NCBI GenBank assembly: GCA_046758845.1
Contig: JBHIBA010000001.1
Span: 1 to 61,180 of the forward strand
Origin: Nitrospinota bacterium
GTDB lineage: Bacteria > UBA8248 > JACPRG01 > G963555815
DNA length: 61,180 nt
Direction of reading: 5' to 3'
Below the pieces are notes generated by a model that made no database searches, was not told where the DNA came from, and saw only the letters and a list, made by a program, of their open reading frames with translations. Made by a program: the position numbers and the translations under genes. Positions 1 through 61,180 of the stretch are shown here, in pieces. Positions within the stretch are counted from its first letter, which is position 1. Each line of letters starts with the position of its first letter.

Positions 1-2417
1 GGCGCCTGCTTCATGATCTCCCACAAATAATGGGGACTGAGGGGGAGGTCGCGAATCCGGACGCCGAAGGGCCTCAGGGCATCCTCGACGGCATTGGCTA
101 GCGCGGGCGGCGGACCGACGGTTCCCGTCTCGCCGGACCCCTTGAAGCCCCCGGGTGTGAAGGGGTTGGGGGTGACGGTGTTGTCGAGGATCAGGGGGGG
201 CACCTCCATCGTCGTGGGGACGAAATAGTCCTTGAAATTCCCGTTCAGGAGCTGGCCCTCTTCGTTGTAGATCAGCTCTTCATAGAGAGCGCCTCCGAGC
301 CCGTGGAGCATAGCCCCCCGGTGTTGGCCCTCTACGATGGCGGGGTTCAGCATGACCCCGCAGTCATGGACGGAGACATATCTCAGGATCTTGACCTCCA
401 TCGTCTCACGGTCCACCTCCACCACGGCGACAATGGCGTCATAAGGGACGCTGGAGAACATCGCCACCCTTCCTTCCCCCACGGTTTCGAAGCTCACATT
501 GGGATCGCGATAGTGGTAAGTAATATCCAGCCCCGGGTCCATCCCCTCGGGGAGGCGCCAGATGGCCAGATAGGCCGTGTGGGCGATCTCGCGCAGGCTC
601 ACCCGCCGCGCGGGGTCCGATGCGCAGAAGGCGAATCCCTCCGCCAGGCTGATCTCGGAGTCGGGGGCGTCCAGGATGGCCGCGGCGATCTTGACCGCCT
701 TCTCCCGCAGCTTGCGCGCACCCATGATGGCGGCGGAGGCGCCCACGATGGCGAATCGGCTCGAGTAAGAGCCGGAACCGTATGGGCAACGGAGGGTGTC
801 CCCTTCCACGACGTGGACATCGGCGAAGTCGATGCCCAGCTCCTGCGAGACGAGCTGAGAGATGGCCGTGGCGTGCCCCTGTCCCTCGTCGTTGCCCCCA
901 GTGAAGACGTAGAGGGGTCCCGCCGGGTCCATGCGCATGCTGACGCTGTAGTAGCCCGCGTTGTATGACCCCTTCCGGGCCGAGCTGGAAGGCTCGATGA
1001 CCAGCGCCACTCCGATTCCCAGGTAGGTTCCCTCCTTGCGAAGCTCCTCCTGCCTTTTTCGGAACTGCTCATAGTCGGCCAACTTCAGGGCCTTCTTGAG
1101 GGCTTCGGCGTAGTTGCCGCTGTCGTAGCGGGTCCCCGTCACGGAGACGTAAGGGAAGTCCTCGGGCGGGACGAAGTTCTTCAGGCGAATCTCCGCCGGG
1201 TCCAGGTTCAGACGATGGGCGATGATGGACACGAGGCGTTCAATGGCGTAGGCCGCCTCGGACTTGCCGAATCCCCGGTGGGCCCCGAAGGGGGTCTTAT
1301 TGGTCACCACGCCGAAGAGCTCGCCTCGGTAGTTCGAGATCTTGTAGGCCCCCGGGACATACATGGCGCTGGTCACGATGGAGGCCAGGCCGCCCACCGG
1401 ATAGGCCGTGCCGACGTCGGCGATGATTCGGTCCGTGACCCCGAGAATCGTCCCGTCCTTCTTGACAGCGGCGGAGATGGAATGGACCTGCTCTCGGGCG
1501 TGGCTGGTGGCCACCATGTGCTCGCTGCGGGTCTCGATCCACCGGACGGGTCTGCCCGCCTTCATGGCGAGCACGGGAATGAGGGTCTCCTCCGGGTAAT
1601 ACCCCCATTTTTGTCCGAAGCCGCCCCCCACACGCCTGGAGATCACCCGGACCTTCAAGTGGGGAATGTCCAGGGTCTTTTGGAGGAGGGTGCTGATGAC
1701 GTGGGGGATCTGGGTGGAGTCCCAGACCTCGAGCAGGTCCGTGCCGGCGTCGTAACGGGCCATCACCACTCGCGTCTCGATGGGGGTCGAGGTGAAGCGG
1801 GAGCTGTAGATCTTCTCTTCAATGACGACGTCGGCCTCCTGAAAGGCCCGCTCCACGTCTCCGCCGGACACCCGGAAACGAAGCATGAGATTGTCCCCCC
1901 ACTCGTCGTATAGGAGGGGGCTCCCTGGCTCCAGGGCCGCCTCGGCATCGAGGACGGGGGGCAAGGGTTCGAACTCCGCTTCGATGAGGTCCAGGGCATC
2001 CTCCGCCACGTACTTGTCCGCAGCCACCACGGCGGCCACCGGCTCTCCGGAGAAGCGGACCCTGTCCTTCACCAAACAGTAGTGGTCGTGAAACTTGATG
2101 GAGGGGTTCCCCCCCTGAAAGGGGTCGCGGCTCTGGAACGGGAAAGGGGCGAGCGGCATGACGTAGGCGGGGAGGTCTTTCCCCGTCATCCCGATTATCA
2201 CCCCGGGCAGCTCCAGGGCTTTGCTCAGGTCTACCCTCTTGAGCCTGGCGTGGGCGTAAGGGCTGCGGAAGATCCCCGCGTGCAGCATTCCCGGAAGGTG
2301 GATGTCCCCCGTATACTCCACCTCGCCCACGAGGATGTCCCGGTCCTCCTTCCTCCGGACGGCTGTCCTCCGGACGGCTGTGCCGACGCTGCTCTTTGCC
2401 TCGCTCGGACCTTTCAT
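1..2417 (-). CDS. xanthine dehydrogenase / CoxL-family molybdopterin-binding large subunit, 3'-partial (runs off window start)
   Basis: Absent from the ORF track because there is no stop in the window. Own minus-strand translation from ATG 2417..2415 (AGGAGG 9 nt upstream) reads MKGPSEAKSS...DRDILVGEVEYTGDIHLPGMLHAGIFRSPYAHARLKRVD. In the parts I translated (2417..~2000 and ~1440..1) it is open, ending ...NAVEDALRPFGVRIRDLPLSPHYLWEIMKQA at base 1. Follows coxM/coxS/coxG-like genes. Active-site loop reads GAHRGFGKSEA (XDH-like RGFG). Confidence 0.85.
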   Translation of the reverse strand, partial: MKGPSEAKSSVGTAVRRTAVRRKEDRDILVGEVEYTGDIHLPGMLHAGIFRSPYAHARLKRVDLSKALELPGVIIGMTGKDLPAYVMPLAPFPFQSRDPFQGGNPSIKFHDHYCLVKDRVRFSGEPVAAVVAADKYVAEDALDLIEAEFEPLPPVLDAEAALEPGSPLLYDEWGDNLMLRFRVSGGDVERAFQEADVVIEEKIYSSRFTSTPIETRVVMARYDAGTDLLEVWDSTQIPHVISTLLQKTLDIPHLKVRVISRRVGGGFGQKWGYYPEETLIPVLAMKAGRPVRWIETRSEHMVATSHAREQVHSISAAVKKDGTILGVTDRIIADVGTAYPVGGLASIVTSAMYVPGAYKISNYRGELFGVVTNKTPFGAHRGFGKSEAAYAIERLVSIIAHRLNLDPAEIRLKNFVPPEDFPYVSVTGTRYDSGNYAEALKKALKLADYEQFRKRQEELRKEGTYLGIGVALVIEPSSSARKGSYNAGYYSVSMRMDPAGPLYVFTGGNDEGQGHATAISQLVSQELGIDFADVHVVEGDTLRCPYGSGSYSSRFAIVGASAAIMGARKLREKAVKIAAAILDAPDSEISLAEGFAFCASDPARRVSLREIAHTAYLAIWRLPEGMDPGLDITYHYRDPNVSFETVGEGRVAMFSSVPYDAIVAVVEVDRETMEVKILRYVSVHDCGVMLNPAIVEGQHRGAMLHGLGGALYEELIYNEEGQLLNGNFKDYFVPTTMEVPPLILDNTVTPNPFTPGGFKGSGETGTVGPPPALANAVEDALRPFGVRIRDLPLSPHYLWEIMKQA

Positions 2418-2455
2418 CGGATTCGACCTCCTTTCGGCGGCGCAGCCACCGGGGC

Positions 2456-2908
2456 TCAGGCTCCAGGATTGGCGATCCCGGCCCTTATGCCCTCGACAAA
2501 TCGGACGATGTTCTTTTTGGCCAAAGGCTCCAGCAGCCCTCCCGCCACGGAGGCCAGGGTTCCCCCGACGCGGGCCAGACCCCGCCACTTCACGCGCGTC
2601 TCTCCGTCCCCCGACTGGAGATGAAAGCCGGCCTCAACGTCGAAGGAGTTCCCCGTCATCGAGCCCTGGGCCATGAACTTTGCGGACTCAGGCCGGTTGG
2701 CCTCCGCGAGGGTGAGCCTCACGGTGGCTGTTCCCCGGATGAAGGAGATGCCCACCCGGAGCTTCAGTGTGGCGTTTCGCGGGTCCTTGACCTCGACGCT
2801 CTGAAGGTCGGGAAGGCGCCCGGAGACCTGGCCGAGGTCAGTCAGGTAGCCGAAGACGGCCTCCCTGTCCCGGGGGACTGTGAATTCTCCTTCCAGTTCG
2901 ATGGCCAT
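2456..2908 (-). CDS. CoxG-like SRPBCC-fold protein (CO dehydrogenase subunit G family)
   Basis: 150-aa ORF MAIELEGEFTVPRDREAVFGYLTDL..., typical CoxG/SRPBCC. Located between the small- and large-subunit genes. Confidence 0.8.
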   Translation of the reverse strand: MAIELEGEFTVPRDREAVFGYLTDLGQVSGRLPDLQSVEVKDPRNATLKLRVGISFIRGTATVRLTLAEANRPESAKFMAQGSMTGNSFDVEAGFHLQSGDGETRVKWRGLARVGGTLASVAGGLLEPLAKKNIVRFVEGIRAGIANPGA

Positions 2909-2948
2909 GCGCCCTCCAGAACTTGAGCGTCGCCGGTGAGCCCGCCGG

Positions 2949-3449
2949 CTAACCCTTCTTCGGCCGCATCGTCTCCGCCGCGGAGAGGATGGCCATGACG
3001 ATGTTGTGATATCCGGTGCAACGGCAGAGATTCCCCACCAATCCCCATTTCACCTCCTCCTGCGTGGGCGAAGGGTTCTTGGAGAGGAGGTGGTAGGCCG
3101 ACATGACCATTCCCGCCGTGCAGTAGCCGCATTGCAGGCCGTGATGCTCCCAGAAGGCTTCCTGGATCGGATGGAGCTTTCCATCCACGGCCAATCCCTC
3201 GATGGTGAGGACCTTGCGCCCGTCCGCCTGGACCGCGAACATGGTGCAGGACTTGGTGCTCACGTCATCCACGATGACCGTGCAGGCCCCGCAACTGGTC
3301 GTATCGCATCCGATTTGGGGACCCCTGAAGCCCAGCCTGTCCCGTAGGAAGTCGATCAGGAGCATCCGGGGCTCGACCTCCGCCTCGAAGACCTTCCCGT
3401 TCACGGTTACGCTGATCTTGACCCGGTCGCTTTCGGCTGTGTCCGTCAT
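2949..3449 (-). CDS. (2Fe-2S)-binding small subunit of molybdo-flavoprotein dehydrogenase (CoxS-like)
   Basis: Cluster motifs GCDTTSCGACTV and CGYCTAGM...CRCTGY. Start moved to Met9 (ATG 3449..3447), which forms an ATGA overlap with the coxM-like stop 3446..3448. Confidence 0.9.
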   Translation of the reverse strand: MTDTAESDRVKISVTVNGKVFEAEVEPRMLLIDFLRDRLGFRGPQIGCDTTSCGACTVIVDDVSTKSCTMFAVQADGRKVLTIEGLAVDGKLHPIQEAFWEHHGLQCGYCTAGMVMSAYHLLSKNPSPTQEEVKWGLVGNLCRCTGYHNIVMAILSAAETMRPKKG

Positions 3450-4330
3450 CCTTGGGTCTCCTCCCCTCGGCACCGCCGAAGGGCCAAATTCAAGGCGCGC
3501 TTGACCAGCACCTGGATCATTTCCCGCTTGTAAGTCGCAGGTCCCCGGACGTCCGAGACGGGCTCGGCGGCCTTGGCGGCCTCGGCGGCTGCGGCGAGGA
3601 TTGCCTCCTCAGAGGGTTTCTCGCCCCCCAGGATCTTCTCGGCCTCTACCGGCTGCAGGGGGATCAGGCCGGCGCCCGCGAGGCCGAGACCCACTTCCCG
3701 GCAGACCCCGTCTTCACCCAGGACGACCTGGGCGGCCGCGCTGACCACGCAATAATCCCCGGCGCGCCGCTTGAGGGACAAGTAGGCCCCTCCCGCCTTC
3801 CCTTCGACGCCTGGAATGCGAACCTCGGTCAGGACGTTCCCACCCTCCAGGACAGTCGTGAATGCGTCGAGGAAAAAGTCCTTGCAGGGAACCGTGGCAT
3901 TCCCGCCAGGACCCTGGTAGCCGATCTCCGCCTTGAGGGCGAGGCAGACGGGACCCCAGTCGCCCGAAGGGTCCGCCTCTGCCAGGGCCCCCCCGAGGGT
4001 GCCCCAGTTGCGAACCTGGACGTCCCCAATCACGCGGGCGGCCTCTCGCATGAGCGGGAATCGTTCCTGGACCAGAGCAGAGGTCTCGATTTCCACGTGG
4101 CGGGTCAGAGGCCCGAGGACGAGACCCCCGCCATTTTCCTTGATGTAACTGAGGCCCGGAAGCCGGTTGATGTCGATGAGGGAGGCCGGACTGGCAAGGC
4201 GGAGCTTCATCAGGGGTATGAGGCTTATCCCCCCGGCAAGCACCCTCGCCTCATCGCCAAGCGCGGCCAGAAGCTCCACGGCCTCGTCAACCGATTCAGC
4301 CCGCAAGTACTTGAAGCGTCTTGGATACAT
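3446..4330 (-). CDS. FAD-binding medium subunit of molybdo-flavoprotein dehydrogenase (CoxM-like)
   Basis: 294-aa ORF with an FAD-binding PCMH-type N-terminus (LAGGISLIPLMKLRLA) and a flavoprotein C-terminal domain. First gene of the M-S-G-L series. Confidence 0.9.
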   Translation of the reverse strand: MYPRRFKYLRAESVDEAVELLAALGDEARVLAGGISLIPLMKLRLASPASLIDINRLPGLSYIKENGGGLVLGPLTRHVEIETSALVQERFPLMREAARVIGDVQVRNWGTLGGALAEADPSGDWGPVCLALKAEIGYQGPGGNATVPCKDFFLDAFTTVLEGGNVLTEVRIPGVEGKAGGAYLSLKRRAGDYCVVSAAAQVVLGEDGVCREVGLGLAGAGLIPLQPVEAEKILGGEKPSEEAILAAAAEAAKAAEPVSDVRGPATYKREMIQVLVKRALNLALRRCRGEETQG

Positions 4331-4402
4331 TCTTCTTTTTCCTCCAGGGGTTGGGGATCGCCCCTTCCCCGGCCGCTGACCGAGTGCTGGGCGCCCTCAG
4401 GC

Positions 4403-5170
4403 TCATCCCTTCCTTTTGAGGGCGTTTGCCGTCGCCTCCCGGATTTCCTCGTGAGTAATGGTGGATGCCAGCGTCGGGACGGCGTGCCTGAGGGCCTGTT
4501 CGTAGCCCAGGTCGGCCATCTCCCGGAAAGACTGCTTGATGAGGCGGAGCGACACTCTCGTCTTGTCGAGGAAATCTCTCTTGAGCCCCTCGACCCCGTC
4601 ATCCAGCTGCCCGGGGGGGAAGACACGGTTTACGAGTCCGTACTCCATCGCCTCCGTCGCGGAGATGGGGCAGCCCAGGGCGACGAGCTCGAAGGCTTTC
4701 CGCGTGGGCATGAGCCTGGGCAACTTTGCGATGATGATGGCGGGAGGAATTCCGGCGTCGATCTCAGGTAAGCGAAGGGTCGCGTTCTCAGCGGCGACCA
4801 CCATGTCGCAGTTCAGGGTCAGGCCGGCCCCGGCCCCCTCGATCCTGCCCTGGGCCACCGCCAGGGTCGGAGCGGGAAACTCGTAAAGAAGCCGGTTGGT
4901 CAGGATAATCCCCTGAAAGACCCGGCGTTGCTCCCAGGGAGAAAGCTCGAGTTGCCTCTCATAGGCTTCCCTGTCCCTCCCTACGCTGAAGTCCTCTCCC
5001 GCGCCGCGCAGGATGAGCAGCCGGAGGTCTTCGGAGGAGGAGAGTTCCCGCAGATGGTCCCGGAGCAGCTCGGCCATGTCCCGGTTGATGGCGTTTCGGT
5101 GTTCCGGGCGGTTTAGCGTCAGGGTGGCAATCGTATCCTCTACCTGGACCAGAACGGCTGCTTCGGACAT
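4403..5170 (-). CDS. enoyl-CoA hydratase/isomerase (crotonase) family protein
   Basis: 255 aa; ...IATLTLNRPEHRNAINRDMAELL...LRGAGEDFSVGRD... is the classic crotonase N-terminal signature. Confidence 0.85.
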   Translation of the reverse strand: MSEAAVLVQVEDTIATLTLNRPEHRNAINRDMAELLRDHLRELSSSEDLRLLILRGAGEDFSVGRDREAYERQLELSPWEQRRVFQGIILTNRLLYEFPAPTLAVAQGRIEGAGAGLTLNCDMVVAAENATLRLPEIDAGIPPAIIIAKLPRLMPTRKAFELVALGCPISATEAMEYGLVNRVFPPGQLDDGVEGLKRDFLDKTRVSLRLIKQSFREMADLGYEQALRHAVPTLASTITHEEIREATANALKRKG

Positions 5171-5197
5171 GGATCTCTTCCCCTTTTAGGGGCCCGG

Positions 5198-5782
5198 CTA
5201 AGACCACAGGCCCTTCTCGATGCACCCTGCCTTCGAGGCCAGGACCCGGTGCTTCGCTTCTTCTTTCGTAACCTGCCGGGACCTCACGAGGATAAATAAA
5301 ACTAGCGTGAACCCCAGGACAACGGGGCCGTGGGGAATTACCATAGGGATCTCCGAGACGGCGCCCTTCCAACCTGTTCCCGCCAGGAAGCGAAAAAGTT
5401 TGGAGGAATGATAGACCACGAAACCCCAGAACGCGAGGAAGGACAGGTTGATAAAGAGGTTGACGCTCCACTTGATCCGAGACGGGACGAGATGGTAGAT
5501 GGCCTCCATCTTCAAGCGGCGACCGAGCCGCGTGACAAGCGTCGCCCCCAGTATGACGGTCCAGGCCATTGCAGAAGTGAGGATCTCCTCCGCCCAGATG
5601 ATAAGCCGGAGGAATACGTAACGGCTGATGGCGTTGGACTCGATCTTCTGGATGGTGGTGAAGGAAACGCCGGTCAGGTCGGCGAGCTCTCGGAGGGACA
5701 TGCCCGCCTGTTTGCGCAACCGGCTGATCCGTTCGCCGAGTCGGACAATCCGCTGATCGACGTTGAGGTTCTCGCTCGCCAT
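5198..5782 (-). CDS. chimeric ORF: XRE-type HTH N-terminus fused to a TRAP small-permease (DctQ)-like membrane domain
   Basis: Residues ~10-53 (RLGERISRLRKQAGMSLRELADLTGVSFTTIQKIESNAIS) are Cro/C1-type HTH. The remainder (RYVFLRLIIWAEEILTSAMAWTVILGATLVTRLGRRLKMEAIYHLVPSR... plus further TM segments) looks like DctQ lacking its first TM. No dctP/dctM nearby. Confidence 0.55.
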   Translation of the reverse strand: MASENLNVDQRIVRLGERISRLRKQAGMSLRELADLTGVSFTTIQKIESNAISRYVFLRLIIWAEEILTSAMAWTVILGATLVTRLGRRLKMEAIYHLVPSRIKWSVNLFINLSFLAFWGFVVYHSSKLFRFLAGTGWKGAVSEIPMVIPHGPVVLGFTLVLFILVRSRQVTKEEAKHRVLASKAGCIEKGLWS

Positions 5783-5859
5783 TCCGCCTCGATCCGGGCG
5801 CCGGAAAGAGACCCGGCCGTTGACTCCGCTGGAAACCCGCCTGTAAGATGCGTGATTCG

Positions 5860-5888
5860 CTTGTACCGGATAAGAAACTCCTTGTCAA
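5860..5888 (-). promoter_or_regulatory. candidate sigma70-type promoter for the HTH::DctQ ORF
   Basis: On the minus strand: TTGACA (5888..5883), 17-nt spacer, TACAAG (5865..5860), ~80 nt upstream of ATG 5782. The -10 is weak. Confidence 0.25.
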
Positions 5889-6113
5889 CGAAATTTTAAT
5901 ACACATCCACCGAAATCAGACTCCATCTGGCGGCTGAGGTATTGGGCGATATAAGCCACACCCGTGATGAGCTTGCTCCATGTTTTAATGGCTTTCGGCC
6001 GAGCAAGAGGTACCCCCTGGCGTCACGAACGGCCTCTCAACCTTGCCCTCATTACTTAACGGGCTTCAAAGGCAAGGGGCAGATCTGTCAGCCGCTGCCC
6101 ACCCTGGAGAACC

Positions 6114-7427
6114 TCAGCCAAGGGCCTCTTGCTCGAAGGGGAACAGGTCGAAGACGATGTACCCGTCCCGGGTCACGACGAGGTTGTTCTCAAGCCTCAC
6201 GCTAAACTCCTCTCCCGGGTCTCCCGCCCAGGTTTCCACCGCCAGATACATGTTTTCCTGCAGCTCTTGGGGATAATCGAGGGAGAACCCCCTGGAGACC
6301 CAGAACCCTTCGTACAATCCCTGGCCGATGGTGTGGGCAAACTGGACAAGGGAGCAGGTCTTGTACTTGTCGTCATAGTATTCGGGCCATGCCCCCGCGA
6401 TATCGGCGGTGGAGGACCCGGCCTTGATCTTCTCAAGCGACCTCTGAAGCAGGTCGTAGCAGACCTTGTAGACCTCCTTCTGCTTGGAGGTCATTTCGTC
6501 GGCCACAACCCACGATCGGCAAAGGTCCTGGATATAGCCATAGTAGTGGTTGGAATTCAGGTCGAGGATGATCATGTCGCCCTGGCGGATGAGTTTGTCG
6601 GTGAAAGCCCGGATGTAAGGGTTGGTATTTCCTCCCGAGGCAACGTTGGTTCCCCATGCGTGCTGGACTCCGCACTGGTAGAGGAAATCCACGACCTTTC
6701 CCAGAACTTCCCGCTCGCGAACCCCGGGTTTGGCAAACTCATACTTGGCCTTCCAGTACGCCATATCGCCGATTGCTGCCGCCACCTTCAGCATTTCGAG
6801 TTCGTCCCGGTTCTTGATATATCGCGCCTCGTTGATGGCCTGGCCGGCGGGGACCACCTTCAAGTTCATCTCCTGGGCGATTACCAGGGCTCCAGGGTCG
6901 ACAAAATCGACGCCCACGGGATCCTTCACGACGTCCACCCCGCCCTCCCTGCACTCCGACTGGATCTGCTCCCAGTACCTTCGACAGATCGGCTGAAACC
7001 CGTCGGCCGTGTAGCGATAGGTGATGGCCGGCCGAAGGCGGCCTTCCATCCAGGGGCAGTACAGCTGGGTCACGTGGCTATCCAAGCCCACCGTGTCGAA
7101 GAGGATCGGCCAATTGTCATCGTGGAAAACCAGGGCGTATCGGCTGTTGTTGTTTCCCTTCCAGGCATAGTCCCAGGTCCCCGTGGCATAGCGGATGTTG
7201 TCGCCGATGTTCACAAGGAGAGCCGAAAGGTTGAACTTCTTCATCGCCCATCTCAAGCGGCCAAGGCGGTACTCTCTCAACCTCTGGAAGTTCACCCTTT
7301 CCTGAAAATCGACCCCGTCCGTCCCGAACAGGTGTCGCGCGGAATATTCGTGCCGGAAGCCCGTGCTGAAAAAGTCCCAGCCTTTTTCTTTCTTGGCCAA
7401 AGATTCACCAATTGTTGGACTTGGCAT
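6114..7427 (-). CDS. M24-family metallo-enzyme (Xaa-Pro peptidase/creatinase fold, DddP-like architecture)
   Basis: 437 aa. Creatinase-type N-domain (LREYRLGRLRWAMKK...NIRYATG) plus a pita-bread domain. Putative metal ligands are retained (ILDLN, QDLCRSW, FAHTIG, LAVETW, VRLENN). Confidence 0.85.
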   Translation of the reverse strand: MPSPTIGESLAKKEKGWDFFSTGFRHEYSARHLFGTDGVDFQERVNFQRLREYRLGRLRWAMKKFNLSALLVNIGDNIRYATGTWDYAWKGNNNSRYALVFHDDNWPILFDTVGLDSHVTQLYCPWMEGRLRPAITYRYTADGFQPICRRYWEQIQSECREGGVDVVKDPVGVDFVDPGALVIAQEMNLKVVPAGQAINEARYIKNRDELEMLKVAAAIGDMAYWKAKYEFAKPGVREREVLGKVVDFLYQCGVQHAWGTNVASGGNTNPYIRAFTDKLIRQGDMIILDLNSNHYYGYIQDLCRSWVVADEMTSKQKEVYKVCYDLLQRSLEKIKAGSSTADIAGAWPEYYDDKYKTCSLVQFAHTIGQGLYEGFWVSRGFSLDYPQELQENMYLAVETWAGDPGEEFSVRLENNLVVTRDGYIVFDLFPFEQEALG

Positions 7428-7771
7428 CTGTCTACCCCTTTTCAGGTTGCCCCCCGGCCTTCGTCACGCCGCCGGCCCTCACGAGGGCCTTCTTCCATTT
7501 CGTGACAACAGGAAAGACTGGATCGGCCTTAAGGAAGAATTCAGGGTTTCCCGCGGTTGATGTGTTTCGGTTGTAGCCGGGCAGGTCCTCTCACAACTCT
7601 TGCGGCTGAAGTTCGACTGCGCCATCGGAATATCGCCGAACACAAGCCTTCTTGTTCTCTTCGGGATCGAAAACGGAATGGAAAACCCCTTTCGTAATTT
7701 CGCCCCAATCCTCTTGCGCTGACATGATCTAGATCAGCCGCTGCGGCCTCCGAACCCGAAAAAACAATCCA

Positions 7772-8071
7772 TTGATCCGGAATTTCCCGTTTTCCCCTGA
7801 ACGGAAGGCCTCCCCAGTCCTCTTTGCCGGAAAAAATCATATGACCCCCTTCCGATGGGCTTGTCAACAGCCTTCCAAGCCTCCGCAACAGGGGGCTGAC
7901 GGCATGGTGATCATCCGCGCCGGTTCGCTGGCCGAGGCGAAGGAGATCGCCGCCTCCGATCCGATGCACAAGAGCGGGGCGCGCTCGTTCACCGTTCGGC
8001 CATGGCTGATGAACGAGGGCGCCGTGACGATCAAACTCTCATTTTCCGACGGAAAAATGGAGGTAATGTAA
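7772..8071 (+). pseudogene. YciI-like protein, probably N-terminally degraded
   Basis: The C-terminal half GMVIIRAGSLAEAKEIAASDPMHKSGARSFTVRPWLMNEG matches the YciI-family core. The N-terminal 44 residues do not. A YciI-like SLRNRGL segment lies in another frame just upstream. Confidence 0.4.
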
Positions 8072-8215
8072 GCCCGTCATCCTCGCCTGATCAGGGGTTT
8101 TACGCGCCCAATGGGAAAGCCGGCCTTTTCGAACAGGCAGGCGAAAAGTTCAGACCCGGAGCGAGAGAAGTTTCCAGGGTAATCTCCTGTCGCCGGAGTC
8201 AACGACCACTCAAGA

Positions 8216-8803
8216 TTATTGCCGTTTTTTGAGAGTCTCCAGGATCGCTTCGGTCTCGTCGACGCCATGGAATTTCTGTCTATCGACAATGTAAGTGGGC
8301 GTCCCATCGACGCCCAGGCTTATCCCCTGCTCTCTCAAACCGTCCAGCCCAGCGGCGTAGGTTTCGCCCTCCAGGGCCTCTCTCAGCGCCTGTCCATCCA
8401 AGCCAATCTTCTCGCCTAAGGAGATCAAGACCTCAGGGTCCGCGATATTCTTGTCTTCGTGGAACCGGGCACTGTAGACGGCATTCCGATAGGCCTCCAT
8501 GCGGCCTTGGTCGCGGGCAAACAGGGTCGCCTGGTGCGCACGCCGGGTGCGGCACTTGTTCTGTGGGAAAATCAGCGTCATGCCGTATTTCCCGGCCAGA
8601 ACTCTGTGCTTCGCAAGCCGCTGTTCCGCTTCTTCAGGGGTTGACTCCAGGAAGGGCACTCCTTCGGGCCGGCCCTCCCAAGGAATCCATCGCACCTTGA
8701 TTTCAGCCTCTTTTTCAATCTTCGCCATCCCGCCGAGGGCGATGTAACAAAAAGGTCAGGTGTAATCGGCGAACAGCAAGATTTCGCTTTGGCCAGAGGT
8801 CAT
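8216..8803 (-). CDS. FrnE/DsbA-family thiol oxidoreductase with in-frame TGA (candidate selenocysteine, U-P-F-C motif)
   Basis: The ORF track gives only 8216..8728. The same frame upstream reads ATG(8803..8801) TSGQSEILLFADYT-TGA(8758..8756)-PFCYIALGG-MAKIEKE.... The TGA sits at the first Cys of the DsbA CxxC motif. GGGAGAG lies 7 nt upstream of the new ATG. Confidence 0.7.
8726..8744 (-). promoter_or_regulatory. candidate SECIS-like hairpin downstream of UGA 8758..8756
   Basis: mRNA CAUCGCCCUCGGCGGGAUG starts exactly 11 nt 3' of the UGA. It is an imperfect GC-rich stem (CAUC/GAUG plus CC/GG or CGCC/GGCG alternatives). Less canonical than the one at 42357..42375. Confidence 0.35.
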
Positions 8804-8975
8804 TCGCAATCTCTCCCGCAGTTTCGTTTGTATCTTGAAACCCGCCCGACCCCGCAACGGATCTGTGACCGGGTCTCCGTGAGATCGGCTGTTCAGCAGA
8901 CGAAGCTCTTTTTACTCGCCGTCAAATTACCAAAATTCACCCAATGTGCCAATTGCTTACCCGGAGTTTTCCGCT

Positions 8976-9008
8976 AAAGAAAAAGGGCTGCGGCAATTCC
9001 CGCAACCC
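8976..9008 (-). terminator. intrinsic terminator downstream of tRNA-Ala
   Basis: On the minus strand: GGGUUGCGG-GAAUUG-CCGCAGCCC (9-bp stem with one G.U) followed by UUUUUCUUU. Confidence 0.6.
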
Positions 9009-9019
9009 CTTGAACTTCT

Positions 9020-9095
9020 TGGTGGAGCTGAGGGGGGTCGAACCCCTGACCTCATGACTGCCAGTCATGCGCTCTCCCAGCTGAGCTACAGCCCC
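9020..9095 (-). tRNA. tRNA-Ala (anticodon GGC), CCA encoded
   Basis: Reverse complement is GGGGCTGTAGCTCAGCTGGGAGAGCGCATGACTGGCAGTCATGAGGTCAGGGGTTCGACCCCCCTCAGCTCCACCA. Full cloverleaf, G3:U70 Ala identity pair, anticodon loop CTGGCAG. Confidence 0.95.
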
Positions 9096-9627
9096 GTATC
9101 GAACTCTGAATTTAGCACGCGGTGCGCGGGTTCGCAACGAAAAGGGAGAGGCGGAATTTCCGAAAAAAGCGCACTCGCGTAGGGTAATCACGACCGCGCG
9201 CTTTTGTCCGGCCGTAGATCCCGCCCGCGAAGGTTCGCTTGAGCCGGGGCGCGAGAGCCCGATACACTTCGGGGAACCCCGGTTATCCGTGATCAGCGAG
9301 GCCGTTGGCCATTCTTTTCTTTCCGATGGCCCATGGGCCGCGTTGTTCCCTTAGGTCCAGATTGCTATCATGAGCCCGAGCAATTCATCCAGCACCATGT
9401 CAAGCCAAGGCCCGGTAGGCGCGGACCGATTCGAATCGGGCGGGGATCGCGGCATAGAAAGTCTTGGCGGACGGCCCCTCGGCGAGCGCCTTGCCCCGGC
9501 GCAACCGAGGCACTCTTGAGTGATTCCCTTGTCTCCTCCTTCGGCCCGGGAAAGCCTGGGATGAGCGAAGGGAAGGCGGTCGAGCGGGAATTGGCCCTCA
9601 GAGATGCTTTGGATGAGGAGAACCGAG

Positions 9628-10554
9628 ATGATTCCGCTGACTCACATCAGCCATTACGCCTTGCGGGTGGCGGACGTGGAGCGCTCGATCCGGTTTTATT
9701 CGAACGTCGTGGGCATCGACCTGACGGAGCGCCGATCCAACGGAACGGCCTATATGAGACGCGGGCCGGATCATCACGTTCTGGCCTTGTACCCGTCGAA
9801 TTATAGGGAGCCCCTCGACCCGAAGATGACCGGCCTCCTCGGTCTCGACCACGTCGCCTTCGCCGTCCCCGACCGCTCGGCGGTAAATGACGCGGCCCGC
9901 ATCCTGAAAGACGCCGGGGCGAGGCTGCTCGGCGGTCCGACCGAATGGGACGAGCCGGGCGGCCCCTACGCGGCCCGATTCACCGACCCGGACGGGAACC
10001 GGATTGAAATCTGCACGGCAATGGCCCGGGTCATCGGAACGGAAATCCCCCATGTGGCCAAGCCCACCGGGTTCGGCCACCTGATCCTCCACGTTCAAGA
10101 TCCCAGCGAGACCGTAAATTTCTACACGGACGTATTGGGATTCCGGGTTTCGGACTGGGTCGCCGACTTCTTCGTATTCTTGAGATGCAATCCCGACCAC
10201 CATGCCGTGGGGTTGATCGACGGTCCGGCTCCGAGCATGAACCACGCGGGGTTCGAGGTCGCGGACATCGAGGCCGTCAAGAACGCGGCCGACATCGCCT
10301 GGAAGAACGGCGTCAAGTCCTTTTGGGGGATCGGGCGTCACGGCCCGGGCCACAACCTGTTCGTTTACTACCCGGACCCCGACGGGAACGTGATCGAGAT
10401 CTTCGCCGAGCTCGACCGGATTCACGACGAGGAGAACTACCGGCCGCAGACCTGGAGCCCGGAGGAGGCGGCCTGTGTATGGACGAACCACATCACCGAG
10501 CGGTTCGTCAAGGGCGTACAGTCCGTCGGCAGCGCCGTCAATCGGTTGGGTTAA
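9628..10554 (+). CDS. two-domain VOC-superfamily extradiol ring-cleavage dioxygenase (catechol 2,3-dioxygenase-like)
   Basis: Two glyoxalase/VOC modules (LTHISHYALRVADVERSIRFY... and GFGHLILHVQDPSETVNFY...) with a C-terminal HGPGHNLFVYYPDPDGNVIE. Start set at ATG 9628, with GAGGAG 7 nt upstream. Confidence 0.85.
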   Translation: MIPLTHISHYALRVADVERSIRFYSNVVGIDLTERRSNGTAYMRRGPDHHVLALYPSNYREPLDPKMTGLLGLDHVAFAVPDRSAVNDAARILKDAGARLLGGPTEWDEPGGPYAARFTDPDGNRIEICTAMARVIGTEIPHVAKPTGFGHLILHVQDPSETVNFYTDVLGFRVSDWVADFFVFLRCNPDHHAVGLIDGPAPSMNHAGFEVADIEAVKNAADIAWKNGVKSFWGIGRHGPGHNLFVYYPDPDGNVIEIFAELDRIHDEENYRPQTWSPEEAACVWTNHITERFVKGVQSVGSAVNRLG

Positions 10555-10664
10555 ACGCCGCTCAGTCGAAGGAGAGGGAACGGCTGAGGTTTCCCGGGCG
10601 AAACGGCAGTCGCCTCGTCGGGTCGTCCATGACGGAATCGAGAATCTGAGGAAGGAGAAATCGC

Positions 10665-11222
10665 ATGTTCGAGCAGATGGAGCGCTTTATTCAGGATGTG
10701 GGAGGCATCGTCCGCGAAGGCGGCGCGGAGGAGGAGGTGACCGCGAAGGTGGCCGATCGGATGAAGGGGTTGACGGATATTCCGGACCTCATCGATCTAA
10801 AGCACATGCGGACCAAGAGGGGAAGTTATGTTCTCCGTCCAGTCCACGTCGCCGAGGATGGCAGCTTCTCCATCGCAGCGGCTGTTTGGGATGTGGGCCA
10901 GATCACCCCCATCCACGACCACGGCACTTGGGGTGTGATCGGCATCTATCAGGGCGTGGAGCACGAAGAGCGTTTCGCCAAACGGGAAGGCAACCCGCCG
11001 GGGCAGACCGCGGCGCTCCAGTGCATCGGCGTGAAGGATTGGCGTCCCGGAGAGGTCTTCGTTTGCTGCACGTCGGATCACGACATCCACCGGGTCAGTT
11101 GCGGTTCGGACGTACCCTGCGTCGGGATACACGTCTATGGCGCGGATATCGGCGTGATGGAACGCCGCGCCTACGACCCTGAAACAGGAGAAGTCAAGCC
11201 GTTCGTCTCAGGATGGGATTGA
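10665..11222 (+). CDS. cysteine dioxygenase type I-like cupin protein
   Basis: 185 aa. Cupin core with ITPIHDHGTWGVIGIYQGVEHEERF ... HDIHRV typical of bacterial CDO-like proteins. GGAAGGAG RBS. Confidence 0.7.
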   Translation: MFEQMERFIQDVGGIVREGGAEEEVTAKVADRMKGLTDIPDLIDLKHMRTKRGSYVLRPVHVAEDGSFSIAAAVWDVGQITPIHDHGTWGVIGIYQGVEHEERFAKREGNPPGQTAALQCIGVKDWRPGEVFVCCTSDHDIHRVSCGSDVPCVGIHVYGADIGVMERRAYDPETGEVKPFVSGWD

Positions 11223-11272
11223 GTTCGGGAAAAATCTCGCGAGAACAAGGCGTCGTTGGGAGAAAGCCGGTC

Positions 11273-12064
11273 ATGGCAAAAGGACGGAACCCTTTGGACG
11301 CGACGGCTGATTCGGACCACTGGATTCACATCGAAAAAAGCCCGCGCCGTTTGCGCGTGGTCTTCGGCGGTGAGACCATCGCCGACAGCAAGCGCGTCCT
11401 GTTACTGCGGGAAGCGAATCGCATCCCGGTCTATTACTTCCCAATGGAAGACGTCCGCACTGACTTGCTGGCGGAAAGCGGGCAAATCGCCGACCATCCC
11501 CACAGAGGAATCGCGTCTTTCTGGACGGTCAAGGCGGATGAGAAAGATGCCGAGCGTGCGATCTGGAGCTATTCCGACCCCTCGCCCGAATGCGCCGCCG
11601 TCAAGGGTCACGTGGCGTTTGAGTGGGACAAGATGGACGCATGGTACGAAGAAGACGAAGAGGTGTTCGTCCATCCCCGGGACCCGTACAAACGGGTCGA
11701 TGTCCTGCGAAGCTCCCGCCACGTCGGCGTCGTCGTTGCCGGCGAAACCGTCGCGGAAACCCGCCGTCCCCGGCTCCTGTTTGAAACCGGCCTCCCGACC
11801 CGCTATTACATTCCCCAGGAAGACGTCCGAGCGGACCTACTCGAGCCGAGCATGACGACGTCGAGTTGCCCCTATAAAGGGGATGCGCGCTACTGGTCAG
11901 TCAAGGTCGGCGACAAAATTGTGGAAGACATCGTCTGGAGTTATCCGGACCCGATCCCCGAATGCACCAAGATCAAGGGGTTGCTCTGCTTTTTCAACGA
12001 GCGGGTGGATGCCACTTACGTGGACGGCGATCGGTTGCCCGCGCCCAAAACCCCCTGGTCGTAG
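11273..12064 (+). CDS. tandem DUF427 domain protein
   Basis: Two repeats of the DUF427 pattern (...VYYFPMEDVRTDLL...HRGIASFWTV... and ...RYYIPQEDVRADLL...CPYKGDARYWSV...). Start moved to ATG 11273, with GGGAGAAAG upstream. Confidence 0.75.
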   Translation: MAKGRNPLDATADSDHWIHIEKSPRRLRVVFGGETIADSKRVLLLREANRIPVYYFPMEDVRTDLLAESGQIADHPHRGIASFWTVKADEKDAERAIWSYSDPSPECAAVKGHVAFEWDKMDAWYEEDEEVFVHPRDPYKRVDVLRSSRHVGVVVAGETVAETRRPRLLFETGLPTRYYIPQEDVRADLLEPSMTTSSCPYKGDARYWSVKVGDKIVEDIVWSYPDPIPECTKIKGLLCFFNERVDATYVDGDRLPAPKTPWS

Positions 12065-12187
12065 CTCCGGCGAGACACGGCGGCTTTTGACGAGTGAAGA
12101 CCTTCCTGTTACTACGGGGAGCGGTTAGTGCTCGACACCTCAATCATCTATTGCTTCCCTGAGTAGCTGCCCAACTTCCGTTGACCT

Positions 12188-12523
12188 TCACTTAAGGGAT
12201 GGTTTTCTACTCGAAGCATTCTTTCCCCAGCGAAGGGCAACAATCACGCATCCCGTTTCGTAGAGTTCCTCGCCGAGAAAGATCCCTGCAAAAATCAGGA
12301 GCCATCCCTTGGCCCAAAACACCCCTGCGGCCAGTAAACCCATGGCGATTGCGACGATCTCTCCTCGGATGCCGCGTACCAGCCATAGGGATCCGGAGGG
12401 ATGACCGGAATTCCGAAGGCCCTTGAAGAAAAGCCGGGTTCCACGCCAGGCCGAGGCGACCGCAAGGGTCGAGAGAAGGAAGGCGAGGATCAGGTTAGTT
12501 GGCGGTTCGTAAATAAATTCCAT
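12188..12523 (-). CDS. small membrane protein, unknown function
   Basis: Internal Met of the 166-aa ORF. MEFIYEPPTNLILAFLLSTLAVASAW... has 3 hydrophobic segments. The upstream part of the long ORF overlaps the ICMT-like gene in another frame. Confidence 0.45.
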   Translation of the reverse strand: MEFIYEPPTNLILAFLLSTLAVASAWRGTRLFFKGLRNSGHPSGSLWLVRGIRGEIVAIAMGLLAAGVFWAKGWLLIFAGIFLGEELYETGCVIVALRWGKNASSRKPSLK

Positions 12524-12552
12524 TTTCTTACGAGTTCCAAGGCAAAATTCCC

Positions 12553-13023
12553 TTAGAGCCACCGCCGCACAGTGGCTTTGTAACGTCGGTATTCCTCCCC
12601 GAACCTTCTTTCCAGGTAACGCTCCTCCCGGGCGATTACTCCGTAATGCATCACGGCGAGGGTCGGGACGAGCAGCCCCAAAATCCAAAGATTGTCTGTC
12701 ACAATCCCAATCCCGACGTAGAGAAGGCTTAACGACAGATAGGACGGGTTGCGGGAGAAACGGAAGGGGCCGCCGGTGATAAGCGCGGTGGTTGGCTTGT
12801 ACAAACTAAAATTGGTGCGAGCCCTGCGGAATTGGGGGAGGGTATAAGCAACGATAACCGCACTGAGGCCAATCAGGGCGAATCCGCCGGTGTATTGGAC
12901 GCCATCCGGAAAGACTGCGATCGGCCAAAGGTAATCGAGCGCCAGGCCAATCAAGAGAAACCCGAGATAGAGGAACGGCGGCGGGGCGATGACACCGGCC
13001 GTATCCTTCTCATCCTGTGCCAT
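12553..13023 (-). CDS. isoprenylcysteine carboxyl / phospholipid methyltransferase (ICMT/PEMT) family membrane protein
   Basis: 156 aa. LITGGPFRFSRNPSYLSLSLLYVG...VIAREERYLERRFGEEYRRYKATVRRWL is the ICMT-family signature. Confidence 0.8.
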   Translation of the reverse strand: MAQDEKDTAGVIAPPPFLYLGFLLIGLALDYLWPIAVFPDGVQYTGGFALIGLSAVIVAYTLPQFRRARTNFSLYKPTTALITGGPFRFSRNPSYLSLSLLYVGIGIVTDNLWILGLLVPTLAVMHYGVIAREERYLERRFGEEYRRYKATVRRWL

Positions 13024-13127
13024 TGTCGGACCTCCTGCATGCGTTTCGCCAAAATGCGGATTTCGGCCTCAAAGGGGCCTTTCTCTCCCGCCTTTCATGC
13101 GATAACAGGCCTCGGCTCAAACTTCCC

Positions 13128-13727
13128 TCACGCTTCCCGAAGGGCCTGCCGTACAGTGAGGCGGGCCCGATGAAGTCTGGACTTCACGGCGGCCACCGAG
13201 ATGCCGAGGATCTCCGCCGTCTCGGCGGCGCTTCGCCCTTCCACGTCCCGGAGAGTGAGGGCGGCCCGGTAGTTCTCTGGGAGGGCGTCCACGGCCTGCC
13301 AGAGACGTTCGGTCTCCTGGCGGGTCTGAATTTGTCGCGAAGGGTCGTGCGTCTCGTCGGGAACTTCGCGCTGTCTTCTTATTTGTTCCGCCTCCCAGAG
13401 TTGATCCAGTGAGTGGACTTCATCCGGCTTGGGCTCGGCCTTTCGCCGGCGTTGGGCACTCAGGAACACGTTCGTTGCGATTCGGTAAAGCCATGTCCCG
13501 AGCTTGGCCTGGCCCCGGAAGTTCCCGATCGATCGAACCGCTCTCAGGAACGTCTCTTGGAGCATGTCCTCGGCGTCCGCCTTGTCTTGCGTCAGACGGA
13601 AGACGTAGTTGTAAAGCCTTTTGCCATAGCCATCCACGAGCTCGGAGAAGGCGGTCTCCTCGCCGGCCTGAAGCCTTTCCAGCAGCGCATCATCAAAAGT
13701 GACCGGCTGCGCCGTGACCGTTGTCAT
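13128..13727 (-). CDS. ECF-type RNA polymerase sigma-70 factor
   Basis: Region 2 (DAEDMLQETFLRAVRSIGNFRGQAKLGTWLYRIATNV) and region 4 (LPENYRAALTLRDVEGRSAAETAEILGISVAAVKSRLHRAR). Confidence 0.9.
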   Translation of the reverse strand: MTTVTAQPVTFDDALLERLQAGEETAFSELVDGYGKRLYNYVFRLTQDKADAEDMLQETFLRAVRSIGNFRGQAKLGTWLYRIATNVFLSAQRRRKAEPKPDEVHSLDQLWEAEQIRRQREVPDETHDPSRQIQTRQETERLWQAVDALPENYRAALTLRDVEGRSAAETAEILGISVAAVKSRLHRARLTVRQALREA

Positions 13728-13766
13728 CCCAATTCCCTTTCTTTGCCCGAGTTGACGCCAAGGACC

Positions 13767-16700
13767 CTAGGTCGAGACCGGCATGTCGGGAGCCGTTCTT
13801 TTGTCAACTCGCCGCCCCCGACGAATCATCAAGAGATAGGCCGAGGGCGCGAAGTACAGTCCCAGGAGGGTCGCCCCAGTGATACCTCCCGCGATGGAGA
13901 TGGCGAGCGGCGTCCAGAATCCACTCCCGGCCAAAAGCAGTGGCGTAAAGCCCGCCATGGTCGTCACCGAGGTGGAGAGGACGTGACGCGTGGATCGAAC
14001 CACCACTTCGCGCACCTCTTTCGGGTCTCCCTGGCGAGCCCGAGAATTCTCGCGGATAGCGGCGAGGACGACGATGGAGTCGTTGACGGCAACCCCCACC
14101 AGGCCCATGGTGCCGACGATCGCCATGAACCCGAAGGGGTAGCCGAACAGCCACAAGGAGAGGAGGGCGAGGCCGACGGAAAGTCCGCCGACCGAGGCAA
14201 TGATGCCCGCCGCGCGGAATGAGTTGAAGGACAGCACCAGCGTGCCGGCCATCAGGACAAGGAGAACCCCTGCTGAGGCCATCAAGTTCCCCACCGCTGT
14301 GTCCCGCTCTTCGGATTCTCCACCGACTTCCATCTTGTAGCCGGGGGGCAGTTCGAGACGGCTGGCTTCCAGTCCTTTCTTGAATTCGCCAAGCACCTTG
14401 GCCGGCAGCACGCCCGGGCGGATGAAGCCCTGGACCGTGTTGGTGCGGACTCCTTTTCGACGAGGAATCGTCGCCAGGTCGGGCAGGAGCCGGAGTTGGC
14501 CGACGGCTTGGATCGGAATCAGGGAGGGTTCGGCGCCGGCGCCCGGCCGAAAATCAGCGGGCAAGAGGTCGAGGGATGCGATCTCTTTCAGGTCTCCCCG
14601 GTGAGCATTGGAAAGGCGAACCCGCACGGGAAGCTCTTCGGAAGCCTCTATTAGAGACCCCCCGACGGTGCCTTCCAAGACATGGTTGAGTTGGCGAGCC
14701 ACCCCTACGTTGTCGAGCCCGGCCAGGCGCGCTCCCTCCTCGTCGATCCGGAACCAGAGCTTGGGCTGCCCGTCGGTGAGGGTGGCGCGGGTGTGGATCA
14801 CGTCGGATATTTGGGCCAGCTGCGCCCGGACCGCCTCCCCCAGCTCCCGCAATCGCTCTAAGTCCGGACCGGAGATGTGCAACTCGACGGGAGCCTCGAA
14901 GGGGGGGCCCTGCTCGAATTGCCGCACGATCACCTGTGCCGCCGGGAGGACCTCATCGAGTTCCTCTTGGAGGAGGTCGGTGAGTCGTTGCGACTCTTGA
15001 TGGGAGCTCAGGTTGACCACCCCCTGGGCGTAGAAGGCCGAATCGTCTTGGCCCGTCATCATGTTGTAGTAGAACTTGGGGGCGCTCCCCCCCACGAACC
15101 AGTGGACATTCGTCACCTCCGGGTGACCCAGGATGAGCTCGCGCGCCCGAAGGGCATACGCCTGCGTCTGCGCCAGAGAGGCCTGGGAGGGCAGGCGCAG
15201 CTCGATCTGCAACTGGTCGCGGTCAGCCGGGGGGAAGAACTGTTCCTCGAGCTTCGAGCCTTGGACAAATCCAACCACCGGCAGCACCAGGGCGATGAGA
15301 ACCCCCAGCAGGGGGCGCGAGAAGACCCCGTCCAGCGTCCGGCGGTAAAGACCGGTCAGGGCCGGGTGGGACAGCCCTGTGCGCCACCAAGCCGGCCGAA
15401 GGGAAGCCGCCTTGCGACGATTTATCCATCCCGTCAGCGCGGGAACGATGGTCAGCGCGACGAACAGAGAGCTGAAAAGGGCGAGGCTCACGCTGATCCC
15501 GATCGAGCCCACGAACTCGCCCGCCCCGCCCGGCATCAGCACCAACGGCATGAAGGCCAGGACGGTCGTGGCGGTCGAGCCCAGGAGCGGGATGGCGAGG
15601 TGTCGGACGCTTTGGGCAACGGCGCGCGCGGGGGCCATCCTTCCCCTGAGCCGTGCGGAGACGTCATCGACCATGATGATGGCGTTATCGATCAACAGGC
15701 CCAGGGCGATGATCAGACCCGTCACCGACATCTGATGGAGTGGAACGCCCAGGAGCTTCATCCCCGCCAGGACCATGAGGCTTGAGAGGGGCAGGACTGA
15801 GCCCACCAGCAAGGCCGACCTCCAGCCCATCATGAAGAGGATCACGATCACCACCAGGAGAGCGCCGAAGAGCAGGTTCACCTGAAGGGTGTTCAGGCGC
15901 GATTCCACGTATCGGCTCTGGTCGAAGACGACCTGAAGACCGATACCGCGCGGAACACGCTCCCGGAATTCTCCGAGCGTCTCGCGGGCCTGCCGGCTCC
16001 AGAGATCGACCCGATAGCCGGGTTCCATGCGGGCCGCCACGGCCACGGCGGGCTTGCCGTCGAGGATGGCCAGGTCAGAAGGGGGGTCGGCGCTGGTCTT
16101 CCTCACCGTTGAAATATCGCCCAGCCGGACCGCTTGGCCCTGCGCCCCGTGGAGGATGAGGAGTTGGTTGACGCGATCGAGGGAATCCAGCTCCCCTTCG
16201 ACCTCGATGAGCAGGTCGTTCCTGAAGCCGCGGAGCCTCCCCGCCGGCACCTTGGCGTCACTTTGAACAATCTTCCTGGTGACCTCCTCCGGTGTGAGAC
16301 CCAGACGGGCGAGCCGATAGGCGTCCACCTCGACGAGGATTTCCTCGGCGGGGTCCCCGAACCGTTTGGTTTGCTTCGTGCCCGGGATGGAGCGCAGGTG
16401 ATGTTCGAGATCTTTGGCCAATCGGCGAAGGACCCCGTAGGAGACCGGGGGGCTCAATTCCCAGGTGAGCCCGGCGATGAGCGTATAGGCGTCGATTTCC
16501 GTGTCCGTATCGTTGAACTCGGGTTCCTGGGCCCCCTGGGGAAGGTCTGGAGAGACGTCCCGGAGCTTGTCGCGAACGCGCGACCATACCTCTTCAACCT
16601 CCACGACCTCCTCTTTCAGCTCGATCCCCACGACGGAAATGCCCGCCCGTGAGGAGGAGACCAGTTGCTTGACCTCTTCGATCTCTTTCAGCTTCTCCTC

Positions 16701-16895
16701 GATCTTCTCGGTCACCAGGGATTCCACCCGCTCGGCGCTGGCGCCGGGATAGCGCGTCATGACAAAGGCTGCCCGTTGGATCAGTTGGGGGTCTTCCATA
16801 CGCGGAAGGAGTCGGTAGGCGGAGAGTCCCGATACGAGAATCAGGAAGACGGTCAGGACGAGAAGCCGCGGATTGCGGTAATAGAGATTCCACAT
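13767..16895 (-). CDS. RND-family efflux transporter permease (AcrB/HAE-type)
   Basis: ~1040 aa with 12-TM RND architecture. Start set at Met51 (MWNLYYRNPRLLVLTVFLILV), just after the MFP stop. Full ORF is 13767..17045. Confidence 0.9.
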   Translation of the reverse strand: MWNLYYRNPRLLVLTVFLILVSGLSAYRLLPRMEDPQLIQRAAFVMTRYPGASAERVESLVTEKIEEKLKEIEEVKQLVSSSRAGISVVGIELKEEVVEVEEVWSRVRDKLRDVSPDLPQGAQEPEFNDTDTEIDAYTLIAGLTWELSPPVSYGVLRRLAKDLEHHLRSIPGTKQTKRFGDPAEEILVEVDAYRLARLGLTPEEVTRKIVQSDAKVPAGRLRGFRNDLLIEVEGELDSLDRVNQLLILHGAQGQAVRLGDISTVRKTSADPPSDLAILDGKPAVAVAARMEPGYRVDLWSRQARETLGEFRERVPRGIGLQVVFDQSRYVESRLNTLQVNLLFGALLVVIVILFMMGWRSALLVGSVLPLSSLMVLAGMKLLGVPLHQMSVTGLIIALGLLIDNAIIMVDDVSARLRGRMAPARAVAQSVRHLAIPLLGSTATTVLAFMPLVLMPGGAGEFVGSIGISVSLALFSSLFVALTIVPALTGWINRRKAASLRPAWWRTGLSHPALTGLYRRTLDGVFSRPLLGVLIALVLPVVGFVQGSKLEEQFFPPADRDQLQIELRLPSQASLAQTQAYALRARELILGHPEVTNVHWFVGGSAPKFYYNMMTGQDDSAFYAQGVVNLSSHQESQRLTDLLQEELDEVLPAAQVIVRQFEQGPPFEAPVELHISGPDLERLRELGEAVRAQLAQISDVIHTRATLTDGQPKLWFRIDEEGARLAGLDNVGVARQLNHVLEGTVGGSLIEASEELPVRVRLSNAHRGDLKEIASLDLLPADFRPGAGAEPSLIPIQAVGQLRLLPDLATIPRRKGVRTNTVQGFIRPGVLPAKVLGEFKKGLEASRLELPPGYKMEVGGESEERDTAVGNLMASAGVLLVLMAGTLVLSFNSFRAAGIIASVGGLSVGLALLSLWLFGYPFGFMAIVGTMGLVGVAVNDSIVVLAAIRENSRARQGDPKEVREVVVRSTRHVLSTSVTTMAGFTPLLLAGSGFWTPLAISIAGGITGATLLGLYFAPSAYLLMIRRGRRVDKRTAPDMPVST

Positions 16896-16911
16896 GAGGC
16901 CGGCCCCCCCT

Positions 16912-18234
16912 TTAGCGTTGGGTGATGGCGCGCGTGGCAGGTTGGGAAGCTGGGCGGACGAGCTGACCCGCAACCAGTCGGTGGGTGCCGCTTTTGACGA
17001 TGAGGTCACCCGGCCGGAGGGCCCCGCGAACGAGTACCCGCTCACTTTGCGTTTGGAGCACCTCTACGTGGCGACGCTCGGTGCGGAAGACCCGTGTGCC
17101 GATTTCTGGAGACCCCCCGGCGGGTCGATCCTCAATCAGCCCGTACGCGGACCACAGGCCGCGCACCCCTTTGGTCAAGGCGGTGATGGGCAACCAGAAG
17201 CCGGCGGCTTTCACAGTCTCGGGGAGTCTCAATCGAACGACTTGCTCGGGGAACAGCCTGCCCACGGCCGACGCCTCAAGGCTCAGGACCACGGTAATGG
17301 TTCGTGTCATCGTATCGAGTTCCGGCAACAAGACCGAAACCCCCGCCCGGTAGGATTCCTGATTGACTTGGACAAGTTGCCGACTTCCCGGCTTGAGGTT
17401 CCGCGCCGCCCGCACGGGAACGCCGACCCTCGCCTCCAGGAACCCATCCTCCACAAGACGCACGACGGGCTCTCCGGGGTTGACCACGGTCCCTTCGTCC
17501 ACCCAGCGTTTGGAGATCTTCCCTGCGAAGGGTGCCCGTAGGATGCTTTTCTTGAGGTCGATTTGGACGGAAGTCAGCCTGGCGGCGAGCTCCTGCACCA
17601 GCGCCCTTTGCGCCCGAATCTGTTCCTTGCGGGTGCCCGCCAGGAGCTCGTCCAGGCGGCGCTGGGCCGCATCCAACTGGGCCAGGAGTGTATTGACGTT
17701 GTAGGCCGCCTCGTCGAATTGCTCTGCGGCAATGACTTTCTGGGAGAGGAGTCTTCGGCGACGCGAGCGCCGGATTTTGGCGAGCGTCAGCCGCTCGCGA
17801 AGCTCATTCACCTGGGCCCGCGCCGCGGCGATGGTCTCGCGCCGAGGCCCGGCAATCAGCTCGTCGAGTCTGGCGGTGGCCTGGGCCCGTCGGGCGAGCA
17901 GCTCTTGACGCGAAGCCTCGAGTCGCCGGGTGTCCTGCGCCGCCAGAACGCCTCCGGCGGCTACCCGATCGCCTTCTTCGACGGCGACATCGATGAGTTT
18001 GCCCTGGCGCTCGAAGCCCAGGTCGCTTTTGCGGCGAGCGACGATCTTGCCGGTGTAATCTCGATACACGCGGTAGGAATCCACCAGCTCCAGCCTGAGC
18101 GTCTCGACCGGCAAGGCCCTGAGCGGGGGTGCGGCCTCCTCGCCCCGGCGCCCGTCCAGGACCTGGGGGAATCCGAGGCCAAGGCCCACCAAAATGACGA
18201 TGACGACGGCTGGTAGAATTCTACTTTTCGTCAT
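16912..18234 (-). CDS. RND efflux periplasmic adaptor (membrane fusion protein, HlyD family)
   Basis: N-terminal TM (MTKSRILPAVVIVILVGLGL), lipoyl-like and coiled-coil segments. Start chosen at Met48 (GAAAGG RBS); 18252 is an alternative. Confidence 0.85.
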   Translation of the reverse strand: MTKSRILPAVVIVILVGLGLGFPQVLDGRRGEEAAPPLRALPVETLRLELVDSYRVYRDYTGKIVARRKSDLGFERQGKLIDVAVEEGDRVAAGGVLAAQDTRRLEASRQELLARRAQATARLDELIAGPRRETIAAARAQVNELRERLTLAKIRRSRRRRLLSQKVIAAEQFDEAAYNVNTLLAQLDAAQRRLDELLAGTRKEQIRAQRALVQELAARLTSVQIDLKKSILRAPFAGKISKRWVDEGTVVNPGEPVVRLVEDGFLEARVGVPVRAARNLKPGSRQLVQVNQESYRAGVSVLLPELDTMTRTITVVLSLEASAVGRLFPEQVVRLRLPETVKAAGFWLPITALTKGVRGLWSAYGLIEDRPAGGSPEIGTRVFRTERRHVEVLQTQSERVLVRGALRPGDLIVKSGTHRLVAGQLVRPASQPATRAITQR

Positions 18235-18271
18235 AATATGACCTTTCGTCATGTTTCCGCCAAAAATTTTT

Positions 18272-19003
18272 TCAGCCTGCGTGGGCTCTGCGGAACTCAT
18301 CGGGGAAGACTTCTTTTCGAATACGTTCGTACGTCTTTTCGTAATCCCATTCACTGGACAGAGGCCTCCAGGCAAGACCGTCCAGAAACGCTTGGCAGTT
18401 CTTTCGAACCGTCGCGAAGGGATCCTCGATGCCTAGCCTGTCAAGTGGGACGCCGGCAAGAATCAGCGAATAGGCCCCGAAGGCCAACGACCAACACCCG
18501 AACGTCAGCTCCCCAGGGTTGCATGCTTCCGGCAACTCCAAGTCCCCTTGTGAAACGGCGTCCCTGACAATTCCAGTCATGATGGCGTAGATCTGGCTGT
18601 CGATCGCCTGTAACCTGCTGAGGTGCTCGGGCGACGCCTTGGCTTTGATGGAAGCGGCCATAATGATCTGCCCGGTGCGGAAGCGGTCGGGGTGGAGTCG
18701 AGTGAACAGCTCGTACGCCTGGCCAATCGCGACCATCCGCTCTCGGGACCGTCCCTTAAAAGCGGCAGCCCGCTCGAACATATCCAGGAGGATGCCTTCA
18801 GTCTGGATACAGAAGGCCGCTACGATGTCCTCTTTGCAGGAAAAGTGCTGGTAGATCGTTCCCTTGGAATACTCCGTCACCTCGGCGATCCGGTCCATGG
18901 TCATCCCCAGGTAGCCGACCTCGAGGAGCATCCGGCGGGCGACCTCCAGGATCAGTTCCTCCCGCTCCTTGATCTCTCGTTGTTTTCGCGTCAGCGTGTT
19001 CAT
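18272..19003 (-). CDS. TetR/AcrR-family transcriptional regulator
   Basis: N-terminal HTH ILEVARRMLLEVGYLGMTMDRIAEVTEYSKGTIYQHFSCKEDI. First gene of the efflux operon. Confidence 0.9.
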   Translation of the reverse strand: MNTLTRKQREIKEREELILEVARRMLLEVGYLGMTMDRIAEVTEYSKGTIYQHFSCKEDIVAAFCIQTEGILLDMFERAAAFKGRSRERMVAIGQAYELFTRLHPDRFRTGQIIMAASIKAKASPEHLSRLQAIDSQIYAIMTGIVRDAVSQGDLELPEACNPGELTFGCWSLAFGAYSLILAGVPLDRLGIEDPFATVRKNCQAFLDGLAWRPLSSEWDYEKTYERIRKEVFPDEFRRAHAG

Positions 19004-19009
19004 GCCTCA

Positions 19010-19039
19010 GAATATGGACACTTCGTCAAAAAATGTCAA
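19010..19039 (-). promoter_or_regulatory. candidate promoter/operator of the tetR-efflux operon (possibly leaderless)
   Basis: On the minus strand: TTGACA (19039..19034), 18-nt spacer, ATATTC (19015..19010), 6 nt before ATG 19003. Three direct TTGAC repeats span 19024..19048. Confidence 0.3.
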
Positions 19040-19328
19040 TACGTCAAACGGAAATTTTTTCAGGAAAATACTTTCGTTTAAGTTTCGTCCATTTGCGTTC
19101 TCTCAGAGGATCACCCGCTACACTGAAGTTTTCTCACACCGCAAATGGGGGCGAATTTATTTCAATTCTTGGATGAAGGGGTTTGCCTTACGTTCTTCCC
19201 GCCCTGTCGGGCATCTACCGCCACCGATGGGCGAAGACGCTCCGACGTTGCACTTGATAGTGGGAAAGCTTCATCGATCCAGGTCATGCCGATCTCTTCT
19301 AAGCAAATCCTTGTTGGAGGATCCATCT

Positions 19329-20909
19329 CTATCTGGCCTGAGGCCGTTCGGCGTCTCCTTGACTTTGTCTTCGCTCCACGAGGGCGAAAGGGTAGGCAAT
19401 GGCCAAAGTGCGCGAGCCGTCTCTCTTGTCGGGGCCATCTCGCCGAAGATCCAGAAGCTGAACGGACTTCGGTTTCGCGGCGCAAGTCAGGGACTCCGCG
19501 TCCAGGTAGAATTGGGCCGCCCATGCGAAGTTCCACTGACTGTATGAAAACCATGGACATCTGAAGCCTTGTGGCAATTGAAGGACATCCAATCGAATCC
19601 CCTGTCTGCGGACTTCCTCCCCCAAACGGGCGAGCGCACTAAACTTTGGCCTCGGGTGCGATTTAAAAACCTGGGGGGCTACTGCGCTCAGGATGAAAAT
19701 TCCGATGGAAAGAAGAAAAGCGCCCGAAACGAGATACCGGTAGAGCCCGCGTCTGCTCCGCAGGAAGACGTAGACAGCGAGAGCCGTCAAGAGGCTGAAA
19801 CCGATGAGACAAGGGTAGATGTACCAACTGTTCCTTTTCACACCGAAGGTGAAGCCTAACAGAAGGACCCCCGCCTGGGTGAGTCCGAACGCCCAGGCCC
19901 GAACCAGCGCCTTCCTCTGCGGGTCTTCTCGCCCCACAAGCCAAGGCGCAACCAGACCGGCCAGCAGAACGGGGAGCCACGGCCAGTATCGCTTGCCAAG
20001 GACCTGAAGATAATAAAAATGCCCCGCCTTTAACATCCACCGCGAAGATTGCTCCTTATCTCCGATGGCCGGCACAATCTGTTGAAAAAAGAACCTCTTC
20101 CAGTACGAGTAGGACCACAGACTGAAGTGCCAGAGTTCTGCCAAGGAGAGAACGCCCGCGGCAACGACCAGATAGAGGCCCAGCCGGCGCCAGGGAAGGC
20201 GGGCTACGCATTCTCGCCAGTAGCGGGGAGAGCGTAAATATTCGCCAAGACTTGTACTTGGAAAGGTCAGGTAACAGACCACCAAAACCGGGAGCACGAC
20301 AAACGCGGGGGGACCTTTCGTCAGGATGGCGCACGCCAGCGCGAACCCGCCGCCCAAGGAGAAAAGCCAGCTCCGGTGAATTTTCATTCCCCAGTAAAGG
20401 GCGAGCGCTATGAAAAACATCAGCAGCGGCTCAGCCAAGGGATCTCGGCTCTGCTTCACAAACCAAGGCGTCAGGACGAGGATCAAGGCCGCCACAAACC
20501 CGAAGTCGCGATTCACCAGCCGCTTGCCCATCTTATAGACGAGCCAGACCGACAGGTGGGAACCGATGAGAGTCGGCAATAGCGCCGCCTCCGGGCGGGC
20601 TCCGATCAATCTCATGGTCGCCGCCTCGGCCCACAGGATGAGCGGAGGCTTTTCGTAGAAATACCAATCCCACTTCCAGTCTATTCGCATCCAGGTATGG
20701 ACCGGAGCCGCCGACAAGTCCCGCGCCATGATTGCGAAGAAAGCAGAGTCGCCATTGCGGATCAGGGTGGAGGACCAGTTTTGCCACAGAAGAGCCAAGG
20801 CGAGGAGAAACAACGAGAGCCCATAGGAAGCGGGCGAAAGGGGGACCTGCCATCGGTTCGGGAGGTCTATCAGAGACCGTGCGGTTGAAAGCATCTTGGA
20901 CAAGTTCAT
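19329..20909 (-). CDS. GT-C fold glycosyltransferase (family 39/83, ArnT/PMT-like)
   Basis: 526 aa polytopic protein. The N-terminal third (FYEKPPLILWAEAATMRLIG...LTKGPPAFVVLP) is typical of PMT_2/ArnT-type enzymes. Confidence 0.8.
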   Translation of the reverse strand: MNLSKMLSTARSLIDLPNRWQVPLSPASYGLSLFLLALALLWQNWSSTLIRNGDSAFFAIMARDLSAAPVHTWMRIDWKWDWYFYEKPPLILWAEAATMRLIGARPEAALLPTLIGSHLSVWLVYKMGKRLVNRDFGFVAALILVLTPWFVKQSRDPLAEPLLMFFIALALYWGMKIHRSWLFSLGGGFALACAILTKGPPAFVVLPVLVVCYLTFPSTSLGEYLRSPRYWRECVARLPWRRLGLYLVVAAGVLSLAELWHFSLWSYSYWKRFFFQQIVPAIGDKEQSSRWMLKAGHFYYLQVLGKRYWPWLPVLLAGLVAPWLVGREDPQRKALVRAWAFGLTQAGVLLLGFTFGVKRNSWYIYPCLIGFSLLTALAVYVFLRSRRGLYRYLVSGAFLLSIGIFILSAVAPQVFKSHPRPKFSALARLGEEVRRQGIRLDVLQLPQGFRCPWFSYSQWNFAWAAQFYLDAESLTCAAKPKSVQLLDLRRDGPDKRDGSRTLAIAYPFALVERRQSQGDAERPQAR

Positions 20910-21691
20910 CCGCGACTTCCTTCAGACCCGGCGGAGACAGCGCGAAATCTAAACCAGAATCACCCGCGTCAGTGAGTGCGGGAACCCGAAAAAGAGAACG
21001 CCCCCGCGAAACGACCAGCCATCGGTTCCGATGTCACAGGGGGCCATGATCCGCCTCGCCTCTTGCGCAACTTCACCTGCTCTGTAAGTGTACAGTGCTT
21101 GCTCATCTCGGGAAAAGGCGACTTTTCCATTCACGTCTTTGTACGCTCGCCGCCCTCTCCCTGCCCCCCCGTCCCCCGGCGGCTACATGATGTTGACATC
21201 TCGGCCCGGCAAGGGGCGCCCCCCGACGACCCAATGCAGAGGTCCGGCCATCGCGGTTATGGGCCTCGCGGCGATTTCGCGACTGCTAGCGGGGAACTCC
21301 TGGAATCGTGGGGTGGCGCTGCGAAGGCTCTCGGCCGGAGAAGAAAGCCTTTCAGCAGATTCTTAAAGCAAAATTGCGGGTCCAAAACGGTCCGAGAGAC
21401 CGGGGCCAGTCGGGAATCGGGCTTGCCTGCCGAAAACATCCCAGTTGTCAAGGTGAGGCTCTTGAAGGAAAATAACTTCCGTTGATGCATCCTGGAGCTG
21501 GTGGCAAGGGGACATTTTTCGGCGGAAGTGGCCGGGCATGGACGTGAGAGGGGGCTTCTTCAGCGTCCGGGAAGCGAAGCCCGGGAAGGCGGACCAACCC
21601 TTTGAACCAAACGGCGCGGAAGACGGCAAAAACTGACAGTCAGGCCATTCGGGCTGACACGGCGTAGCGGAACATATTGCAAATAAACGTT

Positions 21692-21778
21692 GCCGGAGTG
21701 GCGGAACGGGAGACGCAGGGGACTCAAAATCCCCCGGGGCCTAGCCCCGTGTGGGTTCGAATCCCACCTCCGGCACCA
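21692..21778 (+). tRNA. tRNA-Leu (anticodon CAA), long variable arm, CCA encoded
   Basis: GCCGGAGTGGCGGAACGGGAGACGCAGGGGACTCAAAATCCCCCGGGGCCTAGCCCCGTGTGGGTTCGAATCCCACCTCCGGCACCA. Acceptor GCCGGAG/CTCCGGC, anticodon loop CTCAAAA. Confidence 0.95.
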
Positions 21779-21784
21779 AGGAAT

Positions 21785-21821
21785 ATCAAGGGGTTGGCCT
21801 TGTTACCCCTTGATTCTTCTT
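21785..21821 (+). terminator. intrinsic terminator after tRNA-Leu
   Basis: ATCAAGGGGT-(10 nt loop)-ACCCCTTGAT is a perfect 10-bp stem, followed by TCTTCTT. Confidence 0.6.
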
Positions 21822-21978
21822 GAGTTACATGGCATAGAGGCCCTCGCAAGAGTGGGATGGAGGAATATTAAGAGAGATGGCAAGAGCCCCTTGTGGCGGA
21901 AAAAACTAGCACATTTGATTTGCGCCAAACCAGGGTTTTGTACTCGCACCCATAAGCGCGGGGGCGCCCGCCCCCGGC

Positions 21979-22782
21979 TCAACTCTTCTCTATGTGCCAG
22001 GGAATGGCCCACTGCTGGAGTCGGTCCACCGCGGCGAACAGCAGGATGCCCAGGACGGACAGGACCATGAGCCCGGCGAACACCCGGTGCATCTTGAGGA
22101 TGCTCGCCGCATCCTGCACCTGGAAGCCCACGCCCGACTGGCCGTAGAGCATCTCCGACGCCACCACCAGGATGAAGGCCACGCCGGAGCCGAGCTTCAG
22201 GCCGGCGAAGACCATGGGCAGCGACCCGGGCAGCATGACCTCCCAGAAGAGCTGGCGGTCGGTGGCCCCCATGTCCCGGGCCGCCTTGACCAGCACCGGG
22301 TCCACACTCTTCACCCCGACCATCGCGTTGATCAGCACCGGGTACAAAACGCCCATGAAGGCCATGACCAGCCGGGGCATCTCGCCGAGCCCCAGCCACA
22401 CGATGAGGAGCGGGATCAGCGCGATCTTGGGCAGGGGGTAGGTGGCGGACACGAGATAGGCGCAGAACTGCTCGAACCAGCGGTACCAACCCATGCACAG
22501 GCCGAGGATCACGCCGACCAGCCCGCCCACGACGATCCCGATAACCGAGCGCGCGACCGTGTAGAGGAGGTGGAAGAAGAGCTCGCCGGTCGCGACCTGC
22601 CGGCGGATCTCCTCGATGACGGCCGAGAACGCCGGCAGGATGTAGGGCGGGACGTCGTACCCCCGGATGACGGCCTCCCACACGCCGAAGATCAGGAGGA
22701 CCGAGATCAGCTTGGCGAAGCGCCCGCCGGGGAGCGCCCGCGCGGCCCCGTTCTTCGGGACGACCCTCCGGGAGACGGCCAC
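21979..22782 (-). CDS. ABC transporter permease (NitT/TauT family, SsuC/TauC-like)
   Basis: 267 aa, 6 TM, BPD-transporter EAA-type loop region. Operon with the ATPase and an NMT1-like binding protein. Confidence 0.9.
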
Positions 22783-22786
22783 GGCG

Positions 22787-23566
22787 CTACTCCGCCGCGG
22801 CTTCTTCGGCGGCCTCCCGCATCGAGTTCCACAGCGTCTCCCGGAGCTCGTTGAAGTCGGGCCGGCGCCGGATCTCCGGGGTCCGGGGACGGGGGAAATC
22901 TATCTTCACCACCTCGCGCACCCGCCCGGGACGGCGGCTCATCAGGACGATGCGGTCCCCCAGGAGGACGGCCTCCTCGATGCTGTGCGTCACGAAGCAG
23001 ACCGTCTTCCGCTTGGCCTCCCACAATTGGAGGAGCTCTTCCTGGAGGACCATCCGGGTCTGGGCGTCCAGGCTGCCGAAAGGCTCGTCCATGAGGATCA
23101 CCTCCGGGCCGTTGGCCAAAACCCGGGCGATGCTCACCCGTTGCTTCATCCCGCCCGAGAGCTGGTGAGGATACCGGTCCTCGAACCCCTCGAGCCCCAT
23201 GAGGCGGAGGTAATGGAGGGCCGCCTCGGTCCGCTGCCGCGGAGCGACGCCCCGCATCTTCAACCCGAAGCCGACGTTCTCGACCACCGTCTTCCACGGG
23301 AAGAGGGCGAACTCCTGGAATACCAGGTTGCTCAGCGGGTGATGCGGCGCCTCGATGTCCTCGAACAGGATCTCACCGCCGGTCAGGGACTCGAGGCCGC
23401 CGATGAGCTGAAGGAGCGTGGACTTGCCGCAGCCGCTGGGCCCGAGGATGCAGACGAACTCATTGGAGGCGACGTCGAACGTCACGTTCGACAGGGCCTC
23501 TACGGGCGTCCCCCGTCCGGTCTCCCAGACTTTCGACACGTCGCGCAGATGGATGCGCGCCATCAC
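22787..23566 (-). CDS. ABC transporter ATP-binding protein (NitT/TauT family)
   Basis: Walker [10 protein letters not shown], signature [13 protein letters not shown], Walker [12 protein letters not shown]. Confidence 0.9.
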
Positions 23567-23630
23567 GCCCCCCCGCCGGGCCCCGGCGGATCAGCTCGCT
23601 TCGAGCTTCGAGGAAGTGGGAAATCACCGG

Positions 23631-24632
23631 CTACGGCAGCAGGCGGTAATCCACAATCTCTTCGATGCGCTTGACCTTCTGGTCGATCACGCCGATGTCG
23701 TGCAGGTATGCCAGCTGGGACATGGTGGCCTTCTCGTTCAGCCGTCCGTCGAGGCTGATAAAGGGATAGCCCACCTGGCTCGCCATCTGCTTGTTGACCT
23801 TGGTCCACTTGTCGATGACCTCGAAGAGCCGCTCCTTGTTCTTGCCCTCCCCGAGGGCCGCGACATGGTCCTTGGCCCCGTCGAGGTAGGCCCGCATGAA
23901 GCGGCGCCCGACATCGGTGCGCTTTGTGATGAAGTCCTGGTTTGAGAACAGGATGGCCTGCTGCGTTCCCTCCGGGGCCACGTCGGTGCTGGGCGCCAGG
24001 ACCGTCCCGACGCCCTGCTTCTCGGCAATCGTCTTGAAGGGCTCGATCATGTAGGCGACGTCCACGGCCTTGGACCGAAGGGCCGCCGGCATCTGGTTGT
24101 AGCCCACCTTTTTCAGGTGGATGTCCGCCCGGGTCAGTCCGCCGGCCCGCAGCGCGCGGGCCAGGATGTAGTCGTCGATGCTCCCTTTCAGCGTGCTCAT
24201 GCCGAAGGTGCGGCCCTTGAAGTTGGCGTACTTCCGCAGGGCGCCGCTCTCGTAGAGGTCCTTCCGGACCATCCAGTACACGTACACCCAGCCGTCCTTC
24301 TGCTGGGCCATGTCGGACACGATGCGCAGCGGCGCGCCCTGCTGGATGGCGTTCACCAGCGCCGCGCCGAAGCCCAGCGTGCAGATGTCGAGGTTGCCCT
24401 GGATCACCGCGTTGACACGAATGTCCGTCGGCCAGACGACCTTCAACTGGGGGTCGATGCCTTCGCGCTTGAAGTATCCGTTCTCAATGGCCAGGAACAT
24501 CGGCGAGACCGACACGACCGGGATGTAGCAGACCTTGACCGTGTCGGCCGCACGGGCCCGCCCCTGCAAGGCGCCGAGAAGTGAGAAAAGGAAAAAGACG
24601 AGACTAAAACCGGAGAGAAGCTTTCTGGCCAT
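23631..24632 (-). CDS. ABC transporter periplasmic substrate-binding protein (NMT1/SsuA-like)
   Basis: 333 aa with a signal peptide (MARKLLSGFSLVFFLFSLLGALQGRARA). Type-2 PBP fold pattern. Confidence 0.85.
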   Translation of the reverse strand: MARKLLSGFSLVFFLFSLLGALQGRARAADTVKVCYIPVVSVSPMFLAIENGYFKREGIDPQLKVVWPTDIRVNAVIQGNLDICTLGFGAALVNAIQQGAPLRIVSDMAQQKDGWVYVYWMVRKDLYESGALRKYANFKGRTFGMSTLKGSIDDYILARALRAGGLTRADIHLKKVGYNQMPAALRSKAVDVAYMIEPFKTIAEKQGVGTVLAPSTDVAPEGTQQAILFSNQDFITKRTDVGRRFMRAYLDGAKDHVAALGEGKNKERLFEVIDKWTKVNKQMASQVGYPFISLDGRLNEKATMSQLAYLHDIGVIDQKVKRIEEIVDYRLLP

Positions 24633-24950
24633 CTCGAGACCTCCTATGACATGCGTCCGGCCGAGCGGCCGGCGAACCCCCCCTCTCCGTTATCTGAAGG
24701 TGATCGCAAAGAAACGTTCCGGCGGGTCCCGCGAACGTGAACCGCTGGTCAGCGGATGTACATGAAGCGGGAATTCCCATTTCAACTTGGACTGAATCCC
24801 CTCTGGTCCAGTTTGCAGGTTGGAGGCATTAGAACCCCCTGCAGTGCCCCTGTCAAGAGCTTATTGAAGCCTTCAGGACCGGCCCCCGGGGCCATCCAAC
24901 AGGCCGAAAGGGGGGGGCCCCGTCCCTTGCCTTGCCGGGTGGCCCGATCT

Positions 24951-26216
24951 TTAGCCCTCCGCAGGCAGCTGCGGAAAATGCAGAGGGATTTCCGCCAACC
25001 GTCGCGGCCCATCCTCGCCCACGACCACGGTGTCCCCCAGCATGATCCCCACGTCCTTCCGCCAGTGCGGGTCGTTGATGTCGATGTTGAGGGCGAGGAC
25101 CATGCCGGCTCGCAGCGTGAACGCCTCCAAGCCCCGGCCCGAGAGGACGGGCTCCTCCGGCTTGTACACCACGGTGGGGAACTCGGGCGAGCCCAGGCCG
25201 TGGCCATGGAAGCCGCATTCGATGTAGTCCATCCCCGCCTCCTGCACCGGCCGACGGAACGCCTCCCAGACCTCTCGCAGGGGCGCGCCGGGCCGTAGCC
25301 GCTCCACGCCGCTCTGGAGGCTCTCCACGGCGACGGCATGGACGCGGGCCAGCTCCCCCGGCGGGGGCCCCACGAAAGCAGAGAACTCCACCCCCGTGAG
25401 GTAGCCTCCGCAGCTGGCGTGGAACTCCGTGAGGACGAGATCTCCCGCTCGCAGCGGCCGCGTCGTGGGGGCCAGGGGCTGAGGCCGCGCATGGAGGAGG
25501 TACCGCTCGCAGGTGTCCACGGGGTCCGCGCTGAAAAAGCAAAAGATGTAGGGCTCGCCCCCCGCCGCGATGTGCGCCCGCACCATCTCGGCGTACACCT
25601 CGCACTCCCGCACCCCCGGACGCGCGGCCGCCAGCAGGGCCTCCACCATGGCCGCCGCCAGCCGCCCCGACCGCTCCAACAGGGCGATCTCCTCGGGGCT
25701 CTTAATGAGGCGCAGTTCGTCCAGCACGTCGGTGGCGTCCACCAACTCGGCGCCGGGGAGCGCCTCTCGCAGCGCCTCGTACTCCTGATACGCGATGATG
25801 TGCTGCTGGAGGGCGCTGCCGTACCCCACGATGCCGAGGCGGCCGCGGGCTTGGCCCAGGTCCCGCACGACGCCTGCTAGGGCGTCGATGCCCGTGAGGG
25901 GGCGGACCTCCGCCACCCAGTCTTGGCTGAGGAGGTAGGGCGGGTAGGGGTGATACATGTGGATGTTCTCGACGAAGGCCACGGGGTCGCCCCGGCGGGG
26001 GAAGCAGCAGATGCCTTGCTTGGCCGCGATGTGTGTCAGGTATCGAAGGTTCGCCGTGCCCAAGGCGTAGAACCGGTCCGTGCCCCACACCAGCAGGCAG
26101 TCAAGGCCCCTGCGCCCCATGGCCTCCCGCAGCCCCGCCCAGCGGCGGTCCCGCTCGGCCAGCGAGAGTTGGGGCAGGTGCGCCGTGAGCTTTTCGCGAA
26201 CCGCCGCCCTAGCCAC
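24951..26216 (-). CDS. creatinase-like M24-fold hydrolase (metal ligands largely substituted)
   Basis: Creatinase/prolidase N-domain plus pita-bread domain. By-eye alignment puts TEFHA, GVEFS, ALNID and MLGDT where M24 peptidases have D, D, E, E. Confidence 0.8.
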   Translation of the reverse strand: MARAAVREKLTAHLPQLSLAERDRRWAGLREAMGRRGLDCLLVWGTDRFYALGTANLRYLTHIAAKQGICCFPRRGDPVAFVENIHMYHPYPPYLLSQDWVAEVRPLTGIDALAGVVRDLGQARGRLGIVGYGSALQQHIIAYQEYEALREALPGAELVDATDVLDELRLIKSPEEIALLERSGRLAAAMVEALLAAARPGVRECEVYAEMVRAHIAAGGEPYIFCFFSADPVDTCERYLLHARPQPLAPTTRPLRAGDLVLTEFHASCGGYLTGVEFSAFVGPPPGELARVHAVAVESLQSGVERLRPGAPLREVWEAFRRPVQEAGMDYIECGFHGHGLGSPEFPTVVYKPEEPVLSGRGLEAFTLRAGMVLALNIDINDPHWRKDVGIMLGDTVVVGEDGPRRLAEIPLHFPQLPAEG

Positions 26217-27948
26217 TGCGCGGCTCCAGCAGACGGACGATCTGCTTCGTCGTCGGGTCGATGTCCAGCCGGTACACCTCCCGGGCCGCCTGGTAGCTCA
26301 CGATCCCGTCCAGCACGTCCTCCCGCACGGCCTCCGGATCCCGCTTCGCGGGGTTGCCGACGCCCGCGCCGCCCCCGGATTGCTTCAGGATAACGTCGCC
26401 CGGCTGCAAGTCGAAGTACCGGTGGGCCCTGGCCAGGGTCCGCTGGTCCCCCCTGAGGATCCAGCACCTGTTCGGGGGGCAGTCCCGACCGCCCGCGACC
26501 CCTTGCGGCACCACGACCTCGGCGTCGGCGTTGCCGGTGGACATCTTGGCCTCCCCGCCGTCGTTGCGCATGGACCAGTGGACCCCGCAGGCCCCTCGCC
26601 ATCGGCCGGCAGCCGGGCTGTCCTCGGCGAACTCGTAGCGGAGCATCCACCAGGGGACCCGCACCTCCATTTCCTCCACGTTGGCGCGGGCCACCTCGCC
26701 CATCGTGGTGATGGAGGCCGCGCCCTCGAACCCGTCGTAGCCCCACACCGCCCCCGCACCCCCGTCCGGCTCGAACATGCTCTGGACATACCGCTCCCCC
26801 GTGCGGGGATCGGGACCGAAGATGTAATGCCGGTAGTGCCGCGCCCAGGGGGCGATGGCGCGCTGGGGCAGGGGCTGGGACATGGCAATGAGGACCGACT
26901 CCATGACCTGGGAGCCGACGGTGATCGGGGCTGCGCCCACCGTGCAGGGCCACTGGGCGTTGGTCACGCGTCCTTCCGGGTTGACCACGGTGATGGGCGC
27001 CATGCTGCCCTCGTTATGGTAGTTGGCGATGGCGGGGTCCAGGAACAGGAACACGGATGCCACCGCCTGGCTGTACACGGCCGGGTAGGTGCTGTTCACG
27101 AATCCCTTCCGCTGGGCGTCGCTCCGGGAGAAGTCCAAGGTCAGCTCGTCTCCGGCAACCGTCATGTCCAGCCGTACCCACACCGGTTCGTCCAGCACCG
27201 TCCCGTCGTCGTCGCAACCCGCCTCGGCCGAGTAGGTCCCGTCGGGGATCTGCCGGATCTGCTCGCGGACGAACCGCTCGGTCCGCTGCCGCATTTCCCC
27301 GATACAGCCTTCGACCACGTCGAGGCCGTACTTGCGCATGAGGCCCTGGAGGCGGCGCTCGCAGATGGTGGTGGCCGCGATCATGCCCAGGTTGTCCACC
27401 CGCACCCCCTCCGGCCACCGCACGTTGTTGTAGATCAGGCGGTGCAGGTCCTCGTTCTCGCGTCCGCGGTCCAGGAACTTCACCGGGGGGATGTTGAGCC
27501 CCTCCGCCACGATGTCGTAGGCGTTGGGGAAGTAGCCCCCCGGGTAGGCCCCGCCCGTGTCGTACTGGTGGGCGCGGGCCAGGGTGAAGAAGCAGAGGCG
27601 GCCGTCGTGGAAGATGGGCCGGATGAAGGCCCAGTCCGGCAGGTGGTTGCCATAGCCGTGGTAGGGGTCGTTACAAAGGAAGACATCCCCCGGGAAAATC
27701 CGGTCCCCGAAGTGCTCCAGGATGTACTCGATGGTGTACTTGCCCCCGAGGAACTGTGAGGGCAGGCCCGTGGGGACGGCAATGGTGCGGCCCTCGCGGT
27801 CCCAGATGCCCACGGAGATATCGCCCAGGTGGGCGATGAGGATGCTCTGGGCCGTCCGAACGATGACGTGTTTCATCTCCCGGCAGTAGCTCTGCATGGC
27901 GTGCCAAACGGTGGAGAGCGTGATGGGATCGATGGCTTGCTCAGGCAT
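26209..27948 (-). CDS. hyuB: hydantoinase B / oxoprolinase family protein
   Basis: 579 aa. MPEQAIDPITLSTVWHAMQSYCREMKHVIVRTAQS... is a typical HyuB start. Overlaps its neighbours by a few nt. Confidence 0.9.
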   Translation of the reverse strand: MPEQAIDPITLSTVWHAMQSYCREMKHVIVRTAQSILIAHLGDISVGIWDREGRTIAVPTGLPSQFLGGKYTIEYILEHFGDRIFPGDVFLCNDPYHGYGNHLPDWAFIRPIFHDGRLCFFTLARAHQYDTGGAYPGGYFPNAYDIVAEGLNIPPVKFLDRGRENEDLHRLIYNNVRWPEGVRVDNLGMIAATTICERRLQGLMRKYGLDVVEGCIGEMRQRTERFVREQIRQIPDGTYSAEAGCDDDGTVLDEPVWVRLDMTVAGDELTLDFSRSDAQRKGFVNSTYPAVYSQAVASVFLFLDPAIANYHNEGSMAPITVVNPEGRVTNAQWPCTVGAAPITVGSQVMESVLIAMSQPLPQRAIAPWARHYRHYIFGPDPRTGERYVQSMFEPDGGAGAVWGYDGFEGAASITTMGEVARANVEEMEVRVPWWMLRYEFAEDSPAAGRWRGACGVHWSMRNDGGEAKMSTGNADAEVVVPQGVAGGRDCPPNRCWILRGDQRTLARAHRYFDLQPGDVILKQSGGGAGVGNPAKRDPEAVREDVLDGIVSYQAAREVYRLDIDPTTKQIVRLLEPRSG

Positions 27949-27951
27949 TCC

Positions 27952-30048
27952 TCAACCTCCCAGGCCCAGGACGTAGTTGTGGACCCCATCCACGTGCGCG
28001 ACGAACCCGGGCGGGATCACGACGGTGGTGGTCTGCTCCTCGATGATGGCCGGCCCCTTGAGCCGGTGCCCCTCCTGGATGGCCGGGCCGTCGTATACGG
28101 GAACGTCCTGCAGAGCGCCCGCGAAGAAGGCGCGCCGGCGCCGCTTTTCCACGAGGGGCCCCGGGCGCGGGGGCGCGCCCCCCCCGGCCGCCAGGTGAAC
28201 CTCGGCGCGGCGGGGGGCCGTAGCGTGGAGCTTGAAGTTGATGAAGTCCACGGCGCGAAAGCTCATGGCGAAGGTGTACCGGGCCTCGTGCTGGCGGTGA
28301 AAGGCCTCTACGATGGCCGGGATGTCTCCGGGCTCCAGGGGCCGCGACGGCAGATCCACCTCGATCTCGTGGAACTGACGTGAGTAGCGCATGTCTGCGG
28401 ACCGGCCGAGGTGGACCTCGGTGGGCGGAATGCCGACGGCGCGGAAGGCCGCCAAGGCCTCCGCCTCCATGGCGGCGAAGGTGTCGTTCACCTTTCCGAT
28501 GTCCAGGGTCGCGGCCGGGGAGACCAGAGTGTGGGTGTAATCCCGGCCGATGTCCATGAGGAGCATCCCCAAGGCGCTGTACAGCGCGGCCGCCTGGGGC
28601 ACGATGACCGTGCGGGTCCCCAGGACATCCGCCAGGAACCCGGCGTGCACGGGGCCGGCCCCGCCCCCCGCCACCAGGGCGAAGTCCCGGACGTCGTAGC
28701 CCCGACGCGTGGAGATCTCGGTGATCTGGCTCGCCATGAACTCGTTGACAGCTTGGAAGACCGCCTGGGCGGCCGCGGTGGCATCCATCCCGAGGCGCGC
28801 CCCCAGGCGCTCCAGGGCAGAACGGGCCAGCCCGGCATCCAAGGCGCTCTCGCCCCCCAGGAAATAGTCCGCCGGAATGTAGCCGAGCACGAGGGCGGCG
28901 TCGGTGACGGTCGGGTCCCGCCCGCCGCGGCCGTAACAAGCCGGGCCGGGATCGGCCCCCGCGCTCTGCGGGCCCACCCGGAGCAGGCCCAGGGAGTCCA
29001 CCCAGGCGATGCTCCCGCCGCCAGCCCCGACGGTGTGGATGTCCCGCATCCTGATGGCGAGGCGTTCCTCGCCCACCCACATCTCCGTGGTGGTCTCCAC
29101 CTGGCCGTCCCGCACGAGACAGACGTCGAAGCTGGTCCCGCCCATATCGATGGAGATCAGGTCCCGATGGCCCACCAGGTCCCCGATGAATGCCCCCCCC
29201 GTTGGCGCCGCCGCCGGCCCGGAGCCGACCAGGTACACCGCCTTGCGGGCGACCTCGCCCACGGATTGGACGTGGCCGTCCGCCTGGACCAGGAGGAGGC
29301 GCCCCTTCAGGCCCTGGGCATCCAGCCGCGACTGGAGGTCGTTCAGATAGGTCGAGACGACGGGGCCGACGAAGGCGCTGGCCACCGTGGTGCTGAAGCG
29401 CTCGAACTCGCCCCAGACGGGAAGGATCTCGTGGGAGGTCACCACGTAGGCCTGCGGGAAGGCCTCCCGCAGGATCTCGGCCGCCCGGGCCTCATGGCTG
29501 CCATTGGCGTAGGCGTGCAAGAAGCAGACGGCGATGGCGGTTACGCCCGCGGCCTTCAATGTGTCGGCCGCCTGGCGGACGTCCAATTCGTCCAGCGACA
29601 CGACCGCCTGGCCCTCGTGGGTCATTCGCGCGGTCACCGGAAGGCGGTGTCGGCGGTGGACGAGGGGCCGGTAGGGCGGGAAAAAGATGTCGTACATGGA
29701 CCGCCCGCCCACGTTCTTGAACCCGCGGCGCAGGGCCAGGATGTCCCGGAAGCCCTTGGTCGTCAGCATCCCCACCGGGGCCCCGCGTCGCTCCACCAGG
29801 GCGTTGGTGGCCAGGGTCGTCCCGTGAATGAGGAGCTCGAGCCGGCCGATGAAATCGTCCAGCGGCCGGTCATGGGCGCGGGCGGCCTTGGCGAGGACCT
29901 GCATGACCCCCTCGGCGGGGGACCGCGGCGTGGTGGGGGCCTTGAAGGCGCGGACCTCGCCGCCGCCATCCAGGACCAGGCAGTCCGTGAAGGTACCGCC
30001 CACATCGATGCTCACGATCATCGGGTACTCCCCTCCATGTGGGTTCAC
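27952..30048 (-). CDS. hyuA: hydantoinase A / oxoprolinase family protein
   Basis: 698 aa. IVSIDVGGTFTDCLVLDGGGEV..., ISIDMGGTSFDVCLV are the ASKHA-fold motifs of HyuA. Confidence 0.9.
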   Translation of the reverse strand: MNPHGGEYPMIVSIDVGGTFTDCLVLDGGGEVRAFKAPTTPRSPAEGVMQVLAKAARAHDRPLDDFIGRLELLIHGTTLATNALVERRGAPVGMLTTKGFRDILALRRGFKNVGGRSMYDIFFPPYRPLVHRRHRLPVTARMTHEGQAVVSLDELDVRQAADTLKAAGVTAIAVCFLHAYANGSHEARAAEILREAFPQAYVVTSHEILPVWGEFERFSTTVASAFVGPVVSTYLNDLQSRLDAQGLKGRLLLVQADGHVQSVGEVARKAVYLVGSGPAAAPTGGAFIGDLVGHRDLISIDMGGTSFDVCLVRDGQVETTTEMWVGEERLAIRMRDIHTVGAGGGSIAWVDSLGLLRVGPQSAGADPGPACYGRGGRDPTVTDAALVLGYIPADYFLGGESALDAGLARSALERLGARLGMDATAAAQAVFQAVNEFMASQITEISTRRGYDVRDFALVAGGGAGPVHAGFLADVLGTRTVIVPQAAALYSALGMLLMDIGRDYTHTLVSPAATLDIGKVNDTFAAMEAEALAAFRAVGIPPTEVHLGRSADMRYSRQFHEIEVDLPSRPLEPGDIPAIVEAFHRQHEARYTFAMSFRAVDFINFKLHATAPRRAEVHLAAGGGAPPRPGPLVEKRRRRAFFAGALQDVPVYDGPAIQEGHRLKGPAIIEEQTTTVVIPPGFVAHVDGVHNYVLGLGG

Positions 30049-30124
30049 CCGGCCACAACGGGACGCGGGCCGTGCCCCCCCGCGGGTTCATGCCTTGCGC
30101 TGCTCCATGGACCAGGGGATGGTG

Positions 30125-30402
30125 AGCCGTTCCGGGACGCAGATTATCTCGAACGGGAATTTCCTGTTTCAACCCGAACGGGCGACTTCCCAGGTCCTCT
30201 TTTGGCGAAGAAAGTTATGAGACCCCTTTCCGGTGATGCTGTCAAGGGATTTCAGGGACCAGTGCCTGAGCCCCTTGGGCGGGGCCAGCCTGCGCAGGAA
30301 GTTGCCCAGGTTGTAGGCCAGGAAGAAGAGAAGCAGCCAGGATGCTGGAGGAACGAACTCGCACAAGATCTCGCACAGGAAAAGCTGTTTAGAGCAATCC
30401 AT
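30125..30402 (-). mobile_element. IS1380/IS4-superfamily DDE transposase remnant (last ~75 codons plus IS end region)
   Basis: The 77-aa ORF contains LLLFFLAYNLGNFLRRLAPPKGLRHWSLKSL, the conserved C-terminal block of these transposases. Downstream non-coding DNA shares GGGTTRAAAYRGGAAATTCC with the copy at 42032..42050. Confidence 0.55.
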
Positions 30403-30431
30403 TTGAAAATGAGAGAGTCGGGGTTCTAATC

Positions 30432-30491
30432 CGGGGACTCAAGATCCCCCGGTCCCAGCCCGTGTGGGTTCAAATCCCGCCTCCGCCGCCA
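30432..30491 (+). pseudogene. tRNA-Leu(CAA) 3' fragment (anticodon arm to CCA), 5' half missing
   Basis: GGGGACTCAAGATCCCCCGGTCCCAGCCCGTGTGGGTTCAAATCCCGCCTCCGCCGCCA aligns by eye at ~52/61 positions with 21716..21778. No GGCGGAG acceptor 5' strand or D-arm lies upstream. Confidence 0.7.
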
Positions 30492-30758
30492 CTTTTTCAG
30501 TAGGTTAGAAGGACAGACACCCTCTTAAGACACACCACCAGCTACCGGATTGTCTCCGTTGTGTCTCCTTTTCAAATCGAATTGGATGCGCTGACGCCAA
30601 CCTTCACCCTGTACGAATCGGGACTTGTCCTCGCTTTAAGAGCAGACGTGGCCGAGAGTGGTCAGTGAAATCGGGATATACTGAGGTCGAAATAAGAAGG
30701 TAGGATCGATGGATTGGGCTGGTTTGAGAGGTCGTGGTCGAGAGGAGGTTGCGGCGTC

Positions 30759-31223
30759 ATGTGGAAAGGTGAGGTCGTATCGGTTCACATTGCCCCCGAG
30801 GCAGGACACCCCATGGAGACGCGAGATGAGGTGCGGGCCATCGCGGGAAAGGGGATCGAGGGAGACAGGTACATCAAGGGGATTGGCTTTTTCTCCCACA
30901 ATAAGGGACCGCATCGCCAGGTGACGCTCTTTGAGAGCGAGGTGCTTGACACTTTGAAGCGGGATAATGGAACCGAGCTCACCGCGGACGAATGCCGCAT
31001 GAACATAGTCACGCGCGGGGTCCCACTCACGCACCTGGTGGGGAAGAGGTTTCGGGTCGGCAAGGCCACCCTGCGCGGGGTCCGCCTCAATGAGCCCTGT
31101 AAGCACTTGGAGGAAGTTGTTGGCAAGAAGGTGATTGAGCCCCTTATCCACCGCTGCGGCCTTTTCGCAGAGGTTCTTGAGGGTGGCTGGATCAAGCCCG
31201 GAGATGCCGTCCAGGAGGGCTGA
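30759..31223 (+). CDS. MOSC domain-containing protein
   Basis: MWKGEVVSVHIAPEAGHPME...GIEGDRY...RQVTLFESEVL...NIVTRGV...RLNEPCKHLE (conserved Cys). Start at ATG 30759, with GGAGG upstream. Confidence 0.85.
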   Translation: MWKGEVVSVHIAPEAGHPMETRDEVRAIAGKGIEGDRYIKGIGFFSHNKGPHRQVTLFESEVLDTLKRDNGTELTADECRMNIVTRGVPLTHLVGKRFRVGKATLRGVRLNEPCKHLEEVVGKKVIEPLIHRCGLFAEVLEGGWIKPGDAVQEG

Positions 31224-31231
31224 TCTCTTGC

Positions 31232-32725
31232 TCAGGCGTGAACCAAAGGGAGGGCGGAATACTCGCGGGATACGGCCAGGAGGTGAGGGCGCAGTTCAGC
31301 GGCGTCGGCCAGTGCAGCAGGAAGATTCTCACGAAGGCGCCCTGTGGCCCGTTCGACCACCTTCGATATCTCCATTCGGTCCGGGTGGACTGAGCGGCCG
31401 TTTCGAACCACCTCTTCGCCATCAACGAAGACCCGGTCGACCGACTCGCCGTCCTCGGCAAATACCAGAGCGTTCACCGGGTCAATCCAGGGCTCGAAGT
31501 TAAGGCTCCGGTTGAGCACAACGAGGTCCGCGCGCTTACCTGCCTCGATGCTTCCCAGACGGTCCTCCATCAGGAGCACGGCGGCGCCGCCCCCGGTGGC
31601 CATCCGAAGGGATTCGAGAGGGGTCACCCCCTGCTCCGGATCCCCCTCGCGAATGTTGTGAACAAGCGCCGCGAGATGCGCCTGGTGGAAAACGCTGCCC
31701 TTGTCGCTGCTGTTTGCCCCGTCGATTCCGAGGCCCACGGGCACACCGGCGTCCAGGTATTTCCGCACGGGAGCGACCCCGCTCCCCAGCTTGAGGTTGG
31801 AAGCCGGATTGTGCGCCACCCTGCAGCCGCTTTCGGCCAAAAGTTGAATGTCCGATTCGCTGACCCAGATCGAATGGGCGAAGGACGTCCGCGGGGAAAG
31901 ATAACCGATGTCGCGAAGGTGCTCGGGGATGGTGGAGCCGTACATCTTGCGTCCCTGGTGGACCTGCGTCCGGACTTCGAGAAGGTGGGTGTGAAGCGGA
32001 ACACCGCGTGCCTCCGACAAGTCGGCACACCCCCTGAGAAGACGGCCAGTACACCCCCGGGGCGATGAGGGGCCGATGCCTCCCGTGATTCGGGAAGAAC
32101 CGGCGGCCTCGGCCTTGTCCAGGACCGCCCCCGCGCGCTCAAGAATCATGTCCGTGGCGGGAGCCTGCTCCGCCAAGAGTAGCGTCCGGACGTGATCCGG
32201 TAGGCTCGGAAGGTCGATGGGGATTTGCTCACGCAACGGCCTGTCGCTGATCTGGGGGCAGAGCACGGCCCTCAACCCCGATGCGCGGAACGCGTCGAGG
32301 GCTGCCTCCAGATTGGCCTCCTCGACGGTCCCGCCCGCTCTCATGTGATTGAGAGCGGAGGTCACGCCGTTCTCCAGCATTTCGATGCAGGTGAGCGTCA
32401 CGGTCGCCGTGAGCTCCTCCTTTGACAGGTTGAGGAATCTCATGGCGGAAACCTTGTATTGAAGCCAGGGTTCCAGAGGCAACCCGTAGTTGAGACTGCG
32501 AATGGCCATCTCTTCGAAGTGGCAGTGACAGTTGACCGTTCCGGGGAGGACGAGTTGTCCCCCAAGCTCCAAAACCGGACCATCGAAGTCAGCCGGGACC
32601 TCCAGGCCCGGGCCGAGAGCCTCGATGACCCCGCTTCGGACCAAGAGATCCCCGTCTTGGAGGATTTCACCGTCTGCGTTGAGGGTAAGAATGACGCCGT
32701 TTTTCAGAAGCAGGTCGCCGGGCAT
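31232..32725 (-). CDS. amidohydrolase-superfamily deaminase/chlorohydrolase-like enzyme
   Basis: MPGDLLLKNGVILTLNADGEILQDGDLLVRSGVIEALG..., VNCHCHFEE metal motif, HTHLLE, ...GIDGANSSD. Start set at Met89 of the 585-aa ORF (GGGAGAG RBS). Confidence 0.85.
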   Translation of the reverse strand: MPGDLLLKNGVILTLNADGEILQDGDLLVRSGVIEALGPGLEVPADFDGPVLELGGQLVLPGTVNCHCHFEEMAIRSLNYGLPLEPWLQYKVSAMRFLNLSKEELTATVTLTCIEMLENGVTSALNHMRAGGTVEEANLEAALDAFRASGLRAVLCPQISDRPLREQIPIDLPSLPDHVRTLLLAEQAPATDMILERAGAVLDKAEAAGSSRITGGIGPSSPRGCTGRLLRGCADLSEARGVPLHTHLLEVRTQVHQGRKMYGSTIPEHLRDIGYLSPRTSFAHSIWVSESDIQLLAESGCRVAHNPASNLKLGSGVAPVRKYLDAGVPVGLGIDGANSSDKGSVFHQAHLAALVHNIREGDPEQGVTPLESLRMATGGGAAVLLMEDRLGSIEAGKRADLVVLNRSLNFEPWIDPVNALVFAEDGESVDRVFVDGEEVVRNGRSVHPDRMEISKVVERATGRLRENLPAALADAAELRPHLLAVSREYSALPLVHA

Positions 32726-33191
32726 AGGTTGCTCTCCCAACAGGATATACCGGCCTGGCCGGACTCTGCGCGAAGGATCCGGTAGTCTTTGCCCGCTCAC
32801 AATCATGTCTGCGATTAGCCTGAGGATACCGGATAACGACCACGGCCTCAACTCAAGAAGGCGATAGAGTTGAGAAGAGGAAGATCCGCTAAATTTCCGC
32901 TGCAAGAAACACTGCAATATAAACGATCGTGCTCCTTTTAAAACGACTTGGATTCGCTGAAGCCAGCCTTCACCCCCGCACCAATCCATTTTCCCCTACG
33001 AGGCGTCAGAGGACCCGACTTTATTTCTCCTCTCCTGGCGTTGGATTCGGTTGACCTGTCCCCGTTCTTAAACCCAGGCCAGAATGTTCTCATTCAACCT
33101 GGGCCTCGCTAAGGGGGGCAGGCCAACTCGGTGTCAGGTGAAATGACTGATATAAATAATCGGAACTATAGGGGCGGGGGGGAGACGATAT

Positions 33192-33665
33192 ATGTCCAAA
33201 CCCGTTAGAGTTCGGAAGGTTGTTTGCCCTGCTTGTGTAACTTTGTTTCCTCAACCCTCCTGCGAGCCAATAACCTGCCCGATTTGCGATGCCCGCTGGT
33301 GGTCGGAAGCAGCTATTCAATCTCAAAAGCCCATCCATGAGATCGTGAAAAACGTTGAAATATTCAATTGGCAGGACCATGGCACATGTCACTACTCCGT
33401 TTATGTCGTTCTGTTGAAGCAGGTTCCAAAAATCAAGGGAAAGGCGTATTACATTGGGATGACCGGGGTCTCTCCCGAAGAGAGGTTTCTCAACCACAAA
33501 CGGGGTATCAAGGCCAGCAGGTGGGTTAAGCGATTCGGCGTGGCTCTGCTCAGAAGAGATTATATCCATCTTAATCCGATGGAGGAAGAACAGGCTCTAC
33601 GAATCGAAGAGGAGCTGGCGGAAAAACTTTTAAACTTGGGGTTTGAGGTCTTTGGGGGTCATTGA
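33192..33665 (+). CDS. Zn-ribbon / GIY-YIG-like nuclease-domain protein
   Basis: N-terminus CPAC...CPIC. Then YSVYVVLL-(13 aa)-YYIGMTGVSPEERFLNHKRG...ALRIEEELAEKLLNLG, resembling the GIY...YIG...R...H...E...N motifs. AT-richer than the flanks. GGGGGGAG RBS. Confidence 0.55.
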   Translation: MSKPVRVRKVVCPACVTLFPQPSCEPITCPICDARWWSEAAIQSQKPIHEIVKNVEIFNWQDHGTCHYSVYVVLLKQVPKIKGKAYYIGMTGVSPEERFLNHKRGIKASRWVKRFGVALLRRDYIHLNPMEEEQALRIEEELAEKLLNLGFEVFGGH

Positions 33666-33862
33666 TGCATTGTCAGCTTGGTGCCAGGGGCGACATGCAT
33701 CTACGAGCGCTCGGTTGTTGTGGTAGGGCGGTTGCCTTAGCGTCGTATCCAAAGGCGTACTTCATGCCCTTCTTTTGCGGTTGGATGAGCAGTTGGGGGG
33801 AAAGATGACTGAGGGCCCCTCCAGGAGTGGCATTCTCCGCGAATCGCCGATCTACAACTCGT

Positions 33863-33903
33863 TGGGGCTTTTCCCCGTGTATGTTCGACTCCCTCCGCTA
33901 CCG
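33863..33903 (+). other. degenerate tRNA-Leu-like variable-arm/T-arm fragment
   Basis: GGGGCTTTTCCCCGTGTATGTTCGACTCCCTCC aligns by eye at ~26/33 positions with GGGGCCTAGCCCCGTGTGGGTTCGAATCCCACC of tRNA-Leu. The T-stem is no longer complementary. Confidence 0.35.
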
Positions 33904-34381
33904 GGCACTATCTCCGGTCATGGGGCTTTGACAAGGGCAGCCAATTTTGGCGTAAAATTCGGTCCGTAAAGGAGGGGGACGCGTTGTGAAGTGAGACTCC
34001 GTGAACTTGCGATGGCTCAAATGGCTCCCCATCATTCTGCCTGCCTTGTTCCCGCAGCTTTGGGGCTCGTGAGGCAGAGATATCTGGAGTCCTTCTTTCC
34101 CCCTTGGATGGAGCAGTTGCGATTCGGGCCACGGTGAAGCCGGGAAAATGAGCCTTGATAAGAATTGATCTTGTCGTTCTCGACCTAGGCGACCACCCGG
34201 GGAAAAGGTATGAGGTTCACGTGAGGAGGGTGGAAACCCGGGTATTTCAGCACCGTCGAGAAGGGAAGGCGCCCTACTGGTTTGGCTCCATGGCAAAGGG
34301 CTTCCGGCACCCTCGGATCGTTTGGGGCTGAACTGGGCGAATCATCGGAATTTGGGTCGTTATGGGTTGAAAGGAGGGCGC

Positions 34382-35884
34382 GTGAGGAAGGAATTAAGAC
34401 GAATCATCACCGCATCGATGGCCCTCGGTTCATCGGCCCGCTTCATTGTTTCTCTTTTTGCATTTTCTCTGTTCTTTTTGCTTCCGACCTTCCTCCATGC
34501 TCACGGGATTCAGGAGGTTCGGTACTCGCCGCCCATTCCGGGATGGCTTTTTCTGATCGGCGGAGGACTCGCCGTCGCTCTCTCCTTTGTGTTAATCCAC
34601 CTGCGCTCGGCGCATCATAAGCCGGTATCCGGCTACGCCAGACTGCACATCCGGTTCGGACCGGGACTTCGGTTTCTGGGGCATTTACTCTCTGCAATGG
34701 GTCTGCTTTTGGGGGGCCTGGTCCTGGCGGGGAGGTTTCTGGGGGACCCAAGGTCTGAAGACACCTTGCCCTCCGTCCTGGTCTGGTCCGGCTGGTGGAT
34801 AGGGCTTGCGTGGCTGACACTGATGATTGGCAACGCCTGGCCCGCCCTCGATCCATGGAACACCCTGCGCCGCATCTACGGCCGCTGGTTTGCCCGCCCT
34901 CTCTCCCTGGGACTTCGGTTTCCCGCCTTCCTTTCCGCGTGGCCGGCCGTCCTTCTCTTCACCGGATTCATCTGGTTTGAGTTGGGATGGTTCCAGGCCA
35001 GCGAAGCCGAGGGCGTCGTCACGGTATTTCTGATTTTCACCGGATGGCTTTGGGTGGGGATGGCCGTTTTCAAGCCCGAAGACTGGTGGGACAACGCGAA
35101 TCCGTTCGCGCGCTATTTTCGGGTCCTGGGAAGGTTCGGGCCTCTCGAGAAACGGGGGATACACATAGAGGCCAGGATCCCGGGAACTGCGCTGCACGAC
35201 ACCAGACTGGGGAACTCCTCGGAAGCGATTTTTGTGATCGTCGTTCTGTTCGCAGTCACGTTTGACGGCTTCGTCGCAACGCCTGAATGGTGGGTATTAC
35301 TTCGGCGGATGATGTTGAAGAGTTTCGAGATTCTTCCTAAAGGCATAGCCTTTCACGCGTCATTCCTGTTCGCCATCTTGGTGGGCGCGGCAACCTTTGG
35401 ATCCGCATATTTCTTGGTTTGCCGGATCATGAGTCATTTTTCAGATGGGTTGCGAAAGACCAGAGAAATCGCACGCGATTTCGCCATGACCCTCGTCCCG
35501 ATTGCAGCCGCCTACCACATCGCCCATTTCATTCCCGCCGTTCCGAGCCGCGTAACCGGACTCGTCCAAGCGATGGCGGATCCTCTCAGTCTCGGTTGGC
35601 ACCTGTTCGGGTGGCATTCTTTCAAATGGGACGTCAAGTGGACTCCGGAAACCGCCGGGATCATTTGGGTGGCACAAACGGGGCTCATCGTTTTGGGACA
35701 TATCGTATCCATCTGGTCGGCTCACCGCAGGGCGTTAATTCTTATTGGGGATAAATCAAAGGCATCCAAGGTCGAACTGCCCGTGGCAATCCTGATGATA
35801 TGTTATACCGTCGTCAGCCTGTGGATTATCTCCAGGCCTGTCTTGAACGAACCCTTGGTCCCGATTCCGGGCCTGACAAGGTAG
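34382..35884 (+). CDS. polytopic membrane protein, unknown function (signal-peptide-like N-terminus)
   Basis: ~500 aa with >=10 hydrophobic segments. GTG 34382 lies 4 nt after AGGAGG. N-terminus ...FAFSLFFLLPTFLHA/HGIQEV. No family recognised. Confidence 0.65.
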   Translation: MRKELRRIITASMALGSSARFIVSLFAFSLFFLLPTFLHAHGIQEVRYSPPIPGWLFLIGGGLAVALSFVLIHLRSAHHKPVSGYARLHIRFGPGLRFLGHLLSAMGLLLGGLVLAGRFLGDPRSEDTLPSVLVWSGWWIGLAWLTLMIGNAWPALDPWNTLRRIYGRWFARPLSLGLRFPAFLSAWPAVLLFTGFIWFELGWFQASEAEGVVTVFLIFTGWLWVGMAVFKPEDWWDNANPFARYFRVLGRFGPLEKRGIHIEARIPGTALHDTRLGNSSEAIFVIVVLFAVTFDGFVATPEWWVLLRRMMLKSFEILPKGIAFHASFLFAILVGAATFGSAYFLVCRIMSHFSDGLRKTREIARDFAMTLVPIAAAYHIAHFIPAVPSRVTGLVQAMADPLSLGWHLFGWHSFKWDVKWTPETAGIIWVAQTGLIVLGHIVSIWSAHRRALILIGDKSKASKVELPVAILMICYTVVSLWIISRPVLNEPLVPIPGLTR

Positions 35885-36092
35885 GGAGTGACCTTCGTCC
35901 GCCTGCTAGATTGGAGACGGCTGGGGCGCACCGTTTACGTAATCTATGACCCGATCGAGGCGATGGCCCTGGCGGACCCCAAGCTGGGCCGCGAGGACTA
36001 CGACAAATTTAGGAAGGGGGCTTCTTCCGCCTTCGTCTGCGGGTTAGTTTCTCAGTCCACCCACGGTCTCGGCAATGCTCAGTTCTCTCTCA

Positions 36093-36692
36093 TCATGGGA
36101 GGATGATGCGGGGCTCGCTGTTCCGACCTTGGGCAACAATAGCACCGGTCCCATTATCGACCACAGTACGTTGGTTGACAGACACGCCCCCAATAAACTC
36201 TTCTTTCCTTGCCTCAACCGTGATCACAGTCAGGAAGCCACCGCGCTCATCGAGGGGAGGCGTAGTGATCGACGGTTTGGGCAAAACCGGAGGGAAGGCC
36301 CGGAGGCATTCTCCGATAAAAAGGCCAATCTCGCTTTGGCCTACCCCCAGCGGTTTGAGGGAAAAGGGAAGGAGGGTACCGTTTCCCGGATCATTGAACG
36401 GACAGGTGTTTCTTTCCAGGTCCGCAACGTTTTCGCCACTGCTCTGGTCGAAGATCTCGACGTTCGTGATGATGAGGTCTTCAGTCGGGTCCTGATTTCT
36501 GAGATTCAGGAGCCCTCTAATCCTGTGGGTAAAAAAACCTGTCGTTGGGTTACCTGTGATAATATTGACGAACGTGGTCCGATAAGCCACTCTGAATTCT
36601 TTTCTTGGCCCTCTGCGACTCTGCGCCCATGCCGAACCCGAGAGGATCAACAGCATCAACGCGACTGCCACCAGGGAAAGCGCCCGTTTCAT
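36093..36692 (-). CDS. secreted protein, unknown function
   Basis: Clear Sec signal peptide MKRALSLVAVALMLLILSGSAWA/QS. Beta-rich composition; no family recognised. Convergent with the membrane protein. Confidence 0.6.
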   Translation of the reverse strand: MKRALSLVAVALMLLILSGSAWAQSRRGPRKEFRVAYRTTFVNIITGNPTTGFFTHRIRGLLNLRNQDPTEDLIITNVEIFDQSSGENVADLERNTCPFNDPGNGTLLPFSLKPLGVGQSEIGLFIGECLRAFPPVLPKPSITTPPLDERGGFLTVITVEARKEEFIGGVSVNQRTVVDNGTGAIVAQGRNSEPRIILP

Positions 36693-37012
36693 GGTTGCCT
36701 CCTATCCGTGTCTGGGCGGCATGATCCAAAGAGCCACCCGCTGGTTTTAGGGCGCCTTGGCTATATAGTGCCGGCCGAATAATAATTCAAGCGTCCGGAG
36801 GGCACTGATAAAAGAATATGCCGGGTTTGTCGGCGACAGCAGCGCGTTGCTTCGTCAGCCGCAGATCATCGCATTGGAAAACTGGCGGGCTTTCCGGGGG
36901 TAATCCTACTCATAGATGATAACGAGTTCGGGCGCCGCTCTTGGAGCGACCGCGAATGCAGGCCCGGGATGTTCTCAATGCAGCATGCGGAGGGGCGCAG
37001 CATGCCGCGCCT

Positions 37013-37975
37013 CTACCTTGCGCCCCCATAATTTTTCCTACTATGGGGGCGGGACCAGCGCCGGGCGAGTTTTTCTAGCTCGCCGGAGAGCCCGCCCGGC
37101 ATGAACAGGACGGCGGCGATGACCAGGCTGCCCAGCATGATCAGGTAGATGTAGCGGAACTCGACCAGCAAGAACTCCGAGACCACGGACAGCAGCAGCG
37201 CCCCCAATACCGGGCCCTCGACGCGGCGGGCGCCGCCGATCAAGGCCATGATGATCACCTGGAAGGAGATCAGCGGATTGAAAGCGATGTGCGGGTCGAG
37301 ATAGGTCCAGCGCGGCGCGATTGCCGCGCCGACCATGCCCATGATGGAGGCGCTCAGCGCAAAGGCGACGATCTTGTAGTAGGTGGCGTTGATCCCCAGG
37401 GTTTCGGCCTTGCCCTCGTCCTCGCCGATGCTGGTCAAAGCCAGGCCGACCCGCGAGCGGGAGAGCAGAAAGGCCAGCGACACCGTGGCCGCGGCGATGC
37501 CCAACAAATAGTAATAGATGGTGGTGGTGGGCACGGGTTTTAGAATCCGCCCGATCGTGCCGGTGACGTTGATTTCCCACCACAGCACGGAATGCAGCGT
37601 CAGCTCGGCCATGCCGAAAGTGAAAACTGCGAAGTAAGGTCCCTTGAGTCGCAGGACCACCAGACCCGAAAGCAGTGCCACGACCGAGGCGATCGCGCCG
37701 CCGAGCAGGATCACCACGGGCAGAGGCAGGCGGTTGCCCAGGACGGCGGTGGTGTAGGAGCCCATGCCGAAAAACGCGACTGTGGCGAAGGACAGATAGC
37801 GGGTGTGCCCCGAGAAAATGCTCCAGGCCGAAGTCAGGGCGACGAACATCAGCACCGAAACCATCACGGAGAGCGTATAGGGCGAGAACCACCAAGACCC
37901 GAGGACCAGCCCCCCGGTGGCCGACACTGCGAGGACGGGCAGCAGGCGCGCCACCGCGCTATCCTTTCGTCCCAA
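37013..37975 (-). CDS. livM: branched-chain amino acid ABC transporter permease (LivM-type)
   Basis: 320 aa polytopic protein; last gene of the livG-F-K-H-M-ordered operon. Confidence 0.9.
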   Translation of the reverse strand: MGRKDSAVARLLPVLAVSATGGLVLGSWWFSPYTLSVMVSVLMFVALTSAWSIFSGHTRYLSFATVAFFGMGSYTTAVLGNRLPLPVVILLGGAIASVVALLSGLVVLRLKGPYFAVFTFGMAELTLHSVLWWEINVTGTIGRILKPVPTTTIYYYLLGIAAATVSLAFLLSRSRVGLALTSIGEDEGKAETLGINATYYKIVAFALSASIMGMVGAAIAPRWTYLDPHIAFNPLISFQVIIMALIGGARRVEGPVLGALLLSVVSEFLLVEFRYIYLIMLGSLVIAAVLFMPGGLSGELEKLARRWSRPHSRKNYGGAR

Positions 37976-38840
37976 GCAGACCGCGCGGCCGGATCAACAG
38001 AATGGCCATAAAGGCCACGTACATGATGATGGTCTTCATGTCGGGTCCAAGGAGGCGCTCGCCCATGACCTCCAGCAGCCCGAGAATGACGGCCCCGACC
38101 AGGCTGCCCAGGATATTCCCCAGGCCGCCCAGAATGATGATGATCAGCGCGGTCACCGTGTACGACAGGCCCATGTCTGGGGTGAGCTCGAAAACCATGC
38201 TCAACAAAGAACCGGTGATACCCGCCATGGCCAGGCCCAGGCCGAAGCACAGGGCGTGGAACCTGCCCACCTTGATGCCGATCAGTTCCGCCCCCATGCG
38301 GTCCTGCATCAACGCCCGCAGCGCCCGGCCGGTGGCCGCAAGCCGCAGAAATCCGTAAAAGCCGAGGCACAGCGCAGCGGCGACCGCGAACGCAACCAGC
38401 CGGTTGGCGGCATAAAGGCTCCCGCCCAGCTCGACGGAGACATTGAGATAAGAATAACCTTTGATCTCGCCGCCCCAGATGAGAAAAACGACGTTTTGCA
38501 AGATGAAGATCAGCCCGAAGGAGATCACCAGGGAGTCGGACTCGAGCGCCTCCCCCGAACCGGCGCGCTTTATCAACCGACCGAACAGAAGCCGGTGGAA
38601 GCCCAGGCCCATCAGGAAGATGACCGGCAGTGTCACCAACAGGCTTAGAAACGGGTTGATCCCGTAGCTCGTGTATAGCCAGTGGGTGAGGTAGGCCCCG
38701 ACCATCACCGCCTCTCCGTGAGAGACGTTCAAGATGCGCATCAGGCCGTATTGAAGATTGAGGCCTACCGCGATGAGGGCATAAATACCCCCCATGACGA
38801 CACCCGTGAGCGCGACGTCAAGCAACGCTCCCGAGGACAT
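37959..38840 (-). CDS. livH: branched-chain amino acid ABC transporter permease (LivH-type)
   Basis: 293 aa; ...GVVMGGIYALIAVGLNLQYGLMRILNVSHGE... is the typical LivH start. Confidence 0.9.
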   Translation of the reverse strand: MSSGALLDVALTGVVMGGIYALIAVGLNLQYGLMRILNVSHGEAVMVGAYLTHWLYTSYGINPFLSLLVTLPVIFLMGLGFHRLLFGRLIKRAGSGEALESDSLVISFGLIFILQNVVFLIWGGEIKGYSYLNVSVELGGSLYAANRLVAFAVAAALCLGFYGFLRLAATGRALRALMQDRMGAELIGIKVGRFHALCFGLGLAMAGITGSLLSMVFELTPDMGLSYTVTALIIIILGGLGNILGSLVGAVILGLLEVMGERLLGPDMKTIIMYVAFMAILLIRPRGLLGTKG

Positions 38841-38883
38841 CCCCGGTTCCTCTCTCGGGCGGGTTCGGGTGGATGGGCCGGCT

Positions 38884-40110
38884 CTACTTCCAGGCCGGCT
38901 TGATGGCGATGGGCCGGGCCGTGGCCCGATCCCGAGGCCAGACGATCTCGTAAACGCCGTTCTGCCACTGCTGCACCATGCCGGGGGTTTCCAGGTTTAG
39001 GCCGTTGGTAAACTTCACCGGACCCAGGATGGTGGAGAATTTTTCGGTGTGGAAGGCGTCGGTGAGTTTCTCCCGGTCGATGTCGCCGACCTTCTCGATG
39101 GCCTGCTCCAGGACTTGCAGCATCGCCCAGGCGCAAGGTCCGCCCCAGGCGTCCGGCTTGCGTTTCCAGCGCTTGACGAAGCGGTCGAAATACGCCTTGG
39201 AATCCCCAAAGGGCACCTTGTGGTTCCAGACGCCCGGTCCGATGACCCCGTTGACACTTGCGCCGAACTTGCCCCAGTAGGCGGGGAAAATCGCCGCGAC
39301 GCCGGTATAGAACACCTTCGGGCTGAAGCCCGCCGCCTGGGCCTGCGCGGTGGCCAGGAAACCGTCCGGCGGATAGCTGTGACCGATATAGATGTCCACG
39401 TTCCGGGCCTTGAGCCTCTTGAGCGTGGCGGAAAGGTCCTTGGTCCCCAGCGGATAGCTCTTGAGCGTCAAGATGTCAAAGCCCTTCTTCGGCAGCAATG
39501 GGGCGGAGGCCCCCTTGAACTCGATGCCGAAGAGATCCCCCACATACAGCATGCCCACGGTCTTCAGATTGGCCTCCTCTTTGATCGAGACCAGGAAATC
39601 CGCCAGCGCCTGGCTCATGACATCGGACTGCTGGATAATGGTCAGGAAGTACCGCATTTTCAGAGTCTTGAGTTTCTCCGAGGTCACCGTGACGCCGATC
39701 ATCGGATACTTGTAGCGTTGCGCGATGGGGGCGACGGCGAAGTTCATGGCTGTACCCCACGGCGGCAGCATCAGGTCAACCTTATCCTGGGTCGCCAGCT
39801 TCTCATAAAGGCGCACCCCCGTCCCGATATGGCTGCGGTCATCGTAGTGGATGAGGCGCACAGGCAGCCGTTTGCCCAGTTTCTTGACGAAGATACCGCC
39901 CCGGGCGTTCACCTCCTCGCTCCACATGACGTAGTTGGTCATCTGCGAGTGCTGCGCCGGAACGGCGTAGGGGCCGGCCTGGGATAGCGTGAAACCGATC
40001 TTGATCTCCTTGGGCTCCGCCGCCCAGAGCGACGAGCGGAGCAAAGGCGCCCCCACGAGAGCGCCGGCGGTGGCCTTGAGTACTTCCCTTCTGCTTGGTT
40101 TTCTTGTCAT
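38884..40110 (-). CDS. ABC transporter substrate-binding protein (LivK/type-1 PBP family), Tat-type signal
   Basis: MTRKPSRREVLKATAGALVGAPLL is a twin-arginine leader. Start at the second ATG (40110), because the first ATG lies inside the GGAGGGGG RBS. Confidence 0.9.
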   Translation of the reverse strand: MTRKPSRREVLKATAGALVGAPLLRSSLWAAEPKEIKIGFTLSQAGPYAVPAQHSQMTNYVMWSEEVNARGGIFVKKLGKRLPVRLIHYDDRSHIGTGVRLYEKLATQDKVDLMLPPWGTAMNFAVAPIAQRYKYPMIGVTVTSEKLKTLKMRYFLTIIQQSDVMSQALADFLVSIKEEANLKTVGMLYVGDLFGIEFKGASAPLLPKKGFDILTLKSYPLGTKDLSATLKRLKARNVDIYIGHSYPPDGFLATAQAQAAGFSPKVFYTGVAAIFPAYWGKFGASVNGVIGPGVWNHKVPFGDSKAYFDRFVKRWKRKPDAWGGPCAWAMLQVLEQAIEKVGDIDREKLTDAFHTEKFSTILGPVKFTNGLNLETPGMVQQWQNGVYEIVWPRDRATARPIAIKPAWK

Positions 40111-40191
40111 GACGTCCCCCTCCATTTTCTTTGCTCCAGCCTCTCCCCATACGGGACCGCCAGCCGCGCCGAGATCCCGCCTCCCATAACC

Positions 40192-40911
40192 CTACAAGCC
40201 CAAGTAAGCGTGCTTGACCTCCGCGCTGTCAAGCAGGCTCGCGGCCACCCCCTGCATCACGATGCGACCGTTCTCCAGCACCACGCCCCTGTGGGCCACC
40301 GACAGGGCAAGGCGGACGTTCTGTTCGACCAGCAGCACCGTGACGCCCTCCTGATTGATCGCTCGCACAGTGTCGAATATCGCGGCAACCATCTTGGGGG
40401 CGAGACCCAGCGAGGGTTCATCCAGCATCAGAATGCGCGGCCTGAGCATCATGCCCCGGGCGACGGCGACCATTTGTTGCTCGCCCCCGCTCAAGGTCCT
40501 CACCATCTGCCGGCGCCTCTCCTTGAGCACGGGGAACAGGGCGAACACCCGTTCCAGGCTGTCGTACATGTAGGGGCGGGCTCGCAAGGCGTAGGCGCCC
40601 AGTTTCAGGTTGTCGATCACGCTCATATCGGCGAACAGATGGCGGCCCTCGGGGACGTGGATGATGCCCAGCTCCACGATGGTTGTGGGCTCCAGCCCAT
40701 TCAGGCTCCGGCCGTCGAAGCGCACCTCGCCGGCCGCCGGCGCGACCAGGCCCGAAACCGTCTTAAGCAGGGTCGATTTGCCGGCGCCGTTGGGACCCAC
40801 CAGGGTGACGACCTCCCCCTCTTCCACGGCCATCGTGACCGCCCACAGGGTCCGATCGCCGTCGAAAGCCACATCCAGATCCGTGACCTCGAGCGCGGGG
40901 CCCCCGCTCAA
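40192..40911 (-). CDS. livF: branched-chain amino acid ABC transporter ATP-binding protein (LivF-type)
   Basis: Walker A GPNGAGKST, LSGGEQQMVAVARG, MLDEPSLGLAP. Confidence 0.9.
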   Translation of the reverse strand: MSGGPALEVTDLDVAFDGDRTLWAVTMAVEEGEVVTLVGPNGAGKSTLLKTVSGLVAPAAGEVRFDGRSLNGLEPTTIVELGIIHVPEGRHLFADMSVIDNLKLGAYALRARPYMYDSLERVFALFPVLKERRRQMVRTLSGGEQQMVAVARGMMLRPRILMLDEPSLGLAPKMVAAIFDTVRAINQEGVTVLLVEQNVRLALSVAHRGVVLENGRIVMQGVAASLLDSAEVKHAYLGL

Positions 40912-41630
40912 ATCCCTTCCCCCAGATACGCGTCCAGCACTTTCTGGTTCTGGTATAGCTCGCGGGGCAGACCCTCAGCGATTTTGGCGCCGTGGTGGAG
41001 CACGATGACCCGGTCGACAACTTCCATCAAGGCTCTCATCACGTGTTCGATCCAGAAAACGGTGATCCCCATCTCGCCCCTGATCCGTCGGATGATCTCC
41101 ATGACCGACTGCATCTCTACCGGGTTCAGCCCCGCGATGGGCTCATCCAGGAGCAGGAGCTTGGGCCTGGTCGCGAGGGCGGCGGCGATCTCGAGCCGCC
41201 GGCGTTTTGCCGCCGAAAGCTGACGGCTGGGCGCGTCAGTCTCTTCCGAAAGCGCCATGAAGGAGAGAAGCTCACGCGCCTTCTCACGAGTCTGGGCCTG
41301 CGTCAGCTTTTCATGGCTGCCGAAGGTGGCGGCCACGCCCACGAACTCGGCCGCCGTCAGCGCGGGAAAGGTGCGCGGGTCCTGGAAGGTGCGGGCGATG
41401 CCCAGCCGGCACACTTGGTGCGGCTTGAGACCGACGATGGTGGCGCCATTGAACTTGAGCTCGCCCTGGGTCGGTTTGGCGACCGCCGAGATGAGGTTGA
41501 AAAGGGTGGTCTTGCCTGCGCCATTCGGCCCCACAAGACCTACAATCTTCCCGGGTTCAATAGAGAACTGGATGTTGGAGATCGCTGTAATCCCCGAGAA
41601 TTTCTTGGTCAGCTCCGCGACTTCCAGCAC
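40908..41630 (-). CDS. livG: branched-chain amino acid ABC transporter ATP-binding protein (LivG-type)
   Basis: VLEVAELTKKFSGITAISN..., GPNGAGKTT, LSAAKRRRLEIAAAL, LLDEPIAGLNP. Start set at GTG 41630 after GGAGGGG (ORF extends to 41681). Confidence 0.9.
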   Translation of the reverse strand: MLEVAELTKKFSGITAISNIQFSIEPGKIVGLVGPNGAGKTTLFNLISAVAKPTQGELKFNGATIVGLKPHQVCRLGIARTFQDPRTFPALTAAEFVGVAATFGSHEKLTQAQTREKARELLSFMALSEETDAPSRQLSAAKRRRLEIAAALATRPKLLLLDEPIAGLNPVEMQSVMEIIRRIRGEMGITVFWIEHVMRALMEVVDRVIVLHHGAKIAEGLPRELYQNQKVLDAYLGEGI

Positions 41631-41757
41631 GGCCCCTCCGATATAAAACGACGCGCCAGCCTCCGCCGCAAGGCAGGGCAATATTAGCTGAGATTTCCGA
41701 TACCAATTATACCCGGAGAGGTCGCCGGGCCTCTACCTGTCACCACCTCACCCTCTT

Positions 41758-42075
41758 GAGGTGCGGGCGCTCTTCAGGCGAGTGCGCTGGGCGCCTGTTG
41801 AAATCAGTAAGGCAGCTCCGCTCCTGCTCGCCCGGCCTGCAGGGGAAGTTCATCAAAATGGGTGGCCGGATCGTGCGGCATGCCGGACACATCATCTTTC
41901 AGTGGGCCGAGGTGGCCGCATCCGGGGAAATCTATGGCACCATGTTGGCGCGGCGAATGCTGTTGACAGCCCAAGTGGGGCGGCCTGTAATTCTCCTGAT
42001 CGCCAATCAGTGCGGGCCGTTCCTTCAACAGGGGTTAAAATGGAAATTCCTAACTCCATGATTCCCGGGCGCCCG
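41758..42075 (+). mobile_element. IS1380/IS4-superfamily DDE transposase remnant (frameshifted C-terminal part plus IS end region)
   Basis: LQGKFIKMGGRIVRHAGHIIFQWAEVAASGEIYGTMLARR is the conserved transposase tail. Upstream, in another frame, LFRRVRWAPVEISK resembles the FLRRLA-P block. The downstream motif GGGTTAAAATGGAAATTCC (42032..42050) matches the copy at 30157..30176. Confidence 0.55.
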
Positions 42076-42165
42076 GCGCGGGAGGGGTGAACCAACCGCT
42101 CGGAGCGGCGGAGGAAACTGGCCCTTTTGTGTTCTCATGCGGTTCGATACTAGGGGGGAGTCGCG

Positions 42166-42765
42166 ATGATCAAATGGAGTAAAGATATCCTCAGGCGATA
42201 TCGAGAAGCCAAGCAGGTCGAGACGGGGCGCATAAGACAACTCATCGCCGAACATTCAGATGAGATTTATCACGATCCGGACACGCATGTAGGGGGAAAT
42301 CCGCAGGGCGACATCACAATTGCCGAGTTCTTCGACTATCGCTGACCCTTTTGCAAGACCCTTGGTCCAAGGGTCCTCAAGTTGGCCGAGGAGGATTCTG
42401 GAGTCCGCATCGTCCTTAAGGAATTTCCCGTTCACGGGGCGGGATCCCTCATGGCTTCCCGGGCGGCGCTCGCCTCAAAGGCTCAGGGAAAATATCTGGA
42501 CTTCCATAGAGCGCTTTTCAGGGCAGGGCGGAAAATCGATGAGGAAAAGATCATGAAGATTGGTGCGTCACTGGGCCTGGATACTGTACAGCTCAAGGAA
42601 GACATGGAGGCCCCCGGGACCCTGGCCATCGTTGACCGCAACAAGGCCCTTGCAAAATCACTCGGCATCTGGAGAACTCCCTCTATGGTGGTCGGTAACG
42701 AGGTGAGGATCGGGGCAACCAGCTACAAGGGGCTCGAGAAGCTGACTGCTCGGGCGCGGTCCTGA
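42166..42765 (+). CDS. DsbA-like thioredoxin-fold oxidoreductase with in-frame TGA (candidate selenocysteine, U-P-F-C motif)
   Basis: The ORF track gives only 42382..42765. The same frame from ATG 42166 (GGGGGGAG RBS) reads ...HVGGNPQGDITIAEFFDYR-TGA(42343..42345)-PFCKTLGPRVLKLAEEDSGVRIVLKEFPVHG.... The TGA is at the first Cys of the DsbA-like CxxC (codon 60). Confidence 0.75.
42357..42375 (+). promoter_or_regulatory. candidate bacterial SECIS hairpin
   Basis: GACCCUU-GGUCC-AAGGGUC is a perfect 7-bp stem with a 5-nt apical loop containing GGU. It starts exactly 11 nt after UGA 42343..42345. Confidence 0.6.
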
Positions 42766-42825
42766 CCCCTTGAGGTACCCGTATGAGCCTTAAGCACTTT
42801 TCAGGTCGGGGCGGAGAACCCATGA

Positions 42826-43251
42826 ATGGGGAGGCGCCCAATGGTCGTCACAAGGCAATTTGAGGTCGGCGGGGCCGAACCGGCCGGTGAGTTCCTTTGT
42901 TTCGCTACCTACTTGCCTGTGAGAAGATGGCGAAGTGTTATTCCATTCCTGAGAATGTCGTCACGGGTCCAGAGGCAACTGAAAAAAACTCAAGGCTTGG
43001 TTCGGTGCGGTCTTCGGGCGGACTTTCTTCGTAAACGTTTCTGGACCTTTTCGGTTTGGGCCAACGCGGACTCGGTCAACGACTTTGTGGCCGCCGAGCC
43101 GCATGCTACGGCCGTGGAGAAATTCGAAGCGTGGGCGGAACCGGGAGCCGCATTTGTCGAGTGGACGAGCGATCATGGCTCTATCGACTGGGATGAGGCC
43201 GACAGGCGGCTTCAACATCCGGATATGTCCTTTAACCAACCTATCGGGTAA
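42826..43251 (+). CDS. DUF3291-like (dimeric alpha/beta-barrel) protein
   Basis: 141 aa. ...FLCFATYLPVRRWRSVIPFLRMSSRVQRQLKKTQGLVRCGLRADFLRKRFWTFSVWANADSVNDFV... resembles DUF3291. Call is from memory only. Confidence 0.5.
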   Translation: MGRRPMVVTRQFEVGGAEPAGEFLCFATYLPVRRWRSVIPFLRMSSRVQRQLKKTQGLVRCGLRADFLRKRFWTFSVWANADSVNDFVAAEPHATAVEKFEAWAEPGAAFVEWTSDHGSIDWDEADRRLQHPDMSFNQPIG

Positions 43252-43312
43252 CACTTACTAATCGGAGCATAAAAGATTTGGCATAAGGATGGTTTGATGC
43301 TATGTTTTTCGC

Positions 43313-43640
43313 ATGGACCGTTTGGATGCGCGAACTTTGTCCGCCCAAGCCCAGGAAGACCTGCGGCGCCGCGTGGTCGGGGCGGTGGAAGAGGGCCTGT
43401 CGCAGGCCGAGGCTTCGACCCGAAGAGGGCCGGCAGGCGGTGCGCCTGATCACCGACCGATGTCCCGACCAGCTCAAACCGCCCTTCGCCCTTTGGACGC
43501 GCCAGGCGGTGCAACGGCTGTTGGCCGAGCGCTTTGGGGTTACGGTGTCGGTGTGGACGGTCGGGCGGTATCTGACAGACTGGGGGTTCACGCCGCAAAA
43601 ACCCCTGCGCCGCGCGTACGAGCAGAACCCGGCGGCGGCG
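43313..43640 (+). mobile_element. IS630-family transposase N-terminal remnant (frameshifted, truncated)
   Basis: Frame 1 has LDARTLSAQAQEDLRRRVVGAVEEGLSQAEA (HTH). Frame 2 has RQAVRLITDRCPDQLKPPFALWTRQAVQRLLAERFGVTVSVWTVGRYLTDWGFTPQKPLRRAYEQNP. The DDE catalytic part is absent. Confidence 0.6.
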
Positions 43641-43841
43641 GTTGGCGAGGGCCAAGGGAGCGGAGGGAAGACCGGGGCTCGGCCTCGGATGGAACCGCGC
43701 CTTCCCCGGTTCAGCCGGGTCCAGGAGGACGTAGCCTTCGCCGTCGGGTCCGCGGTGGACGATGGCGTCGTTCATCCGGACCAGCGCCTCCAGGTCCACC
43801 CGCGCCCCGTCCCGATGATAGATTCCTACGATCCCGCACAC
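43608..43841 (-). pseudogene. asparagine synthase (glutamine-hydrolysing) 5' stub
   Basis: MCGIVGIYHRDGARVDLEALVRMNDAIVHRGPDGEGYVLL... is the Ntn-amidotransferase start of AsnB-type enzymes. Similarity is lost after ~75 codons where the IS630 remnant abuts it. Confidence 0.55.
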
Positions 43842-43964
43842 GGCCCCCGGCCTTTCCTTTTCAATGGAACGAGAACAAAGCCCTTATTTGAATGAGAAGA
43901 AGGGTATCTCTTAAACGAGAGATGTGTCACACGGCATCGTACCTAGAATGCCTGCGAGCAAACA

Positions 43965-45608
43965 TTACTGCTCCGCCTCCCAGATCTTAACCGTCCAACC
44001 CACTCCTGCTGCCAACTTCTTGCCGTCGGGGGAGAAGCCGACTGAATCTGCTGACGACGACCTACCCACGGTTATGATTCCTTTACGTGCCCCTGAGCGA
44101 ACGTCCCACAGTCTCACCTTCTTGTCATAGCCTGCACTAGCAACGGTCTTTCCGTCAGGCGAAAATACTACCCACAGTACTGTTTCAGTATGCCCGATCA
44201 GCGTACGCTTAAGAGCCCCGCTTTGAGTGTCCCAGAGCCTCACCGTATTGTCCCCACTCCCACTCGCCAGCGTTCTACGATCAGGCGAAAAGGCGACCGA
44301 TTCCACACCGTAGGTATGCCCGGTCAGTTTTCGCCTCAATCTTCTTGTTTGCACGTCCCAGAGTATAACCGTCTTGTCCCAACCTCCGCTTGCGAGCGTT
44401 TCGCCGCCGGGGGAATACGCAACCGAATACACGCTATTTGTATGTCCAGTCAGCGTCTGCAGCAAAGCGCCGGACCTGGCATGCCATATCTTCACCGCAT
44501 CGTCAAACCCTCCGCTTGCTACTAGTTTGCCGTCAGGTGAGAACGCGACTGATTTTATGCCCCCGACGTGTTCTTTTCTTGTCCACTTAGGCTTGCCGCT
44601 CCGAACATCCCAAAGTGTCATCTGGCCAGGTTTCGAAAGATTTCCCGCCTCTGCCCCGGTCACTATCATTTTTCCGTCCGGTGAAAAGGCAATTGATACC
44701 ACCCGCCCTTCTTGCTCCATTGTCATGATCAATGAGCCACTTTGATAGTCCCACAGTTTCACAGAGCTATCGTCATAGGAATGAGGAGGCTTCCCCTTAT
44801 CCAGCGCTGTGGCGATCACATAAGCACCAGGCGAGAATGCGACTTGATTTACACTAGAAAACGTCTTTATCGTCCGAACTAGGTCATATAACGCAAAGTG
44901 AATGACTACCCGCGCGACGGCGGGCGACACCCGCTTGAACAGCGTGGGACCGCGAAGCCTATCCTTCGCCCCTCTCGTCGCGAGGTCTACCGCTTCGTCC
45001 CGCAGCAGCGGCTTGGCGTAGTTGATGGGCACGGCGAAGCCGACGTTGGACACGACAGCGCCAAACAGCTTCGCGTTGATGACGCCGATGACTTCGCCCT
45101 CCTCATTCACCAGCGGCCCGCCACTGTTGCCCGGGTTCACAGCCGCGTCAATTTGGAAGACCTTCTGCGCCCCTTTCGTCTGGATTCCCGAGACGATCCC
45201 GCGTGTCACTTTCAGGCTCTCACCTAATGCACTTGCCAGGGGAAAGCCAAACACTCGCACCTCTTCGCCCACCTCGACAGTATTGGAGTTGCCCAGTGGC
45301 AGAATAGGCAAGTTCTTGGCCTTGATCTGGAGGACCGCCAGATCACGTTTCTTGTCCACGCCCAGAACAAAGGCGTTGTAACTCTTGCCGCCAATCGCCA
45401 CCTCCACGTTTGCCGCGTCCTTCACAGCGTGGGCGGCGGTGAGAAGGTAACCGTCGGAGTGCACGACAAACGCCGTTGCCGTGGGTCTGCGCTGCGTCTG
45501 CGCCGTGGTTGGTTGCTTAACGCCAACTGCTAGACCAACGATCAGGACAAAAGCAACGAGGACGACGCTTACACGCCAGCGGACCCGAAAAATGCGCGCT
45601 TTCAACAT
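43965..45608 (-). CDS. membrane-anchored trypsin-like (S1) serine protease fused to a 7-bladed WD40 beta-propeller
   Basis: N-terminal TM. Triad contexts LLTAAHAV, KKRDLAVLQI, GNSGGPL. Seven WD repeats follow (e.g. VKSVAFSPDGKLVASGGFDDAVKIWH, VESVAFSPDRRTLASGSGDNTVRLWD). Visibly AT-richer than the flanks. Confidence 0.85.
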   Translation of the reverse strand: MLKARIFRVRWRVSVVLVAFVLIVGLAVGVKQPTTAQTQRRPTATAFVVHSDGYLLTAAHAVKDAANVEVAIGGKSYNAFVLGVDKKRDLAVLQIKAKNLPILPLGNSNTVEVGEEVRVFGFPLASALGESLKVTRGIVSGIQTKGAQKVFQIDAAVNPGNSGGPLVNEEGEVIGVINAKLFGAVVSNVGFAVPINYAKPLLRDEAVDLATRGAKDRLRGPTLFKRVSPAVARVVIHFALYDLVRTIKTFSSVNQVAFSPGAYVIATALDKGKPPHSYDDSSVKLWDYQSGSLIMTMEQEGRVVSIAFSPDGKMIVTGAEAGNLSKPGQMTLWDVRSGKPKWTRKEHVGGIKSVAFSPDGKLVASGGFDDAVKIWHARSGALLQTLTGHTNSVYSVAYSPGGETLASGGWDKTVILWDVQTRRLRRKLTGHTYGVESVAFSPDRRTLASGSGDNTVRLWDTQSGALKRTLIGHTETVLWVVFSPDGKTVASAGYDKKVRLWDVRSGARKGIITVGRSSSADSVGFSPDGKKLAAGVGWTVKIWEAEQ

Positions 45609-45863
45609 GGATAAATCCTCCCCTTCGGAACACGGGCTGACACCCGGAGAGTAATCCAGAAATTATCAGGAATTATACACGTGTGCCGTCCCCGGCCGTT
45701 GGCTCACAGGCCATCCCTTGGACAGTCAAACGGCAAGGGCCGGTACAGGAGTCACCGACTCTCGCCCGGCCCCTACATCCGAAAATTCCAATATGTAGCC
45801 AAACGTAGGGGCGGGGCGGAGCTTGCACTGAGCGAAGCCGAGGTGTACCCGCCCGCAAGAAAT

Positions 45864-47282
45864 TTACGCGGAGACGGTTTCCACCATCGGGTCCTCTCGC
45901 CGCGCCTCGAGCCCCAACCCGGAGAGGATTTCCCGGGCGAAGGCCAGATTCCTCTCTACGGCGTCCGCGTTCGAGGCCGCGATTGCATCGGCCGCCTCGC
46001 AGGCCCGCCGCATGGCTTCGCCGTCTTTCATGAGCCGCAAGATCGTCTGCGCCATCTCTTCGCCGGTCCGGACCCGAAGGCCGGAGTCGGACCGCAAGAG
46101 CGCCTCGGTGATCTCCCCCCAGTGGTTCATGTGGGGACCGAAGAGGAGCGGACGACCATGAGCCAGCGGCTCGATGGGGTTGTGGCCGAAGGCCAATTTC
46201 CCTTTCGGGACGATGCTGGCTCCGACAAAATTGAGGGTCCCGAGCCCGTAGAGTCGGGGCAGTTCGCCAAAGGTGTCCACGACGATCACCGCGTCGCGGG
46301 GAGCATCGCCGGCATCGAGCGCGGTCTTTCGCTGGTAACCGACGCCCGCCTTGGAGAACACCTCGTCCAGCTTCAGCGCGTTGCTGTAGTAACTCGGGGC
46401 CATCAAGAGGCGGAGGTCCGGAAAAACTTCCCGAACGCGCCGATAGGCCTCCAGGACGACTTCGTCCTCTCCGGCCCGGACGCTCCCGGCGACGAGGACC
46501 GGGGCTTGGGGAGAAATCCCCAGCCTGCGGCGAATCTCCAGGCGCTCCCCTTCCGCGAGACGAAGGTACTCCAAGTCGTACTTCATTTCGCCGACCACGC
46601 GGATCCTCTCCGGGTCGGCGCCCAGGCGGCGGTAGCCTTCCGCGTCCGCCTCCGACTTCACGCCGATGTAGTCCAGAAACCGGTGAAACCCCCGAGGAAT
46701 GGAGCGGGACACAATCTCGTGGGCTTCGTAACCGTGGCTCATGAACCCGCTGAGGAGAACCGTCCGCGTCCCCGCCCGCTGGGCTTCCCGGCACAGCACC
46801 GGGTAGCTCATGTTCTCTATGAAGAAAACGACCTTGGGGCGAAGCGTCCGGATGACGCGGCGAACCACGTTTCGGAGGTCCCACGGACTGTCGAACACAA
46901 AATCCAACTCTTCCCGCCGGCTGGAGAAATCGAAGGAGTACCGGTTGTTGGTGGAAAGCACCAGATTGACGCCGGGATAAAGCGCCCTCAGGCGTTTGAC
47001 GAACGTGACGACCTGCGTGTTCTCGCCCCCCGAGAGGGCCTCGATCCAGACGGTCGGGCGGCGACGCGCGAGCGCCCTGAGGCCCTCCGGTAAAAACCCC
47101 CACCGGCTCCGGAAGAACCGGTGGAAATAGGGGTCCTCCCCGAACGCCACCCGCTTCAGAAAGGTCACCGGCAGGTAGGCGTACGCCTTGAGGACGTACC
47201 TGACCTCACGCGCCAGGTTTTTTGGATTCAACTTCGCGGCCCCCTTCGTGGCCCCCTTCGCGGCCATTATGCCGGAGCGCAC
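45864..47282 (-). CDS. waaA: 3-deoxy-D-manno-octulosonic acid (Kdo) transferase-like glycosyltransferase (GT30)
   Basis: 472 aa. ...VWIEALSGGENTQVVTFVKRLRALYPGVNLVLSTNN..., ...VGASIVPKGKLAFGHNPIEPLAHGRPLLFGPHMNHW... is typical WaaA/KdtA. Start is uncertain because it overlaps the upstream gene by 77 nt. Confidence 0.8.
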   Translation of the reverse strand: MRSGIMAAKGATKGAAKLNPKNLAREVRYVLKAYAYLPVTFLKRVAFGEDPYFHRFFRSRWGFLPEGLRALARRRPTVWIEALSGGENTQVVTFVKRLRALYPGVNLVLSTNNRYSFDFSSRREELDFVFDSPWDLRNVVRRVIRTLRPKVVFFIENMSYPVLCREAQRAGTRTVLLSGFMSHGYEAHEIVSRSIPRGFHRFLDYIGVKSEADAEGYRRLGADPERIRVVGEMKYDLEYLRLAEGERLEIRRRLGISPQAPVLVAGSVRAGEDEVVLEAYRRVREVFPDLRLLMAPSYYSNALKLDEVFSKAGVGYQRKTALDAGDAPRDAVIVVDTFGELPRLYGLGTLNFVGASIVPKGKLAFGHNPIEPLAHGRPLLFGPHMNHWGEITEALLRSDSGLRVRTGEEMAQTILRLMKDGEAMRRACEAADAIAASNADAVERNLAFAREILSGLGLEARREDPMVETVSA

Positions 47283-47970
47283 TCTCCCAGGCGGGAAAAA
47301 GCAATTCGGCGATCTTCAGATCGATCCCCGACCGCACGTCCACGCGCCCGGCGAGGTCCCGGATGGGGACCATCCCGACCCGGTACCCCAAGCGGTCTCC
47401 TCTTTTGATGATTTCCCCCCGGGTCGCACAGACCATACCGCTGATCTCCCGGTAAATGGGCTTCCGCTCCGAGCGCGGGGCGTGGCTCGATTCGCCGACG
47501 GGGGTGAGCCTGCCCTTTTCCTGATACCAGAAGTTGGCGTTTTCCTCGCAGGCCACAAACACCGAATCCCAGTCCTCCCGCACGAGGGTCTCGACAATCT
47601 TGTCGATGAGGCCCGGAAGACGGAAGGGATGGGAAACCTCCAGGAGGACCACGACGTCCACCGCGTTTCCTTCGTGCTCTTCCAACCATCCGACGGCGTG
47701 TTGGAGGACCCGCTCGAGGGGGACGCCCGGACCGGCCAGTTCGCGCGGGCGCAGGAACGGCGTCTCGGCCCCTTCCCGGCGCGCCAGCTCGGCCGTTTCC
47801 TCGTCTTCGGTGGTGACGATGATCCGGTCCACCAGGCGGCTGTCCTTGGCCGCATCCAGGGTGTGAACGAGGAGGGGCTTGCCGCGCAGCAGCTCCCGAT
47901 AGAGTCGTTTCCCCTGAACCGGAACGAGGGCGATGACCTGACTCTTCGGGGAGTCAGCGGGCGATGTCAT
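47206..47970 (-). CDS. acylneuraminate cytidylyltransferase-family paralogue with degenerate N-terminal nucleotide-binding motif
   Basis: CTP_transf_3-like fold, but the N-terminus reads VIALVPVQGKRLYRELLRGKPLL. The neighbouring paralogue has the canonical VVPARGGSKGLTRKNLRLLAGKPLL. Confidence 0.75.
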   Translation of the reverse strand: MTSPADSPKSQVIALVPVQGKRLYRELLRGKPLLVHTLDAAKDSRLVDRIIVTTEDEETAELARREGAETPFLRPRELAGPGVPLERVLQHAVGWLEEHEGNAVDVVVLLEVSHPFRLPGLIDKIVETLVREDWDSVFVACEENANFWYQEKGRLTPVGESSHAPRSERKPIYREISGMVCATRGEIIKRGDRLGYRVGMVPIRDLAGRVDVRSGIDLKIAELLFPAWESALRHNGREGGHEGGREVESKKPGA

Positions 47971-48712
47971 AAACGTCCGAACCCTTCCACTCCGTCAAGA
48001 CCTCCTCCGCCAGCCACAGGTCGAACTCGTCGTGAATGTCCACGGCGGTGGCCGGATCCTCGTTCCAGAGGATGTCCACGCGGCTCCCCACGCGGCGGGG
48101 CGGCTCCTCCAGAAGGAGGCGGGCCCGGGTGGCGCACGCCAGTCCCGTGTCCTCGCGGTAAACCGGCCTCTTCCTCTGCCGCGAGGAATGCCCCGGGTAC
48201 TCGCCCAGGGGTTCGTACCCTCCGCCTTCGGCGTTCTTCCAGAAGTTCTTGTGCGTCTTGTACGCCACGAAAGCCGTTTCCAGCGTCGGGTCCTCCTGAA
48301 GCCTCCGGACAACCTCATCGATCCATCCGGTGCGGCGGAAGACATCGGTGGTCTGGAGGTAGACGAGGATCCCCACCTCGGTCCCCTCGTTTTCCCTCAG
48401 CCAGTGGCAGGCGTGGGCGAGGGTGTCCTCCGTGGTCGCCCAGTCGGAGGTCAACTCGGCAATCCGGCCCGAAGGGGTGCGGAAGGCGTCGGGCCGAAGA
48501 AACGGCGTCTCTGCGCCCCACTGCCGTGAGACGCGGGCGATCTCCTCGTCGTCCGTGGTCACGATCACCCTCTCGACCCGCTGAGCCTTGACCGCCGCCT
48601 GGACGCTGTGAGCCAGGAGGGGCTTTCCCGCCAGGAGCCGGAGGTTTTTCCGGGTCAGACCCTTGGACCCGCCTCTGGCGGGGACGACGGCAACCACCGG
48701 CCCATCGGCCAT
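47954..48712 (-). CDS. acylneuraminate (CMP-nonulosonate/CMP-Kdo type) cytidylyltransferase
   Basis: VVAVVPARGGSKGLTRKNLRLLAGKPLLAHSV... is the canonical NeuA/KdsB-type motif. 252 aa. Confidence 0.85.
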   Translation of the reverse strand: MADGPVVAVVPARGGSKGLTRKNLRLLAGKPLLAHSVQAAVKAQRVERVIVTTDDEEIARVSRQWGAETPFLRPDAFRTPSGRIAELTSDWATTEDTLAHACHWLRENEGTEVGILVYLQTTDVFRRTGWIDEVVRRLQEDPTLETAFVAYKTHKNFWKNAEGGGYEPLGEYPGHSSRQRKRPVYREDTGLACATRARLLLEEPPRRVGSRVDILWNEDPATAVDIHDEFDLWLAEEVLTEWKGSDVYDIAR

Positions 48713-48726
48713 AGCGCGTGGGTTCT

Positions 48727-49425
48727 CTACTCGTCCAAGAGGGGTTGCCGGCCGTTGATGAGCTCGATCATCTTCACGACCCGCTCGGCTCGGGCGGCGT
48801 CCATCGTCTGGTGAATGCCGTGGGGGTGGTACACACTGGCCTGGGGCTCGTAAACGATATGGTAGCCGGATGCGATGACCCTCTTGGCCCAGTCCCGGTC
48901 CTCGACGCCGTTGAGTTCCTCGTCAAAGGGGATGCGCTCCCAGACGTCCCGGCGGATCATGGCGTTGGCATTGTGAAAGAAGGAGTCCTTGACCTGGACC
49001 TTGCGGTCCAGCCCGAAGATGTTCCAGAGGTCCCGCTTGTCGAAGGTGTGGGAGTCGGGCAAAGGTTCCTGCCGGCCGTAGACCGCCGCCACCGCGGGCG
49101 GGCCGAAGTCCGCGGCCAGGCGGTCGAGCCACTTGTTGTGGACCGGGATGCAGTGACCCGACAAACAGACCAGGAACTCGCCTCCCGACGCCTGCATTCC
49201 CCGGTTCAGGGCCCGGCCGAAGCTGAACTCGGAGTCGGTGATGGGGACCACCTTGCAATCGAATTCCCGGACGATCTCCGCCGTCCCGTCCTCCGATTCG
49301 TTGTCCACGACGATAACCTCCCGATTGGTGTAATCCTGCAAGGAGGCCGCCGCCAGGCACCGGCGGATCCACGTCGCTTCATTCTTGGTCCGGATAATGA
49401 TCGAAATCAGCGGTCGGCTGGTCAT
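48727..49425 (-). CDS. family 2 glycosyltransferase
   Basis: ISIIIRTKNEATWIRRCLAAASLQDYTNREVIVVDNESEDGT... with a DxD-like region and the GT-A fold pattern. Confidence 0.85.
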   Translation of the reverse strand: MTSRPLISIIIRTKNEATWIRRCLAAASLQDYTNREVIVVDNESEDGTAEIVREFDCKVVPITDSEFSFGRALNRGMQASGGEFLVCLSGHCIPVHNKWLDRLAADFGPPAVAAVYGRQEPLPDSHTFDKRDLWNIFGLDRKVQVKDSFFHNANAMIRRDVWERIPFDEELNGVEDRDWAKRVIASGYHIVYEPQASVYHPHGIHQTMDAARAERVVKMIELINGRQPLLDE

Positions 49426-50444
49426 TTCACCTCCACCAAACCGAAGGTGATGGGCTCGTCCTTTTGGATGTGATAGAGGGCGCGGCGGCCCAAAAGCCGA
49501 GGAAGCATCCGCGGGGTCAAACCCCGCAGCGGGGCTTTGGTCGTGAGCATCTCCCGGGTGAGGATCGAGCCCTGGGGGATGTCCACCGCCGCGACCACCG
49601 AACGACGCTCGTCGTCAAAGGAATCGTGTTCCTGGGGCAGGACCCGTTTCTCGGCCGGTCCCGACAAAGCGCGCTCGATGCGCCGGACAGCGTCCACCCA
49701 CCGCCGCAGAGGGTCCGGCTCGGCGCTGAAGGCGTGGTCCGAACCGGGAAGCCGGCGGTCCAGCGTGAGGCGCTTCTGGAGCACTCGCGCGCCCAACGCC
49801 ACGGCCACCGGAGCGCTCAGAAGGCCCTCCTCGTGGTCGTCGTATCCGATGGGCCGGTCAAACTGGCGGAGCCATTGCAACATCTGGAGCTGGCCCTCTT
49901 CGGCTCGCATGGGGGAGCACGCGACGCCGTGAAGCAACGTCAGCTCGCCCCCCTCGAAGTGCCGGACGATTTCCGACACCTCATCCGCGTCGCACGCTGC
50001 GGTTGAGACGAAAACCGGTCGCTTCAGAGAGGACAGCGCATCCAGAAGCGGCGTGTCCGTGTTGCATCCGGCAGGCACGTAGAAGCCGTCCACCTCGAGG
50101 TGGTCCAGGAATTCGAGCGACTTCAGGTCGAAGGGCGTCCCCCAAAAGGTGAGGCGGCCCCGAGCGAATTCGCGCAGACGCGCGAAGGCCTCGCCGTCCA
50201 GGTCCAGGCGCCGGGCAACCTCCCGGGCGTTTTTCCCCAGTTCCGGAAAGGCGGCCTCGGCCCGCCAAAGCGCCTCCCGGCCGAAGGTCGCCTCCGGCGA
50301 GCGCTTGTGAAAATTCACGCCATCGCAGCCGCAGTCCGCGGCGACTTCCAACAGTCTGCGGGCGCGCTCATAATCCCCGTTATGATTCACCCCGATCTCC
50401 GCCACCAGGGCGCAGCGAATGGGGGCAGGCTGGTTTTGGGTCAT
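49422..50444 (-). CDS. neuB: N-acetylneuraminate (nonulosonic acid) synthase family protein with C-terminal SAF domain
   Basis: ALVAEIGVNHNGDYERARRLLEVAADCGCDGVNFHKR... is the NeuB TIM-barrel start. The C-terminus (...DIPQGSILTREMLTTKAP...) is SAF/antifreeze-like. Confidence 0.85.
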   Translation of the reverse strand: MTQNQPAPIRCALVAEIGVNHNGDYERARRLLEVAADCGCDGVNFHKRSPEATFGREALWRAEAAFPELGKNAREVARRLDLDGEAFARLREFARGRLTFWGTPFDLKSLEFLDHLEVDGFYVPAGCNTDTPLLDALSSLKRPVFVSTAACDADEVSEIVRHFEGGELTLLHGVACSPMRAEEGQLQMLQWLRQFDRPIGYDDHEEGLLSAPVAVALGARVLQKRLTLDRRLPGSDHAFSAEPDPLRRWVDAVRRIERALSGPAEKRVLPQEHDSFDDERRSVVAAVDIPQGSILTREMLTTKAPLRGLTPRMLPRLLGRRALYHIQKDEPITFGLVEVK

Positions 50445-50874
50445 CTCTGGCGAGGGAATCGTCCCGGCTTGACGAGGTATCCCGCAAGGTCACCCGCAGG
50501 ATGCGGCGAGAACGGCTCCATCCCCCGCATTTCCTCTAATGGCCGGAGCCCATTTACCACTTTCCCGGACAAGAGCAAATCGGGCAGGCGCACACCTCCT
50601 CCGGGCAAACCTCTCCACCCATTTGACCGAAAAACCATACCTTCCACCAGTCGGAACTGTCAAGGGAGATCTCCCGTGGGGGAAGCTCTGGGGGCCCTTT
50701 GGGAAAGATATCCTCGCAAGCCCTAAACACAGAACCGGAGACATCCCCTCAACCGGCCTGCGCTTCCCGCCGCCCGAGCCCCAGGAGGAAGAACTGAAAC
50801 CACCGCTCCTGCCCGCTGTGATAAGATTGCTGTGCCTGCAACGCGACATCTCCTTCTAGCCCCTGGGGCCTGAA

Positions 50875-52836
50875 GTGTTCTCCCTTTTCAAACTCCGCTC
50901 CCGAAAGGACGTCCTTCTCGCCCTCGCGCTCCTGGCCGTCGGGCTCCTTCTCTTGCGGGCGCCCGTGGGAGAGGCGCCCCATCTGCCGGTAACCAAGGCC
51001 CGGGTGGTCTTCATCCAGCACGCAGCCGTCATTCTCTGGCTTGCCGTGTGGTGGGCGGCCATGCTGGTCTACCTGCGGCTCCTTTTCGGCCGGGAGGATT
51101 TTCGGGAAAGCCTGGGTCCGGGCATCCGAACCGGGCTCACCTTTCACCTGGGCCTGCTCCTGTTGGATTTCCTTGTTGATGCGGGCCGGGGCCGCATCCC
51201 GCTGAGCTGGCTCTTCTACACATACGTCCAGATCGTGACGCTGGCAGGATTCGGCGCTGTCGCTTGGTGGGTCTCACGTCACTGGACCGCCAGACCAATC
51301 GGCCAGAAAGTCAAGCGAGCGGAGATCGAGAGCCGCCTCTGCGCGCCCCTGGCGCTTCTTCTCCTTTGGTCTGTTGTCCAGACGGCCTGGGAGCGGCAGT
51401 TCCTCGTTCTTGGCCTTCTTCTCCTGGTCTACGCAGCGTTCTGGGAAGCCGGGTTCCGCAAGGCAGGCGCGGGCGCCACGACCGGGTGGGAATCTGACCG
51501 CTGGGAGCGCCGCTATCGACACGTCGCGCGCCGGTTTTCCCGCGAGACCGCCTTTGTAATCCCCTTGTTCCTCCTCTCCTTTCTTATATCGCTCTTTACG
51601 GTCTACGAGGTCACCCAAGGATTCACTAAATTCTACGAGTACTTCTACGGGCTTTATCTGAACTGGGCGCGGGACTTGCTGGCCGGCCGGCCGGTCTCTT
51701 CGGGCGAGGCCACGGGATACTGGGTATTCGTGGCGGCGGTCTTCCGGCTTTTCGGCGACAACAAGATCGCCCTTCAACTCGTTCAGGTCTTGATTAACGC
51801 GGCGATCCCGCTTCTCGCATACGACGTCGCCCGAAAGCTGGCGCCGAAGGGGCCGGCGCGCTTGGCCGCGCTGCTTCTGACTTTCAACTTCATCCACCTG
51901 TGGGACGGGGTCAACTTCCACTGGTCCCTCCTGGTGACCTTCTATTCCCTTATCGCCCTGGCCGCGTTCCTGCGTTTCAGCGAGTCAGGCTCAAAAATGC
52001 GGTGGGGCTATTTGGCGGTCTCCGGCCTCGCCTTCGGTCTCCTGGTGGCGGTGCGTCTTGAGAATGTTTTCTTCATGCCCGTCTTCTTGTGGTGGCACTG
52101 GAGGAGAAGGCGCCGCGAAAGCGGGAGGGTCCGAGTCCCCGTCGGGACGCCGAAGGTGGCCGCCGTCTTGGTCCTCTTCGCCTTTCTGGGCGGCGCCCCC
52201 TTCGCCGGCGTCAACTACTTCAACATGGGGACTCTCTATCCCGTCAGCAACAAGGAGGGAAAGGTGGGCTCGCAGTACGCCCTCCAAGACATCTGGACCC
52301 AGTACTACCACTACGTCCTGCCGGTGGATTCGCACCCCGTTACCGCGCCCGCCCGGGCCTGGAAGGAGATCAAAAAAGACCCTTTGGGATTCGTCGCCCG
52401 CCTGTTCCTCAAAGGGGGAATGGAAACCCCGTGGCCCGGCGATAGCGTCGTAGAACGGCTGGGCAATGGGATGGCCGTCCTGTTCTCCACCACCCGATGG
52501 TCGTACTTCGATATTTTCTATTTTCGGATGCTCAGCCGCTGGCACCTGTATTTGAACTTTTACGCGGTCCTCCTGGCGGCTGTGGGAATCTGGGTCCTGG
52601 CCAAGGACCCCCGCCCCCACCCCTTCTGGTGGGCCGTCAACGCCTACCTTGTGGCTCGTTATTTCATGCACGTCGTCCTTACAATTCACCCGGAAGGCTC
52701 ATACCGCTACGCGAGCCCGTTTCTGCCCTTCGTCTTGATTTACGTCGCTGTGGGGATCTGGACAGTCTGGAGGGCTCAGCGACCCGTTTCCACGCGGCCA
52801 GGATTTATGCAGCCGGACCGGACGCCCGCCGGTTAA
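50875..52836 (+). CDS. large polytopic membrane protein, GT-C-like glycosyltransferase candidate
   Basis: 653 aa with >=12 TM. The middle region (YWVFVAAVFRLFGDNKIALQLVQVLINAAIPLLAYDVARKLA) resembles PMT_2/ArnT-type enzymes. GTG start is uncertain. Confidence 0.55.
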   Translation: MFSLFKLRSRKDVLLALALLAVGLLLLRAPVGEAPHLPVTKARVVFIQHAAVILWLAVWWAAMLVYLRLLFGREDFRESLGPGIRTGLTFHLGLLLLDFLVDAGRGRIPLSWLFYTYVQIVTLAGFGAVAWWVSRHWTARPIGQKVKRAEIESRLCAPLALLLLWSVVQTAWERQFLVLGLLLLVYAAFWEAGFRKAGAGATTGWESDRWERRYRHVARRFSRETAFVIPLFLLSFLISLFTVYEVTQGFTKFYEYFYGLYLNWARDLLAGRPVSSGEATGYWVFVAAVFRLFGDNKIALQLVQVLINAAIPLLAYDVARKLAPKGPARLAALLLTFNFIHLWDGVNFHWSLLVTFYSLIALAAFLRFSESGSKMRWGYLAVSGLAFGLLVAVRLENVFFMPVFLWWHWRRRRRESGRVRVPVGTPKVAAVLVLFAFLGGAPFAGVNYFNMGTLYPVSNKEGKVGSQYALQDIWTQYYHYVLPVDSHPVTAPARAWKEIKKDPLGFVARLFLKGGMETPWPGDSVVERLGNGMAVLFSTTRWSYFDIFYFRMLSRWHLYLNFYAVLLAAVGIWVLAKDPRPHPFWWAVNAYLVARYFMHVVLTIHPEGSYRYASPFLPFVLIYVAVGIWTVWRAQRPVSTRPGFMQPDRTPAG

Positions 52837-54445
52837 GCCGGGCGCGAACCTGGGCCACCACGCCCTGGACTTCCGGAACGCCCAAGCCGAAGACAAGCCC
52901 CGCATAGACGACGCCCGAAACCCCGACGGCTCCCATCAGGACGGAGGCCTTCCAGAGCGCGGTTGGCTCGCCGGCCGGCCAGAACCACTGGAAAAGCAGG
53001 GCGGCCGCGCCCATCAGGACCGCCGCGGTCAACGAGCGCCGGCTGGACGGGCTCCAGAAAATGCCCTTCAAAGGGAAGGACCCCTTCAGGAAGTGGACGT
53101 GGACGCCGATCAAGACCAATTGTCCGAGGGCGTGAGCGATGGGGATGCCAAGGTAATCGAAAAGCCAGGCAAACAGAAAATTCCCGACGATGATGGTCCC
53201 TTGGGCGGCGCAAAGCCCGAGGACGACGACGCGGGTCCTTCCAAAGGCGTGCTGGGTATTGGTGAAGAGCATCTTGTACCCCAGGGGGACCAACGCCGTG
53301 GAATAGAGAACCAGGGACCACGTGGTCCGCACGGCATCTTCCGCTCCGAAGGCCCCCCGCTGGAGCAGCAGGCCGACGACCAATCCGCCGATCGTCATCA
53401 TTCCGATGGATATGGGAAGAAGAATCAGGACAAGCGCGCGCGAGGCCTGGAAGAGAAGCTCTCTGAGGTCGTCCAGGCGTTCGGCCACCTTCCTCCGAAC
53501 CAACTCGGGGAAGACCACGTTGGGCAGCGGGATCGTGAACAAGGCGGAAGCCGCCAGGAAGATCCGCTCCGCATAAGCCAGCGCCGAGAGGCTACCGGGG
53601 GCCAGGAGGGAGGCCACGAACTTCGTGGAAAGGACCTGCCCCTGTGTGAAGGCCGAACTGATGAAAAACTGGCAGACCCGGCGGACCGTCTCCAGAAACT
53701 CCGGCTGGCGCAAATCGAGAACCGGCCGGTAACGATACCCGTGCCTCACCAGCGCCAGTCCCAGGGCGAGCAGAAACGCCGCCGGACCGGCGAGGTTCCC
53801 GAGGATCCACGCGTCCAGGCCCATCGACGGAGCGAGTGTCCCCACGAAAAGGACGACTCCCAACGACGGAAGCAGGCTGAAGGCCGCCGGCAGGACGAAC
53901 CGGTTGAGAGCGTTCAGCGAGATGACCAGAACCCCCGAAAGGGTGTGGGCGACGAGAGTGAAAATCAGAAACCGCAGCACCCGGACGCTCATCGCCCAGG
54001 TCGCCTCGTCGAACCCAGCGCCCACCGCGCGGACGATCCAAGGCGCCAGGAAAAACCCCAGGGCCGCCACGCCGACATCCAGCAGGAGCACGAAGTTCAG
54101 CAGACTGCTGAGAAGGCGCCAGGAGGCTTCCGCCGAGACCTCTTTTCGGACCCGGAGGAAAACCGGGAGAAAAACGCTCGGCAAAGGGCCGCTTTGGAGA
54201 AGATGCGCCAAGACCAGTGGAATCGATTGAGCCAGGAAGAAGGCGTCGGTGAGTCGCCCCGCTCCGAAGTGATAGGCCACCAGGGCGTTGGAGACGAGCC
54301 CCAAAACCGCGCCCAAACCCGAAATGAACGTGACCCCGCCGACGGACCGGGCGGCGCGCCAGGGGTACCCGCCGCCCTCCACGTCCTCGCCGCTCCCGCC
54401 CTCGAAGCCGCCCGCGGAAAGGATCTCCTCCGGCCGATCCTTCAC
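52805..54445 (-). CDS. MurJ/MviN (MOP superfamily) flippase-like protein
   Basis: ...GLGAVLGLVSNALVAYHFGAGRLTDAFFLAQSIPLVL... is the MurJ N-terminal signature, with 12-14 TM. Start set at GTG 54445, giving a GTGA overlap with the upstream stop. Confidence 0.75.
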   Translation of the reverse strand: MKDRPEEILSAGGFEGGSGEDVEGGGYPWRAARSVGGVTFISGLGAVLGLVSNALVAYHFGAGRLTDAFFLAQSIPLVLAHLLQSGPLPSVFLPVFLRVRKEVSAEASWRLLSSLLNFVLLLDVGVAALGFFLAPWIVRAVGAGFDEATWAMSVRVLRFLIFTLVAHTLSGVLVISLNALNRFVLPAAFSLLPSLGVVLFVGTLAPSMGLDAWILGNLAGPAAFLLALGLALVRHGYRYRPVLDLRQPEFLETVRRVCQFFISSAFTQGQVLSTKFVASLLAPGSLSALAYAERIFLAASALFTIPLPNVVFPELVRRKVAERLDDLRELLFQASRALVLILLPISIGMMTIGGLVVGLLLQRGAFGAEDAVRTTWSLVLYSTALVPLGYKMLFTNTQHAFGRTRVVVLGLCAAQGTIIVGNFLFAWLFDYLGIPIAHALGQLVLIGVHVHFLKGSFPLKGIFWSPSSRRSLTAAVLMGAAALLFQWFWPAGEPTALWKASVLMGAVGVSGVVYAGLVFGLGVPEVQGVVAQVRARLNRRASGPAA

Positions 54446-55863
54446 CTCAACCCCAGGATGGAAAAAGCGCCCCGAAACAGCCCGAGCGCACGGTCCACGT
54501 CCGAGGCCATCCAGAGGGTGACCGCCAACAAAAGGACGGGCGCGGCAAGCCAACCGGGACGGCTCCTGCAGGTCCGGGCGGCCGTCCAGAGACCGGCCGA
54601 GGCCGCCAACAGGAGAAAGGGCTCAAAGAAGAGCCGGAACCGGGGATGGCCGTAAAACAGAAGCGCAATTGCGTTGAAATACAAAACGCCGACCCATAGA
54701 AGGCCGACCCCGGGCAAAGACCGGGCCGCCCAAAGACCCAAGATCGCATAGGGAAGGATGAGCCCATACCCCAGAAAGAACTCCTGCCCGATGGGGTTCC
54801 AAAGAAGGACGAGCTTGCGGAAGAGAAGTTTCGGAACTCGGCGCGGATAGCTCAGCAGGAAATCAAAGCCCTTGGCCCTCTCCTCTTTGTCGGCATCCGC
54901 CTCCAGCAGTCCAACCGCCGGGTGGCGCGCTTCGATGGCGCGGACCTCGCGGGCGTGGGCGCGAACGATCGCCTCTCGCTGCGCCAGGTAGGCGGTTTGG
55001 CGCTCACTCAGCCCGGGCTGCCGGTCCTGATCCTGCGGGTTGACCGGGGCCCAGCCACCCCGCGCCGTGGGGTTGTTCGATTCCCAGAAAACGTGGCCGC
55101 CTTTCGTGCTGTAGACAAACCGTCCGTGGACGAGATAGTTCCTGACCAACCAGGGGGCGAGGCAGGCCATGAAGACGAGGAGCGCGAGCCCCAGCCGCAA
55201 TCCCTTCCGCCGCCAAGACCCTTCAGAGAAGGCCGCGAGATAACCCAGGACAAACCCGAAGAACAAACCGCCCGCCCCCTTGGTGAGGGCGGCCGCCCCA
55301 AGGGCGAGCCCCAGACCCGCCGCCCGACCGGCCGTCGGCCGCTCCACCAGGGCCGAGGCGCGCTCCATCGCCAGGACGATCGTGAAGATGAATACAGTCT
55401 CGGTCAGGATGAACCCCGGTCCATAGTACCAGAGGAACGCCGGGTAGACGGCGGCCAAAAGCCCCCCCAGAAGGGCCACCGGCCGCGCCAGAATCCGGTT
55501 CCCCCAACGGAACAGAAGCCAGACGGTCAACGCGCCCAAAAGCGCTTGAAAGATTCGGACCGGCGCGAACCACCGGCCGAAGACCGAGTAGAAACCGGCC
55601 AGCAGAAGCGGATAGAGGGGGAGGCGATCCGAGCGGCGGAGCGTCCCCTCGTGAATCAACTGGTACCCCTTTCCGGACAGAAGGTTGACGGCGTATCCGT
55701 CGTACTCCACCCCGTCGGAGACCGGCGGCGCGTTTCCGCCGGCGACTGCAACCCAAAGACGCAGCGCCAAGGCCAGAGAGAGGACCCCCGCCACCCACCA
55801 TCGGCTCGAAAGCCAGCCGCTCGCTTCCGGCCGAGTCTGCAACCGGCGGGTGCAAGTGTTCAT
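54442..55863 (-). CDS. GT-C fold glycosyltransferase (family 39, ArnT/PMT-like)
   Basis: 473 aa. ...DGVEYDGYAVNLLSGKGY..., ...RLPLYPLLLAGFYSVFG..., ...ALTKGAGGLFF... is the PMT_2 pattern. Confidence 0.75.
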   Translation of the reverse strand: MNTCTRRLQTRPEASGWLSSRWWVAGVLSLALALRLWVAVAGGNAPPVSDGVEYDGYAVNLLSGKGYQLIHEGTLRRSDRLPLYPLLLAGFYSVFGRWFAPVRIFQALLGALTVWLLFRWGNRILARPVALLGGLLAAVYPAFLWYYGPGFILTETVFIFTIVLAMERASALVERPTAGRAAGLGLALGAAALTKGAGGLFFGFVLGYLAAFSEGSWRRKGLRLGLALLVFMACLAPWLVRNYLVHGRFVYSTKGGHVFWESNNPTARGGWAPVNPQDQDRQPGLSERQTAYLAQREAIVRAHAREVRAIEARHPAVGLLEADADKEERAKGFDFLLSYPRRVPKLLFRKLVLLWNPIGQEFFLGYGLILPYAILGLWAARSLPGVGLLWVGVLYFNAIALLFYGHPRFRLFFEPFLLLAASAGLWTAARTCRSRPGWLAAPVLLLAVTLWMASDVDRALGLFRGAFSILGLR

Positions 55864-55913
55864 AACGCGCGCAGTATATCAACCGGCGGAAGGGGAAACG
55901 AGGGAGGGGGTCG

Positions 55914-56975
55914 TCAGGAGAAAATCTTCTTCAGCAGATTGCGGTTCTCGACCACCCAGGCGTGGAGCCGACGGACGCCCTCGGCCGTTCCGACCTTGGG
56001 CGTCCAGCCCAGATCCCGGGCGGCGCGGCGGACGCCACACACGAAGACCCGCTGGTCTCCGGGCCGCCACTCGTCGAAGGAGTACTGGACTTCCCTGCCG
56101 TTCAGCTCCCCCAACATGCCCAAAAGGTCCAGGAGAGAAAGGACATTTTCCGGTCCGCCGCCCATGTTGTACACCTCCCCCGACACGGCATCCGGATGGT
56201 CGATGGCCAGGGCATAGGCGTCCACGAGGTCATCGATGAACAGAAGGTCCCGGACTTGTTTGCCGTCCCCGTAGATGACGAGGGGCTTTCCCAACACGGC
56301 GGCAATCGTGAACCAGGCCACCCAGCCCTGGTCTTCCACGCCGAACTGCCGGTAGCCGTAGATGCAGGACTGGCGGAAGACGACGGTTTTCATGCCATAG
56401 ATCCGGGCGTAGTCGCGCACGTACTGGTCGGCCGCGCCCTTGGAGCATCCGTAAGGAGAATGAAAATCCAGGGGCTGTTCTTCCGGGACGCCACTCCGAA
56501 GGTCCCGGTAGGCGTAGCGGCCGTTTCGCTCCTCGACGGCGACTTCCTCCATCCCGCCGTAGACCTTGTTGGTGGAAGCGTAAATCACGATGGGGTCGCA
56601 CGGGGCCTCGCGGACGGCCTCCAGAAGGTTCAATGTCCCCAGGGCGTTGATCTCAAAGTCCCCTCTCGGGTCGGCGACCGATGTCGTGACGGCCACCTGG
56701 GCGGCCAAATGCAGGACGGCGTCAAGGCTCCGGTGCCCGCCGATGGCCCGCCGCATGGCCTCGGCGTCCCGAATATCCGCCTCGATGAATTCAAAGTCCC
56801 CCTGCTCGCGCAGCCAGGCCAGGTTCAGCTCCGTCCCCTTGCGCGAGAGGTCGTCCACGAGCACGACCCGGTCTCCCCGCTCCATAAAGCGGCGAGCGGC
56901 GTTGCAGCCGACAAACCCCGCTCCTCCTGTAATCAAGATCTGGCTCAAGACGATTTCCTTCTGCGTCCAGGACAA
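55914..56975 (-). CDS. NAD-dependent sugar epimerase/dehydratase (extended SDR; CDP-paratose 2-epimerase-like)
   Basis: ILITGGAGFVGCNAARRF Rossmann motif, YGCSKGAADQY catalytic YxxxK. The ORF starts with TTG 56975; a downstream TTG 56948 (AAGGAA RBS) is more likely. Confidence 0.85.
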   Translation of the reverse strand: MSWTQKEIVLSQILITGGAGFVGCNAARRFMERGDRVVLVDDLSRKGTELNLAWLREQGDFEFIEADIRDAEAMRRAIGGHRSLDAVLHLAAQVAVTTSVADPRGDFEINALGTLNLLEAVREAPCDPIVIYASTNKVYGGMEEVAVEERNGRYAYRDLRSGVPEEQPLDFHSPYGCSKGAADQYVRDYARIYGMKTVVFRQSCIYGYRQFGVEDQGWVAWFTIAAVLGKPLVIYGDGKQVRDLLFIDDLVDAYALAIDHPDAVSGEVYNMGGGPENVLSLLDLLGMLGELNGREVQYSFDEWRPGDQRVFVCGVRRAARDLGWTPKVGTAEGVRRLHAWVVENRNLLKKIFS

Positions 56976-56982
56976 AGAAACC

Positions 56983-57005
56983 GCGGCTTTTCATCACAAA
57001 GCCGC
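56983..57005 (-). terminator. hairpin with U-rich tail between the O-antigen-ligase and epimerase genes (weak terminator/attenuator candidate)
   Basis: GCGGCTTT-TCATCAC-AAAGCCGC is a perfect 8-bp stem. On the minus strand it is followed by GGUUUCUUUGUCC. Confidence 0.3.
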
Positions 57006-57012
57006 GCGTTGC

Positions 57013-57244
57013 GAAAATCTTGGCAGTGGGTCAGTTTGGAACGGATTAAGCCCCGTACGCAGCTTTGCCCACGGCTCTGTCATCATTTGGTGTAGCCCCG
57101 ATCTGAGCGAGGACCCAGGTCCGAGCGGAGATCGGGGCGCGCCCGGCCGCGATTTCCGCGTGGGTCGGTGACCCTCGCTCAAATCGCGGCTACAACGGAG
57201 GAAGGCGGGGTCATTCAGCAAACTGACCCACTACCAAGATTTTC
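57013..57244. repeat. 232-bp nested inverted-repeat element (MITE-like or structured RNA)
   Basis: Outer arms 57013..57038 and 57219..57244 are 25/26 complementary. Inner arms 57092..57112 and 57173..57193 are 19/21 complementary. Further 9-10-bp inverted repeats lie inside. The region is intergenic. Confidence 0.6.
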
Positions 57245-57272
57245 TGTCTCTAGCACGAGGCAGAATAAAGTG

Positions 57273-58571
57273 TCAATTTCCCGCGGGGATCTTCGGCGAA
57301 GAGCCCTGCTTCCCCCAAGCGGCCCTCGCGTCCCGAGCCGCCGCAAAAGGAAGCGACATAAGGAAGTAGACCATCATGACGACTTCGGAATCCCCGAAGT
57401 TGTACTCGAAGAAGCCGGCAGCCAGAAATGCGGCAATGGCGGACAGACTCGCCGCCATGAGCTCTGTCCCAGGACTTCTCCCTTCCTGACGGAGAAGCCC
57501 CCGAAGCGCCCCGCCGCCGCGGCGGAAGAAGGCCACCCAGATCCACACCCAAACGGCCAATGCGGGCAGGCCCCGTTCGACCCCCAGTTGGACCGGATTG
57601 GAGTGGAGGTGCCCGGTCCGGGGCCTTTTGACGCCTTTCATCCGGTAACGGGGGTAGATCGGCTTGACCATGTCCACGCCGATCCCGAGGATGGGGTAGT
57701 CGCGCATCATGTGCAGTCCGGATTTCCACATCCGAAGGCGCTCGCCCGAGGCCTCCTCATCGAACCGCACCGTCAACAGGAGCCGTTCTTTCAGATCCTT
57801 TGGCCCCGCGAAGTAAAGGCCGACCGCCGCCACAGGCAGCACCCACAGCCATTTGGCCCGCCCGTGAAGAATCAGAAGCACGATGACACCCACCGCCAGA
57901 CCGATCCACGCTCCCCGCGTCAGGGAAGCCAGTATTCCCAATACCAGGATGGCCGATGCGGCGACGCCGAAAACGCGCTCCCGTCCAGCGACACCTCGCC
58001 CAACAGCCAGAGAGAGGGCGGGAACCGTTGCCAAAAGAAGGACGCCCGAAAACGTCTGGAAGTGACCCAACGTCCCGTGCGGCCTGCGGGCCAGCGCATC
58101 TCCCTCGCCGAGGAAAAACTGGGCCATTCCGAGTATCGCCGTGCCCGCCGCCACGATGACGAAAAGATGCAGCGCCCTTCTGGCCCACGTGGAATCGGGC
58201 GCGGCCCCCAACGCCCAATAGAGGATCAGAATCTGGAACAGCTGTTTGGAATCCACAAGGCTGCGCGGAACGTCTTCGGAGAAAAAGGCCGAAAGAAGCG
58301 TCAGGAACGCGAAAAGCGACAGGGGAAGCCAGAGGGGCCGGCCGGGAGAGAACTGCCGCTTGTCCCCTTTTCTCCGCTCAAGAGTCCAGGCGACCGCTCC
58401 GGAAAGGATCCCGATGGCCACACAAATCTGCGAGAGGCTGATGGAGACGGGATCGAGCGCGACGAAGGCCACCAAGGCCCATCGCGTAAGGCGAAGGCTC
58501 CAGGCCAAGAGCGTGTCCTGCGGCGACGACTCTATCGCGAAACTTCCTCCTTCAGCGCTGCCAGCCCTCAC
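57273..58571 (-). CDS. O-antigen ligase/polymerase family (Wzy_C) membrane protein
   Basis: 432 aa polytopic protein. ...SLTRGAWIGLAVGVIVLLIL... and ...HLHSNPVQLGVERGLPALAVWVWIW... are typical of WaaL/Wzy-type proteins. Confidence 0.8.
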   Translation of the reverse strand: MRAGSAEGGSFAIESSPQDTLLAWSLRLTRWALVAFVALDPVSISLSQICVAIGILSGAVAWTLERRKGDKRQFSPGRPLWLPLSLFAFLTLLSAFFSEDVPRSLVDSKQLFQILILYWALGAAPDSTWARRALHLFVIVAAGTAILGMAQFFLGEGDALARRPHGTLGHFQTFSGVLLLATVPALSLAVGRGVAGRERVFGVAASAILVLGILASLTRGAWIGLAVGVIVLLILHGRAKWLWVLPVAAVGLYFAGPKDLKERLLLTVRFDEEASGERLRMWKSGLHMMRDYPILGIGVDMVKPIYPRYRMKGVKRPRTGHLHSNPVQLGVERGLPALAVWVWIWVAFFRRGGGALRGLLRQEGRSPGTELMAASLSAIAAFLAAGFFEYNFGDSEVVMMVYFLMSLPFAAARDARAAWGKQGSSPKIPAGN

Positions 58572-58879
58572 GCCCTTAGCCCCGCGATTTGATCGAGAGA
58601 CGCCCTGACCTCACGGACCCACAACCCGTCGCAAGCATTGTAATCGGCATGGGCAGACAAACCAAAAGGCGAAATGGCAGAGAAGGAAGCCGCCGAGCGC
58701 TGCGGATCAGCCCGGAGTGCGGATTTCTCATCTTAATTCCCCAACAAGAGCCGCTGGGCCGCGTCTGATAATATGATCGAATATGAGGTGTGAGAGAATC
58801 CACATCTACCCCGATGCGGACAATCGTCAAAGACGGCGGGTGTGGCAACGTCTGGATGCTCTCGAAGGAAGGGGGGGTG

Positions 58880-59515
58880 ATGAACGAAACCGGGGCAGTG
58901 GAAAATCAGATAAAGGTCGTCGGCATATCGGGAAGTCTCAGAAAAGGAAGCTACACCGGATTGGCCACCGAGACCGCCCTCCGCGGCGCAAAGGAGGTAG
59001 GGGCCCAGACCCAACTGATCGACCTGCGGCAATACCACCTCATCTTCTGCGACGGAAAAGAGGACGAGAGCTCCTACCCCGACGATGTCTTCAAGCTGCG
59101 AAGGGAAGTCCAGCAGGCCCAGGGCATCATCCTTGCCACCCCTGAATACCACGGCGGCTTCAGCGGTGTTTTGAAGAACGCGATGGACCTGATGGGATTC
59201 GATGAATTTGAAGGGAAGATGATAGGTCTCGTCGGGGTTTCCGGGGGAAAGATGGGCGCTTTCAACGCCCTGAACAGCCTGCGGGGCATCGGGCGGGCGC
59301 TTCACGCCTGGGTCATCCCCGTGCAGGCATCCATCCCCCAGGCTTGGGAAGTGTTCGATGGCGATGGGAGGATGACAGACAAGGACTTAGAGAATCGGGT
59401 CATGGAGGTGGGGCGCCAAGTGGCCCGCTTTGCATTTCTTCACACTTCGGAGAAAGCGCTGGAGTTCCTCAGCCACTGGGAATCGGCGCCCGTGAATCCG
59501 GGTGGCGGGTCCTGA
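58880..59515 (+). CDS. NAD(P)H-dependent FMN reductase family protein
   Basis: IKVVGISGSLRKGSYT...ATPEYHGGFSGVLKNAMD... Start set at ATG 58880 after a G-rich RBS. Confidence 0.85.
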   Translation: MNETGAVENQIKVVGISGSLRKGSYTGLATETALRGAKEVGAQTQLIDLRQYHLIFCDGKEDESSYPDDVFKLRREVQQAQGIILATPEYHGGFSGVLKNAMDLMGFDEFEGKMIGLVGVSGGKMGAFNALNSLRGIGRALHAWVIPVQASIPQAWEVFDGDGRMTDKDLENRVMEVGRQVARFAFLHTSEKALEFLSHWESAPVNPGGGS

Positions 59516-59632
59516 AACCATGGCGGAAACCCAGGTGGATAATCTGATCGAAAATGGCCGGCGCCGTGCCAAAGGGGTCTGAGACTCCGCCGGGAGCCGC
59601 CCGCGGCAAGCCTGTCGGCAAGCTTCAAACCC

Positions 59633-60529
59633 CTAGCGGTAGGAATGCGCGTCGGTCGGGAACTCGCCCGAGGCCACCTCCTCCACATAGCGAGAAACCG
59701 CCTCTTTCGCCTGCCGGCCCAGGGGAGCGTAGACTTTGGCGAATTTGGGCGTGAAGTCCTCATACAGACCCAGCAGATCCTGAAGGACGAGGATCTGCCC
59801 GTCGCAATGGGGACCGGCCCCAATGCCGATGGTGGGGACGTGAACCGCGTCGGTGATCTTTTTCCCGAGCGCGCCGGGAATCCCTTCCAAAACGATGGAA
59901 AAAGCCCCGGCCTCCGCGACCGCCAAGGCGTCCTCCAGAACCTGTTCGGCGTCTTGCCCGCGTCCCTGAACCTTGAACCCCCCGAGGCGGTGGACGGCTT
60001 GAGGGGTGAGGCCAACGTGCCCCATGACCGGGATGTTGGCGCCGGCCAGCGTCCGAATGGTTTCCGACACCTCCACCCCGCCTTCCAGCTTCACGGCCTC
60101 CGCTCCCCCCTCCTGCACCAAACGGCCCGCGTTGGTCAACGCCCGGTCCACGATTCCGTGATACGAAAGGAAAGGCATATCGGCCACGACCAGCGCGCGG
60201 GGATCGGCCCTGGACACGGCTTTGGTGTGATGGACCATGGCCTCCATGGTGACGGCGACTGTGTTGGGCAGACCCATGATCACCATGCCGAGAGAGTCCC
60301 CGACCAGGATGACGTCCACCCCGGCGGCGTCCACCAATCGGGCGAAGGTATAGTCGTAAGCCGTGATGGCGGCGATCTTCCGATGGCCGTTGCCGAATAG
60401 GTCTCCGTTCCCAGCCCTGTCCGAAGGCATCAAGGCGGGCCGTTTCCTGTTGTCCCGGCTCCCGGCCCCCGGCGCCCGCTTTCGGGCCAGAATGTCGGCG
60501 ACTGTGACCTTGGGCCTGGCGCTCTCCAT
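59633..60529 (-). CDS. panB: 3-methyl-2-oxobutanoate hydroxymethyltransferase
   Basis: ITAYDYTFARLVDAAGVDVILVGDSLGMV..., VVADMPFLSYH, AVKLEGG, IPVMGHVGLTPQ, GGFKVQGR. Start at Met23 (ATG 60529). Confidence 0.9.
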   Translation of the reverse strand: MESARPKVTVADILARKRAPGAGSRDNRKRPALMPSDRAGNGDLFGNGHRKIAAITAYDYTFARLVDAAGVDVILVGDSLGMVIMGLPNTVAVTMEAMVHHTKAVSRADPRALVVADMPFLSYHGIVDRALTNAGRLVQEGGAEAVKLEGGVEVSETIRTLAGANIPVMGHVGLTPQAVHRLGGFKVQGRGQDAEQVLEDALAVAEAGAFSIVLEGIPGALGKKITDAVHVPTIGIGAGPHCDGQILVLQDLLGLYEDFTPKFAKVYAPLGRQAKEAVSRYVEEVASGEFPTDAHSYR

Positions 60530-60914
60530 GATACCCCCCAAAAAAGAAAACCCCGGAACACAGTCCGGGGGTCCTCCGGAAGAGATACCAGCCAACCCGC
60601 CAGGGCAAACGATAAATACCCGGGGATCGCAGCATCCCGTATACCATGTTCCGTCTCGGTCCCAAAACAGGATCCAAGCGGCGTCTGGATATAAACTTAA
60701 GCCCCGCCCGCCAGTCCGTCAACACCGTCGTTTTTCTTTCGCGGGACGCCGAGCTATCTTCGAGAGTCCGATAACTTGTCCGCTAGTTCTGTATGCTGGC
60801 CGCACCTGACGACATCCGTGACTTCACCCGGCACCCCAACTAGCATAAAAACATCTCAATACCACATTTTGATAAAATCAAACTGCCACCAACGGAGGGG
60901 GGGTAAAGTTCCCG

Positions 60915-61180
60915 ATGGGTTGTCCAAGGTGTGGTCGAGAGAATCGGCCTGGGCGGAAGTTCTGTACTGGCTGCGGGGCAGACCTGAGGGCCGTTTGTCC
61001 TTCGTGTGGAAGCCAGATCCAGCCCGGAGATACTTTCTGCGGTGAGTGCGGAAAACCCCTGGCGCAGCCAGCGGTTTTGAAGACGCCCCCGTCGGAGACC
61101 GAGCTAGCCGTCCCACCTCCGGACCAACCCACCTCCTTCGCCGGGGGACGTTACGAAGTCAGGAAGTTCCTCGGAGAAGG
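60915..61180 (+). CDS. double zinc-ribbon protein, probably continuing into a Ser/Thr kinase domain (5'-partial view, runs off window end)
   Basis: Own translation: MGCPRCGRENRPGRKFCTGCGADLRAVCPSCGSQIQPGDTFCGECGKPL...FAGGRYEVRKFLGE. The last residues resemble the start of a Hanks-kinase subdomain I. GGAGGGGGGG RBS. Confidence 0.6.
   Translation, partial: MGCPRCGRENRPGRKFCTGCGADLRAVCPSCGSQIQPGDTFCGECGKPLAQPAVLKTPPSETELAVPPPDQPTSFAGGRYEVRKFLGE

Follow-up and report, generated by a model that had tools for sequence, protein, structure and literature searches.

A FrnE/DsbA-like gene with TGA in place of the first active-site cysteine in a Nitrospinota bacterium is most likely an intact selenoprotein gene truncated in annotation

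Does a TGA codon that lies precisely where an oxidoreductase gene should encode its nucleophilic cysteine end the gene, or is it translated? This question is raised by a locus on the minus strand of a 61,180-nucleotide stretch of DNA from a Nitrospinota bacterium (GCA_046758845.1, JBHIBA010000001.1:1-61180; hereafter, the window, with all positions counted from its first nucleotide). Mechanical calling of open reading frames (ORFs) recovers only a 170-aa product (8216..8728), and the NCBI record of the gene (MFQ5911559.1, 'MAG: DsbA family protein [Nitrospinota bacterium]', 175 aa) starts at an ATC codon at 8743, downstream of the TGA. Followed upstream on the same strand, the frame reads from ATG (8803..8801) through MTSGQSEILLFADYT to TGA (8758..8756), continues as PFCYIALGG to Met 8728, and closes with TAA (8218..8216); the TGA, in the motif FADYT-U-PFC, is the single in-frame stop codon within the 195 codons, and there is no other interruption down to the TAA (Table 1). 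The sequence was re-read and translated anew, and the coordinates, the frame, the ATG, and the GGGAGAG run with its 7-nt spacer all came out as they had been given in the preliminary description of the locus. Because both annotated starts fall after the TGA, neither the first strand nor any part of the CxxC motif is included in the annotated product; the two shortened versions, of 170 and 175 aa, are artefacts of a UGA taken for a stop codon. Judging from the observed fold and family, the alignment of the TGA with cysteine, the retention of both the TGA and the upstream coding sequence among relatives, and the hairpin downstream, we consider that 8803..8216 is most probably (about 0.88) an intact, mis-annotated gene for a selenocysteine (Sec)-containing FrnE/DsbA-like oxidoreductase.

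Table 1. Positions of the features of the FrnE/DsbA-like gene (gene 1) and of the second DsbA-fold gene (gene 2) in the window
Feature	Position	Strand	Extent or spacing	Basis or conservation
Full-length FrnE/DsbA-like CDS (gene 1)	8216..8803	minus	195 codons including one candidate Sec-UGA, and stop TAA 8218..8216	translation, Pfam, PDB, tblastn
Start codon ATG	8801..8803	minus		ATG 15 codons before the TGA in 10/10 close orthologous loci
Shine-Dalgarno-like GGGAGAG	8811..8817	minus	7 nt upstream of the ATG	GGAG-like in most orthologous loci
In-frame TGA (U16), nucleophilic first Cys position of CxxC	8756..8758	minus		Cys opposite in full-length homologs; TGA in 13/13 related loci
TGT codon (C19), predicted resolving Cys of U-P-F-C	8747..8749	minus		translation; kept in all aligned relatives covering the region
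Codon of C84, extra Cys of the K-C-R-T-R motif	8552..8554	minus		near-invariant in the close Sec clade; absent from Cys-type homologs
SECIS-like stem-loop UCGCC-C-UC [GGCGG] GA-U-GGCGA	8722..8742	minus	13 nt from the UGA to the start of the stem-loop; 21 nt from the UGA to the apical loop	
Second, unlinked DsbA-fold gene (gene 2; ScsC-like catalytic domain), UxxC	42166..42765	plus	199 codons	translation, Pfam, PDB, tblastn
In-frame TGA of gene 2, first Cys of FFDYR-C-x-x-C	42343..42345	plus		invariant Cys in 15 homologs (alignment A4)
SECIS-like hairpin of gene 2, GACCCUUG [GUC] CAAGGGUC	42357..42375	plus	11 nt from the UGA to the start of the hairpin; 19 nt from the UGA to the loop	

Read with U as C, the translation matches the Pfam family DSBA (PF01323) with E = 1.4e-30 and 107 bits (cut-off 25.6) over positions 2-190 of the 191 in the profile, whereas the 170-aa ORF starts too late to include either the CxxC motif or the strand before it; the called ORF thus begins in the middle of the fold and has no redox motif, as had been noticed initially. 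The best match among proteins of known structure is FrnE of Deinococcus (5CNW, E = 9e-13, residues 8-186 of the translation), to residues 14-210 of which the gene-1 protein aligns, with the first cysteine of the CPWC motif of FrnE opposite the TGA. The full-length homologs in the databases (at most 37% identity) all carry [SF]DY.CP[FW]CY at the position of the TGA (alignment A1), and CP[FWY]C overall. When eight such cysteine-containing homologs were compared with the window DNA using tblastn, each produced one HSP that runs straight through the TGA, with a cysteine facing the stop codon. The expectation that the U-containing translation would align with the DSBA family, with cysteine in the TGA column of the homologs, was borne out. 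The active-site motif U-P-F-C fits the CP(W/F)C signature of the FrnE subfamily (cd03024), with the predicted Sec replacing the first cysteine. In the N-terminus, MTSGQSEILLFADYTU, the first strand begins at residue 8 and no signal peptide is apparent, so the protein is predicted from its sequence to be cytoplasmic. The protein ends at residue 195, without the C-terminal CxxxxC tail that many, although not all, FrnE members have and that is present as C.VDGNC in the distant homologs (P0031-P0035 in our alignment). An extra cysteine, C84, coincides with the invariant column C59 in the alignment of 15 clade members (alignment A2); the fragmentary sequence P0147 has serine there. The same column is occupied by proline or asparagine in the cysteine-type homologs, with asparagine in FrnE.

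The strongest evidence on the status of the TGA comes from comparison with relatives. We fetched the DNA of 10 close loci (57-74% identity; four genome assemblies supplied seven of these, and metagenome contigs the other three) and added three distant ones (34-38% identity), for a total of 13 related loci from independent assemblies. The TGA is found in the same column in all 13, and this position is never occupied by TAA, TAG, or a sense codon. In each of the 10 close loci, the codon is embedded in the context [FY][AS]DYT-TGA-P[FY]C[YC]; two distant sequences (34% and 38% identity) read IFSDYV-TGA-PFCW and KYSDYT-TGA-PYCY, again with the TGA in the same column. Three of the genomes encode two paralogs each, with the TGA in both copies, so the codon has survived duplication and long divergence; in the MAG from which the window is derived, the second copy is probably MFQ5912444.1. 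Searches for exact matches to the 170-aa ORF and to the probable second paralog of this MAG (P0004) returned none. Placement of a nonsense codon at exactly this site, which was thought at the outset to be an unlikely accident, is far beyond chance given its recurrence throughout the set.

The sequence around the codon evolves as coding sequence on both sides. In the close loci, the ATG is followed, 15 codons later, by the TGA, and none of these 10 loci contains a further stop codon or a frameshift. The D-Y-T codons that precede the TGA vary synonymously among these loci (GAT/GAC, TAC/TAT, and ACC/ACG/ACT), and so does the codon of C19 among the orthologs (TGT/TGC). Pairwise differences at codon positions 1, 2, and 3 number 164, 173, and 318, respectively, in 12 upstream codons and 284, 218, and 525 in the downstream part, with the third position dominant in both. 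Met 8728, the start of the called ORF, is not conserved; two of the loci (L001 and L007) read GGAEV at this place, which disfavors initiation at Met 8728 only. On this comparative evidence, the UGA is translated.

These observations bear directly on the possibility that the TGA is a real stop codon, in which case the locus would be either a pseudogene or a source of only a truncated protein of 170-175 aa, with the upstream frame decaying. This is how every annotation pipeline reads the gene, and a single substitution suffices to change TGC or TGT to TGA. However, the codon is retained down to 34% identity and across paralogs; at the protein level, the 15 upstream codons and the nine that lead from the TGA to Met 8728 are maintained, with synonymous changes and without stops or frameshifts; and it is the ATG with its Shine-Dalgarno-like run that is conserved, not the internal Met. 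Moreover, initiation at Met 8728 would yield a product with neither the redox motif nor the opening beta-strand of the fold. We therefore regard termination at this codon as very unlikely; decay of the upstream codons, which had been named from the start as the mark of a true pseudogene, is not what the related loci display.

Still less weight is due to a sequencing or assembly error that would have turned a true TGC or TGT into TGA. MAG assemblies do contain errors, but the same TGA appears in independent NCBI, ENA, and JGI assemblies, including long-read chromosomes, and the feature recurs in another gene of the window; we consider this explanation hardly credible. In short, a nonsense mutation, an assembly error, and a decaying remnant all fail because the stop codon is kept at the catalytic position across the divergence of the family, with coding maintained on both sides. 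Genome-wide reassignment of TGA was considered as well and rejected, given that TGA ends 26 of the 52 called genes in the window. Because TGA is the commonest ordinary stop codon of the window, the codon in gene 1 appears to be recoded locally, rather than reassigned throughout the genome.

The truncation is not peculiar to a single record. The 19 closest proteins (54-99% identity, among 5.8 billion) are all 120-180 aa long and all start just after the TGA position; no public protein record of this clade extends back across the TGA. When 1.84 billion cluster representatives were scanned exhaustively with HMMER, no close relative with cysteine in place of the TGA was detected (none at more than 38% identity); the same scan retrieved many more-distant relatives, likewise short and with the same starting point. 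MFQ5911559.1 and all 19 of these proteins are therefore wrong in the same way, with neither the first strand nor the active site, and functional or structural inference from such records is misleading because these parts are missing.

Downstream of the UGA, the mRNA can form a hairpin that consists of a 5-bp lower stem, a C.U mismatch, two further base pairs, and a GGCGG loop, with a minimum free energy (MFE) of -13.5 to -15.5 kcal/mol (z about -1.2 to -1.5). A GC-rich hairpin had been placed at 8744..8726, 11 nt after the UGA; a hairpin is indeed there, but its best fold is offset from that placement (Table 1). The published model of the bacterial SECIS element (bSECIS; PMC13188914) prescribes 3-9 nt for the loop, with G in its first two positions, 4-16 bp for the upper stem, a spacing of 16-37 nt, and an MFE of at most -7.5 kcal/mol. 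The gene-1 hairpin agrees with this model in the loop, the G, the spacing, and the energy, but its upper stem is broken after 2 bp, and it fails under a strict reading that demands a contiguous stem; in our own implementation, the model accepts 57% of 800 random TGAs of the window and is thus non-specific in GC-rich DNA, so that we discounted it as evidence. The length of the contiguous stem is a more discriminating statistic than passing or failing the bSECIS rules. A stem as long as that of gene 1, when one mismatch is allowed, follows 27% of the 1623 TGAs in the window. The imperfect hairpin, to which the initial argument pointed for its SECIS-like spacing, is not statistically distinctive and carries less force than was implied.

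The relatives add to this picture. All 10 orthologs have a hairpin whose apical loop, rich in G, lies 20-24 nt beyond the UGA, and in nine of them the stem comprises 6-8 contiguous base pairs. In one branch of the clade (subclade B), a GGG loop tops a stem of 8 contiguous base pairs, or of 6 in the case of L005; stems of 7 bp occur in L002 and L009 and, with the register shifted by 2 nt, in L001 and L007. The shared hairpin fits the bSECIS model in nine of the 10 orthologs; L003, which has the same sequence here as the window and likewise fails the strict rule, passes only via a different, weak hairpin. In the register of the shared hairpin, 74% of the cells are paired, compared with at most 64% for slid controls. 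Covariation among 11 sequences, assessed with RNAalifold and by pair counting, falls short of significance, with a single compensatory pair and a score matched by 148 of 500 shuffles, for an element that overlaps conserved coding sequence and is represented by few distinct sequences. A search of Rfam with the whole window at the gathering threshold, and with 150 nt around each TGA at a permissive E-value, returned two tRNAs and chance hits only, with no SECIS or tRNA-Sec family. We therefore view the gene-1 hairpin as compatible with a SECIS element and conserved in position; it is not independent proof.

The genes for Sec decoding were sought next to the locus. Searches with Pfam, ARAGORN, and Rfam found no selA, selB, selD, or tRNA-Sec in the 61-kb window or in about 150 kb of DNA flanking the related loci: Pfam annotation of 50 window genes revealed no SelA, SelB, or SelD, and ARAGORN detected no tRNA-Sec in the window and 10 loci, the tRNAs of the window being tRNA-Ala and tRNA-Leu only. 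When the window and the flanks were scanned for other frames read through a stop codon, no additional convincing selenoprotein candidate emerged. The gene neighborhood of the window is not common to the orthologous loci. The neighbors that recur at other loci (an NMT1-type binding protein, PrpF, a UbiD-like protein, and an FAD oxidoreductase) do not suggest a dedicated redox partner. On the scale of the lineage, the ten bacteria richest in selenoprotein genes include three MAGs of the GTDB phylum UBA8248, labeled Nitrospinota, Nitrospinaceae, or Nitrospinae, each of which has 48-54 such genes (PMC13326102, the BSepDB paper); we assume that the MAG of the window is linked to UBA8248, solely from the NCBI label that it shares with them.

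Which residue is inserted at the UGA is a separate matter from its translation, and it is here that the main competing explanation arises: a near-cognate or suppressor tRNA could insert Cys, Trp, or Gly, resulting in a full-length protein free of selenium. Such read-through would be in keeping with the failure to find the Sec machinery in the window and the related flanks and with an imperfect, not distinctive hairpin in gene 1; furthermore, that the TGA and the codons before it are conserved proves translation rather than the identity of the inserted residue. Nevertheless, with half of the window genes ending in TGA, efficient general read-through would be harmful, and the codon is located exactly at the Sec site of known UxxC selenoproteins in the same Pfam family. 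A lineage in need of cysteine could simply use TGC or TGT, which none of the 14 loci does, and the MAGs that bear the same label are extremely rich in Sec (PMC13326102). Taken together, we find read-through without Sec improbable, if somewhat less so than termination at the TGA, and prefer decoding of the UGA as Sec.

A second, unlinked DsbA-fold gene in the window, on the opposite strand, has the same architecture, as the preliminary description had pointed out. This gene (gene 2) reads ...ITIAEFFDYR-TGA-PFCKTLG... and matches both DSBA (1.2e-21) and Thioredoxin_4 (5.6e-17) in Pfam; its best PDB match is 3GYK (E = 7e-40, residues 5-172), and its catalytic domain is complete. Every invariant residue of the family is kept in gene 2 (alignment A4), and tblastn HSPs cross the TGA. 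The hairpin that follows is better than that of gene 1: it conforms to all four published bSECIS constraints, with -16.2 kcal/mol, and a qualifying stem of at least 8 bp, such as that in gene 2, occurs after only 2.6% of the 1623 TGAs in the window. Gene 2 also has an ATG and a Shine-Dalgarno-like run, GGGGGGAG, of its own. It lacks a signal peptide and some 80 N-terminal residues, comprising most of the ScsC_N domain (PF18312), that are found in every homolog, and no remnant of this missing N-terminus was detected upstream in any frame. A transposase-like ORF lies near gene 2. We found no relatives of gene 2 with more than 51% identity and no close relative containing Sec. From its sequence features, gene 2 is probably a selenoprotein gene as well, albeit a less secure one than gene 1.

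The mechanism that we propose for gene 1 is extrapolated from the bacterial Sec pathway and from the biochemistry of FrnE; this applies to the insertion of Sec as much as to the catalytic cycle, its reductant, and the substrate in the cell. SelB carrying Sec-tRNA(Sec) would be recruited by the stem-loop at 8742..8722 of the mRNA and would decode the UGA at 8758..8756. The product would be a cytoplasmic protein of 195 residues that belongs to the FrnE branch of the DsbA fold and acts as a thiol/selenol-disulfide oxidoreductase, with U16-P-F-C19 as the active site. The selenolate of U16, in place of the nucleophilic first cysteine, would attack a substrate disulfide or an oxidized thiol and form a mixed selenenylsulfide, an intermediate that C19 would then resolve, leaving an intramolecular Se-S bond. 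The oxidized Se-S site would be re-reduced by a cellular reductant. Because the CxxxxC tail of FrnE is absent, we propose, as a speculation, C84 in the K-C-R-T-R motif as a candidate for regeneration of the active site.

A broader interpretation is that the clade constitutes a distinct, undescribed subfamily of short, tail-less FrnE-type selenoproteins that seems to be restricted to MAGs that are labeled Nitrospinota or are unclassified. Under this interpretation, the subfamily would be obligately Sec-containing, because there is no cysteine-form relative with more than 38% identity among the 1.84 billion representatives, and would be duplicated in the majority of its host genomes, with the cysteine of K-C-R-T-R replacing the CxxxxC tail in regeneration of the Se-S active site; gene 2 would have branched off from the normally periplasmic ScsC family as a cytoplasmic protein with Sec. 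We advance this combination tentatively and deem it rather doubtful.

With respect to the wider context, the presence of two UxxC genes within 61 kb fits the large selenoproteomes reported for Nitrospinota-labeled (GTDB UBA8248) MAGs, and selenoproteomes of this size call for Sec-aware annotation of such genomes. Gene 1 adds a well-supported lineage with paralogs to the DsbA-like selenoproteins and hints at an alternative mode of regeneration via the extra cysteine. What is known of Sec decoding and of DsbA-fold enzymes is unchanged by these findings, the family having been described since 2005.

That Sec-containing forms of DsbA-like proteins are known and commonly mis-annotated, as the preliminary description had stated, is documented in the literature. 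A 'DsbA-like protein' (COG2761, the FrnE-type COG; UxxC) was one of the selenoprotein families in the 2005 Sargasso Sea selenoproteome, with nine sequences (PMC1088965), and a DsbA-like selenoprotein was seen in several sequenced bacteria in 2006 (PMC1794560). A 2026 review of prokaryotic selenoproteomes lists 'DsbA-like protein form 1, PF01323, UxxC' and indicates that selenoprotein genes are routinely truncated or missed by annotation pipelines (PMC13188914), as is the case for all records of the present clade.

Among the other systems with which the two genes can be compared, Escherichia coli DsbA, like the gene-1 protein, has a helical segment inserted into a thioredoxin fold and an N-terminal CxxC-type motif where helix 1 begins, but it is a periplasmic disulfide oxidase that is exported and re-oxidized by DsbB, and its CPHC motif contains cysteine; the similarity of the gene-1 protein to related DsbA structures is marginal (E about 1e-4). 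Gene 2 resembles the ScsC-type periplasmic proteins (3GYK, 4XVW, and 6NEN), with a catalytic domain 40-51% identical and FFDYRCxxCK conserved; these homologs possess a signal peptide and the ScsC_N trimerization domain, in contrast to gene 2, which is devoid of the former and of most of the latter. With the DsbG-like selenoprotein (NF041057, the Rcas_1661 family), gene 2 has in common a UxxC motif in a DsbA/Thioredoxin_4 domain, but its score of 49.2 bits is below the cut-off of 190 and thus below membership.

For gene 1, the closest characterized counterpart is FrnE of Deinococcus radiodurans (DR_0659; PDB 5CNW and related entries), a cytoplasmic disulfide reductase/isomerase of the DsbA family that likewise has no signal peptide, an N-terminal motif of the CP[WF]C type, and a DsbA fold with a helical insertion. 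FrnE differs in having cysteine rather than Sec, a length of 252-260 aa, and a CxxxxC tail, which in the Deinococcus protein regenerates the active site (PMC8945050), whereas the window protein, at about 25-30% identity, has 195 residues and no tail. Among selenoproteins, the best counterpart is DsbA-like form 1 (for example, NIP15863.1), with which the comparison is by description, the window clade being at most 38% identical to the Sec- or Cys-containing relatives seen. The two share the Pfam domain, a UxxC motif with Sec (predicted, in the window gene) in the first position, homologs with cysteine, and truncation in annotation, and in the window gene, too, the UGA is followed by a stem-loop in the coding region, here a candidate SECIS element; thus, the domain, the Cys/Sec pair, and the homologs with TGA that characterize DsbA-like form 1 are all found for the window gene. 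The window clade differs from form 1 in the absence of a close relative with cysteine, in the extra, near-invariant cysteine of K-C-R-T-R, and in the occurrence of two paralogs per genome. Gene 1 can accordingly be placed as an additional lineage of a known selenoprotein family and possibly represents a distinct subfamily.

The gene for the 195-aa FrnE/DsbA-like selenoprotein (Sec gene) was compared with ten close orthologous or paralogous loci (L001-L010), and three of the genomes carry two diverged Sec-containing paralogues each. The metagenome-assembled genome of the window probably also has two, the second being represented by P0004 (MFQ5912444.1), a truncated protein, 67% identical, whose 27-kb contig has a close accession number.

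In three loci, each belonging to a different paralogue group, the Sec gene is followed 4-7 kb downstream by CoxSML-type molybdenum hydroxylase genes (xanthine/CO dehydrogenase family), accompanied in the window by CoxG. Across these loci, the CoxSML-type genes share only 28-46% identity, and the shared neighbourhood may be a coincidence. In six other loci, from two paralogue groups, a gene for an NMT1/THI5-type periplasmic binding protein is found just upstream, ~0.3-2.8 kb from the Sec gene; no such gene lies beside the Sec gene of the window, where an NMT1-like gene is located far off. Here, a strong terminator-like hairpin just downstream of a tRNA-Ala gene separates this tRNA from the selenoprotein gene, and no sigma-70-type promoter consensus is present between the hairpin and the selenoprotein gene.

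The second, unlinked UxxC gene of the window (gene 2) lacks the signal peptide and ~80 N-terminal residues that are present in all its homologues. No relatives of gene 2 at >51% identity were found, and because its own product is missing among the database matches, the gene may be unannotated or flagged as a pseudogene. A transposase-like ORF (HTH_33/HTH_32), which overlaps an alternative frame and adjoins a gene for a trypsin-WD40 fusion protein, lies ~500 bp downstream of gene 2. Among the representative-library matches, P0151, P0153, P0254, and others are proteins of 550-1200 aa with 3-5 tandem stretches resembling the C-terminal half of the DSBA-like domain.

Elsewhere in the window, the hydantoinase/oxoprolinase A and B genes share one reading frame, with a single TGA between them (…GLGG-TGA-GMPEQ…). 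The surroundings of this TGA show no Cys/Sec context, and the two are most likely an ordinary adjacent gene pair. A foreign origin is possible for one region of lower G+C content (0.566 vs ~0.62), which may have been inserted and includes four ORFs that lack Pfam matches.

Features of the window and of the compared loci
Feature	Location	Strand	Details
C84 codon	8552..8554	-	K-C-R-T-R motif, 195-aa protein
Paralogue pair	L001+L005		OZ244653.1
Paralogue pair	L002+L004		CBDHDG01
Paralogue pair	L003+L006		CAYRGS01
CoxSML-type genes	window 3..4330	-	
CoxSML-type genes	L001 17666..20284		
CoxSML-type genes	L005 14678..18389		
NMT1/THI5-type neighbour	L002, L003, L004, L006, L008, L010	either	
NMT1-like gene	23631..24632		
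Terminator-like hairpin	8982..9011	-	12 bp, then T-run
tRNA-Ala	9020..9095	-	
Gene 2	42166..42765	+	UxxC DsbA fold, ScsC-like catalytic domain; TGA 42343..42345
SECIS-like hairpin of gene 2	42357..42375	+	canonical, 8-bp
Transposase-like ORF	43302..43895	+	alternative frame 43313..43891
Trypsin-WD40 fusion	43965..45608		
Hydantoinase/oxoprolinase A and B	26209..30048	-	
Lower-G+C region	~32000..36700		ORFs 33192..33665, 34322..35884, 35888..36106, 36093..36692

An extra cysteine of the Sec protein, C84, is invariant in 15/15 aligned close members of the Sec clade, with Ser in its place in one fragmentary representative. In contrast, the corresponding residue is Pro or Asn in Deinococcus radiodurans FrnE, the closest solved structure, and in the Cys-type homologues. 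Because the Sec clade also lacks the C-terminal CxxxxC tail of FrnE, C84 is a candidate for a role in active-site regeneration, where it might replace that tail.

Follow-up and report, generated by a model that had tools for sequence, protein, structure and literature searches.

A probable selenocysteine-type DsbA/ScsC-like oxidoreductase gene, truncated at its 5' end, on a Nitrospinota contig

The window analysed here, a stretch of DNA of 61,180 nucleotides, is a contig of an NCBI 'Nitrospinota bacterium' MAG. At 42166..42765 it carries a DsbA-like reading frame (hereafter gene 1) with a TGA in its catalytic motif. Gene 1 is very probably a UGA-recoded disulfide-oxidoreductase gene, and it is likely to be a selenocysteine (Sec, U)-type member of the DsbA/ScsC (COG1651-like) oxidoreductases which has lost its 5' end, and which is now either a relic or the gene of a leaderless protein. 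The strength of the evidence lies in the coincidence of a SECIS-like hairpin with a TGA that falls exactly on the catalytic Cys column. A second gene of the window (gene 2) shows the same arrangement.

The reading frame of gene 1

The features of gene 1 are the following:
42151-53, plus strand: in-frame TAG closing the frame of gene 1 upstream, read directly from the sequence
42153..42160, plus strand: Shine-Dalgarno-like GGGGGGAG, 5 nt 5' of ATG 42166, read directly from the sequence
42166..42765, plus strand: putative recoded frame of gene 1, a DsbA/ScsC-like thioredoxin-fold oxidoreductase with U at codon 60, from translation, PF01323/PF13462 matches, alignment with Cys homologues and PDB matches
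42343..42345, plus strand: in-frame TGA at codon 60, the proposed Sec codon, with C as the next base (UGA-C), from translation and alignment
42357..42375, plus strand: SECIS-like hairpin, with arms 42357-63 (GACCCUU) and 42369-75 (AAGGGUC) and loop 42364-68 (GGUCC)

Translation of 42151-42768 gives, after the TAG, GGVA, then M at 42166, a stretch ending in FFDYR, the internal stop followed by PFCK, and finally ARS and the closing stop. The frame consists of 199 codons plus the terminal TGA and holds neither a frameshift nor any stop other than the TGA at codon 60, which is the first position of the redox motif U-P-F-C (42343-42354). The first-pass annotation of this DNA, made from the letters and their open reading frames, had read the frame in the same way, from the upstream TAG and GGGGGGAG to the single TGA, and translation confirms it. 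It had also pointed out that the ORF track reports here a 127-aa product, and the ORF list indeed gives 42382..42765 (127 aa, TTG start) together with a separate 59-aa ORF at 42166..42345. Gene 1 apparently has no protein entry at NCBI, and its alternative-start fragments, including the 127-aa sequence, are absent from the protein collection. The assembly to which the contig belongs holds the proteins MFQ5911554-MFQ5911594, and identical genes are present in the read set SRR29324601.

Homology across the TGA

In DsbA/ScsC-like proteins, which share the invariant motif EFFDYR-C-xx-C, the position of the gene 1 TGA is taken by the first Cys of that motif. In an alignment of 12 sequences (gene 1 and 11 homologues), 16 columns are invariant, among them G44, N45, G48, E54-F-F-D-Y-R59, C60 (the TGA position in gene 1) and C63, and 23 are near-invariant, that is, conserved in at least 90 % of the aligned sequences. 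The conserved residues are kept in gene 1, including the cis-Pro T171-P172. Cys-type proteins align through the TGA uninterrupted in tblastn searches (E ~1e-56). When U was replaced by C for the Pfam search, PF01323 (DSBA) matched residues 51-192 with 77.8 bits (cutoff 25.6; profile positions 1-188 of 191) and PF13462 (Thioredoxin_4) scored 62.9 bits (cutoff 23.2; profile positions 3-162 of 165), both above the gathering threshold. The assignment to a DsbA-like thioredoxin-fold family, put forward in the first-pass annotation, and the homology of the 59 upstream codons to DsbA-like N-termini, on which that proposal depended, are borne out by these results.

The closest solved structures are 3gyk, 7rgv, 4xvw/5id4, 6nen and 4gxz (E 7e-40 to 1e-15), the first of which aligns over gene 1 residues 31-198 at E 7e-40. 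The catalytic domain of the ScsC/'27 kDa outer membrane protein' structures corresponds end-to-end with gene 1, and the positions of CxxC and cis-Pro are conserved; these DsbA-like structures use Cys where gene 1 has the proposed U.

The closest matches of gene 1 are Cys-type proteins with 44-51 % identity, none exceeding 51 %, and no close orthologue was found in the databases. Pattern scans detected DsbA-like genes with a TGA in the same column at 16 other loci (4 in genomes and 12 in metagenomes; 14 distinct sequences), which are only 22-38 % identical to gene 1. They include Nitrospinaceae/Nitrospinota MAGs (L002, L023), Tectomicrobia (L007) and a 'Deltaproteobacteria' MAG (L010).

The downstream hairpin as a candidate SECIS element

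The hairpin GACCCUU-GGUCC-AAGGGUC has a perfect 7-bp stem, starts exactly 11 nt past the UGA and forms part of the MFE fold of 42335-42400. Taken as 7 bp with the loop GGUCC, it lies 18 nt from the UGA and has an energy of -8.8 kcal/mol; the alternative form of 8 bp with a GUC triloop lies 19 nt away, at -10.9 kcal/mol. The published bSECIS model specifies an apical loop of 3-9 nt, a stem of 4-16 bp, G in the first two loop positions, a distance of 16-37 nt from the UGA and an MFE <= -7.5 kcal/mol, and the hairpin at 42357-42375 lies within all four published bacterial SECIS constraints (PMC13188914), in agreement with its earlier description as a near-canonical SECIS with a GGU loop and 11-nt spacing.

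The chance of a perfect hairpin of at least 7 bp starting 9-20 nt from a given site is p ~0.009, and p ~0.003 if a GG/GU loop is also demanded. The published SECIS model is a weak discriminator in this GC-rich contig, because 7.8 % of background positions pass its wider window and at 1.7 % the hairpin equals that of gene 1 in quality. The fold energy of the 66 nt at the hairpin is unexceptional (z = 0.03 vs shuffles), and best-hairpin energy does not separate TGA-type from Cys-type genes in GC-rich DNA. The strict model also accepts one of six Cys-type controls, in which a 5-bp hairpin occupies the same offset; the strict contiguous-stem implementation used here misses many true elements with bulges. 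A simple uniform, looser criterion is passed by 9/17 Sec-type and 2/6 Cys-type genes. No Rfam SECIS model matched the sequence at gathering or permissive E-value thresholds, a null result that is uninformative given that bacterial SECIS elements are poorly covered in Rfam. Taken alone, the hairpin is moderate evidence for Sec and is not decisive.

Hairpins also occur in distant TGA-bearing homologues. In L010, the UGA is followed by 11 nt and GAGGGUC[GGUCA]GACCCUC, so that this locus, the protein of which is only 30 % identical, shares with gene 1 the geometry of UGA, 11 nt, 7 bp and GGUC loop on a different stem sequence. L034 has GGUCCAGC[GGUC]GCUGGACC, and a Nitrospinota group has GCGCA[GGG/GGU]UGCGC, of which L038 carries the variant GUGCA/UGCAC, a compensatory change from C-G to U-A with respect to L002, L023 and L043. 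The first-pass annotation had made its proposal depend on conservation of the hairpin in orthologues that carry the TGA; a hairpin is present in the distant homologues L010, L034 and the Nitrospinota group, and the databases contain no close orthologue of gene 1.

A second TGA-containing gene and the decoding of UGA

The features of gene 2 are the following:
8216..8803, minus strand: gene 2, a FrnE/DsbA-like sister gene, from PF01323 (107 bits)
8758-8756, minus strand: TGA of gene 2, in the context MTSGQSEILLFADYT-U-PFCYIA..., from the sequence
8742-8722, minus strand: hairpin UCGCC...GGCGA with a G-rich apical loop, from folding

Gene 2 is only ~24 % identical to gene 1. The recoded codon context had been described as common to both genes, and GAYTAYNNNTGACCNTTTTGY does occur twice in the window, at 42334 (plus strand) and 8767 (minus strand), and in none of 100 shuffles. 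The fold energy for gene 2 (z = -1.15 vs shuffles) does not discriminate. Gene 2 opens directly with the catalytic motif and leaves no room for a signal peptide. Its orthologues L055, L056 and L057, 58-67 % identical, have all retained the TGA, a hairpin and the short coding stretch at the N-terminus, and this shared retention of the TGA and of the short coding stretch upstream of it argues that the lineage of this organism decodes UGA as Sec. NCBI lists gene 2 as an N-terminally truncated 175-aa product without the active site (MFQ5911559.1), and truncated annotation of this type affects a clade of about 19 protein clusters.

Neither a sel gene (selA, selB, selC, selD) nor a tRNA-Sec lies within the 61-kb contig. 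MAGs labelled as Nitrospinota have selenoproteomes of 48-54 genes, which rank among the richest in bacteria (PMC13326102). A global reassignment of UGA (genetic codes 4 or 25) was rejected, since many well-supported genes of the contig end in TGA, which serves as an ordinary stop for hyuA and for gene 1 itself. Beyond genes 1 and 2, a search of the contig revealed no further selenoprotein genes: the same-frame pair 27952..30087 / 26209..27951, split by a TGA, consists of a hydantoinase A gene and the hydantoinase B gene next to it, and the other UxxC/CxxU matches are out-of-frame noise.

In the proposed mechanism, the UGA at codon 60 would be decoded as Sec by SelB-GTP-Sec-tRNA(Sec), SelB being recruited by the hairpin 11 nt downstream, the apical GGU(C) loop of which matches the bacterial SECIS consensus. 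In the U-P-F-C active site, Sec would replace the nucleophilic N-terminal Cys of CxxC, and Sec60 would form a selenenylsulfide with Cys63. Sec insertion, the presence of selABCD in the genome and the expression of gene 1 are what we infer.

Truncation of gene 1 and its insertion sequence surroundings

Gene 1 lies in a low-GC patch of ~1.5 kb between two degraded IS elements:
41756..42061, plus strand: IS remnant, an ORF with similarity to no more than the C-terminal end of an IS1380-family transposase, from tblastn (E 9e-5, 55 % identity over 38 aa to a feature annotated as IS1380 family transposase)
43302..43895, plus strand: IS630-family transposase fragment, only the N-terminal HTH part, from HTH_33 (1.7e-19) and HTH_32

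The assignment of the upstream remnant to IS1380 is weakly supported, as its ORF has no Pfam or NCBIfam match; the downstream fragment matches NF033545 (transpos_IS630) at E 3e-14 over profile positions 49-126 of 299. A search upstream of gene 1 gave no sigma-70-like promoter.

ScsC-type DsbA-like proteins are exported to the periplasm, and some of them form trimers by means of an N-terminal domain that gene 1 does not have. Nearly all of the closest homologues, of ~250 aa, have ~55 N-terminal residues (the signal peptide and half of ScsC_N) that gene 1 lacks. Homology begins at homologue residue ~56, which corresponds exactly to ATG 42166, and tblastn revealed no N-terminal remnant upstream of this codon in any frame. 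PF18312 (ScsC_N), present in most of 82 homologues, does not match gene 1 at E <= 0.01. The N-terminus of gene 1 is charged and has no hydrophobic stretch, in contrast to the hydrophobic leader of the aligned closest homologues, so that gene 1 does not have the ScsC-type architecture of signal peptide, PF18312 and DsbA domain. The first-pass annotation had rightly seen both the missing signal peptide and the adjoining IS remnant, to which the IS630 fragment on the other side can now be added, and had given too little weight to what these two features mean, namely that this copy is truncated at its 5' end. Truncation, a lost export signal, IS debris and lower GC are what is expected of a dead gene.

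Functional state and alternative explanations

Because gene 1 is 5'-truncated and stands between degraded IS elements, it may be either a disabled relic or the gene of a leaderless protein. Within the selenocysteine-type reading, a periplasmic selenoprotein gene that was disabled recently and persists as a relic seems slightly more likely than a leaderless cytoplasmic protein made from ATG 42166. The latter state, a fully functional selenoprotein expressed from GGGGGGAG/ATG 42166 and acting as a cytoplasmic Sec thiol-disulfide oxidoreductase, is a sub-case of the preferred explanation that differs only in functional state, and it is possible, if rather unlikely. A good SD-ATG pair placed exactly at the homology boundary speaks for it, as do a complete catalytic domain (DSBA profile 1-188 of 191; 3gyk over residues 31-198), the retention of all invariant residues down to the cis-Pro T171-P172, and the fact that gene 2 likewise starts at the catalytic motif and has no space in front of it for a signal peptide. 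It is opposed by the size and composition of the closest homologues, mostly ~250 aa with ScsC_N and, where aligned, a hydrophobic leader; by the ScsC-type DsbA-like (that is, generally periplasmic) nature of the closest solved structures; and by the lack of a sigma-70-like promoter upstream of a gene enclosed by two degraded IS copies. It might further be proposed that the Sec codon and the SECIS arose independently in the ScsC-like branch, the known and sampled members of which are otherwise essentially all Cys-type, and that the gene, after IS activity had removed its export signal, survived and is still expressed as a cytoplasmic Sec-oxidoreductase without a leader. Such a history, a long shot in our estimation, would mean that a mobile element had re-targeted a periplasmic DsbA-type selenoprotein in nature.

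An ordinary pseudogene, in which an IS-truncated Cys-type ScsC-like gene later underwent a random change from TGC/TGT to TGA and the hairpin arose by chance from the GC-richness of the coding sequence, is improbable. It would account for the 5' truncation without N-terminal remnant, the IS fragments on both sides, the GC trough and the missing NCBI protein entry; the nearest relatives are all Cys-type, and weak hairpins at the same offset exist in Cys-type genes (1/6 by the strict model, 2/6 by the looser criterion). However, the single stop would have had to hit the catalytic Cys codon by chance, roughly 1 in 70-100 (a rough, uncomputed estimate based on ~70-100 codons one step from a stop), and to coincide with a 7-8-bp GGU-loop hairpin at canonical spacing (p ~0.003-0.02). 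Furthermore, gene 1 shows no other decay, having no frameshift and keeping its conserved residues, and the UxxC-TGA arrangement recurs in the conserved gene 2 and at 16 other homologous loci.

It is very improbable that the UGA is recoded other than by Sec, through near-cognate Trp or Cys at a leaky UGA-C, or that the TGA arose from faulty sequencing or assembly. Of all termination contexts, UGA with C as the next base is the weakest, and the sequence comes from a metagenome-assembled genome, with no independent assembly of this stretch found. Nevertheless, an error would neither create a hairpin nor repeat the TGA context in gene 2 and in independently assembled orthologues, and leaky read-through leaves unexplained the TGA on the redox Cys at the 16 other loci. 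Least credible of all is a true stop with a 127-aa C-terminal DsbA fragment (42382..42765) as product, possibly together with a 59-aa peptide, as mechanical ORF calling suggests and as NCBI treats gene 2, since such a fragment would have neither the CxxC motif nor the initial beta-alpha unit of a thioredoxin fold, is absent from the protein collection and disregards the continuous homology across the TGA.

Comparison with known systems

The selenocysteine-type reading of gene 1 has mainly a practical value, that of annotation, as gene 1 is apparently unlisted and gene 2 is listed without its active site. Dozens of metagenomic DsbA-like genes suffer the same mis-call, and corrected calls would enlarge the selenoproteome of Nitrospinota-like bacteria, already flagged as Sec-rich. 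Gene 1 would be one more case of Sec in place of the nucleophilic Cys of a DsbA-fold CxxC, and an example of a selenoprotein gene disrupted by IS elements.

The minimal SECIS of E. coli fdhF begins 11 nt past the UGA and carries an apical GGUC loop, the G/U residues of which contact SelB. The gene 1 hairpin resembles it in the 11-nt start, in the GGUC(C) loop and in the C that follows the UGA in both. Unlike the fdhF element, it has a perfect stem without the bulged U, no lower stem back to the UGA is evident, and no Rfam model matched it.

The top NCBIfam match of gene 1, and of every TGA-type homologue tested, is NF041057 (Rcas_1661 family thioredoxin-like (seleno)lipoprotein), a thioredoxin-like family curated with Sec members. 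Membership of gene 1 was rejected, as it scores 49.2 bits vs a cutoff of 190 and covers profile positions 81-242 only; neither does it have the N-terminal hydrophobic leader or the Cys of a lipoprotein signal.

UxxC DsbA-like and DsbG-like selenoproteins are catalogued families (PMC1088965, PMC1794560, PMC13188914), and gene 1 belongs to a kind known since 2005, to which it adds without bringing a new mechanism or question. With the UxxC 'DsbG-like' (COG1651) and 'thiol:disulfide interchange protein' families (Zhang, Fomenko & Gladyshev 2005, PMC1088965; Zhang et al. 2006, PMC1794560) it would share a DsbA/DsbG-type thioredoxin fold with Sec at the first Cys position of CxxC, a bacterial SECIS hairpin that lies inside the coding region and follows directly, and widespread Cys-containing homologues. 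It differs from them in its ScsC-like branch (its best matches carry PF18312), in the absence of the signal peptide and of half of the PF18312 domain, and in an identity of only 22-38 % to the retrieved TGA-type members of the UxxC families. The 'DsbA-like protein form 1' selenoprotein (PF01323, UxxC, COG2761/FrnE type; PMC13188914, PMC1088965), to the type of which gene 2 belongs, likewise has PF01323 and UxxC in common with gene 1, whose strong PF13462 match marks it as of the COG1651/ScsC type and not of the FrnE type.

Reading Frame and Protein Family of the DsbA/ScsC-Like Gene

The DsbA/ScsC-like gene at 42166..42765 (+), here gene 1, is a frame of 199 codons ending at the TGA 42763-65, as established by reading 41900-43100 and translating 42151-42768. 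The first-pass annotation had described a frame opening at ATG 42166 with a single TGA at codon 60; this holds, the TGA at 42343-45 being the sole interruption (...GNPQGDITIAEFFDYR-TGA-PFCKTLGPRV...). It had also stated that the ORF track misses the full gene, and mechanical ORF calling indeed yields only two pieces, 42166..42345 (59 aa) and 42382..42765 (127 aa). The recoded context GAYTAYNNNTGACCNTTTTGY, said to be shared with a sister gene (gene 2), occurs exactly twice in the window versus 0 in 100 shuffles; the second copy lies on the minus strand, in the gene 2 frame 8803..8216, and reads MTSGQSEILLFADYT-TGA-PFCYIALGG.... Since TGA also serves as a normal stop elsewhere in the contig, a global code change is ruled out. 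The features involved are the following:

42153-60 (+), Shine-Dalgarno-like GGGGGGAG, between the in-frame TAG 42151 and ATG 42166
42357-42375 (+), perfect hairpin GACCCUU-GGUCC-AAGGGUC, starting 11 nt after the TGA
8216-8803 (-), gene 2, FrnE/DsbA-like, with its TGA at 8758-8756

A profile search with C in place of U assigned gene 1 to the DsbA-like thioredoxin-fold families, as previously proposed (Pfam DSBA, 77.8 bits, profile positions 1-188 of 191; Thioredoxin_4, 62.9 bits). A search of 5.8 billion proteins retrieved 82 homologues, most of them Cys-type proteins of ~250 aa holding ScsC_N (PF18312) and DsbA domains. It revealed neither a ~100 % match nor a close orthologue, the closest homologues being Cys-type proteins with 44-51 % identity; the TGA-type genes found are further off (22-38 %, versus 44-49 % for the nearest relatives, which are Cys-type). 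An alignment of 12 sequences puts the TGA in the column of the invariant Cys that opens the C-xx-C of EFFDYR-C-xx-C; the 16 invariant and 23 near-invariant columns are all listed with gene 1's own residue, cis-Pro T171-P172 included. The nearest solved structures are 3gyk (E 7e-40), the ScsC proteins 4xvw/5id4, 6nen and 4gxz, and the catalytic domain aligns with solved structures from end to end. Based on this homology by profile, alignment and structure, the 59 codons upstream of the TGA belong genuinely to the same DsbA-like protein: they align with DsbA-like N-termini, and homology extends on both sides of the TGA. The nearest NCBI curated model is NF041057 ("Rcas_1661 family thioredoxin-like (seleno)lipoprotein"), against which gene 1 scores 49 bits versus a 190-bit cutoff; gene 1 is a relative of this family, not a member.

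The Hairpin Downstream of the TGA

The perfect 7-bp hairpin with a GGU loop reported 11 nt past the UGA is present in the sequence and in the MFE fold of the region, and an alternative drawing of it has 8 bp and a GUC triloop. The published bSECIS model comprises an apical loop of 3-9 nt on a 4-16-bp stem, a G in the first two loop positions, a UGA-to-loop distance of 16-37 nt and an MFE <= -7.5 kcal/mol (PMC13188914); the hairpin fits this model in all four respects. Alone it is not decisive, because the 66-nt fold around the TGA does not exceed shuffles in stability (z = 0.03), 7.8 % of contig background positions pass a strict implementation of the model, 1.7 % hold a hairpin as good as this one, and some Cys-type controls also pass (one of six under the strict model, L050, whose hairpin of 5 bp has the same offset; two of six under a looser criterion). 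The chance that a perfect stem of at least 7 bp starts within 9-20 nt of a given site is p ~0.009, falling to ~0.003 if a GG/GU loop is required. An Rfam scan gave no matching model.

Both copies of a 16-nt inverted repeat (88 % complementary; 42349-42364 and 42642-42657, 277 nt apart) lie within gene 1, the 5' copy being the sequence straight past the TGA, with the hairpin's 5' arm in it. The repeat is probably due to chance, but could compete with the SECIS fold.

The Sister Gene and TGA-Type Homologues

At NCBI, gene 2 is a 175-aa N-terminally truncated protein (MFQ5911559.1) without the UxxC site, and all of its ~19 close clusters (54-74 % identity) are truncated likewise, with 120-180 aa covering only 62-90 % of the query. 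Three of their contigs (L055, L056 and L057) show an upstream frame with the reading M...ILLFADYT-TGA-P[FY]CYIA..., and ~13 nt downstream of the TGA lies a hairpin whose loop is rich in G. That this TGA is kept while the proteins are 58-67 % identical, together with the short coding stretch at the N-terminus, is hard to explain except as Sec, and indicates that the lineage decodes UGA in this way. The window is one entire contig of a MAG named "Nitrospinota bacterium". Nitrospinota-labelled MAGs (GTDB UBA8248) are among the richest bacterial selenoproteomes in BSepDB, with 48-54 genes (PMC13326102). Neither sel genes nor tRNA-Sec were found on the 61,180-bp contig.

A pattern scan for GARTTYTTYGAYTAYNNNTGANNNNNNTGY in one genome per GTDB species, a set that does not include the genome of the window, gave 31 matches, four of them being intact frames for DsbA-like proteins in which TGA occupies the Cys column:

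L002, Nitrospinaceae MAG
L023, Nitrospinota MAG
L007, Tectomicrobia
L010, "Deltaproteobacteria" MAG

In a scan of JGI metagenomes with this pattern and CCN following the TGA, 12 of the 16 matches were frames of this kind. The TGA-type loci total 16, or 14 distinct sequences without two duplicates (L045, L046); those named with EFFDYx-TGA-xxC are L002, L007, L010, L023, L033-L036, L038, L040, L041 and L043-L048. They carry N-terminal signal or TM segments. Because all score under the NF041057 cutoff (37-127 bits), they may represent Sec-type DsbA subfamilies that lack a curated model.

In L010, 30 % identical to gene 1, the UGA is followed after 11 nt by GAGGGUC[GGUCA]GACCCUC, a hairpin alike in geometry and loop and different in stem. 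That of L034 is GGUCCAGC[GGUC]GCUGGACC, while L002, L023 and L043 share GCGCA[GGU/GGG]UGCGC, relative to which GUGCA[GGG]UGCAC in L038 is a compensatory double change. A freshwater-sediment clade among these loci shows EFFDYQ-U-PFCAKHVRETLPQIEKDY and a conserved bulged hairpin with a CGUGA loop.

Truncation and Surroundings of Gene 1

Ahead of the point at which the gene 1 protein starts, the aligned homologues of ~250 aa carry a hydrophobic leader at the N-terminus and a ScsC_N helix. When eight homologues were compared with 40900-42900 by tblastn, homology began at homologue residue ~51-99, right at ATG 42166, with no significant remnant of the missing N-terminus upstream in any frame; PF18312 was not detected in the protein by profile search. 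Gene 1 is a 5'-truncated copy. Its N-terminus (MIKWSKDILRRYREAKQVE...) is charged and without a hydrophobic segment, in agreement with the lack of a signal peptide noted in the first-pass annotation, which had also placed the gene beside an IS remnant. Such remnants flank it on both sides:

41756-42061, upstream, weak resemblance to the C-terminus of an IS1380-family transposase (E 9e-5 by tblastn; no Pfam/NCBIfam match)
43302-43895, downstream, N-terminal HTH part of an IS630 transposase (profile matches)

GC is 56-57 % across 41.9-43.4 kb versus 62-65 % on either side. The low-GC patch within 41700-43900, bounded by both IS fragments, holds gene 1 and a weak DUF3291-like ORF (42826-43251), and looks like a degraded insertion or rearrangement scar. 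The NCBI numbering leaves one protein slot (MFQ5911588) between MFQ5911587 and MFQ5911589 for three ORFs; from this, and from the missing ~100 % match, we infer that gene 1 has no protein entry in the deposited record. MFQ5911589.1 (43965-45608, -; 547 aa) fuses a trypsin-like peptidase domain to a WD40 beta-propeller and lies in a stretch of unusually low GC (51-57 %).

Selenocysteine Codon or Pseudogene

The proposal of a DsbA-like gene with a recoded UGA and a SECIS stands as an observation and is supported as an interpretation: the truncated copy likely retains a genuine Sec codon and its SECIS. If the gene were instead a plain nonsense pseudogene with TGA and hairpin by chance, the sole stop, in a frame of 199 codons that is otherwise well conserved, would have had to hit the catalytic Cys codon (about 1 in 70-100, a rough, uncomputed estimate from 70-100 codons one step from a stop), and a canonically spaced hairpin with a GGU loop would be needed behind it (roughly 0.3-2 %). 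These two coincidences, the other conserved UxxC-TGA gene on the contig, and the recurrence of TGA at the same column in at least 16 other family loci make the pseudogene improbable. Read-through, sequencing error or a true stop jointly account for a small remainder.

Within the Sec reading, the truncated gene is slightly more likely to be a recent relic than to be still expressed as a leaderless cytoplasmic protein. The good SD-ATG pair exactly at the breakpoint and the absence of further decay speak for expression; against it stand the lost export signal and oligomerisation domain, the failure to find a promoter-like site, and the position amid IS debris.

Other Features of the Window

26209-30087 (-), hydantoinase/oxoprolinase A (27955-30087) and B (26212-27951) in one frame with TGA alone between; rejected as a selenoprotein, being two ordinary adjacent genes
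47206-48922 (-), overlapping ORFs 47209-47994 and 47957-48922, both CTP_transf_3 (cytidylyltransferase family; profile positions 1-69 in one, 20-118 in the other), adjoining NeuB (49425-50489); could reflect a frameshift or a split in one gene, a duplication, or an error of assembly
33156-33662 (+), 34214-35881 (+, 556 aa) and 36096-36701 (-), sizeable ORFs with no Pfam match
5198-5884 (-), one stop-to-stop segment matching both HTH_3 (XRE-type) and TRAP-transporter DctQ, an unusual pairing; could be a fusion, or two genes that abut or overlap

Comparison with Known Selenoproteins

The minimal SECIS of E. coli fdhF starts 11 nt after the UGA and has a GGUC loop, features shared by the gene 1 hairpin, which differs in lacking the bulged U of fdhF. 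The main value of these results is a correction of the current annotation, which misses the active sites of both genes. Gene 1 is of the COG1651/ScsC type, gene 2 of the COG2761/FrnE type. A 2005 study of the Sargasso Sea described UxxC selenoproteins of the "DsbA-like" (COG2761) and "DsbG-like" (COG1651) kinds (PMC1088965), which were later found in Anaeromyxobacter, Desulfovibrio, Desulfotomaculum and Symbiobacterium (PMC1794560); a "DsbA-like protein form 1, PF01323, UxxC" appears in a 2026 review (PMC13188914). Gene 1 is probably a damaged addition to this already known kind of selenoprotein gene.
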